A stretch of 38,155 nt of DNA, from contig CAZIVB010000002.1 in NCBI GenBank assembly GCA_964542565.1, forward strand, positions 1 through 38,155, given 5' to 3'. The position numbers and the translations under genes were made by a program. The notes beneath the pieces are model-generated. The model worked only from the letters and a program-made list of their open reading frames with translations. It was not told the origin of the DNA and ran no database searches. The DNA comes from an uncultured Hyphomicrobiales bacterium. Its GTDB lineage: Bacteria > Pseudomonadota > Alphaproteobacteria > Rhizobiales > BM303. This document shows positions 1 through 38,155 of the stretch, in pieces (the stretch's first letter is position 1; the number at the start of each line of letters is the position of its first letter).

Positions 1-1
1 C

Positions 2-529
2 CTCCCGGGGCGGGTCGTGGCGCACCGGCTGGCAATTGGGCAGGGCCCATTGCTTCGCCGGCGGCAGCAGCTGGTTGATGGGCTGGTAAATGCCGCCATG
101 GGCAACGATCAGCACCGGCCCGTCATGGTCCAGCGCCGCATTGATCGCCTTTTCCGCCCGGCCCATGAAGGCGTTATAGGGCTCAACCTCTTCCGGCACG
201 CCCGAGATATCGCCGCTGAGCCAGTCGGGGAGCCATCCCGGCGAAACCGCCCCTTCATAAGGGCCAAAATCACATTCGTGCAAATCGTCGATTTCAATGA
301 TCGGACAATCAAGCGCCTCGTTGAGAATATCGGCTGTTTTGCGGGCGCGGGAAAGCGGGCTGGAGCAGATCAGCGCAATCGGCTGCCCGGCGAGCCTGTC
401 CTTGGCGTCATAGGCCTGCCTTACGCCGGTCGCATTGAGCGGCACATCGGCATTGCCCTGCAATCTTCCCTCAAGGTTCCAGTCGGTCTGCCCGTGACGG
501 ATATAGTAAAACGGTCTGTGAATGATCAT
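2..529 (-). CDS. histidine phosphatase (phosphoglycerate-mutase-like) family protein; 3' end runs off the window
   Basis: Hand translation of the minus strand from ATG at 529 gives MIIHRPFYYIRHGQTDWNLEGRLQG...ICSSPLSRARKTADIL...LIVAHGGIY. This includes the RHG catalytic motif and the second His motif. The frame stays open to the window edge, so it is absent from the ORF track. The + ORF 17..685 is its antisense shadow. Confidence 0.8.
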   Translation of the reverse strand, partial: MIIHRPFYYIRHGQTDWNLEGRLQGNADVPLNATGVRQAYDAKDRLAGQPIALICSSPLSRARKTADILNEALDCPIIEIDDLHECDFGPYEGAVSPGWLPDWLSGDISGVPEEVEPYNAFMGRAEKAINAALDHDGPVLIVAHGGIYQPINQLLPPAKQWALPNCQPVRHDPPRE

Positions 530-621
530 AAATTAAAAAATCTCCTGAAAAACCTGCAAATAGTTTCGGATTGGACTCTTGGCGGATCATGTCCGTTTGC
601 GCCGGGGAATTCCGGTAAACC

Positions 622-1752
622 CTACTTGCGTGACACAGGCTCAATGCGCAGTATTTTTCCGTTGGCGGAATCGGTCAGAAGATAGACAAAGCCGTCCGGT
701 CCCTGGCGCACATCGCGGATGCGCGCCTTGAGCCCCTTGAGCAGACGCTCTTCGGCGATAACGTGTTCTCCCTTCAGGCTCAGGCGCACCAGCAGGCGGT
801 ATTTGAGCGCCCCGACCAGCAGATTGCCTTTCCATTCGGGAAATTTATCCCCCGTGTAAAACGCCATTCCCGAAGGCGCAATCGAGGGGTCCCAGTAATA
901 TAACGGCTGCTCCATGCCTGATTTATGTGTGCCCTCGCCAATTTTAAGCCCTGAGTAATGCACCCCATAGGCAATCACCGGCCAGCCATAATTCCTGCCC
1001 GCTTCAATGATGTTGATCTCATCGCCGCCCCTTGCGCCGTGTTCGTGAATCCACAGCTTTCGCGTTTGCGGATGCAGGGCCGCGCCTTGCGGATTGCGGT
1101 GCCCGTATGAGAAGATTTCCGGGCGAAAGGGCGGCTTGCCAACAAACGGGTTATCTTCAGGAACAGCGCCGTTTTTATCAATCCGGATTACCTGGCCGCG
1201 ATTGACGCTGCGGTCCTGCGCCCTTTTGCCCTCGCCGCGCTCGCCGATGGTTATATAAAGCAGGCCATCGCGCGCGATCACGATGCGTGAGCCAAAATGC
1301 CGCCCGCCCTGACTTTTCGGCCATTGGCGAAAAATGATTTTTACCTTTTGCAGGCGCTTGCCTCGCAACTCGGCTCTTGCCACCGCTGTCCCAAAACCGC
1401 CTTTTCCCGCCTCCGTAAACGAAAAAAAGATCGTCCGGTTGGCAGCAAAATCCGGGTCAACCACAACATCAAGCAACCCGCCCTGTCCGCCATAGGCAAT
1501 AGCGGGAAGCCCTTTTACCGGGGGCGAGACTTTGCCGCTCCTTGAGACAATGCGCAGATGTCCCGGTTTTTCCGTTACCAGCATACGCCCGTCCGGCAGC
1601 CAGGCCATGGACCAGGGAAACTTCAGCCCCTGCGCAATGGTGACAGCGCGCAGATGATAAAGCTCGCTGGAAAAAGACTGCCCGGTCGCCGGCACAACAA
1701 AACCAAGAAACGCAAGAGCTGGTAAAATCAAATACATGCGGGCCATTTGCAA
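622..1752 (-). CDS. PQQ-dependent sugar dehydrogenase (soluble aldose/sorbosone dehydrogenase, YliI-like), secreted
   Basis: 376-aa ORF with an N-terminal signal peptide (MYLILPALAFLGFVVPATGQ). Blocks typical of the family: GHRNPQGAALHP, HEHGARGGDEINIIEAGRNYGWP, APSGMAFY. Confidence 0.85.
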   Translation of the reverse strand: MQMARMYLILPALAFLGFVVPATGQSFSSELYHLRAVTIAQGLKFPWSMAWLPDGRMLVTEKPGHLRIVSRSGKVSPPVKGLPAIAYGGQGGLLDVVVDPDFAANRTIFFSFTEAGKGGFGTAVARAELRGKRLQKVKIIFRQWPKSQGGRHFGSRIVIARDGLLYITIGERGEGKRAQDRSVNRGQVIRIDKNGAVPEDNPFVGKPPFRPEIFSYGHRNPQGAALHPQTRKLWIHEHGARGGDEINIIEAGRNYGWPVIAYGVHYSGLKIGEGTHKSGMEQPLYYWDPSIAPSGMAFYTGDKFPEWKGNLLVGALKYRLLVRLSLKGEHVIAEERLLKGLKARIRDVRQGPDGFVYLLTDSANGKILRIEPVSRK

Positions 1753-1822
1753 ATTCCTTCCGGTTGCCTCCTGACTGGAGCACTATTCTAGCGCCATGCA
1801 AGGGATCGGGGAATCAGATAAC

Positions 1823-2425
1823 TCAAGCGTGATACGCCCCTTGCAATATATGCAGCAGCAGCAAGGTTTTCATATCAACAATCTTGCCGTTTTTGGCCAG
1901 CGCCATGGCCTCCTCAAACGGCATTTCCACCGCCTCGATATCTTCACCCTCATGCGCCAGCCCGCCGCCCGCGCCGGGTTTGGCCGCGCCAATCTCGGCG
2001 ATGAAAAGGTAAAGTTTCTCGGTGAGCGCGCCGGGCGATGAAAAGCAATGGCCATGGGAAGTGAGCTTTAACGCCTCATATCCGGCCTCTTCGAGGATCT
2101 CGCGCCGCGCGCAGTCCTCGGGCGTCTCGCCGGGGTCAATGATTCCGGCGCAGCACTCCCAGAGCCGTCCATGATGGTCGGCGACATAGGCGGGAAAACG
2201 AAACTGGCGGATCAGCACAACCGTATTTTTCACCCGGTTATAGGGCAAGATGGCCGCCGCCGAGCCATTGTCGCGATACTCCCAGTTGACGCGCTGGATA
2301 CTTCCGTCGCGCCGCCTCTGGTCATATTGCGCCAGGTAGTAACGCGACCAGCCCTCAAAAACCAGATCGTTTTTGATGATGCGGATTTCCGGCTCGTCAT
2401 CGTTGTCCTCGTCCCGGTTGCTCAT
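1823..2425 (-). CDS. NUDIX hydrolase (ADP-ribose/NDP-sugar pyrophosphatase-like)
   Basis: Nudix box GIIDPGETPEDCARREILEEAGY. Its start overlaps the upstream aminotransferase stop by ATGA (2422-2425). Confidence 0.8.
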   Translation of the reverse strand: MSNRDEDNDDEPEIRIIKNDLVFEGWSRYYLAQYDQRRRDGSIQRVNWEYRDNGSAAAILPYNRVKNTVVLIRQFRFPAYVADHHGRLWECCAGIIDPGETPEDCARREILEEAGYEALKLTSHGHCFSSPGALTEKLYLFIAEIGAAKPGAGGGLAHEGEDIEAVEMPFEEAMALAKNGKIVDMKTLLLLHILQGAYHA

Positions 2426-3804
2426 GCCCGCAAATTTTCTTTATGAACATGCACCTCGGTTGCCGCCAGCGCCGCCTCGATGCCGTCAAACAGGGCATTG
2501 ACTTCCTCTTGCGTGATAATCAGCGGCGGGCAGATCGCCAGCGTGTCGCCGATGGCGCGCACGATCACCCCGTTCGTCTCCCCGGCTTTTGCGCAGAACG
2601 CCCCGACAAGCTGTTGCGGCTTGAAAGAGCGTTTTGAGGCTTTGTCCGCCACCAGCTCCACCCCGCCAACCAGCCCCGCGCCGCGCGCCTCGCCCACCAG
2701 CGGATGCTCTTCCAGCGCTTTCAGGCGGCTTTGAAACAGCGGCGTGAGGGCGCGCACATGGGCCGGGATATCTTCGCGCTCATAAATCTCGATCGCTTTT
2801 AGCGCCGTTGCCGCCGCCACCGGATGGCCGGTATAGGTATAGCCATGGCCAAATCCGCCCAGCTTGCGCGACTGGTCCAGCATCGCCTGGTACATATCCT
2901 CCGGCACGGTGAGCCCGCCCATGGGCACATAGCCTGATGTGAGCGCCTTGGCGAAAGAGATGCTGTCGGGTTCAAACCCGTAAGTCTCGCAGCCAAACCA
3001 GTCCCCCAGACGCCCAAAGCCGCAAATCACCTCATCGGAGATCATATAGACATCATATTTGCGGCACACCTGCTGGATTTTGGCGAAATACGTCGCCGGC
3101 GGCACAATAACCCCGCCCGCCCCCATAACCGGCTCGGCGATAAAGGCCGCCACCGTTTCAGGGCCCTCATCTACAATCATTTTCTCCAGATTGCCCGCCA
3201 GACGGGTGGCAAATTCCTCCTCCGTCTCGCCATCTTGCGCAAAGCGGTAATGATGCGGGCAATCGGTGTGCAAAATCCGGTCTATGGGCAGATCGAAATC
3301 ATTCTGCACAATCGGCAGCCCGGTCAGGCTGGCGCTCGCCACCGTAACGCCGTGATAGGCCTTTTGCCGCGAGATGATTTTCTTTTTTTCCGCTTTGCCG
3401 CGGGCATTGTTGTAATACCACAGCAGCTTGATCTGGGTGTCATTGGCTTCCGAGCCCGAATTGGTGAAGAAAATCTTCGAGGCCGGGGCAGGGGAGAGTT
3501 GCTTGATCTTCTCCGCCAGCTCGATCGCCATATCATGGCTCTTGCCGCCAAAAAGATGGGTGAAGGCCAGCTTGCCCATCTGCGCCGAGGCCGCCTCCAC
3601 AAGTTCCTCATTGCCATAGCCCAGCGCCGTGCACCACAGCCCCGCCATGCCTTCAATATAGCGCTTGCCCTGATTATCCCAGACATAAACCCCTTCGCCC
3701 CGCTCCAGCACCATCGGCCCGGTTTCGCGGAACGCGGCCAGATTGGTGTAAGGATGGATCAGGGTTTCCACATCGCGCGAGGCGGCATTGCTCAATTTGC
3801 TCAT
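2422..3804 (-). CDS. class-III (omega) aminotransferase, PLP-dependent
   Basis: 460 aa. Blocks: FFTNSGSEANDT, ISDEVICGFGRLG, SFAKALTSGYVPMGG (PLP-Lys region), TYTGHP. This is the layout of amine:pyruvate transaminases. Confidence 0.85.
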   Translation of the reverse strand: MSKLSNAASRDVETLIHPYTNLAAFRETGPMVLERGEGVYVWDNQGKRYIEGMAGLWCTALGYGNEELVEAASAQMGKLAFTHLFGGKSHDMAIELAEKIKQLSPAPASKIFFTNSGSEANDTQIKLLWYYNNARGKAEKKKIISRQKAYHGVTVASASLTGLPIVQNDFDLPIDRILHTDCPHHYRFAQDGETEEEFATRLAGNLEKMIVDEGPETVAAFIAEPVMGAGGVIVPPATYFAKIQQVCRKYDVYMISDEVICGFGRLGDWFGCETYGFEPDSISFAKALTSGYVPMGGLTVPEDMYQAMLDQSRKLGGFGHGYTYTGHPVAAATALKAIEIYEREDIPAHVRALTPLFQSRLKALEEHPLVGEARGAGLVGGVELVADKASKRSFKPQQLVGAFCAKAGETNGVIVRAIGDTLAICPPLIITQEEVNALFDGIEAALAATEVHVHKENLRA

Positions 3805-3840
3805 TTGCTTCCCGTTTTTACAAAAATACGCTTGGCGCAG

Positions 3841-5304
3841 TTAGACAAAATCGGGCGGCGGTGTAAAGCCGCCATTCAGTTTCTCAATTATTTTCGCCGC
3901 TTCAATCGGCGTCAGATCCTCCTGATAGGGGCCGATAACCTGAACCCCCACCGGCAAACCTTCAGGCGAAAGCCCCATCGGCGCGGCCGTGGCGGGCAGA
4001 TGCGCGCCGGTCGCCAGCGCCGCCCAGTGCATCAGATCGCCGTAAGGGCGCGGCTGGCCATTAACCGTAATCTGCCGTGCCCAGAAATTGGCGTCCTGCT
4101 CATGGGCAAAGGCGCTGACATTGGCCGGCGGGCATAAAACCACATCATAATTGGCAAAAAACCGCGCCCAGATCGCCTTGATATGTTCGCGTTGCTCAAC
4201 CAGCGCCAGCGCTTGCGCATATGAGAGCGCCGCGCCGCGCGCCTGCATGGCGGCATGGGTCCTGTCATCCTCATCAAGCTCACCGGCGCGCCGTATCAGA
4301 CTGGCGCGGGTTTTGGCCGGGAACTCGCACGTCATCAGCGCATGCATGAGCAGGGCGTAATTTTCAAACGCCTGGGCGAAATCAAGCTCGGGCCGGGCGT
4401 TAAAATCAACCCTGGCGCCCGCATCGCGCAACATCTCGCCGCAGCGTGTCACGGTAGCCGAAATATGCGCATCCACCGGCGAGAATTCATCATCCGCCCA
4501 CACCGCCACCCGCAAATCCTGCGGGGTTGTTGCCCGCGCTCGGGGAAGGCGCAGGGCAAACGCCCGTTCTTCCGGCCTTGGCGCGGCCAGAACCTGCAAA
4601 ATCAGTTCCAGATCCCCTGCCGAGCGCGCCAGCGGGCCAATCACGATTAAATCCGCCTGCATCAATGTGCCGGGTTTGCCCGGAATGTGACCCCGTGAAG
4701 ACACCAGCCCGAAGCTGGGCTTATGGCTGAACAGGCCGCAAAAATGCGACGGCAGCCGGATCGAGCCGCCAATATCCGAGCCGATATCGGCCCCCGTCAA
4801 CCCGGCGCTGACCGCCGCCGCCGCCCCGCCTGATGAGCCGCCCGGCGTGCGGGCAAGATCCCACGGATTATTGCTGGTGCCGTAAATGGCGTTAAACGCC
4901 TGCCAGTCGCCGCTCATATAAGGCGTGTTGGATTTGGCCAGAATGATCGCCCCGGCGGCGCGCAATCTGGCGACGCTCACCGCATCGGCTGCCGGAATAT
5001 GGCTCTTATATTCCGGCGCGCCGCTGGTGGTGAGCAGGTCTTTGGTCTCCAGCGCGTCCTTGATGGTCATGGGCAGCCCGTGCAGGGGGCCGGGTTTTTC
5101 ACCCCTTGCCCGCGCCGCATCCGCCCGCCGCGCCTGCGCCAGCGCATTATCAAAATCCCGCGCCGCCAGCGCATTAATACGCGGGTTATATTTTTCAATC
5201 CGGTCAATGAAAAGCTGCGTTAATCTTGCAGATGTCAGCGCCCCTTCCTCCATGAGGGCAAGGAGCCTGTGAGCGGGCGCAAAGGCAATATCGGGATCAG
5301 GCAT
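3841..5304 (-). CDS. amidase (amidase-signature family)
   Basis: 487 aa with GGSSGGAAAAVSAG and GSDIGGSIRLPS, which are AS-family signature blocks. Confidence 0.85.
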   Translation of the reverse strand: MPDPDIAFAPAHRLLALMEEGALTSARLTQLFIDRIEKYNPRINALAARDFDNALAQARRADAARARGEKPGPLHGLPMTIKDALETKDLLTTSGAPEYKSHIPAADAVSVARLRAAGAIILAKSNTPYMSGDWQAFNAIYGTSNNPWDLARTPGGSSGGAAAAVSAGLTGADIGSDIGGSIRLPSHFCGLFSHKPSFGLVSSRGHIPGKPGTLMQADLIVIGPLARSAGDLELILQVLAAPRPEERAFALRLPRARATTPQDLRVAVWADDEFSPVDAHISATVTRCGEMLRDAGARVDFNARPELDFAQAFENYALLMHALMTCEFPAKTRASLIRRAGELDEDDRTHAAMQARGAALSYAQALALVEQREHIKAIWARFFANYDVVLCPPANVSAFAHEQDANFWARQITVNGQPRPYGDLMHWAALATGAHLPATAAPMGLSPEGLPVGVQVIGPYQEDLTPIEAAKIIEKLNGGFTPPPDFV

Positions 5305-5324
5305 GAATCTTGAACTTTCAAAGT

Positions 5325-6218
5325 TTATAACAGGATAAACTCATCCTGCGCCTTGGAGGCATAGCCCGCAATCCCCTTTTCGATCAAGTGCTCCAGATGC
5401 CCCTGAACCGAAAGCCCGGCGGCGAAAACAAGCCGTGGATCGATATCCCTGTAGAGCTGCGCCACCATTTTCGAAATGCTCCGGTCTCCGGCCTTCAGCC
5501 GCTCAACAATGGCCGCCTCGCGCATCCGGCGATGGGCGATGAGGGCGCGGGTCAGGGTTTTTGGGCGTTTGACCTGCCCGCCATGGGCCGGCCAGTAGAT
5601 ATCGTCATCGCGCTCCAGAAGCTTTTCAAGCGCGGCAAAATAATCCCCCATATGACCCCATGGCGGCGCGATTACGCTGGTTGACCAGCCCATGACATGA
5701 TCGCCGGTAAAAAGCGCTTTTTCTTCCACCAGGCAAAAACACAGATGATTCGAAATATGCCCCGGCGTGTGGACCGCCTCCAGCGTCCAGCCACTGCCCG
5801 CAATTTCCTGCCCGTCTTTCAGGCTGAAATCAGGGTTAAAATCCTTGTCCCCGCCATCATCAAGCTGCGGGCCTGAAAGTTTTATGACCGGATGGGGGCC
5901 AAAGGCATAAGTCGGCGCGCCGCTGATCTTTTTGAGCATGGCCGCGCCCGGCGAGTGGTCACGGTGAGTATGGGTGAGGAAAATATGCGAAATGCGTTCA
6001 TCCCCCAGCCCCTGAAGCAAAGCCTGGATATGCGCCTCATCCACCGGTCCCGGATCAATGACCGCCACCTCGCCGCGCCCGATGATATAGCTGTTGGTGC
6101 CCTTGAAGGTAAAAGGGCCCGGATTCTTCACCGTGATGCGGCGGATGAGCGGCGAGAGTTGGTAAATCTTGCCATACTCACATTCAAAATTGCGCGTGAA
6201 TGGAATTTTATCAGCCAT
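5325..6218 (-). CDS. MBL-fold metallo-hydrolase
   Basis: 297 aa with the THTHRDH metal-binding motif and downstream HTPGH / GDHV blocks. Confidence 0.8.
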   Translation of the reverse strand: MADKIPFTRNFECEYGKIYQLSPLIRRITVKNPGPFTFKGTNSYIIGRGEVAVIDPGPVDEAHIQALLQGLGDERISHIFLTHTHRDHSPGAAMLKKISGAPTYAFGPHPVIKLSGPQLDDGGDKDFNPDFSLKDGQEIAGSGWTLEAVHTPGHISNHLCFCLVEEKALFTGDHVMGWSTSVIAPPWGHMGDYFAALEKLLERDDDIYWPAHGGQVKRPKTLTRALIAHRRMREAAIVERLKAGDRSISKMVAQLYRDIDPRLVFAAGLSVQGHLEHLIEKGIAGYASKAQDEFILL

Positions 6219-6300
6219 AGGAATACCTTGTTCAGCTTCGCGTTAGGCATTATAGAGTTCTAACGAGATGAATCGACAAGCATAAAAAGGCAAATCCCCG

Positions 6301-6873
6301 ATGACACGCGCTGCAACCCACCTGCCCTTTTCCCATACGCTCTGGCCTGCACTTGAGGCTTCCGCGCTGCGAAAAGGCCTTCTGGTTGTTGCAGGAGCGG
6401 CCCTGCTTGCCGTTTCCGCCAAAATCCAGATCCCGTTTTACCCCGTCCCCTTGACCATGCAGACCCTTGTCGTGGTGCTGATCGGGGCCGCTATGGGGAT
6501 GCGTCTGGGCGCGGCCACTGTGCTGCTTTATCTGGCCGAGGGCGCCATGGGCCTGCCGGTCTTCGCCGGTCCCGTGGCTGGCATGGCCTATCTGACCGGC
6601 CCCACGGCGGGCTTCCTGCTCGGCTTTGTGCTCGCCGCCGCAGCGGCAGGGTATCTTGCCGAACGCGGCTGGGACCGCAATCCGCTGAGCACTTTTGCAT
6701 TGATGGTGTTCGCCGCGGCGCTGATCTATATCCCCGGCCTGCTCTGGCTCGGCACTTTGTTTGGCGCGGAAACCGCCATCGCCAAGGGCTTGTTGCCCTT
6801 CATTTTCGGCGATCTTCTCAAAATCGCCCTCGCCACCGCCATCCTGCCTCTGGTGTGGAAATTTATCCGCTAG
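6301..6873 (+). CDS. bioY: biotin transporter BioY (ECF S-component type)
   Basis: 190-aa polytopic membrane protein. VSAKIQIPFYPVPLTMQTLVVVLIGAAMG and GPTAGFLLGF blocks are characteristic of BioY. No bioMN genes lie adjacent. Confidence 0.85.
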   Translation: MTRAATHLPFSHTLWPALEASALRKGLLVVAGAALLAVSAKIQIPFYPVPLTMQTLVVVLIGAAMGMRLGAATVLLYLAEGAMGLPVFAGPVAGMAYLTGPTAGFLLGFVLAAAAAGYLAERGWDRNPLSTFALMVFAAALIYIPGLLWLGTLFGAETAIAKGLLPFIFGDLLKIALATAILPLVWKFIR

Positions 6874-6891
6874 GGATACCCTGCAAGTCTC

Positions 6892-8700
6892 ATGAACCGC
6901 GCGCTTGAAATTCTTCAAAGCCGCTTCGGGTACCATGAATTCCGCCGCCATCAGGCCGCGATCATCGAAGCGGTGCTGGAGGGGCGCGATGTTCTGGCGC
7001 TCATGCCCACGGGGGGCGGCAAATCTCTGTGCTACCAGATCCCCGCTCTCATCCGCGAGGGGGCAGGGGTGATCATCTCGCCGCTCATCGCCCTGATGCA
7101 TGATCAGGTCGCGGCGATGCGGCTGCTTGGCATCCGCGCCGCGTATCTCAACTCCACGCTCGATTTTGCCGCTGTTCGCGAAACCGAAACCGCGTTGCTG
7201 GAGGGTAAGCTTGACCTGCTTTATATTGCGCCGGAACGTCTGGCAAATGAGCGCATGCTTGATTTGCTGGACCGGGCCAAAATCGCCCTTTTCGCCATAG
7301 ATGAGGCCCACTGCGTCTCACAATGGGGCCATGATTTTCGCCCCGAATACAAGCGGCTTTCCTTTCTGCATGAGCGCTATGGCGCCGTCCCGCGCATCGC
7401 TCTTACCGCCACCGCCGATGGTCCCACGCGGCGCGAGATCATCTCCGAACTGGCGCTTGAGAACGCCGATCAGTTCATCGCCTCCTTTGACCGCCCCAAT
7501 ATCCGCTACACCATCGCGCAAGGGGCGGGCGGGCGCGAGGCATTGTGGAAATTCCTCGCCCGTGAACATGAGGGGGACGCAGGCATCGTCTATTGCCTGT
7601 CGCGCAAGAAGGTGGAAGATATCGCCCGCTGGCTGACAAACAAGGGCCGCACCGCCTTGCCCTATCACGCCGGGCTGCACAAGGATGAGCGCCAGCATAA
7701 TATGGAGCGTTTTTTACGCGAAGAGGGGGTGATTATCGTCGCCACCATCGCCTTTGGCATGGGGATCGACAAACCCGATGTGCGCTTTGTCGCCCATCTG
7801 AACCTGCCCAAATCCATCGAAGCCTATTATCAGGAAACCGGCCGCGCCGGGCGCGATGGCTTGCCCGCCAATGCCTGGATGAGCTACGGCTTGCAGGAAG
7901 TCATCATGTTCCGTCAATGGCTGCGCGGCTCAGAAGCGGGCGAGATCCACAAGCGGGTCCAGCACGGCAAGCTTGAAGCCTTGCTGGGCTTTTGCGAACT
8001 GACCACCTGCCGCCGCCAGGCGCTGCTGGCCTATTTCGGCGAGGATTTGCCCAAGCCCTGCGGCAATTGCGACAATTGCATCAATCCGCCCGAGACCTTT
8101 GACGGCACCATAGAGGCGCAAAAGGCACTCTCCACCGTGTACCGGACGGGGCAGATGTTCGGGGTGCAATATCTGATTGACGTGCTGGGGGGCAAGGCTG
8201 ACGAACGGATTTTGCGCAACGGCCATGACGCCCTGAGCACCTTTGGCATTGGCGCGGATGTAAAACCGGTGGAATGGCGCGGCATCTTCCGCCAGCTTAT
8301 CGCCCAGGGGTTTTTAACCTCCGATACCGAAGGTCACGGCTCGTTGAAACTTGCCGAAAAGTCGCGCCCGGTCTTGCGCGGCAAACAGCAAGTGCAATTG
8401 CGCAAGCGCCGGAAACCGGCCCCCGCAAAGGCTAGGCGCAAGCCCCGGACCGCGATCATTTTATCCGAAGGTGATCAGCCCCTGTGGGATACATTGCGCG
8501 CCCTTCGCCTCGATCTGGCAAGAGAGCAGAATGTCCCGCCCTATGTGATCTTTCACGATTCGACCTTGAAAGAACTGGTCAGCGCCAAACCGGCGACTCT
8601 CGATGAAATGGCCGAAATTTCAGGCATCGGCAGCGCCAAACTGAAGAAATACGGCCAGATATTTCTCGACGCCGTAACCGCCTCACCTGATCAGCCGTGA
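6892..8700 (+). CDS. recQ: ATP-dependent DNA helicase RecQ
   Basis: 602 aa. Contains the [10 protein letters not shown] start, [14 protein letters not shown] (Walker A), [17 protein letters not shown], a Zn-finger CRR...CGNCDNC, and a C-terminal HRDC-like region. Confidence 0.95.
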
Positions 8701-8782
8701 AGCCTGCCGCGCCCGAAACGTTTTTGCCGCGCTGATTGCGTGAAACGATTCCGGTCAGGTGACAAAGGAGTTGATCAAGGGC

Positions 8783-9331
8783 TCACTTGATCAGCTTGGA
8801 GATCACCTTGAATTCCGGCGTTCCGGCCCGCTCCAGCCATTCAAAAAGCGCCATTTCGGTGTTGATGACGCTGATCCCCGCCGCGCGCATGCGCGCCAGC
8901 GCCAGTCTGCGGCTTGAGGCGGTGCGCGAGGTTACGGCATCGGCAACGACATAAACCTCATAGCCGGCATCCTTCAGATCAAGCGCGGTTTGCAAAACGC
9001 AGACATGCGTCTCCATGCCGCCAATTACGATCTGGTCGCGTCCCCGGCTATGCTCATGATCGATATGGGCGCGAATGGCCTCATCGCGCAGGCACGAAAA
9101 CGACATTTTTTCAAAAAACACGGCCGCCCCGGCATGTCGAAGCAATCGCGGCGAAGTCGGCCCCAGCCCCCTGGGGTATTGTTCCGATATAATGACCGGC
9201 AAATCCAGCTCATAAGCCGCCTCGAGCAATATCGAACAGCGCGCGATCACCGGCTCGGGGTCTTGCGTGACCGGATAAAGTTTCTCCTGCACGTCAATAA
9301 TCATGAGTTGCGAGCGGCGTTTCTCAAGCAT
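8783..9331 (-). CDS. isochorismatase-family (cysteine) hydrolase
   Basis: LMIIDVQEKL near the N-terminus and GMETHVCVLQTALDL (catalytic Cys block). I prefer the start at ATG 9331 (MLEKRRSQL). It overlaps the stop of the upstream peptidase gene by 8 nt (ATGCTTGA). The track start at 9358 is the alternative. Confidence 0.8.
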   Translation of the reverse strand: MLEKRRSQLMIIDVQEKLYPVTQDPEPVIARCSILLEAAYELDLPVIISEQYPRGLGPTSPRLLRHAGAAVFFEKMSFSCLRDEAIRAHIDHEHSRGRDQIVIGGMETHVCVLQTALDLKDAGYEVYVVADAVTSRTASSRRLALARMRAAGISVINTEMALFEWLERAGTPEFKVISKLIK

Positions 9332-11405
9332 CTGTTTTCCCCGTAATTTTGAGCGCAAAAGCGGTTGAGAGCGCCCGTTCCTTCAGGGCGTCAAAGCGCC
9401 CCGAGGCCCCGGCATGGCCCGCATCCATGATGGTTTTGAGCAGCAATACGTTATCATCCGTTTTCAGAGCCCGTAATTTCGCCACCCATTTGGCCGGCTC
9501 CCAATAGGTTACCCGCGGATCGGTAAGCCCGGCAAGAGCCAGGATCGGCGGATAATCCTGCGCCGTGACATTGTCATAAGGCGCATAGGACGCGATGGTC
9601 TCATAGGCGGATTTGTCCGCAATCGGGTTGCCCCATTCGGGCCATTCCGGCGGGGTCAGCGGCAGGGTGTCATCCAGCATCGTGGTGAGCACATCGACAA
9701 AGGGCACATCGGCGATAATGGCGCCAAACAGCTCCGGCGCCATATTGGCAACCGCCCCCATCAGCATCCCGCCCGCCGAGCCGCCATGAGCTACGATACG
9801 GCCCCTTGAAGTGAATTTTTCCCGCGCCAGATAGTCCCCGGCGGCGATAAAATCGGTAAAAGTATTGATTTTATGCTCGCGCCGTCCGCTGGCGTACCAG
9901 TGATAGCCCTTTTCCATGCCGCCGCGGATATGGGCAATGGCATAGATAAAACCGCGGGTCACCAGCGACAGATTATTGGTTGAAAAGGCGGCCGGCATGC
10001 TCATACCATATGAGCCGTAACCATAAAGCAATAGCGGCGCGGAGCCATCAAGCGCGGTTCCCTTGGCGTAAAGAAGCGAGATGGGCACCAGCTCGCCGTC
10101 CTTTGCCGGCGCAAACACCCGCCTGGTGACATAATCGGCAGGCTCATGCCCCGATGGCACCTCCTGGGTCTTGCGCAAAACCCGGCTGCGTCTGCCCATG
10201 TCATAATCAAACACCTGCGCCGGCGTCGTCATTGATGAGTAGGAAAAGCGCAAAATATCCGTATCAAACTCATAGCCGCCTTCAGGCCCCAGCGAATACG
10301 CCTCCTCGTCAAAGGCGATTTCATGTTCAATACCGCTGGCGAATTCACGGATAACAATGCGCGGCAGGCCGTCTTCGCGCTCCAGCCTGACCAGATGACG
10401 CGCGGTGCAATTGTGCCACAAGATCAGCCGTCCGGGCTTGTGCGGCACAACATCCTCCCAGTGGCTTGTCCCGGCCTGCGCCAGCTTTGTGCGGACAATG
10501 CGGAAATCCTCCGCCTGCAAATTGGTGCGGATATACAGATACTCCCCGTGATGTTCCACATCATATTCATGACCGCGCGATCGCGCCGCAACCAGTATGG
10601 GCCCGGCATCAGGCCGGCTCAAATCAATCAGCCGGATTTCGGATGTCTGGTGGTCATGTGCATCAATGGCGAGGAATTCACGGCTTTGCAACCGGCTGAT
10701 ACCGGCAAAAAACCCCGCATCGGGTTCTTCATAGACAAGATGGTCCTCGGTCTTTTGCTCAAATTGACATAAAAAAACCTTCGACGGGCGGTGATTGGCG
10801 TCAAGCCGGGTGTAGTACAATGCCGCCGAATCGGCGCCCCAGACCGGGTCGCCATTGGTGTCGGGAATATCGCGCCCGGCCGCCTTGCCGCTTTGCGCCT
10901 CTAAAATGCGGATGGTGTAATATTCGGACCCCTTGTCGTCAAAGGCATAGGCAATGCGTTCATGATCCGGGCTGTGGGCCACAGCGGCGATATTGAAATA
11001 AGCCCGGCCTTTGGCAAGCGCATTGCCGTCAATGAGAATTTGCTCGTCCGAGGAGCCGGTTTTGCGGCGGCAGAAGATCGGGTGCTGGCCGCCGGTGATA
11101 AAACGCGTGTAATATTCATAAACGCCGTCTTTTGCCGGAACGCTGGCGTCATCTTCCTTGATGCGGCCCTTCATTTCTTCAAAAATCTGTTTCTGAAGCC
11201 CCCCGGTGTCGCGCATCCAGGCCGCTGTATATGCGTTTTCAGCTTCAAGATAGGCGCGGATTTCCCCGTCCAGCACATCGGGGTTGCGCATCACCTCCTG
11301 CCAGTTCCCAGCCCTCAGCCAGGCATAGTCATCATGGCGGGTAATGCCGTGACGGGTATCGCTTTGGGTCCGCTTTGCCGCTTTGGGCGGTGCTTCCATG
11401 CTCAT
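9324..11405 (-). CDS. ptrB: S9 family serine peptidase, oligopeptidase B / prolyl oligopeptidase type
   Basis: 693 aa with an N-terminal beta-propeller-like region and a C-terminal hydrolase domain (HGGSAGGMLMG nucleophile elbow, DPRVTYWEPAKW, GHAG). Its start overlaps the msrB stop (ATGA). Confidence 0.85.
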   Translation of the reverse strand: MSMEAPPKAAKRTQSDTRHGITRHDDYAWLRAGNWQEVMRNPDVLDGEIRAYLEAENAYTAAWMRDTGGLQKQIFEEMKGRIKEDDASVPAKDGVYEYYTRFITGGQHPIFCRRKTGSSDEQILIDGNALAKGRAYFNIAAVAHSPDHERIAYAFDDKGSEYYTIRILEAQSGKAAGRDIPDTNGDPVWGADSAALYYTRLDANHRPSKVFLCQFEQKTEDHLVYEEPDAGFFAGISRLQSREFLAIDAHDHQTSEIRLIDLSRPDAGPILVAARSRGHEYDVEHHGEYLYIRTNLQAEDFRIVRTKLAQAGTSHWEDVVPHKPGRLILWHNCTARHLVRLEREDGLPRIVIREFASGIEHEIAFDEEAYSLGPEGGYEFDTDILRFSYSSMTTPAQVFDYDMGRRSRVLRKTQEVPSGHEPADYVTRRVFAPAKDGELVPISLLYAKGTALDGSAPLLLYGYGSYGMSMPAAFSTNNLSLVTRGFIYAIAHIRGGMEKGYHWYASGRREHKINTFTDFIAAGDYLAREKFTSRGRIVAHGGSAGGMLMGAVANMAPELFGAIIADVPFVDVLTTMLDDTLPLTPPEWPEWGNPIADKSAYETIASYAPYDNVTAQDYPPILALAGLTDPRVTYWEPAKWVAKLRALKTDDNVLLLKTIMDAGHAGASGRFDALKERALSTAFALKITGKTDA

Positions 11406-11800
11406 TTTACCTCATCGCTTTTCAGATCAAGCGCCGCGCCGTTAATGCAATAGCGCAAACCCGTGGGCTCTGGCCCGTCCTCAAAGACATGTCCCAGATG
11501 CGCATCGCAAGCAGCGCAGCGCACTTCCGTGCGGCGCCGGAACAAGGAGCGGTCATTATGTTCTGAAACGGCCCTCTCGCTGACCGGCGCGTAATAGCTG
11601 GGCCAGCCCGAGCCGGAATCATATTTTGCCTCCGATGGAAACAGCGCCGCGCCGCAGCAGATGCAATGATAAACGCCGCTGCGTTCCTCATATGCGTAGC
11701 TGTGCGAAAACGCCTGTTCGGTTCCGTGCTTGCGGGTGATCCGGTACGCTTCGGGGCTGAGTTTTGCCTGCCACTGGGCGTCGGTTTTCGTGATTTTCAT
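11402..11800 (-). CDS. msrB: peptide-methionine (R)-S-oxide reductase MsrB
   Basis: Has CxxC...CxxC zinc cysteines (YHCICCGAALF, VRCAACDAHLGHVF) and the GWPS block. I prefer the start at ATG 11800 (MKITKTDAQW). The track start at 11872 adds 24 residues that look non-conserved. Confidence 0.9.
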   Translation of the reverse strand: MKITKTDAQWQAKLSPEAYRITRKHGTEQAFSHSYAYEERSGVYHCICCGAALFPSEAKYDSGSGWPSYYAPVSERAVSEHNDRSLFRRRTEVRCAACDAHLGHVFEDGPEPTGLRYCINGAALDLKSDEVK

Positions 11801-12126
11801 CCTGTTTGCATCCATTTTTAACATACGATACTTGTAAATTGCCAATTCCATCTTATCTCGAATAATGCTCAAACAAGTTGGATTTGCAACTGATAGTGAA
11901 AAAAATCCACTATTTTAACCTTATTCAGGTTGTGCTTGCCAGGACGGGATAAAATGACCAAAAATTAATAAAAAAAATCTTGTTATTTCCGCAACGCGGT
12001 CTATTTATAAGTATCTGCCCTGAAAATTTCACTATTTGATTCTGTATTTGCAGTGGAAGAGGGTCAGGTAACAAAGATCAAACTAAAAACGGAAACTCAA
12101 AGAATATTTTGAGTCAGGAAAGTACC

Positions 12127-12546
12127 ATGAGCGAAGAACAAAACAACGCGGAGATCATTGAGTTTACGACGGACATCGTCGCCGCCTATGTCGGCAACAA
12201 TGTTGTGTCAACGGGAGATCTTCCCGCATTGATCGGAGAAATTTACAAAGCCCTCAGCAAGGCCGCAAAAAGTGGTGATGAGCCCGCCGCCGCCCCGCTG
12301 AAACCGGCCGTGCCGACCAAGAAGTCCCTGACCGATGATTATCTCATCTGCCTAGAGGACGGAAAAAAATTCAAATCCCTTAAACGCCACCTGCGCACCC
12401 ATTATAACCTGACGCCGGAAGAGTATCGCGAGAAATGGGGTCTGCCGCCGAACTACCCGATGGTGGCTCCCAATTACGCCGCCGCGCGTTCGCGTCTGGC
12501 CAAGGAAATCGGTCTGGGGCAGAAGAAACGCCTCAAAAAGAAATAA
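12127..12546 (+). CDS. mucR: MucR/Ros family zinc-finger transcriptional regulator
   Basis: CLEDGKKFKSLKRHLRTHYNLTPEEYREKWGLPPNYPMVAPNYAAARS is the Ros/MucR C2H2-like finger. ATG 12127 is preceded by an AGGAAAG RBS. The track uses TTG 12109. Confidence 0.9.
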   Translation: MSEEQNNAEIIEFTTDIVAAYVGNNVVSTGDLPALIGEIYKALSKAAKSGDEPAAAPLKPAVPTKKSLTDDYLICLEDGKKFKSLKRHLRTHYNLTPEEYREKWGLPPNYPMVAPNYAAARSRLAKEIGLGQKKRLKKK

Positions 12547-12636
12547 AACACCCATAAATTTACATTTTGTTTGCAAGACCTGCCGACCGGAGATTGTCAA
12601 TATCTGGTAGGCGGCGGGGCAAAATGAAATAAATAT

Positions 12637-12668
12637 GCTGTCTGGCCGTGGGTCAGGCAGCTTTTTTA
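12637..12668 (+). terminator. rho-independent terminator downstream of mucR
   Basis: GCTGTCTGGCC-GTG-GGTCAGGCAGC forms an 11-bp stem including two G:U pairs, followed by TTTTTT. Confidence 0.6.
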
Positions 12669-12773
12669 TGGGTCTCTTACACTTAAGGTAAACACAGAGT
12701 TAATATTTTTCCTTGTCAGGATTCATCAGTGGATTCATACTCTTAACTGATTCGTTTTCAGGTCGGGGGGGAT

Positions 12774-13277
12774 ATGACCGGGATTTCAGAACTTGCTTTT
12801 CGCACCCAATTGGTGATTCCAGAACAAAAAACACTCTTTGATTACTGGCACGCCAGGACGAAAGGCGGCCGGCTGCCGGGCCGGAATGATATCAGCCCGG
12901 CCGGGTTTGCCCGCCTGCTGCCGATGATCAGCCTTATTGATGTCGAGCGCTCGCCCAAGCGCTACCGCATTCGTCTTGCCGGGACCGGCCTGCACGATAT
13001 TTATCAAAATGAAATCACCGGAAAATATCTCGATGAGTTTGACCGGGACTGCAAGGGCGAATACTGGCTTTCCGCCTGCTGCCGGGTTGTTGACCGCAAG
13101 AAACCGGCCCAGGGGATCATCCGCTCCACCATAAAATCACAGGATCACCTGGTGCAGTTCTGGCTGCGCCTGCCGCTCTCATGTGACGGCAATGAGGTCA
13201 ACATGATTTTATGCCATGACAGCTTTATCTCCATGCAAAAGGCAAAGCACCTGACAAAACAAAGCCTTGCCAGTTAA
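12774..13277 (+). CDS. PAS-domain protein (PAS_5 / PF07310-like, alphaproteobacterial)
   Basis: 167 aa. LFDYWHARTKGGRLPGRNDISPAGFARLLPMISLIDVE...YRIRLAGTGL matches my recollection of the PAS_5 family. Confidence 0.65.
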   Translation: MTGISELAFRTQLVIPEQKTLFDYWHARTKGGRLPGRNDISPAGFARLLPMISLIDVERSPKRYRIRLAGTGLHDIYQNEITGKYLDEFDRDCKGEYWLSACCRVVDRKKPAQGIIRSTIKSQDHLVQFWLRLPLSCDGNEVNMILCHDSFISMQKAKHLTKQSLAS

Positions 13278-13316
13278 TTTTCGCGCACTTTTCACGCTAA
13301 ACAACACAAATAGTTT

Positions 13317-13344
13317 CGTCATTCCCGCCTGCGCGGGAATGACG
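13317..13344. repeat. REP-like perfect palindrome (12-bp stem, 4-nt loop) with ATTCCC-N8-GGGAAT core
   Basis: CGTCATTCCCGC-CTGC-GCGGGAATGACG sits between convergent genes. Neither strand has a T-run after the stem, so it is not a canonical intrinsic terminator. Confidence 0.6.
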
Positions 13345-13377
13345 AAAAAAGGAATAGAAAGCGCAAAACAGCTACTG

Positions 13378-13755
13378 TTATGTACTGTGGGGCCGTTTCA
13401 ATTTTCGCAAAAAAGCAAGCTCGGCCCTGAGCGCCTGCCTGAGCCCGATATGCCGGTTGAGATCATAGGCCCAGTGCCCCTGTTTGCCAAGCCGGCGTTC
13501 ATGGCGTATCGCGCCGTAAAGACGCCGTATGATGCTCAATGTCTCTGAAGCCGCCTCGCGGCTTTCATGCGTAGAATCATAGCTGATCAGTCGCGGCAGG
13601 TGCCGCTTGCGTTCATAAAAATCCGCCCCGCCAATTATTGTCAGATTGATGGCGCGCCGGAGGCGGCTGCGCAAATCGCCAAATTCATTTCTCCGCAAAT
13701 TCTCTGTGCTGTCCGGGTTCATTGTCCCATCCTTGAAACCTGTATGAAGTTCCAA
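13378..13755 (-). CDS. small hypothetical protein, possibly DUF6477 family
   Basis: 125-aa ORF (alternative start M12 at 13722). The Arg-rich helical sequence ...ADFYERKRHLPRLI...HWAYDLNRHIGLRQALRAELAFL resembles my memory of DUF6477. This is unverified. Confidence 0.45.
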   Translation of the reverse strand: MELHTGFKDGTMNPDSTENLRRNEFGDLRSRLRRAINLTIIGGADFYERKRHLPRLISYDSTHESREAASETLSIIRRLYGAIRHERRLGKQGHWAYDLNRHIGLRQALRAELAFLRKLKRPHST

Positions 13756-13806
13756 GCATGGGCTTTGTGAAAGCCGCGGGGATTACTATTTCACCGCCCC
13801 TTCGTT

Positions 13807-14379
13807 TTAATAATATTCAACCTGCATGATAATCCGCGCCGCCCATTCCAGTTCCTGATCATAAAGCGTTTCCGCCTCGCACCGGATCGGCACCAGCGTA
13901 AAGCGCTCGCCGCTGCCCCGGATGATGCGCCGCAGCAAGGTTGCGCCGCTGGCAAGATGCGCCAGCGCGTCACAGCCCAGGGCGTTGGACATGCTGCGGC
14001 CGTAAAATCGCTCCGCGATCAGAATCGCATCCTTGCCATAAGGCCCGATTGTCCGGCTGACGCTGATGGCGACCGGATCGATCGCCGGTATTGAAATCCG
14101 GAAACTGCTTTCCTCGTTCAGCGCGCTGGCCGGTTTGTGCAGCGCCCCGTTGCCCTCAATCCTGCCCAGCAGCGGAATATCGCCCCGCGCGCCGCCTTCG
14201 AGCAAATCCACCGGATGAATATCAAGCGCCCGGCTGAGTTTTTCCAGCCAGTCGATGGAAACCGTCATATTTCCCGTTTCCAGCCTTTGTATGGTCTGTG
14301 CTGTCGTGTTGGTGCGCGCGGCAAGTTGTTGCAGGGTGAGGCCGCGCGCTTTTCGCATCTGGCGTATTCGTGTTTGCAT
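13807..14379 (-). CDS. XRE-family HTH regulator with CI/LexA-like C-terminal domain
   Basis: MQTRIRQMRKARGLTLQQLAARTNTTAQTIQRLETG is a classic XRE HTH. The start at ATG 14379 is preceded by AGGAGGGAG. The C-terminal ~110 aa begin with IPLLGRIEG, as S24-type domains do. Confidence 0.8.
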   Translation of the reverse strand: MQTRIRQMRKARGLTLQQLAARTNTTAQTIQRLETGNMTVSIDWLEKLSRALDIHPVDLLEGGARGDIPLLGRIEGNGALHKPASALNEESSFRISIPAIDPVAISVSRTIGPYGKDAILIAERFYGRSMSNALGCDALAHLASGATLLRRIIRGSGERFTLVPIRCEAETLYDQELEWAARIIMQVEYY

Positions 14380-14438
14380 AACTCTCCCTCCTATCCGCCT
14401 TTTTGCCATATTTTGCATAAAAAACCCCAATACCGAAA

Positions 14439-14466
14439 AAAATTATCCCCGCGCCGCAAAATTATC
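14439..14466. promoter_or_regulatory. direct repeat AAAATTATC x2 (19 bp apart) in the divergent XRE / gafY-like intergenic region; candidate operator
   Basis: Exact 9-mers at 14439-14447 and 14458-14466 lie inside the 194-bp divergent promoter region. Confidence 0.25.
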
Positions 14467-14573
14467 GTAAAAATCTAACACAAGAGGGATATATTCCTAC
14501 AACCAATAGGGGTATGTATCTCAGGGGTCCCATATGGATCCGTGTATCAGTCAGGCGAGGAGGAGCAATAGTC

Positions 14574-14966
14574 ATGAATGGCAGGGGAAAACAAACGCAA
14601 ATCGGCCGCAACCAGGAACAAAAGGCAATCCCCGTATTGGGAGATATGCAGGCGATGGCCTTGCAGCGGCAGATCGAAAAAAGTGTCTCCAGCGCCTTCC
14701 ATGTTCCAGAACGCGAGTTGCGCGCCCGCACCCGCCGCAAGGCCCATACCGCTTTTGCGCGCCAGGTGGCGATGTATCTGGCCCATGTCGGCTGCGGCAT
14801 GAGCTACAGCGAGGTTGGCCGCCTTTTCGGCCGCGACCGCACCACGGCGGCCCATGCCTGCCGCCTCATCGAGGACCGGCGCGACGATCCGGGGCTTGAT
14901 CTTTCGCTCGATCATCTCGAACAGGCGGTTCGCCACTGGGCCGACCGCCGCATCATGCACTCTTGA
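14574..14966 (+). CDS. DnaA-domain-IV-like HTH protein (GafY-like / N-terminal half of GafA-type GTA activator)
   Basis: RRKAHTAFARQVAMYLAHVGCGMSYSEVGRLFGRDRTTAAHACRLIEDRR resembles the DnaA C-terminal DNA-binding domain. ATG 14574 is preceded by GAGGAGGAG. The track start at 14514 lacks an RBS. Confidence 0.7.
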   Translation: MNGRGKQTQIGRNQEQKAIPVLGDMQAMALQRQIEKSVSSAFHVPERELRARTRRKAHTAFARQVAMYLAHVGCGMSYSEVGRLFGRDRTTAAHACRLIEDRRDDPGLDLSLDHLEQAVRHWADRRIMHS

Positions 14967-14977
14967 GGGAGAAGAAG

Positions 14978-15886
14978 ATGGCCCGCGCAAAACCATATCA
15001 ACCGGTCAACCGCGAAATAAATCGCGAAGCCCGGCGGATTTTCAGATTGCTTGTCAAACCCGGGCGCTTTCTCGCCAGACTGGAAGGAAAAGACGGCCAA
15101 TTTGGCGTCCTCAGCAGGAGAACCCGCAATTGCCGGGCCTCGGTCATCACGACAAGGGCTTTTGTTGACGCCTTCATCGCAAAAGGCTGGATCAGCGCTG
15201 CATCCGGAGACGGATGGGTGCTGAACGATGCCGGCGCTGCGTGGCTGCGTCGCATACAGGCCGCCGAGGACCCCTTTCTCGCCCAGCACCGCCTGAACGC
15301 GGTCCGGACGATCGAAGCCGCCGATGGCGCGCTTGAGATTTTACCGGTGAATGAAGGCGAGGATCCGCTCGGCTGGCTGCGGGCGCGCAAGGGAAGGGGC
15401 GGCAAGCCGCTGCTCGGCAGCGCCCAGCTGGAGGCGGGTTTGCGCCTTCGCCGTGATTTTACCCATGGGCATTTCACCCCGCGCATGACGGCAAGCTGGC
15501 AGCAAGCCGGACAGGGCCGCAAGGGCAGGCGAAACCGGGCGGGCGGCGGCGTTGAGCTGAGTGACGCCGCCCTCGCCGCGCGTCAGCGTTTCCGCAAAAG
15601 CCTTGCGGCGGTGGGGCCGGAACTCTCGGGCGTACTGGTGGATATCTGCTGTTTTTTAACCGGGCTGGAGGATGCGGAAAAAATCAATGGCTGGCCGCAG
15701 CGTTCCGGCAAGCTGGTGCTGCAAATGGCCCTGAGCGCCCTTGCGCGCCACTATGGCCTGATATCGGATCAGGGCTCCGGCCGGCGAAATCCGGTGCGGC
15801 ACTGGGGGGCGGAGGATTACCGCCCGCATTTTGACGCCGATGCGGCGGGGGCTCAGGACGAAAGCGCCTTGCGCGCCTCATCCTGA
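14978..15886 (+). CDS. DUF6456-like protein (GafZ-like / C-terminal half of GafA-type GTA activator)
   Basis: Conserved-looking blocks: EDPLGWLRARKG..GKPLL, QLEAGLRLRRDF, AARQRF, GPELSGVLVDICCFLTGLE, GWPQRSGKLVLQMAL..LARHYG. ATG 14978 follows a GAGGGAG RBS and lies 11 nt after the upstream stop. Confidence 0.65.
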   Translation: MARAKPYQPVNREINREARRIFRLLVKPGRFLARLEGKDGQFGVLSRRTRNCRASVITTRAFVDAFIAKGWISAASGDGWVLNDAGAAWLRRIQAAEDPFLAQHRLNAVRTIEAADGALEILPVNEGEDPLGWLRARKGRGGKPLLGSAQLEAGLRLRRDFTHGHFTPRMTASWQQAGQGRKGRRNRAGGGVELSDAALAARQRFRKSLAAVGPELSGVLVDICCFLTGLEDAEKINGWPQRSGKLVLQMALSALARHYGLISDQGSGRRNPVRHWGAEDYRPHFDADAAGAQDESALRASS

Positions 15887-16281
15887 ATGCGCTTCACCAT
15901 GGAGGCAAGACCGTTCGAGCGCTGCGGCGTCAAATGGTCCTGAAGGCCGATCCTGGCCAAAATGGCCAGCCCGTCGGTTGCAAGAATCTCCGCCGCCGTT
16001 TTGCCGGAATAAACCTCCAGCAGAATAGACACCAGCCCGCGCACGATATGAGCATCAGAATCGCCAATAAAATTCAGCACCGGAGCGCCGCCATCCTCGC
16101 CCGGCTCAATCCGGGTATAGAGCCAGACCTGCGAGACGCAGCCATGCACTTTATTTTGCTCGTTTCGCTCCTCATCCGGCAAAGGCTTCAGCTTGCGGCC
16201 CAGCTCAATGACATACTGGTACTTGTCTTCCCAGTCCTCAAGCAGTTCAAAATCTTCGATCAGTTGCTGAATTGACATCAC
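15853..16281 (-). CDS. sufE: SufE-family sulfur acceptor protein
   Basis: 142 aa. ...NKVHGCVSQVWLY (active-site Cys block) ...GDSDAHIVRGL...LTPQRSNGL are typical of SufE/CsdE. Confidence 0.85.
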   Translation of the reverse strand: MMSIQQLIEDFELLEDWEDKYQYVIELGRKLKPLPDEERNEQNKVHGCVSQVWLYTRIEPGEDGGAPVLNFIGDSDAHIVRGLVSILLEVYSGKTAAEILATDGLAILARIGLQDHLTPQRSNGLASMVKRIQDEARKALSS

Positions 16282-16369
16282 ATCTCACAAATGAATTTCA
16301 TCCATGCAGACACATAAGCGCATTTACCGCCGGGAACAATATGCCGGGAGAGATATACAAGAAAGGGAT

Positions 16370-16432
16370 AAAAAAATTCGCGCACCCGGATTACGGCAAA
16401 AGGGCAGGGGAAAGCCGCTTCCTGGGTGCGCG
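16370..16432 (-). terminator. possible terminator-like hairpin downstream of the DUF5330-like gene
   Basis: On the minus strand CGCGCACCC...GGGTGCGCG forms a 9-bp stem with a long 36-nt loop, followed by AATTTTTTT. The loop size is atypical. Confidence 0.3.
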
Positions 16433-16537
16433 CCCCGGCAAACTGTGTTGCCGGTATTCAGTCAGGTTCAAAGCGAACCTTGGGGGTATCTTTTCGTCAA
16501 CTGCCTGCCACAGTGGTTTCAGAGGGTTGGAATGCGC

Positions 16538-16990
16538 TCACGCATTGTCGGCGGGGCCTTTCCATGCCGGTTCCAGATCCTCGCGTCTCAGCGTATTTTG
16601 CGATTGCCGCTCCAGAGCGCTTCTGCTCTGCGGGGATATCAGGCGGTCGGCCTTGTTAATCGGGTCCATTTTGCCTGAAAGAGCCGGTTGTGCGCCGGAA
16701 ACAGGTGTCTTTTCAACCGCCGGTGTGTTTGTCCCCGCCGCCCATTCATAGAGCATGCTGGCGCCGTATTTGGCCTTGTCGGCAAAGACTTTCACCGCGC
16801 TCTGGCCGGTTTCACACACCGCCGGGTTGCGGCCGCAAAATCCGACAAGATCGCTTGCCGTATCGCTGGCGGCCGATACGGCCTGATTCAGGGAGACTTT
16901 GCTCGCGCTGTCTTCAGCCTTGTCGTCGCGCCCGGTTGGAAGAAGAAGGATGACTATGGAGAGCCAGAAGGCTGTGCGTAAGAGGTTCAT
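16538..16990 (-). CDS. secreted/membrane-anchored hypothetical protein, DUF5330-like
   Basis: MNLLRTAFWLSIVILLLP signal/anchor plus a GFCGRNPAVCETG block. I prefer ATG 16990, because the track start at 17008 is TTG. Confidence 0.6.
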   Translation of the reverse strand: MNLLRTAFWLSIVILLLPTGRDDKAEDSASKVSLNQAVSAASDTASDLVGFCGRNPAVCETGQSAVKVFADKAKYGASMLYEWAAGTNTPAVEKTPVSGAQPALSGKMDPINKADRLISPQSRSALERQSQNTLRREDLEPAWKGPADNA

Positions 16991-17213
16991 GGTTTTGCCC
17001 TTTTCCAAAAAACAACGCCTGTTATGTTGTTGTTGCGTTGCATATGTCGTTTTACTTGTTTCGTGTTGTTGTTATGCTCAGCAATATAGAAAAGAAAACC
17101 ATAGAATAAATAAATACCGGTATGAATATTTAAATCAATATGTATTAATATTTACAAAAAAATTTATATACTAAAACTATAAAACAATACGACAGATATT
17201 CTCGAAAAAATTA

Positions 17214-17247
17214 CCTGAAATAAAAATAGGTTTTTCAGGGTTTTTTT
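17214..17247. terminator. AT-rich hairpin flanked by T-runs on both strands (bidirectional terminator-like)
   Basis: CCTGAAA-N12-TTTCAGG is followed by G+T7 on the + strand. On the - strand the same stem is followed by TAATTTTTT. Confidence 0.3.
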
Positions 17248-17587
17248 GGAAAATTTTAGCTAAATTTCCACCGCCGCAAACAGGTGGAAAACGGCGCTTT
17301 TTGAGGTTAAGCCTTTCTCTGCCGCGCTCCGGCAGGCGGGATCATTCCCCGCAGGAGCGCCTGTCTGACCTTGCATTTGGGTTGTCGCCAGGCGGGATGA
17401 AGTGGGTGGATATGGCGGGCAAGGGCGGCGAATCCGGGCGGAAAATTTTTTTAAAATCAGCAAAAAAGACTGTCGGACAATATTTTTTCAGCCGATCACC
17501 GGCGTTTTTAGCATTCCTTAAGGCCGCGGCTGTAAGTTATCGCCAGGAATAAAGGGACAGCGGCTGAAGAAGGGCGCGCTGCTAGGG

Positions 17588-19369
17588 ATGGTGAATATCA
17601 AGGAACATCTGGCGCGAATCCGCCTCTCGCTTGCAAGCTATGTGCATGAATCCGTGCGCGGTGATGAATTGCTGCGCACCCGGCATCATTCTTTCATCTC
17701 CTCGCATTTGTTCAGCGGTCTGATGGCGCTTTGCGCCTTTCCGGTTTATCTGGCGATAGCCGGCAAGCCGGATTTGATGGAATCGCTTGCCTTCATCTGG
17801 CTGTTGACGCCCATCGGCATCGCGGCGTTTTTATCGCGCACCGGAAAGCTTGAAGCCGCGCATCTTATCTCCGCCGCCAATCTGACGGCGCTTGTCGTCT
17901 TTGTCGCCGCCATAACCGGCGGTGTTCAGTCCTTTATTATTGCCTGGCTGATCGTGATTCCGGTCGAGGCATCACTATCGGCCTCGCGGCGCACCGTGAT
18001 CGCGGCGCTGCTGCTGGCCTGCGCCGCGCTGGTGGGGCTCTTCCTTGCCGGCGAGACAGGAATACTGCCGCCGCCGCGCCATTTTGATGTCTCGATGGGC
18101 GCCCTGCTGGCCATCGGCGTCATGTCGGCGATCATCTATGTCGGCGGCATTGCGGTAAATGTGGAAAAACTGCACCGCCAGTCCGCCCGCGCGATCAAGG
18201 AGGGCGAGTCGCGCTACCGCCTGCTGGCTGAAAACGCCACCGATCTCATCTCGCGCCATTCTCATAACGGCCATGCGATGTTTGTATCCCATGCCGCCAA
18301 CACGCTGCTCGGCCGCCCGCCGGAGCAATTGATCGCCGACGGGCTGTTTGAGCAGGTTCATATTCTGGACCGTCCCGCTTTCCTCAGCGCCATCTCCGGC
18401 GCCTATGTCTCCGGTGAGCCGGTTTCGGTCGAGTACCGTTTGCTCAAGAGCGGCCCCGATGAGGCGAGCGGCCAGTATATATGGGTCGAAATGCGCTGCC
18501 GTATGGATGCAAACGGCGATATCGTCGCCGTAACCCGTGATATTTCCGATTATAAGGCGCAGGAACAAAAAATCATTGAAGCCCGCGACAATGCCGAACG
18601 CGCCAATGTGGCGAAATCGCAATTCCTCGCCAATATCAGCCACGAGCTGCGCACGCCCCTGAACGCGATTATCGGGTTTTCCGAGATCATGAATCAGGAA
18701 CTGTTCGGCAAGCTGGAGAACGAGCGCCACAAGGAATACTCGATGCTCATCCACCAGAGCGGCGAGCATCTGCTGCAACTGGTCAATGACCTGCTGAATA
18801 TGTCAAAGCTTGAGGCGGGCAAATACACATTATGCCGGGAGGAATTTGATCTTAAAGAGCTGATCCGGACCGTGCACAAGATCATCCAGCCCTCGGCCGA
18901 CGAGCAAAATCTGCTTGTGGAAGAGGATCTGGCTGAAAATATCGGCCCGTTCAACGCCGATAAACGCGCCTGCCGCCAGATCTTTCTCAATCTGCTGGCA
19001 AATGCGGTCAAATTCAGCAAGCCGGGCGGCAAGATCACCCTTCACGCCTACCGCCAGAGCGGCAATATCGCCATTGCCATCTCCGATCAGGGCATCGGCA
19101 TAGCGCCGGAGGATATCAAGCGTCTCGGCCGCCCCTTCGAGCAGGCGGACAGCTCCTATGACCGTCACTATGAAGGCACCGGACTTGGTCTTTCCATCGT
19201 CAAGGGGCTGCTTCATCTGCATGGCGGCGCCATGCAGATTGCGAGCGAGCCGGGCAGGGGAACAACGGTCACGGTCACTTTTCCGCAAGAGGCGGAAGTC
19301 ACAATGCTGCATGGCGGCGCGGACGAGAAAAGCAATGTGACCCCCATTCCTTCACGCTTTTCAGCCTGA
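17588..19369 (+). CDS. membrane-bound PAS sensor histidine kinase (PleC/DivJ-type HisKA-HATPase core)
   Basis: 593 aa with about 5 N-terminal TM segments, a PAS region (YRLLAENATDLISRH), an H-box SHELRTPLNAIIGFSEIM, and N/G1/G2 boxes (NLLANAVKF, DQGIGI, GTGLGLSIV). Confidence 0.85.
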   Translation: MVNIKEHLARIRLSLASYVHESVRGDELLRTRHHSFISSHLFSGLMALCAFPVYLAIAGKPDLMESLAFIWLLTPIGIAAFLSRTGKLEAAHLISAANLTALVVFVAAITGGVQSFIIAWLIVIPVEASLSASRRTVIAALLLACAALVGLFLAGETGILPPPRHFDVSMGALLAIGVMSAIIYVGGIAVNVEKLHRQSARAIKEGESRYRLLAENATDLISRHSHNGHAMFVSHAANTLLGRPPEQLIADGLFEQVHILDRPAFLSAISGAYVSGEPVSVEYRLLKSGPDEASGQYIWVEMRCRMDANGDIVAVTRDISDYKAQEQKIIEARDNAERANVAKSQFLANISHELRTPLNAIIGFSEIMNQELFGKLENERHKEYSMLIHQSGEHLLQLVNDLLNMSKLEAGKYTLCREEFDLKELIRTVHKIIQPSADEQNLLVEEDLAENIGPFNADKRACRQIFLNLLANAVKFSKPGGKITLHAYRQSGNIAIAISDQGIGIAPEDIKRLGRPFEQADSSYDRHYEGTGLGLSIVKGLLHLHGGAMQIASEPGRGTTVTVTFPQEAEVTMLHGGADEKSNVTPIPSRFSA

Positions 19370-19423
19370 TAGCCAATCCGGTTGCAAAATAATCCCCGCC
19401 GGAAAGAACCCTGTTAGAACTTT

Positions 19424-19445
19424 ATTAACGTTAATGGGCGTTAAC
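19424..19445. promoter_or_regulatory. perfect 12-bp palindrome ATTAACGTTAAT plus adjacent GTTAAC; candidate regulator site
   Basis: Read directly from the sequence. It lies ~65-85 nt upstream of the small ORF at 19509. Confidence 0.25.
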
Positions 19446-19508
19446 TCGAAGAAGTCGAACAACGAGGAGAGCGTTTCTTCGCGCTTTTGACTTCAGATGG
19501 AGGCCGCT

Positions 19509-19712
19509 ATGGGTATAGTGCTTCAGTTTCAATCCCTTCCGCCAAGCCTGAGGCGGAGCATGTCGCAATTGCACAACCAGATCAGATCGGGCAAGGGCAA
19601 GAAGGCGGAAATCGTTATTTTTCCCGGCACCCGCCACGAGCACGGCTTTTCGCAAAAAGACATGCATCAAACCAGCGCCCATTGCCGGATCGGTGAGGGG
19701 CCGGCCGAGTAA
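19509..19712 (+). CDS. small hypothetical protein (67 aa)
   Basis: ATG 19509 sits 5 nt after GGAGG. MGIVLQFQ...KAEIVIFPGTRHEHGF contains a (A)E-I-V-I-FPG-x-R motif that I recall from small conserved alphaproteobacterial ORFs. This is unverified. Confidence 0.4.
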   Translation: MGIVLQFQSLPPSLRRSMSQLHNQIRSGKGKKAEIVIFPGTRHEHGFSQKDMHQTSAHCRIGEGPAE

Positions 19713-19746
19713 ACCAATTTATTTATTTTCTATCAGGGCAGGGCAG

Positions 19747-20499
19747 ATGAAATCTGTATTCTGGATAGCGCTTTTGGGCGCCGGAGTCTCTGCCTGTTCA
19801 GGGACCGGAGATTTTGGCCGCAAGCCCTATTCGGTTCTTGACGATAAAATCATTCCCGCTTTCGCCAAAGGCGTAAGGCAAGGCGGCGGCGGGCCGGTTT
19901 CCTGGTATCCGCTAACCTCCGCCGAGCGCCGGATGCGCCAGTTATCCGATACACTGACAACCCCATATGGCCGGCCGCTTCTTCCGGAGCCCGCGAGCAA
20001 CCGTACCGGGCGCGCCGGACCGCTCGCCAACACAATCACCCGGAATGCGCCGCAAAAGTATCTTTTACGCCTGAAACGCGAGAAATTTGCCAGCGGAGAG
20101 GCCCGCATCGGGTTTATTGAAAAGCATATCCAGCAAGACCAATGGCAGTTCAGGAACTTCACAACACAGCTCTGGCGTGTGATTGCAGCGGATAAAAAAC
20201 GCCTTGCCGCGCTCTCCAGCATGCGGGACAAGCGCCGTGAGGATTTGGATAATACGCTTGGAAGGGTGGCGGAAAACCGCTCGATTGCGCGTGAAACCCT
20301 GCGCGCTCTTGCCCTGCGTATGCGTGGATATGACAAGGCGCTCCGCCTGACGCAGTTGCAATACCCCGATATATCAATAGACAAGACCGGTGCGATACTG
20401 ATTGAACTCAAATCGCAAGCGGACAAAACCGCTGCCCGAGCACGGCCATACCTCAGTAAAGGCAGACGCCGCGATGGCAGGGGACCGGTTGCTCTTTAA
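19747..20499 (+). CDS. hypothetical lipoprotein
   Basis: MKSVFWIALLGAGVSAC is a lipobox (L-x-x-C type) signal. The rest is Arg/Lys-rich and helical-looking with no family recognised. The track start at 19693 lacks a signal-peptide context. Confidence 0.6.
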   Translation: MKSVFWIALLGAGVSACSGTGDFGRKPYSVLDDKIIPAFAKGVRQGGGGPVSWYPLTSAERRMRQLSDTLTTPYGRPLLPEPASNRTGRAGPLANTITRNAPQKYLLRLKREKFASGEARIGFIEKHIQQDQWQFRNFTTQLWRVIAADKKRLAALSSMRDKRREDLDNTLGRVAENRSIARETLRALALRMRGYDKALRLTQLQYPDISIDKTGAILIELKSQADKTAARARPYLSKGRRRDGRGPVAL

Positions 20500-20514
20500 A
20501 GCCGGCCGTTACCC

Positions 20515-21636
20515 TCAGAACGTCAAAACTTCGGTAACTACGCCATTAATCCGCGTGGTCATGGTTACCTTGCCGCCGATTTTTTCGGTGATAATTTCAA
20601 TTGTGTTGCCATTGGCGTCTTTATATTTCTGTACTTTTCTGGCGGTTTGCGCCGGGCTGACGGGCGGCGCTGCCGATGCCGCCACTTGCAGTATATTCGC
20701 CATGGCCTCAAGATTGCCAAGCAACACCCCCACGATTTTCCCGCTGGATTTGATATTCATATACAAGAACAATGTGGGCGCTATGGGCGACGATAAAATG
20801 ACGCTGTAGGTTTGTTGTTTTTTCAAATACCAGTTTTCTCTGAAGGTTTTTATGATCTCGGGGCGCAAATCAACAAGTAAGCCGGCATGGCGGCTGTAAG
20901 ACGCCAGTTTCTTTTTGTCCTTGATGATCGCATCATATTTCACTTTGGCAAAAGCGCCGGACAAAGCCGGTCCGCTATTGTCTTTGGCGATAGAATTGAC
21001 CGCCAGTTCCAGTCTTGCTCTCATACGCAGCTTGACGCGCAAGAGATCAGAGGCGCTCTCGGCATTGTTCAACAAAAACCAGGACGTATATTCGCGGATG
21101 TCCGTGTCCATCATCCGAGCCCTCATATCCTTGTAATATGAGTAAATATTCCGCAGAATTCTGCCCCTTTGCCGCAGCCAGACAGGGATAACGGACTCTC
21201 TGGCCAGGATGGATTGCGGCGTGAGCTCTCCCCGAACGCGCTCGCCCGATGCCAAATAAAAATTCTCTATCTTCCAGATTTGCGCCCCTTTTTTCCACTG
21301 CGTCAGCAACGCGCCATCGACCCAGGGATTAAAGTAAATAACATAAAAATCAGAGTTTCTCGTCTTGGGAACCAGCATGGAGAAGGCGAAAAAGTGACTT
21401 AGCTGCCGGTCTTTTCTGTCGAAGTAAGGTGCAATGGCCGCCTTCCACTTTGCCAGCGCATTCGGTACCATGAATTTGGCGGCGGCCACATCGTGACCTA
21501 TTGTCATCTCGTTGCGAAACCTCTCGAAAACACTCATTTTGAGTGTTTCCGAAAACGCGCTCCCGCCAGCAAGGAGAGCGGCAACAAACACAAATGCGGC
21601 AAGATTTTTGATAACTGTGTCTGTTTTCCCGGTCAT
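20515..21636 (-). CDS. signal-peptide protein P1 (373 aa), paralogue of 23275..24432; no recognised family
   Basis: ATG 21636 is preceded by an AGGAAG RBS, with signal-like NLAAFVFVAALLAGGSAFS. It shares full-length blocks with P2: VFERFR, LSHFFA, FY.IYFNPWVDG.LLTQWKK, FYLASGER.RG, SYYKDMRAR, LLRV.LRMRAR, and the C-terminal EIITEK.GGKVTMTTRING..TEVLTF. Confidence 0.8.
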   Translation of the reverse strand: MTGKTDTVIKNLAAFVFVAALLAGGSAFSETLKMSVFERFRNEMTIGHDVAAAKFMVPNALAKWKAAIAPYFDRKDRQLSHFFAFSMLVPKTRNSDFYVIYFNPWVDGALLTQWKKGAQIWKIENFYLASGERVRGELTPQSILARESVIPVWLRQRGRILRNIYSYYKDMRARMMDTDIREYTSWFLLNNAESASDLLRVKLRMRARLELAVNSIAKDNSGPALSGAFAKVKYDAIIKDKKKLASYSRHAGLLVDLRPEIIKTFRENWYLKKQQTYSVILSSPIAPTLFLYMNIKSSGKIVGVLLGNLEAMANILQVAASAAPPVSPAQTARKVQKYKDANGNTIEIITEKIGGKVTMTTRINGVVTEVLTF

Positions 21637-21679
21637 TAGCTTCTTCCTGCTCGTAAAATCCTGTTTATGAGTCCATGAC

Positions 21680-23071
21680 CTAAGGGGAATAAGCATCCAG
21701 GTAACTGGTATAGTAATCCCGGGCGACCTCCTTCACGCTGCCACTGGGAAAAGCGTCATACAGCAGTCCGGCGGCAACACCGCCGGTTAAAGCGCCTCCA
21801 ACGCCAAGCACAGGAACCGACAACACCCCCACGACCGCGCCCACTCCCCCGGTGGGCAATGCGGCTGACGCGGCGACGAGCGCCCCGGCGGCCACCCCGG
21901 CCTGTGCTCCAAGCAAGGACCCGATACTGATCGCCGCTGTTCTCATATATCTGTCAACACCCTGACTGTAGTCGCCAGAATTGGTCGCATACATCATATC
22001 CTGGGAAGCCCATGTAAGATTACCAATCGTCATTATGCCCCCAAGATCGCTGATTTGATTTCCAACCGCCCGGGAACCTCTGATGGTGTTCAAAAGGCTC
22101 GAAGTCCTTGCCGCTTCATTGGGAGAAATCGAGCTGATGATATCAAGGCCGCGCGCCCCTGCGAGCCCGCCGGGAATGCCATCGGTCAGATATCCCGAAA
22201 TAGTGTTCAACCCGCCCATTATTGTGTCAAATGTTGACGAATCCGGTCCTCCGGCGGCAACCGCTGCCGGAGAGGCCGGTTCCAATGCCGGAACAGATGG
22301 CGCCGGGGCCGGTCCCAATGCCGGAACAGATGGCGGCATGGCCGGCCCTGGAGTCGGAACCGATCCTGGCCGGGCCGGGGCTTTCGCCGGAGCCGGTGGT
22401 CCCGGGCCCACACTTCGCGGCGGAAATGGCGTATCGAAAAGACCCGGAGGGGCATCGGATCGACCCGATCCCCCCGGCGGCGGTGTTCCGCCGGGTCCTG
22501 TCACGATGGCGGGCGGCCGCGGCCTCGGGATAACATCGCGCGGCGGAAACGGAGTATCGAAGAGGCCGGGGGGAGAATCAGGGCCATCGGGTCTTGACGA
22601 TGCAGGCCCAGGCGATCCTGGCCCTGTGACCGGCCCCGTTCTTCGCGGGCCTGAAGGCCCTGTCCTCACAACCCGGGGCGGCCGGGAAGGAACCTTCCTG
22701 ACGCGCTTGATGCGCTTGACTCGCTTCACGCGTTTGATTTTTTTACGCTTTTTACGTTTGACTTTTTTAACGTTTTTGCGTTTGGCTTTAGCGCCCTTGC
22801 GTCCGGCCAGATAGGAATCGGCGTCTGGCGGAGCACTCCTGATTCTCTTGCGATGAGCGCGCAATCTGCGCAGTTTTTTTCCAAAATAATTCTTGCGGAC
22901 ACGTACACCGGCGACATCATCACTGCCGCCCCCGCCCTCGGCGCCGCCCCCGCCATGACCCTCGCTCGCATAGGAACCGGTCGCAAGAACCAGCACCCCG
23001 AAGCCGAAAATCAACCCGGCCAGTATAAATTTGCGGATACGACTGATACACGCCAATACCGGGATGCTCAT
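21680..23071 (-). CDS. secreted oligo-Gly / polybasic / proline-rich / glycine-zipper protein Q1 (463 aa)
   Basis: ATG 23071 is preceded by GGAGGG. The Sec-type signal is SRIRKFILAGLIFGFGVLVLATGSYA|SE. It is followed by GHGGGGAEGGGG, KRKNVKKVKRKKRKKIKRVKRVKRIKRVRKV, a ~170-aa Pro-rich region with internal repeats, and a Gly/Ala-rich hydrophobic C-terminus ending ...LLYDAF.... Confidence 0.75.
   Translation of the reverse strand: MSIPVLACISRIRKFILAGLIFGFGVLVLATGSYASEGHGGGGAEGGGGSDDVAGVRVRKNYFGKKLRRLRAHRKRIRSAPPDADSYLAGRKGAKAKRKNVKKVKRKKRKKIKRVKRVKRIKRVRKVPSRPPRVVRTGPSGPRRTGPVTGPGSPGPASSRPDGPDSPPGLFDTPFPPRDVIPRPRPPAIVTGPGGTPPPGGSGRSDAPPGLFDTPFPPRSVGPGPPAPAKAPARPGSVPTPGPAMPPSVPALGPAPAPSVPALEPASPAAVAAGGPDSSTFDTIMGGLNTISGYLTDGIPGGLAGARGLDIISSISPNEAARTSSLLNTIRGSRAVGNQISDLGGIMTIGNLTWASQDMMYATNSGDYSQGVDRYMRTAAISIGSLLGAQAGVAAGALVAASAALPTGGVGAVVGVLSVPVLGVGGALTGGVAAGLLYDAFPSGSVKEVARDYYTSYLDAYSP
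22276..22341. repeat. 2 x 33-nt tandem direct repeat inside Q1 (encodes PSVPAL(G/E)PA.. twice)
   Basis: Units 22276-22308 and 22309-22341 match at 29 of 33 positions by hand alignment. Confidence 0.8.
22699..22797. repeat. 9-nt periodic coding repeat (Lys/Arg-Lys/Arg-Val/Ile triplets) inside Q1
   Basis: GCGCTTGAT GCGCTTGAC TCGCTTCAC GCGTTTGAT ... encodes (I/V)KR repeats on the minus strand. Confidence 0.7.
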
Positions 23072-23112
23072 TACGACCCTCCCTGCTACGTCCATACGGT
23101 CATGGTGCCGCA

Positions 23113-23140
23113 ATAATAAACTATTTTGGCAATAAATCAA
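23113..23140 (-). promoter_or_regulatory. putative sigma70-type promoter for the Q1-P1 cassette
   Basis: The minus strand reads TTGATT-N16-TATTAT (-35 at 23140-23135, -10 at 23118-23113), ~40 nt upstream of the Q1 start, in a visibly AT-rich stretch. Confidence 0.3.
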
Positions 23141-23227
23141 TCTGTCCGGCACCGGTTAAACCCGGCAGGATACAGAGCACCCTTCTAAAAAAAACGCGGG
23201 TTTTCGGATAAAACGATGCGGTGAAAC

Positions 23228-23273
23228 AAAAAAACACCGCCGCCGCCCGGTTACTGAAAAAAGCACACCGGTG
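23228..23273 (-). terminator. weak terminator-like element after P2
   Basis: On the minus strand CACCG...CGGTG (5-bp stem, long GC-rich loop) is followed by T7 (23234-23228), immediately after the P2 stop. Confidence 0.25.
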
Positions 23274-23274
23274 G

Positions 23275-24432
23275 TCAGAACGTCAAAACTTCGGTAATTA
23301 CGCCATTGATCCGCGTTGTCATCGTCACCTTGCCGCCGCGTTTCTCGGTAATGATTTCGACCCTCTCGCCCTTGGCATTGGTGTATGTCTGCACTTTTCT
23401 TGCCGGTTGAGTAGGGGGCGCGCCAATCGCTGAAGCCGCCGGTTTGGCGTAGCGTACCGTCGAGGCGGACTGGGGCAGCGCGCTGGCCATGGATTCCAGA
23501 TCATTCAGCCCGGCGTTTCTTATCCGGCCGGTTGCGCCGACATCCATAAGGATAAAGAATCGCGGTGCAACCGGAGACGATATGACGAGGCTGTAAACAC
23601 CGTTGTTGTAGAACACCCAGTTTTGCCGCAAGGTTTTGATAATATCGGGCGTCAGTTTAACAAGCAAGGAGGCGTCCTTGCTGTAGGAAGACAATGCAGC
23701 GGTATCGCGTGTCAGCAAATCATATTTGAGTTTGGAAATGGCGCCGGTCAAAAGCGCGCCGCCCTTGTCCTTGGCAAAAAACCCGGCATTCATAACCACT
23801 CTTGCCCTCATCCGCAGCATCACGCGCAAAAGATCGGCCTTTCTTTCGATATCATTCAGTGAAAACCAGCTCTGGTACTGTTCAACTGTTTTATAGACCA
23901 GACGCGCCCGCATATCCTTGTAATAGGACAGGATATTCTGCACGAAACCGCCCTTTTGCCACATCCATGCCGGAGGAATATTGCTGTTTGTTATCACCGC
24001 TTGCGGCGTGGCCTGACCTCGCAGCCGCTCACCTGACGCGAGGTAAAACCGCTCTATCTTCCAGCTTTCAGCTTCCTTTTTCCACTGGGTCAGCAAGACG
24101 CCGTCAACCCACGGATTGAAATATATTGCATAAAAATCAGCGCCCTTGACCTTGGGAACAATCATGGCGAGCGCGAAAAAATGGCTCAACTCCTTGTCCC
24201 CGCCGGTAAAGTAAGGCAGGGTTCCGTTATTCCAGTTGGCAAGCGCAGCCGGGTTCATATATCTGGCGGCGGTGGTTCGGGGCGAAAAAGCCATTTCGAT
24301 CCGGAACCGCTCAAAGACATTCACCTTCCCCACATCTGCCTGGGCGGGCCCGATCGCATAACACGTGACAACAAGCATGAAAGCTCCCAAAAGCCCGGCC
24401 GCCGTAACTCGTTTCTCGATCATTGTCTTCAT
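23275..24432 (-). CDS. signal-peptide protein P2 (385 aa), paralogue of 20515..21636
   Basis: I prefer the start at ATG 24432 (MKTMIEKRVTAAGLLGAFMLVVTCYAIGPAQA signal). It shares conserved blocks with P1 along its whole length. Confidence 0.8.
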   Translation of the reverse strand: MKTMIEKRVTAAGLLGAFMLVVTCYAIGPAQADVGKVNVFERFRIEMAFSPRTTAARYMNPAALANWNNGTLPYFTGGDKELSHFFALAMIVPKVKGADFYAIYFNPWVDGVLLTQWKKEAESWKIERFYLASGERLRGQATPQAVITNSNIPPAWMWQKGGFVQNILSYYKDMRARLVYKTVEQYQSWFSLNDIERKADLLRVMLRMRARVVMNAGFFAKDKGGALLTGAISKLKYDLLTRDTAALSSYSKDASLLVKLTPDIIKTLRQNWVFYNNGVYSLVISSPVAPRFFILMDVGATGRIRNAGLNDLESMASALPQSASTVRYAKPAASAIGAPPTQPARKVQTYTNAKGERVEIITEKRGGKVTMTTRINGVITEVLTF

Positions 24433-24474
24433 CCTGTCCTGAGGGCCCGCTCTGGCCTGATCAACCCGCACACC

Positions 24475-25539
24475 CTAATAGGCGTATTGCTGCTGATAAA
24501 CGCCTGTAGTCGGCTCCTTCACGTCCGTGTTTTTAAAAGCATCATATCCCGCGCCAAAAACGGCGTCTCCGACATACGAGCCGAGCGTCTTCGCGGCGAT
24601 ATGCGACAGCCCCCCGGTTTCCGGTGCAAGGGGCGCCAGCAGGGCTTGAGCAAGCGTCGCCCCCAAAGAGGCCCCAAGTGATTTGAACGCCGATTTGGCG
24701 GCGCTGTCCGCCACATTCCCGGCGCCTCCGTCCTTTTGCGCTGCCCGCCCTCCGCTCAGCAGGACATTGAAGATGCTGTGAGCCAGACCAAGTTTGCCGG
24801 CCTTCTTGCCCGGAAGCCCGTTGAGCAGATGCCCCATGCCGTTGTTTACAAACGACAGATCAGGGGGAGGGCCGGAGGGCGGGGGCTGAAACCCGGGGAT
24901 AAGCGGCCCTCCGCCAAATCCGGGTGGAAGCAGCGGGCGCTCGCCGCGCGCCGCGCGGGCATCGGCGGGTGATTTGTAAGACGGCCCCGCCGGGCCAATC
25001 GTCGAGCCATACCGGTCCCCAGGCCGCCGTGGCTTGAGGGAAGGGAAGAATTTCGATGCCGCCGGACTATGCACGGCCGGCACATAGGGCGCCGGGGGCG
25101 CCGGGGGCGTGTAAAGAGTGGGCGGCGGCAGCGCCGTGGTTCCGCTCTGGACAGTCCCGGGCGGACTGGCCCCCGGATAGCCGGTTCCGTAAACAGGCAC
25201 GGGAACATTCGACGGCTGCATCAACGGCAGCTTGTAAACGCTGGAGGAAGGATAAGGATTGACGCGTCTCTTCCTCGCCTTTCTGACTTTTTTCCGTCTC
25301 TTGTTCTTGTAGTACACCCGGCCGGAACGCCTTGAAGGCCGGACATATCTCCGCCGTGAGGAAGGCTTCTTTTTCACCATCCTGTTTCTGAGGTTTTCAA
25401 GGCTGTTGCCGCCGCCGCCGCCGCCGCCGCAACATGCAGCGGCGTCCGTTGCAAAAGCCGCCGCCATGAAGCTGGCGAGAACCCCCGTCAATACAACAAC
25501 GCCGATAGATTTGAAATAAGCTGAAAACGGGATGACCAT
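24475..25539 (-). CDS. secreted oligo-Gly / polybasic / proline-rich protein Q2 (354 aa), architectural paralogue of Q1
   Basis: ATG 25539 is preceded by GGGAGAG. The signal is SIGVVVLTGVLASFMAAAFA|TD. It is followed by CCGGGGGGG, KKKPSSRRRYVRPSRRSGRVYYKNKRRKKVRKARKRR, a Pro-rich middle and a Gly/Ala-rich C-terminus with ...GAGYDAF.... Confidence 0.75.
   Translation of the reverse strand: MVIPFSAYFKSIGVVVLTGVLASFMAAAFATDAAACCGGGGGGGNSLENLRNRMVKKKPSSRRRYVRPSRRSGRVYYKNKRRKKVRKARKRRVNPYPSSSVYKLPLMQPSNVPVPVYGTGYPGASPPGTVQSGTTALPPPTLYTPPAPPAPYVPAVHSPAASKFFPSLKPRRPGDRYGSTIGPAGPSYKSPADARAARGERPLLPPGFGGGPLIPGFQPPPSGPPPDLSFVNNGMGHLLNGLPGKKAGKLGLAHSIFNVLLSGGRAAQKDGGAGNVADSAAKSAFKSLGASLGATLAQALLAPLAPETGGLSHIAAKTLGSYVGDAVFGAGYDAFKNTDVKEPTTGVYQQQYAY
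25408..25430. repeat. (GCC)7 trinucleotide repeat, encodes Gly7 of Q2
   Basis: Seven uninterrupted GCC units plus GC, read directly from the sequence. The repeat is in frame. Confidence 0.9.
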
Positions 25540-25612
25540 GAATGCTCTCCCAGTAATACCTTGCACCTTAGCTGGGCATTCTACACTTTTTCAGCGTCTA
25601 AATCATTATCTT

Positions 25613-26146
25613 TCAGTGAGACATTTCGGCGCATCTGAATTCGCCAAGCCTGGCGCGGAGCCTTTGTTCGTAAACCCTGAAGGGCCGGAAGGCCCGCAGA
25701 ACAATAAGTCCGCTCACGCTGGCATCCTGGATAATCAGCGTCTTTTCATCCGCCTCGATATCGCGCTCCTTGGTGTCGATAATCAGATCGATTTTCTTAA
25801 ACACCTGATAAGAATCATTTAAGGCAAACCGGTTCCTTCCCCTGGTGTCATAAACCGCTATTGACCAGTAATCCCCCGTGAGCGGTCCGGTAAAGCGCAC
25901 CGGAGCCTGTCTTGCGTCATAGCGGCAGACGAGGATTTCCATATCCGGGTTTTCTCTGGCAAAAAGCGTCTTTTGACCCGGGGCCGGCGTAAATCTGGCG
26001 AGGGAGTTGACACCAAGAGAGGAGCGAGCGTTTGCGCTGGCGCTTTTGGGCGCAAAAGCGGGCAGGGAGATGATAGTGACGATATGCACCAGGGCGGCCA
26101 GAAGGCAAACGGCAACGCTCCAGAACATGAAACGCACAATCAGCAT
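25613..26146 (-). CDS. small membrane-anchored DUF1254-like protein
   Basis: 177 aa with an N-terminal TM (FWSVAVCLLAALVHIVTIISLPAF) and a ...DYWSIAVYD... block. The start has an AGGAG RBS and overlaps the upstream stop by 7 nt. Confidence 0.6.
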   Translation of the reverse strand: MLIVRFMFWSVAVCLLAALVHIVTIISLPAFAPKSASANARSSLGVNSLARFTPAPGQKTLFARENPDMEILVCRYDARQAPVRFTGPLTGDYWSIAVYDTRGRNRFALNDSYQVFKKIDLIIDTKERDIEADEKTLIIQDASVSGLIVLRAFRPFRVYEQRLRARLGEFRCAEMSH

Positions 26147-26712
26147 TTTGTTCTCCTGATCGTTGGCAGAGGCGTACGGGCGGGATCGGAGACATAGGTC
26201 CGCGAGGGGTTGTAAAGCCGCAAAATCAGCTGGCGCCTCCCGTCCTCGCCGCCGGGCAGCCAGTTCCCCGGACGCGCTTCGGGCGAAAGCACCAGATGGA
26301 TCGTGTCTTTGCCGCTGCGAATGATGTTTTCACTGTTAAAACCATATCTCCTCGCCGGGTTGCGGATAAAATTGCCGCTTTCATCGTAAAGCGACAGCGA
26401 CCATCTGCTGGCGTCGATCACTTTGCCATCCAGGGAATATGTGCAGCGCGCATCAAGCTTGCGCCCCTGATCGTCCGCGGCGGCGAAAAAATACATCACC
26501 TCGAGCGCCTTGGCCGGAAGCATGCCGCTGCGGATAAAATGAGCAATTGTATAGGGATCGGAATCAGGAGCCCCGGCGTTGCGGCGCAGCACCCATGGGC
26601 CGTATTTCAACCTGAAAAAACCGTGCTCGTCTTCCAGCGCATACCAGGCCGAACCAATACCCAGAACTGTGCCGAGGATCAAAAACACAGCATATTTATA
26701 AAATGCGCTCAA
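26140..26712 (-). CDS. small membrane-anchored DUF1214-like protein
   Basis: 190 aa with an N-terminal TM (YAVFLILGTVLGIGSAWYAL) and D.QGRKLDARCTYSLDG....RWSLSLYD, which resembles the DUF1214 core. Confidence 0.6.
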   Translation of the reverse strand: MSAFYKYAVFLILGTVLGIGSAWYALEDEHGFFRLKYGPWVLRRNAGAPDSDPYTIAHFIRSGMLPAKALEVMYFFAAADDQGRKLDARCTYSLDGKVIDASRWSLSLYDESGNFIRNPARRYGFNSENIIRSGKDTIHLVLSPEARPGNWLPGGEDGRRQLILRLYNPSRTYVSDPARTPLPTIRRTKC

Positions 26713-26811
26713 ACGCCCCCCCGTGTTTCTCCTGATGATCAGAGTGAAAGACTTAATTCATTTTTAGCCGCGAGACAAAACATTATCGGATTGATACAGC
26801 TTCGCGCTGTG

Positions 26812-29124
26812 TTACCGGTCATTCTGCCATGACTTCCACCGGCGTTGCCGGCTGTTGCGATTGTTGAGTTTTTGCGCCTTCCGGTTGCGCACGCCCCGGC
26901 GGCTGAAATCCTTGCGTTTTCTGACCCGTCCGTTTCCATAGCCCCTGATATCGCCGGTAATGCGTGTCCGGCTGGGCGGTGTATTGGTAAAATAATCGTT
27001 TTCTTCATTGCCGAAAGGCGAGCGGTATGTGCGGTAAACCCGTCGTCTTTCCGAATAAGGATCGCTTCCATAGGGCCGGTTCATGGCCCGGCGTTCATCG
27101 TCGAGGAAGCTGTCATCGCCAAACCCGTCATTCATATAGCCATAGCCGCCTTCATTTCCGGCCCCTTCATTGCTGCGCAGGAGCGCAACCTGCGGCATGC
27201 GCAGCTGGTCTTTGGAATAGACCGAGGTCATGAATCTCTGCCAGGTGATGGCCGGAACGCTGCCCCCCGTCATCCGGCGCATCGGGCGGTAATCATCATT
27301 GCCGAACCAGACCGCGGTGGAAAGCTGGCCGGTATAACCGACAAACCAGGCATCGCGGTACCCCTGGGTGGTGCCGGTTTTACCCGCCGCGACCGTATCT
27401 TTCAGCCGCGCCCGCCGGCCGGTTCCGTCAGTGATCACATGCGCCAGCATCATATTGAGATCGGCAATATAGCTGGGAGAGAAAATCTGCTGCGCTTTGG
27501 GTGCGTCCCTGTCATGGTTGTAGATAACCTTGTCGGTGTCCAGGGTGCGGATTTCAAGCACCGCAAAGGGCCGGACGGCCCGGCCGCCATTGGCGAATGT
27601 CGCATAAGCGCCCGCCATCTCGATAACCGAAATTTCGGACGTTCCCAGCGGCAAGGAGCGGTTGGGAACCAGCTTGGAATGAATTCCCAGTTTTTGCGCC
27701 GTGCGGATAATATTTTTACGGCCGACTTCTTCGGCAATTTTGATCGGTATCGTGTTGATCGAGCGTTTCAGCGCCGTGGTCAACGTGACTTCGCCGCGAT
27801 AGCGCCGGTTATAGTTTTTGGGCGACCAGTCGCCAATCGTCACCGGGCTGTCATAAACGATATCATAGGGCTTGTAGCCATCGCGGAGCGCGGTGAGATA
27901 GACAAACGGCTTGAAAGCGGAGCCGGGCTGGCGTTTGGCGTCGGTTGCGCGGTTAAACTGGCTGGTGCCGTAATCCTTGCCCCCCACCAGGGCGCGCACC
28001 GCGCCGTCAGGCGCCACGGCGGCAAGCGCCGCCTGATCCACATTATAGCTGCGCGAATTCGTCCGCAGCGCCGAGAGAATGACGTAATCCGCCTTTTGCT
28101 GGATATGAGGATCAACCGTGGTCTTGACCTTGAGCGCATAGGCCCGGCCTTTGGTCAGTTTTTTTGTTTCAGCAAAGGCGTAATCGAGGAAATAATTGGG
28201 ATTAAAGCGGTATCTCTCATTCTGCCGGACAACTTCCGCCGGGCTCAGCTTGGCGCTGATAATATCGCCCTGGGTGGCAAAGCCGGCAGTCACCATGCGG
28301 TCGAGCACCAGCGAAGCCCGGGCTCTGGCGGCGGGCAGGTTGCGTGTTGGCGAATAGCGCGACGGGGCCTTGAACAAGCCGGCCAGCATGGCCGCTTCCG
28401 CCAGACTGACCTGGCGGATGGATTTGCCGAAATAGGCCTGGGCCGCCGCCTCGGCGCCAAAGGTGCCCGCGCCCATATAGGCCCGGTCGAGATAGAGCTT
28501 GAGGATTTCCTTCTTGCTCAGCCGCGCCTCGATCCACAGCGCCAGAAACGCCTCGTGGATTTTACGGCGGATGGTTTTTTCCGAGGATAAAAACAGGTTC
28601 TTCGCCAGTTGCTGGGTCAAGGTGGAGCCGCCCTGAACAATGCCGCTGGCCCGCACATTCGCCATCAGCGCCCGCATGGTGCCGACAATATCAATCCCGA
28701 AATGGGAGAAAAAGCGGCTGTCTTCAATCGCCAGCACCGCGCCGATGAAAATCGGCGGAAACTCTTCCAGCGGCACGGTATTGTTATGCAAAATACCGCG
28801 CTGGCCGATTTCATTGCCGTTGACATCGGTGAAGACCACGCTATAGCGCTGGTTCTGGGTCCAGATGTCGTCGCTGTCTTCAATTTCGGGAAGGGCGTAG
28901 CCGACAATGCCGATCGCAAAAATGAGGACAGGAAGTATGGCTTCGGAGGTGATCTCAAGGCAAAACCGCGGAAAACCACGCACATAAATCCGTTCAAACA
29001 GGCTGGCAAAATTGAGCCAGCTCTCGCGCAATCGCTGCCCGAGCAGAAAGGAGAAGTCGTTGATCCGGCCATCAGCCGCCAGCATCGCCTTCTTGAGCTT
29101 TTCTATATTGGAGCGTTTTGACAC
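26812..29124 (-). CDS. bifunctional class A penicillin-binding protein (PBP1A family: glycosyltransferase + transpeptidase)
   Basis: 770 aa. GT51 motifs: AIEDSRFFSHFGID, GGSTLTQQLAKN, RKI.E. Transpeptidase motifs: SAFKP (SxxK), SIN (SxN), KTGTT. It ends in a ~120-aa Arg/Asn/Gly/Tyr-rich low-complexity tail. Confidence 0.9.
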   Translation of the reverse strand: MSKRSNIEKLKKAMLAADGRINDFSFLLGQRLRESWLNFASLFERIYVRGFPRFCLEITSEAILPVLIFAIGIVGYALPEIEDSDDIWTQNQRYSVVFTDVNGNEIGQRGILHNNTVPLEEFPPIFIGAVLAIEDSRFFSHFGIDIVGTMRALMANVRASGIVQGGSTLTQQLAKNLFLSSEKTIRRKIHEAFLALWIEARLSKKEILKLYLDRAYMGAGTFGAEAAAQAYFGKSIRQVSLAEAAMLAGLFKAPSRYSPTRNLPAARARASLVLDRMVTAGFATQGDIISAKLSPAEVVRQNERYRFNPNYFLDYAFAETKKLTKGRAYALKVKTTVDPHIQQKADYVILSALRTNSRSYNVDQAALAAVAPDGAVRALVGGKDYGTSQFNRATDAKRQPGSAFKPFVYLTALRDGYKPYDIVYDSPVTIGDWSPKNYNRRYRGEVTLTTALKRSINTIPIKIAEEVGRKNIIRTAQKLGIHSKLVPNRSLPLGTSEISVIEMAGAYATFANGGRAVRPFAVLEIRTLDTDKVIYNHDRDAPKAQQIFSPSYIADLNMMLAHVITDGTGRRARLKDTVAAGKTGTTQGYRDAWFVGYTGQLSTAVWFGNDDYRPMRRMTGGSVPAITWQRFMTSVYSKDQLRMPQVALLRSNEGAGNEGGYGYMNDGFGDDSFLDDERRAMNRPYGSDPYSERRRVYRTYRSPFGNEENDYFTNTPPSRTRITGDIRGYGNGRVRKRKDFSRRGVRNRKAQKLNNRNSRQRRWKSWQNDR

Positions 29125-29228
29125 GGGGGCTGTACTAATTCCTTACAATTCTTTTGCAGGCCGGTGTATGAAGCTGATATTTACAAGGATCATGCCAGTA
29201 CACTGAACAAAACGGATATCATGAATTT

Positions 29229-29705
29229 ATGGCGACAATAGAGCACGATAACGGCGTTATACCATTCTGGCGTGAAAAAACTCTTGAGGAAATGAACCCT
29301 GACGAGTGGGAATCGCTTTGCGATGGTTGCGCAAGATGCTGCCTGTTGCAACTGGTTGATGAAGAAACCGGCGCATTGGCGGTCACCGGGGTTGCCTGCG
29401 CCCTGCTGGACCCGCAAAGCTGCACATGCGGTGACTACGAAAAGCGCGAATTCAAGGTCATCGGCTGTTTGCGTTTGACGCCCGAGCTTGTTCGCAGCCT
29501 GGACTGGCTGCCCGTGACCTGCGCCTATCGCCTGCTGGCCGAGGGGCATGATCTTCCCGCCTGGCATCCGCTGGTTTCGGGTGATCCGCAAAGCGTGCAT
29601 AACGCCGGGATTTCCGTTCAGGGAAAAACCGTGTCCGAGAACGACATTGATCCTGAAGATCTCGGGGACTGGATAATTTCCAGTGATACTGAGGAAAAGC
29701 CATAA
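29229..29705 (+). CDS. ycgN: YcgN-family cysteine-cluster protein (UPF0260)
   Basis: FWREKTLEEMNPDEWESLCDGCARCCL...C.LLD...C.C.DY is the characteristic YcgN layout. Confidence 0.85.
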   Translation: MATIEHDNGVIPFWREKTLEEMNPDEWESLCDGCARCCLLQLVDEETGALAVTGVACALLDPQSCTCGDYEKREFKVIGCLRLTPELVRSLDWLPVTCAYRLLAEGHDLPAWHPLVSGDPQSVHNAGISVQGKTVSENDIDPEDLGDWIISSDTEEKP

Positions 29706-29797
29706 AACAAAAACACGTAATATGTTATTATATTTGATTGATTCGGCCAATTATCCCCGGTAAAGAAAAAAATATCACAAAAAATGTAAAAAACAGC

Positions 29798-29827
29798 TTG
29801 ACGGCGTAACGCTGTTTGGGGTAGTGT
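29798..29827 (+). promoter_or_regulatory. possible promoter upstream of the GTA cluster
   Basis: TTGACG-N17/18-(G)TAGTGT lies ~85 nt upstream of the first GTA ORF. The -10 is weak, and GTA promoters are known to be activator-dependent. Confidence 0.2.
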
Positions 29828-29911
29828 CCTCTACAGTCAGACAGTTGCGTTTGGGGCCCCTTCTTCTTCCCGGCCCGCGCCCGGATCAAATGACGAATAG
29901 CTGAAATTGTA

Positions 29912-30442
29912 ATGAAATCCAAAACCCCCGCCGACTGGCGAAAGGTGCGTGAAGCCTATTGTAACACCGCCATGCCCGTGCGGGATATCTGTGCCCGGTT
30001 TTCGGTCAGCGAAACATCTGTGTACCGTCATATAAAGCTTGAGAACTGGCCCCGGCGAAGCGAAACCAGGCGCTCCGGCGCGGCAAACAAAACCAAACCC
30101 GATAAGATGACATCAGAAGCCGCTGACATGGTTTCGCGTCTCTCGGGCGTATTCCTAAAACAATTGCGCGAGGCCGAGGCCGCCGCGAACGCCCCCGGGG
30201 CAAGCGCCGCGGAGCGCGAGCGCGCCGGCCGGGCGCTCAGCGTATTGTGGAAAAACTATGAAAAACTGAAAGAGCATGAAGAGATGCAGACCGTGGACGA
30301 CAGTAAAACCGACACCGGAAAACCGGCCGGATGGCAAAGCGGCGAGGAGGAGCGCCTGCGTAAGGAAATTTATAAGCGCCTCACTCGCATGTTGCAAAAA
30401 CGGCGAACTGAACGCGCTGCTAAAAAAACTAAGCCTGAGTGA
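29912..30442 (+). CDS. GTA g1-like small terminase candidate (HTH protein)
   Basis: 176 aa. The N-terminal HTH (VRDICARFSVSETSVYRHIK), the charged coiled-coil-like C-terminus, and the position immediately upstream of TerL all fit a small terminase. Confidence 0.6.
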   Translation: MKSKTPADWRKVREAYCNTAMPVRDICARFSVSETSVYRHIKLENWPRRSETRRSGAANKTKPDKMTSEAADMVSRLSGVFLKQLREAEAAANAPGASAAERERAGRALSVLWKNYEKLKEHEEMQTVDDSKTDTGKPAGWQSGEEERLRKEIYKRLTRMLQKRRTERAAKKTKPE

Positions 30443-31682
30443 TCTGGATTTTCTCATCCATGACTGGCAGCTCTGGGCGCGTGATGACCAGTTGCCGCCG
30501 CCAGGCGACTGGACCACCTGGCTGTTGCTGGGCGGGCGCGGCTCGGGCAAGACCCGGGCCGGGGCGGAATGGGTCCGCATGCTGGCAACGGGTTCCTGGC
30601 CTTATGAAAAGCTGGGGGCCCAGCGTATCGCCCTTGTGGCCGAGACCATGGCCGATGCCCGCGATGTGATGGTTGAGGGCGAATCGGGTCTTCTGGCCAT
30701 CCATGCCGATCATGAGCGCCCCGACTACATATCCTCGCGCCGCCGTCTGGAATGGAAAAACGGCGCTGTCGCCTATCTGTTTTCGGCTGAAGATCCCGAT
30801 AGCCTGCGCGGCCACCAGTTTACCGCCGCCTGGTCGGACGAGTTGGCCAAGTGGCGCTATCCGCAAGCCACATGGGACATGCTGCAATTTGCCCTGCGGC
30901 TGGGGGCGCGCCCGCGCCAGATAGTGACCACAACCCCGCGCCCCATCGCGCTCTTGAAGGATTTGCTGGCCCGCGATGATGTCATAACCGACCGCGCCAC
31001 AACCAGCTGCAATGCCGATAATCTCGCCCCGGCCTTTTTTGCCGCTGTCATCCACCGCTATGAAGGCACCCGCCTTGGCCGCCAGGAGATGATGGCCGAA
31101 ATCCTGGACGATAATCCGGACGCCTTATGGCGGCGCGATCTGCTGGAGCGGGTCACCAAAAAGGGTCATCCGCCGCTGGAACGCATTGTCGTTGCCGTTG
31201 ACCCGCCGGTCAGCCGCGGCAAGGGGGCCGATGCCTGCGGGATCATCGCGGCGGGCCTTGCCTCTGACGGCATGGCCTATGTGCTTGAAGATGCCAGCAT
31301 ACAGGGGCTGCGCCCGCGTGACTGGGCGGCCCATGCGATCGGCATATACAGGAAATACGGCGCCGATTGCCTGATCGCCGAGGTCAATCAGGGCGGCGAA
31401 ATGGTGCGCGATGTGTTGAACCAGATCGATGAAACCCTGAGCTATCGCCCGGTCCACGCCAAACGCGGCAAATGGCTGCGCGCCGAGCCGGTGGCCATGC
31501 TCTACGAGCAGGGCTGGGTTCGCCATGCCGGCGCGATGCCCGAACTTGAAGATGAAATGTGCGCCTTTACCGCCGATGGCCGCGCCAACGGCCACAGCCC
31601 CGACCGCCTTGACGCCCTCGTCTGGGCGCTGACGGAACTCAAACTCACCCGCAGCGCCGCCCCGCGCGTGCGCTCAATCTAG
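30276..31682 (+). CDS. GTA/phage terminase large subunit (g2); start uncertain
   Basis: Conserved from ...LSDLDFLIHDWQLWARDDQLPP, with Walker A GGRGSGKTRAGAEWV and nuclease-domain blocks downstream. The only canonical start in this frame is ATG 30276, 167 nt inside the upstream ORF. Confidence 0.85.
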   Translation: MKRCRPWTTVKPTPENRPDGKAARRSACVRKFISASLACCKNGELNALLKKLSLSDLDFLIHDWQLWARDDQLPPPGDWTTWLLLGGRGSGKTRAGAEWVRMLATGSWPYEKLGAQRIALVAETMADARDVMVEGESGLLAIHADHERPDYISSRRRLEWKNGAVAYLFSAEDPDSLRGHQFTAAWSDELAKWRYPQATWDMLQFALRLGARPRQIVTTTPRPIALLKDLLARDDVITDRATTSCNADNLAPAFFAAVIHRYEGTRLGRQEMMAEILDDNPDALWRRDLLERVTKKGHPPLERIVVAVDPPVSRGKGADACGIIAAGLASDGMAYVLEDASIQGLRPRDWAAHAIGIYRKYGADCLIAEVNQGGEMVRDVLNQIDETLSYRPVHAKRGKWLRAEPVAMLYEQGWVRHAGAMPELEDEMCAFTADGRANGHSPDRLDALVWALTELKLTRSAAPRVRSI

Positions 31683-31707
31683 ATACACCTGGCAGGAGGG
31701 AAAGGTT

Positions 31708-32895
31708 TTGCTTTATCAACGCCTTATTGACTGGATTCGCCCCGCATCCAGCGAAACCAAACAAAGCGCCACCGCGCCTCTGATCGCCCTGAATGCCCAT
31801 GGCCGGCCGGTCTGGACACCGCGCAACTATACGGCGCTGGCCAAAGAAGGCTTCATGCGCAATCCGGTGGCCTATCGCTGTGTGCGCATGATTGCCGAAG
31901 CCGCTGCTTCCATCCCCTTTACCCTGCGCGAAGGGGCAGGCGAACTGGACCGGCACCCGCTGCTTGATCTGCTGAAAAAGCCAAACCCGGTGACGGGCGG
32001 GGCCGAGTTTTTTGAAGACTGGTACAGCTATCTGCAAATCGCCGGCAATGCCTATTTCGAGGCGGTTTCGCTGGAGAGTGAAATACGCGAGCTTTATGTC
32101 CTGCGCCCCGACCGGGTCAAGGTGATCCCCGGCCCCGAAGGCTGGCCGTCCGCTTATGAATATTCCGCCGGTGGCCGTTCCGTCCGCTTCGCGCAGGATA
32201 CCCTAAATGGCATCGCGCCCATCTACCATATGGCCCTGTTTCACCCCGACAGCGATCATTATGGCATGAGCCCGCTTGAAGCGGCCGCCTGCGCCATCGA
32301 TATCCACAATGCCGCCGGAGCCTGGAACAAGGCGCTTCTCGACAACTCCGCCCGCCCCTCCGGCGCTCTGGTTTATCAGGGCAGGGGGGGGAACTCCAAT
32401 CTGAGCGAAGACCAGTTCGCCCGGCTGAAAGCCGAGTTGGAAGGCGCTTTTCAGGGCATGAAAAACGCCGGCCGTCCCATGTTGCTCGAAGGCGGTCTCG
32501 ACTGGAAATCCATGGGCTATTCCCCGCGTGAAATGGACTTTATCGACGCCAAGCACACCGCCGCGCGTGATATCGCCCTGGCCTTTGGCGTCCCGCCCAT
32601 GCTGCTGGGCATCCCCGGTGACAACACCTTTTCAAATTATGCCGAAGCCAACCGCAATTTCTGGCGTCAGACCATATTGCCGCTTGTTGCCAAAACCGCA
32701 AACGCCCTGACCAACTGGATAGGCCCGGCCTATGGGAACGATCTGCATCTTGGCTTCAACCCGGACCGGATCGAAGCGTTAAGGCTTGAGCGTGAAGCCT
32801 TGTGGAAACGCATTGGCGCGGCCGATTTTCTGACCCCGGACGAAAAGCGCGCCGCGATCGGTTACGGCCCGCTTGATGAGGACAGCCCCGCATAA
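31708..32895 (+). CDS. HK97-family phage portal protein (GTA g3)
   Basis: 395 aa. The TTG start lies 7 nt after GGAGGG. YRCVRMIAEAAASIPF, GNAYFE, MSPLEAA and FGVPPMLLGIPGDNTFSNY are typical portal blocks. Confidence 0.9.
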   Translation: MLYQRLIDWIRPASSETKQSATAPLIALNAHGRPVWTPRNYTALAKEGFMRNPVAYRCVRMIAEAAASIPFTLREGAGELDRHPLLDLLKKPNPVTGGAEFFEDWYSYLQIAGNAYFEAVSLESEIRELYVLRPDRVKVIPGPEGWPSAYEYSAGGRSVRFAQDTLNGIAPIYHMALFHPDSDHYGMSPLEAAACAIDIHNAAGAWNKALLDNSARPSGALVYQGRGGNSNLSEDQFARLKAELEGAFQGMKNAGRPMLLEGGLDWKSMGYSPREMDFIDAKHTAARDIALAFGVPPMLLGIPGDNTFSNYAEANRNFWRQTILPLVAKTANALTNWIGPAYGNDLHLGFNPDRIEALRLEREALWKRIGAADFLTPDEKRAAIGYGPLDEDSPA

Positions 32896-33016
32896 TATCC
32901 GCCATTAACGAAAACAGCCGGAAGCCATTGCGAACATCGAAAATCCGCGACTGAGGCCCGATTGGTTTTTTTCCGTTTTCACCGGAATGACGGATTGGGT
33001 GAACCAAGGAGTTCCC

Positions 33017-33703
33017 ATGACAAAACAAACGACCGGCTCCCGCCGGGAGACCAAATTCCTCGCCGTCGATTTCAAGCAGATCGACGCCAAAGGCGTCTTT
33101 GAAGGTTATGCCAGCGTGTTCGGCAAAGAAGATCTTGGCCATGATATCATCATGCCCGGCGCTTTTCGCGGCTCTTTGAAAAAACGCGGCGCAAGCCAGA
33201 TCAAGATGCTTTTCCAGCATGATCCCAAAGAGCCGGTTGGCGTCTGGTCCCATATTGCCGAAGACGCAAGGGGCCTGTTCGTGCGCGGTCGTCTCAACAC
33301 CCAGGTGGCCCGCGCCCGCGAGATTTTAAGCCTGATGCGCGAAGGCGCGATTGACGGGCTGTCCATCGGCTTTCACACCCTGAAAGGGCGCACCGACCCC
33401 AAAACCGGCATACGCAAGCTGCGCGAGGTTGATCTGTGGGAAATCTCCATCGTCACCTTCCCCATGCAGCCCGGCGCCCGCATCCAGTCGGTCAAGCACC
33501 GCGGTGACCGGCTGCCCACAACCAGAGAATTCGAGTGCTGGCTCACGCGGGATGCTGGGCTGACGCGCCGCGAGGCCCGCACCGTCATCGGCAAGGGCTA
33601 CCGGGCAATAACCGCCGGGCGGGATGCCGCCGGATTGCCGCTACCTGCCCCCGCGCAACTTGCCCGAAAAATCCGGCAGGCGGCGCAGATTATCAATCCC
33701 TGA
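33017..33703 (+). CDS. HK97-family prohead protease (GTA g4)
   Basis: ATG 33017 follows an AAGGAG RBS. FEGYASVFG..D..HDII.PGAF, IKMLFQHD and GLSIGF are typical of the family. Confidence 0.9.
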   Translation: MTKQTTGSRRETKFLAVDFKQIDAKGVFEGYASVFGKEDLGHDIIMPGAFRGSLKKRGASQIKMLFQHDPKEPVGVWSHIAEDARGLFVRGRLNTQVARAREILSLMREGAIDGLSIGFHTLKGRTDPKTGIRKLREVDLWEISIVTFPMQPGARIQSVKHRGDRLPTTREFECWLTRDAGLTRREARTVIGKGYRAITAGRDAAGLPLPAPAQLARKIRQAAQIINP

Positions 33704-33720
33704 AAAACGAGGACATAACA

Positions 33721-34950
33721 ATGGACAATCTAACCAACCACACCGAACTCGGTGAAGCCTTTGACGAGTTCATGCAGGCTTTTGAAGCCTTCAGGCAAAC
33801 CAATGACGAGCGTCTGGCCCAGGTTGAAAAACATATGGCCACCGATGTCATCACCGGCGACAAGCTGGAGCGCATCAACCGCGCCATGGATGAACAAAAG
33901 CGCACCGTCGACAGCCTGACCCTGAAAGCCCGCCGCCCGGCGCTGGGATCTTCAGGCCGCGCCATCAGCGCTCATGCGCTGGAGCACCGCGCCGCCTGGA
34001 ATGACTATATGCGCAAGGGCGATGCGCGCAATTTGCAGGCGATTGAAGCCAAGGCGCTTTCCGTCGGCACTGACGCCGATGGCGGCTATACCGTGCCGGA
34101 GGAAACCGAAAGCCATATCGGCAAGCTGCTGAGTCAGGCCTCTCCCATCCGCGCCATTGCCGGCATCCGCCAGATTTCCGCTTCAACCTATAAAAAGCCC
34201 TTCGCCACCAGCGGCTTTTCCACCGGCTGGGTCGGCGAGACGGCGGCAAGGCCCGAAACCTCGACCCCGACCCTGGCCGAGCTTTCCTTCCCGGCCATGG
34301 AGCTTTACGCCATGCCCGCGGCAACCTCAGTGCTGCTTGAAGACAGCGCGGTTGACATAGAGCAATGGATTGCCGAAGAGGTGCAAAGCGCCTTTGCCGA
34401 GCAAGAAGGCGCCGCCTTCGTCAATGGCAACGGCACCTCCAAACCGCGCGGTTTCCTCAACTACACCAAGGTGGCGGACAGCTCCTGGAGCTGGGGCAAT
34501 CTGGGTTATGTGGTCTCCGGGGCCTCGGGCGCATTCGCCGCAACCGATCCTTCCGATGCCCTGATTGATCTGATTTATTCGGTCAAATCCGGCTATCGCG
34601 CCAATGCTCATTTCGTCATGAACCGCGCCACCCAGTCGGAAATCCGCAAGCTCAAGGACGCGGACGGCAATTATCTCTGGCAGCCGCCGGTGCAGGCCGG
34701 CACGGGCGCGACCTTGATGAATGTGCCGATTGCCGAGGCTGAGGACATGCCCGATATGGCCGCCGACAGCTTCTCCATCGCCTTTGGCGATTTTGGCCGT
34801 GGCTATCTGATCGTGGACCGGGTCGGCGTGCGGGTGCTGCGCGATCCCTTCTCCTCCAAGCCCTATGTGCTGTTCTACACCACCAAGCGCGTCGGCGGCG
34901 GGGTGCAGAATTTTGAAGCCATCAAGCTGATGAAATTCGGCACCGCCTAA
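33721..34950 (+). CDS. HK97-family major capsid protein (GTA g5)
   Basis: ATG 33721 follows GAGGA. It has an N-terminal coiled-coil (scaffold-like) region, then GTDADGGYTVPEE, FVNGNGTSKPRGFL and YRANAHFVMN. The track start at 33535 lies inside the protease gene. Confidence 0.9.
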   Translation: MDNLTNHTELGEAFDEFMQAFEAFRQTNDERLAQVEKHMATDVITGDKLERINRAMDEQKRTVDSLTLKARRPALGSSGRAISAHALEHRAAWNDYMRKGDARNLQAIEAKALSVGTDADGGYTVPEETESHIGKLLSQASPIRAIAGIRQISASTYKKPFATSGFSTGWVGETAARPETSTPTLAELSFPAMELYAMPAATSVLLEDSAVDIEQWIAEEVQSAFAEQEGAAFVNGNGTSKPRGFLNYTKVADSSWSWGNLGYVVSGASGAFAATDPSDALIDLIYSVKSGYRANAHFVMNRATQSEIRKLKDADGNYLWQPPVQAGTGATLMNVPIAEAEDMPDMAADSFSIAFGDFGRGYLIVDRVGVRVLRDPFSSKPYVLFYTTKRVGGGVQNFEAIKLMKFGTA

Positions 34951-35033
34951 ACCTCTCCTTCTCCCCCGTGAACCTTGGCGGGGCGGGCGCTGCAACAGCG
35001 CACCGCCCCGTCCTTTTTGGGAAACCGTCCAAC

Positions 35034-35612
35034 ATGACCGCAATTCTCATCTCCGGCCCCGCTACCGAGCCGGTCACACTTGCCGAGGCCAGGGCGCATC
35101 TGCGCGTCGATACGGCCGATGAAGACACCCTGATCTCCTCGCTCATCACCGCGGCGCGCATCCATATCGAACTTGCCTGCTCCAAGGTGCTCATCACCCA
35201 GAGCTGGAAACTTTATTTTGACCGCTGGCCGTCAAAAAGCGTCATCGAAATCCCGCTCGCGCCGCTCCAGGGCGTAAGCGCCATAAGCATCTATGATGCG
35301 GATGATAACAGCGAGAGCATTGCCTCTTCCCGGTGGTATGCCGATACGGTATCGGTCCCCGGACGGCTCGTGCGCCGTTTTGGCTCTGTTTGGCCGGACC
35401 CGGCCCGCGCCGCCAATGGTATCGAAATTACCCTGAGCGCAGGCTACGGCGATACAGCTTCCGATGTGCCGCAAACCCTGCGGCAGGCTATTCTGCTGCT
35501 GGTTGCCCACTGGTTTGAAACCCGCGAGCCGGTTGTTCTGGGCGCGGCGGCCATATCCGTCCCCCTTGCCGTTGATGCCCTGATCGCGCCCGCAAAGGCG
35601 GTGCGGCTGTGA
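35034..35612 (+). CDS. phage gp6-like head-tail connector protein (GTA g6)
   Basis: EPVTLAEARAHLRVDTADEDTLISSLITAAR is the typical N-terminus of this family. I prefer the start at ATG 35034. Confidence 0.85.
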   Translation: MTAILISGPATEPVTLAEARAHLRVDTADEDTLISSLITAARIHIELACSKVLITQSWKLYFDRWPSKSVIEIPLAPLQGVSAISIYDADDNSESIASSRWYADTVSVPGRLVRRFGSVWPDPARAANGIEITLSAGYGDTASDVPQTLRQAILLLVAHWFETREPVVLGAAAISVPLAVDALIAPAKAVRL

Positions 35613-35929
35613 TGCGGCCGGGAAAATTACGCCGCCGGGTGGTTGTCGAAGAGCCGGTGCGCGTTTCCGATGGCGGCGGCGGCGCGAGCCTCTCATGGTC
35701 GCAGATCGCGAACCCATGGGCGGCAATCGAGCCATTAAGCGGCTATGAACGCGCCCGCTATGAGGGCATTGAAGCCACGCTGAGCCACAAAATCACGCTT
35801 CGTTTCCGCTCCGGTATAACCCCTCATATGCGCCTGCGCCTTGATACCCGGATATTCAATATCCATGCGCTGCGCAATGAGGATGAGAAGGATCGCTGGC
35901 TGATCTGTCTTTGCGAGGAGATTATTTGA
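35609..35929 (+). CDS. phage head-closure / head-tail adaptor protein (GTA g7)
   Basis: 106 aa. Its GTG/ATG start overlaps the g6 stop. MRPGKLRRRVVVE...W..IANPWAAIEPLSG.E is the typical pattern. Confidence 0.8.
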   Translation: MMRPGKLRRRVVVEEPVRVSDGGGGASLSWSQIANPWAAIEPLSGYERARYEGIEATLSHKITLRFRSGITPHMRLRLDTRIFNIHALRNEDEKDRWLICLCEEII

Positions 35930-35932
35930 GCC

Positions 35933-36133
35933 ATGCAACTCCTCCCCCGCATCAACGGCCTGAAATCGCTGCAAAAGACATTCGGCCGCCTCACCCGGCC
36001 CGAGATTTTTGCCGAGGCGGAAACCCGGACCAGGGCGGAAATCGTCAGGCTCGAAACCCGCCCGTCTTTACGTTTAGTTAACCATGTTTATGGCGGAATT
36101 CTGCGCGATATCCTGCGCCGCACCCGCCGTTAG
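35933..36133 (+). CDS. small ORF in the g7-g8 gap; possibly a remnant of an HK97 gp10-like gene
   Basis: 66-aa ORF fills a 216-bp gap in an otherwise tightly packed cluster. INGLKSLQKTFGRL faintly recalls gp10-family N-termini. There is no good RBS, and the composition drifts AT-rich toward its end. Confidence 0.3.
   Translation: MQLLPRINGLKSLQKTFGRLTRPEIFAEAETRTRAEIVRLETRPSLRLVNHVYGGILRDILRRTRR
36067..36085 (+). promoter_or_regulatory. CtrA-type box TTTA-N7-TTAACCAT inside the GTA cluster
   Basis: An exact TTAACCAT 8-mer, plus an upstream half-site with one mismatch at N7 spacing, lies ~60-80 nt upstream of the DUF3168 gene start. Confidence 0.3.
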
Positions 36134-36145
36134 AAAGGGATATCC

Positions 36146-36559
36146 ATGCCGCAAAACGCAAGCCGGGCGCTGCAAAAAGCCATCTTTGAGGCCCTCTTGG
36201 CAGATGCCGCCCTGACAGCCCTTCTGGGGGCGGGAAAAATCTTCGATGATGTACCGCAAGGGGTAAGCTTTCCCTATCTTACCATCGGCCAGGCCACAAC
36301 CCGCGACTGGAGCACTTCAACCGAAGAGGGGGCTGAACACATCCTCACCTTGCAGGTCTGGTCAAAGGATACCGGCCGAAAGGGCATTCAGGCCATCATG
36401 CAAACCGTGCACGACATTCTGCACAACGCTTCCCTGACCCTGGAAGACCACAACCTCGTCAATTTACGCCACGAATTCACCGACCTGAACCGCGCCAAAG
36501 GCGGCCACGCCTATCACGGCCTCACAAGATACCGGGCCGTGACGGAGCCGGCGGCCTGA
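36146..36559 (+). CDS. DUF3168 tail-terminator-like protein (GTA g8)
   Basis: ALQKAIFEALLADAALTALLG..IFDDVPQ...PYLTIG...DWST is the typical DUF3168 N-terminus. Confidence 0.85.
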   Translation: MPQNASRALQKAIFEALLADAALTALLGAGKIFDDVPQGVSFPYLTIGQATTRDWSTSTEEGAEHILTLQVWSKDTGRKGIQAIMQTVHDILHNASLTLEDHNLVNLRHEFTDLNRAKGGHAYHGLTRYRAVTEPAA

Positions 36560-36606
36560 CTATTTTTTAAACCCATCTTTCATCACAAAATCAGGAGACC
36601 CACCCT

Positions 36607-37020
36607 ATGACCGCTCAGAAGGGCAAAGATTTATTGCTTAAAATGGATACCAGCGGCGCTGGAGCTTTTGCCACCATGGCGGGGCTGCGCGCCCAGCGTA
36701 TTGCCTTTAATGCCGAAACGGTGGATGTCACCGATGCCGAATCGGCACAGGGCTGGCGTGAATTGCTCGCCGGAGCCGGGGTGAAATCCGCCAGTATCAA
36801 CGGGTCCGGCATTTTCAGGGACGCGAGCGCCGACGAGACCGTGCGCGGTCTGTTTTTCAACGCCCATATCCGCGACTGGCAGGTGATCATCCCCGATTTT
36901 GGCACGATTGAAGGCCCGTTCCAGATTTCGGCGCTGGAATATGCCGGGGAGTATAACGGCGAGGTCAAATTCGAGCTTGCGCTGGAATCGGCCGGTCAGC
37001 TCACCTTCACCGGGGCTTGA
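36607..37020 (+). CDS. phage major tail protein, TP901-1 family (GTA g9)
   Basis: 137 aa. GKDLLLKMD....FATMAGLRAQRIAFNAETVDVTDAES...W.E and its cluster position both fit. Confidence 0.9.
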   Translation: MTAQKGKDLLLKMDTSGAGAFATMAGLRAQRIAFNAETVDVTDAESAQGWRELLAGAGVKSASINGSGIFRDASADETVRGLFFNAHIRDWQVIIPDFGTIEGPFQISALEYAGEYNGEVKFELALESAGQLTFTGA

Positions 37021-37025
37021 GGATA

Positions 37026-37352
37026 ATGGCAAACGCACATCGCGGCGAGATCGAGGCCGTTCTTGACGGCAAGCCGCTCACCCTTTGCCTCACTCTTGGC
37101 GCTCTGGCCGAGCTTGAACACGCCTTTGGCGGCGAGGATATGCTGGCTATTGCCGAACGTTTTGAAACCGGGCGCATTAGGGCCGAGGACGCCATCCGCG
37201 TCATCGGCGCGGCGCTCCGCGGCGCGGGCAATGATATCTCCGACGCCCAGGTGGCGAATATGAGTATTGACGGCGGCGCGGCTGGCTATGTCCGCACCGT
37301 CGCCCGGCTCTTGAACGCCACATTCAGCGATCCCGGCCCGGCGGTAAATTGA
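37026..37352 (+). CDS. GTA g10 family protein (tail assembly chaperone-like)
   Basis: MANAHRGEIEAVLDGKPLTLCLTLGALAELEHAFG is the typical 'gene transfer agent family protein' N-terminus. ATG 37026 follows GAGGA. Confidence 0.85.
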   Translation: MANAHRGEIEAVLDGKPLTLCLTLGALAELEHAFGGEDMLAIAERFETGRIRAEDAIRVIGAALRGAGNDISDAQVANMSIDGGAAGYVRTVARLLNATFSDPGPAVN

Positions 37353-37561
37353 GTAAAAACAAGACATTTCCCTGGGAAGAGCTGATGAATCTGGGGCTTG
37401 GCCATCTGCGCCTGGCTCCGCCTGTGTTCTGGTCCATGACGCCGCGCGAGCTGAACACTGCCGCACGCGGCTCCATGGGCCTGCCCGCCTCGCTGCCTCC
37501 CCCGGCGAGGCGGGATCTGCAAAAACTCATGCAATGCTACCCCGATTCTGAAAAAAAATGA
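37349..37561 (+). CDS. GTA g10.1-like phage tail assembly chaperone
   Basis: 70 aa. FPWEELMNLGLGHLRLAPPVFWSMTPRELN is the conserved motif of this small family. The TTG start overlaps the g10 stop. Confidence 0.8.
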   Translation: MSKNKTFPWEELMNLGLGHLRLAPPVFWSMTPRELNTAARGSMGLPASLPPPARRDLQKLMQCYPDSEKK

Positions 37562-37568
37562 GGTTATT

Positions 37569-38126
37569 ATGGCCGAGGAAGTCGATTCCCTTGTCGTCAC
37601 CATAGACGCCGATATCTCCAACCTGCGGCGCGAGCTGGACACCGCCACCCGCATGGGGCGCAGTTTTGGCTCCGCCATCAGCCGCGCTTTTGAATCCGCC
37701 GCCATAAAAGGGCGTTCCCTGGGCGATGTCCTGCGCTCACTTGCCGCCTCGCTTGCCTCCACTGCCCTGCGCGCCGGAATGAGACCGCTGGAGAAAATGC
37801 TGGGCGGCGCCTTTGGATCGCTGTTTTCGGGCCTGACAGCGGCCAAAATTACCCCCTTCGCCGATGGCGGCGTCGTCAACTCGCCGGTTCTTTTCCCCAT
37901 GGGAGGCGGACGGCACGGGGTTATGGGCGAGGCGGGAGCAGAAGCCATCATGCCGCTGGCAAGAGGGGCTGACGGCAAGCTGGGAGTGCGCACGGACGGC
38001 CAGGCGCGCGCCATGACCATCAATTTCAATGTTCAGGCCAATGACGCCCAGAGCTTCTTGCGATCTGAATCACAAATCTCCGCCCTGCTGGCCCGGGCCA
38101 CAAGGCGCGGCACAAGGAATTTGTAA
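37569..38126 (+). CDS. short phage tail tape measure protein (GTA g11)
   Basis: 185 aa with an N-terminal helical region and C-terminal ...FADGGVVNSPVLFPMGGG.HGVMGEAGAEAIMPLARGADGKLGV, typical of GTA tape measure proteins. Confidence 0.85.
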   Translation: MAEEVDSLVVTIDADISNLRRELDTATRMGRSFGSAISRAFESAAIKGRSLGDVLRSLAASLASTALRAGMRPLEKMLGGAFGSLFSGLTAAKITPFADGGVVNSPVLFPMGGGRHGVMGEAGAEAIMPLARGADGKLGVRTDGQARAMTINFNVQANDAQSFLRSESQISALLARATRRGTRNL

Positions 38127-38128
38127 AC

Positions 38129-38155
38129 ATGGCCTTTCACGAAATCCGTTTTCCC
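38129..38155 (+). CDS. start of GTA g12 (DUF2460 / distal tail protein), truncated by the window
   Basis: ATG 38129 gives MAFHEIRFP, the characteristic N-terminus of the family. Only 9 codons are visible. Confidence 0.6.

Follow-up and report, generated by a model that had tools for sequence, protein, structure and literature searches.

Four open reading frames on the minus strand of the window, the 38,155-nucleotide stretch of DNA analyzed here, raise the question of what two consecutive pairs of putatively exported proteins are doing directly downstream of, and co-directional with, a PBP1A gene and a DUF1214/DUF1254 gene pair. A sequence-only reading had described these Q and P genes (Table 1) as a tandemly duplicated cassette of no recognizable family, had guessed at a cell-envelope role, and had named effector/partner logic (immunity or chaperone) as the alternative.

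Table 1 Features of the Q-P locus.
Feature	Position	Strand	Length	Description	Basis
Q2	24475-25539	minus	354 aa		ORF list
Allele-swapped segment	23385-25320	minus		Q2 about codon 70 to P2 about codon 345	Sliding nucleotide identity vs L001
Q-CT of Q2	24478-24882	minus		About residues 220-354, ends …GAGYDAFKNTDVKE…	HMM domain coordinates and alignment
P2	23275-24432	minus	385 aa		ORF list
P2 C-terminal β-meander	23278-23400	minus		RKVQ…EIITEKRGGKVTMTTRINGVITEVLTF	Secondary structure from P2 model
Inter-cassette spacer (P2/Q1)	23072-23274	minus	203 nt	T-rich runs, then sigma-70-like match
Q1	21680-23071	minus	463 aa		ORF list
Q-CT of Q1	21683-22120	minus		About residues 318-463	HMM domain coordinates
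P1	20515-21636	minus	373 aa	P2 paralogue	ORF list
P1 C-terminal β-meander	20518-20640	minus		Same module as that of P2	P1/P2 alignment

All four ORFs are real and lie where that reading had placed them, with stop-to-start gaps of 42 nt (Q2 to P2) and 43 nt (Q1 to P1); a further 73 nt separate the array from the DUF1254-like gene. The GGAG-type ribosome-binding sites that it assigned to every start are approximately right, being GGGAG 5′ of Q2, GGGAGG 5′ of Q1, AGGA 5′ of P2 and AGGAAG 5′ of P1. The low-complexity composition of this GC-rich DNA and its long opposite-strand ORFs (e.g. 22083-22814, plus strand) could suggest that the Q frames are open by chance. However, comparison of Q1 with its orthologue in the related MAG L001 gave dN/dS = 0.245 at a dS (0.21) equal to that of the flanking genes, which shows that Q1 is a real gene; ribosome-binding sites and spacing are conserved, and the C-terminal domain of Q described below recurs in at least 16 distinct loci, including in TpsA proteins. 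The chance-frame explanation is thus refuted by the conservation analysis, and we assign it a negligible probability. P1 gave a dN/dS of 0.27 against L001. Because the inter-cassette spacer carries T-rich runs and a sigma-70-like match (TTGATT-16-TATTAT at 23140-23113, only a consensus match, of a kind no more frequent here than chance predicts), Q1-P1 may possess an independent promoter.

P1 and P2 proved to be full-length paralogues, as proposed (52% identity, BLASTP E = 5e-142), and share all of the sequence blocks quoted for them as well as a near-identical C-terminal module. The term "tandemly duplicated" nevertheless overstates their relatedness. The P1/P2 core is 50% identical, no more than alleles of unrelated loci are to each other, P1 is closer to the proteins of L002 and L019 (57-58%) than to P2, and synonymous sites between P1 and P2 are near saturation (pS 0.63-0.66). 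By these distances, the two cassettes in the array are old and distinct from each other and do not stem from a recent tandem duplication.

None of the four P and Q proteins matched Pfam, NCBIfam or the PDB, so that the absence of a recognizable family holds for curated libraries. The close P family comprises 9 clusters among 5.8 billion proteins, with about 100 distant representatives recovered by profile search, and occupies 5 loci in several genomic contexts among 185,579 species genomes; it is missing from nearly all Hyphomicrobiales genomes scanned. Synteny of the cassettes with PBP1A-DUF1214-DUF1254 is genuine and is seen again in the related MAGs L001 and L008, but the same Q-to-P order is found in at least four unrelated contexts that lack PBP1A: flanked by sulfotransferase and NMO genes (L002), by a TPR gene and PPK2 (L003), by guaB and a methyltransferase gene (L005), and, for distant relatives, in TpsB-TpsA operons and beside a gene with a Flp-like leader. 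In L007/L009, too, the cassette occurs without PBP1A. Q-P is a rare two-gene module, previously undescribed, and its distribution marks the cassette as mobile and patchy.

The shared Q architecture noted in the sequence-only reading is present. Q2 consists of a Sec-type signal peptide (…TDAAA/CC), an oligo-Gly stretch, a K/R block, a Pro-rich disordered region and a C-terminal domain, and Q1 has the same order, with a signal peptide ending …GSYA/SE, a very strong K/R block (43 K/R vs 5 D/E in residues 41-160) and two copies of GLFDTPFPPR in its Pro-rich region. The disordered region contains DNA tandem repeats in Q1 and, across Q proteins, allele-specific short tandem motifs. The view that architecture is shared more than sequence does not extend to the C-terminus. 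BLASTP found no significant similarity between Q1 and Q2 (E = 0.07, YDAF tail only), whereas a leave-one-out HMM scored Q1 at 74.9 bits (shuffle maximum 9.1) and Q2 at 43.3 bits (shuffle maximum 10.8). Because these scores lie far above the shuffles, we assign the C-terminal ~130 aa of both proteins to one homologous domain, termed Q-CT. The domain combines an amphipathic helical region, a long Gly/Ala-zipper hydrophobic hairpin and a conserved (Y/F)D-x-(F/W)…V-x-E tail. In Q1, an unbroken [GAS]xxx[GAS] zipper spans residues 380-437 (KD hydrophobicity up to 2.1) and is followed by LLYDAF…VKEV; the C-terminus of Q2 has only moderate hydrophobicity. An AlphaFold2 model of the Q1 domain was all-helical and unreliable (pLDDT 45), and searches against Pfam glycine-zipper and bacteriocin families returned only sub-threshold matches.

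An HMM built solely from Sec-type Q C-termini scored the very C-terminal ends of TpsA exoproteins at 40.2 and 22.9 bits (maximum of 1000 composition-matched shuffles, 9.2 bits), and the Q-CT of Q1 scored 44.3 bits against an HMM built solely from TpsA- and Flp-type carriers. The TpsA proteins concerned have a TPS domain and a TpsB neighbor. Q-CT also terminates a 603-aa protein with a Flp-pilin-like leader and a minimal protein with a Sec signal only, a pattern that identifies it as a modular domain borne on different delivery modules. In a scan of 2,686 six-frame segments (275 kb), 24 of 25 Q-CT matches formed the C-terminal domain of the gene directly upstream of a co-directional P-like ORF. 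The two partners also co-diverge (Mantel r = 0.61, a value reached by 0 of 10,000 permutations), including among Sec-type pairs alone (r = 0.75; 8 of 10,000).

Comparison with L001 indicated that the Q2 body and P2 were exchanged as one unit. The swapped segment is 35-63% identical to its syntenic counterpart, between flanks of about 93%, and dS rises from about 0.2 in the flanks and Q1/P1 to 1.49 in Q2 and 1.56 in P2. One breakpoint lies just past the Q2 leader, where identity drops from 90% over the first 62 alignment columns (61 aligned codons) to 30% over the rest of Q2; the other falls at the conserved C-terminal module of P2, where identity to L001 recovers.

P2 was modeled confidently by AlphaFold2 (pLDDT 90.8, pTM 0.77) as two α+β modules with a helical joint, a disordered linker and a C-terminal four-stranded β-meander, a fold without a solved relative. 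The cleavable-looking signal peptides (…GPAQA/D in P2, …GGSAFS/E in P1) predict a soluble, periplasmic protein, which would therefore sit where periplasm-acting pore formers attack. The β-meander is kept across alleles (pN 0.12 and pS 0.46, vs 0.33 and 0.66 in the core). Superfamily-wide, the polar motifs N-P-W-x-D, G-E-x-x-R and R…R are near-invariant (N106, P107, W108, D110, G134, E135, R138, R207 and R211, in about 60 sequences of roughly 20% identity). The best local structural superpositions were with NTF2-like folds, among them that of Tai3, a T6SS immunity protein (probability 0.97, TM 0.53, but a statistically weak E = 0.36). Seven distant relatives are ankyrin fusions, and fusion partners among distant relatives are protein-binding repeats (ankyrin, TPR) and not catalytic domains.

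Together, the shared Q-CT on varied delivery modules, the strict adjacency of P, the co-divergence and the Q2-P2 replacement favor effector/partner logic. We lean, with modest confidence, towards a polymorphic toxin-immunity-type system not described before, of which each Q-P pair would be one cassette. Known polymorphic toxin systems (Zhang, Aravind et al. 2012, PMC3482391), among them Sec-only ("T2SS") and T5SS/TPS-borne toxins whose immunity genes follow them, likewise combine a variable C-terminal domain on interchangeable N-terminal trafficking modules with a partner gene directly downstream, joint exchange of both by recombination between close relatives, patchy distribution and ankyrin-fused partner relatives; it is established for such systems that one toxin domain can ride on signal-peptide-only and on TPS carriers, and that immunity proteins with an NTF2 fold can be joined to ankyrin repeats (PMC3482391). 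Unlike in those systems, Q-CT and P match no catalogued Tox/Ntox or Imm family, Q lacks a pre-toxin/releasing-peptidase domain and RHS or filamentous-haemagglutinin repeats, its carrier is an oligo-Gly/polybasic/Pro-rich disordered region, and P is unusually large (~350 aa when mature), conserved and periplasmic; we saw no cleavage motif and no orphan cassettes or C-terminus/immunity remnants.

The hydrophobic GxxxG/[GAS]xxx[GAS] zipper, the likely active element, resembles that of depolarizing effectors with known immunity (Tse4/Tsi4, Ssp6/Sip6, Tse5, CdzC/D-CdzI, EsxX-ExiAB/ExiCD, TelE), of which CdzC/D also stems from an alphaproteobacterium, although there is no detectable sequence relationship. 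Those toxins are delivered by T6SS, T7SS or T1SS, whereas Q has a Sec signal only, and CdzI and many other pore-former immunity proteins reside in the inner membrane, whereas P is soluble. In CDI (CdiB-CdiA-CdiI, including an ionophoric CdiA-CT family; PMC11630599), the gene order cdiBAI is mirrored by the TpsB, TpsA-Q-CT, P-like order of distant relatives, and the C-terminus would similarly wait in the producer periplasm, within reach of a guarding partner in that compartment. However, the window lacks TpsB and Q lacks a TPS domain, the TpsA proteins of the relatives reach only about 800 aa and have no VENN/pre-toxin motif, receptor-binding or FHA-2 regions, and immunity to CDI ionophores is conferred by small membrane proteins. 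Pore-forming colicins and pyocins share a Gly-rich disordered N-terminal region with short repeated motifs ahead of a membrane-active domain, a dedicated protection gene and high allele diversity; Q differs in its signal peptide (colicins have none and are released by lysis proteins), its extreme polybasic block and its lack of colicin pore-domain homology, and P differs from their inner-membrane, often opposite-strand-encoded immunity proteins.

What counts against a toxin-immunity pair is that P is clearly better conserved among alleles (45-58% identity) than Q-CT (20-35%). Typical immunity proteins are small and fast-evolving, and the size, conservation and near-invariant polar residues of P would be equally at home in a chaperone or an enzyme. 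Also to be weighed against the toxin-immunity reading are the lack of a nearby outer-membrane export route for Q, of a pre-toxin or cleavage motif and of orphan remnants, the sub-threshold Pfam matches and unreliable model of Q-CT, the moderate hydrophobicity of the Q2 C-terminus and the weak statistics of the Tai3 superposition. Q could be a non-toxic envelope or surface protein with the zipper as membrane anchor or self-assembly driver, and P the periplasmic chaperone or assembly factor dedicated to it, which would shield the hairpin during transit; the diversity would in that case stem from selection on a protein exposed at the surface, e.g. by phage or predators. Adjacency and co-divergence are equally expected of any obligate binding pair, TpsA proteins are often adhesins, the neighborhood encodes neither an outer-membrane export route nor delivery machinery for Q, and purifying selection on the P C-terminal module suggests docking to a common cellular partner. 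We nonetheless regard this explanation as unlikely, though worth keeping in view, given that replacement by an ancient allele between ~93%-identical genomes is a classic conflict-system signature, that Q-CT is grafted onto at least three delivery modules of unrelated kinds and in every case forms the very C-terminal end, and that two different alleles are stacked in one locus of an extremely patchy family with multiple insertion contexts.

P might instead be an enzyme that processes or modifies the Q C-terminus, making the pair substrate and maturation factor. NTF2-like folds include cyclases, isomerases and hydrolases, the polar constellation of P could serve such a role, and the Q-CT tail is a possible recognition site; yet P matches no enzyme family in sequence or structure, its relatives' fusions speak against catalysis, and allele swapping is left unexplained, so we consider this improbable. 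More doubtful still is the proposed envelope role, in which the cassettes would serve PBP1A and DUF1214/DUF1254 as accessories in the biology of the cell wall or growth pole. It draws on the conserved gene order and on known proline-rich, periplasm-spanning PBP regulators (LpoB), but the synteny survey largely refutes it, because the same cassette occurs in unrelated contexts without PBP1A; moreover, the family is missing from almost every Hyphomicrobiales genome scanned, and strong purifying selection (ω about 0.1) acts on PBP1A, DUF1214 and DUF1254 beside a Q2-P2 unit swapped wholesale.

Under the toxin-immunity reading, the Sec signal peptide would export Q to the periplasm, and its disordered region may act in delivery (outer-membrane binding or uptake), standing in for the TPS domain and β-helix of TpsA-borne versions. 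The Q-CT, as the putative business end, would enter the inner membrane from its periplasmic (outer) face and depolarize it, as known glycine-zipper effectors suggest; Tse4 and Ssp6 are toxic from the periplasm only (PMC11630599). Soluble P would bind and sequester its cognate Q-CT, for which the soluble ExiAB complex, neutralizing the glycine-zipper toxin EsxX by sequestering the zipper in a groove (PMC12744356), offers a precedent. Toxicity and pore formation by Q-CT, neutralization by P and the way in which Q leaves the producer cell are thus putative. By its sequence evolution, the module behaves like a bacterial toxin and its immunity protein and not like a cell-wall accessory, and sequestration by P would protect the producer and its kin.

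All four minus-strand ORFs of the array (Q2, P2, Q1 and P1) were present at the positions claimed for them, each cassette comprising a Q gene followed by that of P, its signal-peptide partner. P1 and P2 (373 and 385 aa) aligned end to end with 52% identity (E = 5e-142), bearing out their description as full-length paralogues. Q1 and Q2 (463 and 354 aa) were likewise found to resemble each other in architecture more than in sequence: both proceed from a signal peptide through an oligo-Gly stretch, a K/R block and a Pro-rich region to a Gly/Ala-rich hydrophobic C-terminus, and their BLASTP alignment was not significant (E = 0.07). Residues 41–160 of Q1 hold 43 K/R against 5 D/E. The measured Q-stop to P-start distances of 42 and 43 nt agreed with the conserved spacing that had been reported, and the proposed GGAG-type ribosome-binding sites were recovered ahead of the Q genes (GGGAG or GGGAGG), the P genes being preceded by AGGA or AGGAAG instead. 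None of the four proteins gave a match in Pfam or NCBIfam, consistent with the earlier failure to name a family for either protein. Comparison of Q1 with its orthologue in L001, a syntenic, ~93%-identical relative of the window, gave dN/dS = 0.245 at dS = 0.21, the same dS as in the flanking PBP1A, DUF1214 and DUF1254-like genes, and Q1 is therefore a real gene.

The disordered region of Q1 contains two DNA tandem repeats. In-frame indels separate the window from L001 at these positions, suggesting slippage-driven length variation. At the protein level, short linear motifs in the Q disordered region are tandem and allele-specific: GLFDTPFPPR occurs twice in Q1 (residues 169 and 210) and three times in L002, RWVKxKxGPVPEYxWG has two matches in L008 and one in the Q2 of L001, and FKYPAIHAA occurs three times in L005 (L002, L005 and L008 being loci from other genomes). 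These motifs may be receptor- or partner-binding epitopes. The 203-nt spacer between P2 and Q1 carries three T-rich runs followed by a sigma-70-like match, promoter and terminator matches being no more frequent than chance, and part of it could not be aligned with L001.

The sequence-only reading had presented the cassette as tandemly duplicated, which our comparisons contradict. P1 and P2 share 50% identity in the core, no closer to each other than either is to alleles of other genomes, and their synonymous sites are near saturation; the window locus thus combines two old alleles in an array and is not the product of a recent duplication. The pS values exclude both recent tandem duplication and gene conversion as the source of the P1/P2 similarity, and the C-terminal module of P, judged from its substitution pattern (pN 0.12, pS 0.46), is maintained by purifying selection, not gene conversion. 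At the DNA level, the window and L001 are ~90–95% identical across the flanks and Q1-P1, versus 35–63% within one interval bounded by sharp breakpoints, which starts at about codon 70 of Q2, right after the leader and oligo-Gly, and ends at about codon 345 of P2, at the onset of the conserved β-module. The dS between the two was ~1.5 inside this interval and ~0.2 outside it. On this sequence pattern, the Q2 body and P2 have been replaced jointly by an ancient allele; L001 and L008 have matching alleles, with 73% identity in P and in Q-CT (the shared C-terminal domain of Q proteins, ~130 aa) alike. Divergence of Q-CT was correlated with that of P (Mantel r = 0.61, reached by 0 of 10,000 permutations), also when only Sec-type pairs were considered (r = 0.75, 8 of 10,000 permutations).

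Co-inheritance of the Q-P pair extends to other genomes. In the 2,686 six-frame segments of all loci retrieved, the HMM gave 25 Q-CT hits, 24 of which were the C-terminal domain of a co-directional gene immediately upstream of a P-like ORF. P0014, distantly related to P (E = 2e-42), comes directly after a TpsB-TpsA pair, the TpsA of which ends in a Gly-zipper and AYDKW…VVEV, resembling the Q1 end LLYDAF…VKEV, and further independent TpsB-TpsA-P-like operons were found at L014, L017 and L018. An HMM built from seven Sec-type Q C-termini only gave TpsA C-termini scores of 40.2 and 22.9 bits, against a maximum of 9.2 bits among 1000 composition-matched shuffles. Leave-one-out models placed both window proteins in the Q-CT family (Q1-CT 74.9 bits, Q2-CT 43.3 bits); a model from TpsA- and Flp-type carriers only gave 44.3 bits for Q1-CT and a non-significant 7.1 bits for Q2-CT, so that Q2 is tied to the family via Sec-type members only. 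Four types of carrier, the N-terminal part on which Q-CT is borne, were observed: a Sec signal with a disordered region, a TPS-domain TpsA, an Flp-like leader and a minimal Sec signal. The Flp-like case (L029) is a 603-aa protein with an N-terminus that matches Flp_Fap below threshold (23 bits, cut-off 32 bits) and Q-CT at its end. A P-like gene comes next, then a TPR protein, and an FHA/YscD-like gene runs divergently beside them, a context that may point to Tad-type, contact-dependent delivery. The minimal carrier (L025) has a Sec signal only, and its Q-CT gene lies downstream of the P-like gene, at a contig end.

Seven successive [GAS]xxx[GAS]xxx[GAS] matches, all in register, lie within residues 380–437 of Q1, where KD hydrophobicity reaches 2.1, and the TpsA C-termini are dense in GxxxG motifs. 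Q-CT resembles known glycine-zipper toxins in its long small-xxx-small zipper within a hydrophobic hairpin, but differs from the known glycine-zipper and bacteriocin Pfam families in giving no match above curated thresholds (best 7–18.5 bits against cut-offs of 24–28 for Gly-zipper_Omp/YMGG/OmpA, MccV, Bacteriocin_IIc and DUF6861). Q had no Pfam match at E ≤ 1, hence none to the colicin pore-forming domain, and membership in the pore-forming colicins is out. The sole match of Q-CT in a PDB profile search, a weak tape-measure Gly-rich segment (E = 0.003), is not meaningful; the structure predicted for Q1-CT alone was unreliable (pLDDT 45). Word-indexed homology searches with the Q-CT alignment and full-length Q1, in which low-complexity candidates dominate, recovered nothing other than the fragment of the window itself and the orthologue in L001.

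The close P family is rare, with 9 clusters among 5.8 billion proteins and 5 loci among 185,579 species genomes, all of them Hyphomicrobiales or alphaproteobacterial MAGs. An exhaustive profile search returned 102 representatives at E ≤ 0.001; a 13-sequence alignment served as query for the metagenome scan. Most of the representatives are 330–370 aa long and match the P core but not the C-terminal module. Among the 60 relatives scanned, the core belonged to no Pfam family, and ankyrin repeats were present in 7 and TPRs in 1. A confident AlphaFold2 model of P2, built on a 60-sequence alignment (pLDDT 90.8, pTM 0.77), comprises a signal helix and two α+β modules (helices followed by a 4-stranded sheet) with a helical segment between them; these lead into a disordered linker and then a 4-strand β-meander. 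Foldseek searches of this model against the PDB and viral structures (BFVD) gave nothing at E < 0.007. Among local superpositions, the best were to NTF2-like folds, one of them the T6SS immunity protein Tai3 (probability 0.97, TM 0.53, but E = 0.36, in a search with no hit at E < 0.02), a predicted likeness that we regard as a lead only. A PDB sequence-profile search with the P superfamily was empty, and neither Pfam nor PDB profile searches matched P to NTF2-fold immunity proteins.

At the PBP1A locus of L008, the P-like gene has an out-of-frame tail (…EKFSATRIPTETGLKSSGENAAAR) in place of the conserved RKVQ…EVLTF module, owing either to a frameshift or to an error in the assembly. Matches to the most remote P-like relatives (L026, L027 and L028) cover only the N-terminal half; upstream lie unrelated ORFs of ~436 aa (L027 and L028) and 165 aa (L026), with no family match and no Q-CT, and these P-like proteins may pair with other partner or toxin types.

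A cell-envelope role tied to PBP1A, which the sequence-only reading had found simplest, is undercut by the genomic contexts. L001 has the gene order of the window (PBP1A, DUF1214, DUF1254-like, Q2, P2, Q1, P1), and one further MAG has a single Q-P at its PBP1A locus (L008) and a second between guaB and a methyltransferase gene (L005). L002 and L003 carry one cassette each in two other, unrelated contexts, so that PBP1A linkage is not kept across loci (L002, L003, L005). The Q architecture was present in every upstream partner of P. The PBP1A-DUF1214-DUF1254-like trio is kept in L001 and L008 whatever the cassette number, and the DUF pair is under strong purifying selection (ω ~0.1); the DUF1254-like assignment is below threshold (20.6 vs 22.2 bits). 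A lipoprotein-like ORF without a family match converges on P1, in a flank conserved in L001 and L008. Besides housekeeping genes, the window elsewhere encodes a histidine kinase and a GTA- or prophage-like head module, which lies just beyond PBP1A and also adjoins the cassette locus in L001. A further overlapping gene pair in the window is reminiscent of GafY/GafZ and may be a split GTA activator. Neither P nor DUF1214 was found when viral contigs were scanned, and we therefore draw no phage or GTA link for either.

Coordinates of the features discussed (window positions unless a locus is named)
Feature	Position	Strand	Remarks
Q2	24475-25539	-	
P2	23275-24432	-	
Q1	21680-23071	-	
P1	20515-21636	-	
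Interval of low identity to L001	~25320 to ~23385		
P2-Q1 spacer motifs	23113-23250	-	T-rich runs, then TTGATT-16-TATTAT
Spacer part unalignable with L001	23161-23250		
Q1 tandem repeat, Pro-rich part	22274-22345		33 nt × 2.2
Q1 tandem repeat, K/R block	22731-22789		24 nt × 2.5
DUF1214 and DUF1254-like pair	25613-26146 and 26140-26712	-	7-nt overlap, directly after PBP1A; DUF1214 small, membrane-anchored
Lipoprotein-like ORF	19693-20499	+	Lipobox LGAGVSAC
Head module	30276-35612	+	Large terminase, portal, S78 prohead protease, major capsid, gp6-type connector
DnaA-C-type HTH protein / DUF6456 protein	14514-14966 / 14963-15886	+	Overlapping
Flp-like-leader carrier (L029)	1103-2914		
P-like gene with out-of-frame tail (L008)	9947-11059		

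Set against the criteria for polymorphic toxin systems (Zhang et al. 2012; Jamet & Nassif 2015), the cassettes share several features: one C-terminal domain on several N-terminal trafficking or delivery modules (four carriers for Q-CT), a variable extreme C-terminal domain, an obligate co-varying partner (P, a putative immunity protein) encoded immediately downstream, polymorphism of C-terminus and partner between close relatives by recombination (Q2 body and P2), a patchy, mobile distribution, and ankyrin fusions among the relatives of P. Carriers with nothing but a signal peptide also figure in the catalogue of Zhang et al. (PMC3482391), as do NTF2-fold immunity proteins with ankyrin fusions. 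Q and P differ in matching none of the catalogued Tox/Ntox or Imm families in Pfam and NCBIfam. CDI membership is out for Q, which lacks a TPS domain and a VENN/pre-toxin motif (none seen by eye in Q1, Q2 or related TpsA sequences); the window encodes no ShlB/POTRA_2 (TpsB) protein, and the nearby genes include none for passage of Q across the outer membrane. The likeness to CdiBAI is confined to distant relatives, with TpsB-TpsA operons at L010, L014, L017 and L018. A TonB/TolA/LpoB-like role is also out, given no Pfam match and a PBP1A linkage that is not conserved across loci. Among glycine-zipper depolarising toxins, Tse4 and Ssp6 are active from the periplasm only (PMC11630599), CdzC/D come from Caulobacter (PMC5380434), and the EsxX zipper is sequestered by the soluble ExiAB complex (PMC12744356).

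Because these polymorphic-toxin features occur in combination and the zipper chemistry fits depolarising toxins, we favour, with confidence somewhat above even, a reading by analogy in which Q would be a Sec-exported toxin-like protein and P a periplasmic protein sequestering its cognate Q-CT. The large size of P, its conservation (higher than that of Q-CT) and its near-invariant polar residues would also suit a factor that chaperones or assembles an anchored, non-toxic protein, a role to which we assign a low but appreciable probability, or an enzyme, which we consider quite improbable. Extending the toxin-like reading of Q, we regard it as rather unlikely that Q represents a new class of Sec-exported, self-delivering bacteriocins and P a new fold family of zipper-sequestering periplasmic immunity proteins. 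The disordered oligo-Gly/polybasic/Pro-rich region of Q, with its allele-specific tandem motifs, would then act like a colicin translocation domain, binding the target outer membrane electrostatically and threading through it without a dedicated secretion apparatus, whereupon the glycine-zipper warhead (Q-CT) would depolarise the inner membrane; P-type immunity would also serve TpsA- and Tad/Flp-linked toxins.

The kind of system is already known. No description of the Q-CT and P families was found in the searched libraries or searchable literature, nor of a disordered polybasic/Pro-rich carrier with allele-specific tandem motifs. If the toxin-like reading is true, two uncatalogued families would be added to bacterial warfare, a glycine-zipper C-terminal domain and a two-module periplasmic partner of ~300 aa that has no relative with a solved structure or an annotation, and one warhead would be borne on a TPS exoprotein, an Flp-like-leader protein and a Sec-only polybasic/proline-rich disordered carrier. 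A Sec-only Q raises the testable question of how it exits the producer and passes through the target's outer membrane. For the annotation of this genome, a tempting, unsupported tie of the cassettes to PBP1A and polar growth is removed, and the P-like superfamily (~100 representatives at 50% identity) may serve as a genomic marker for more such toxins.
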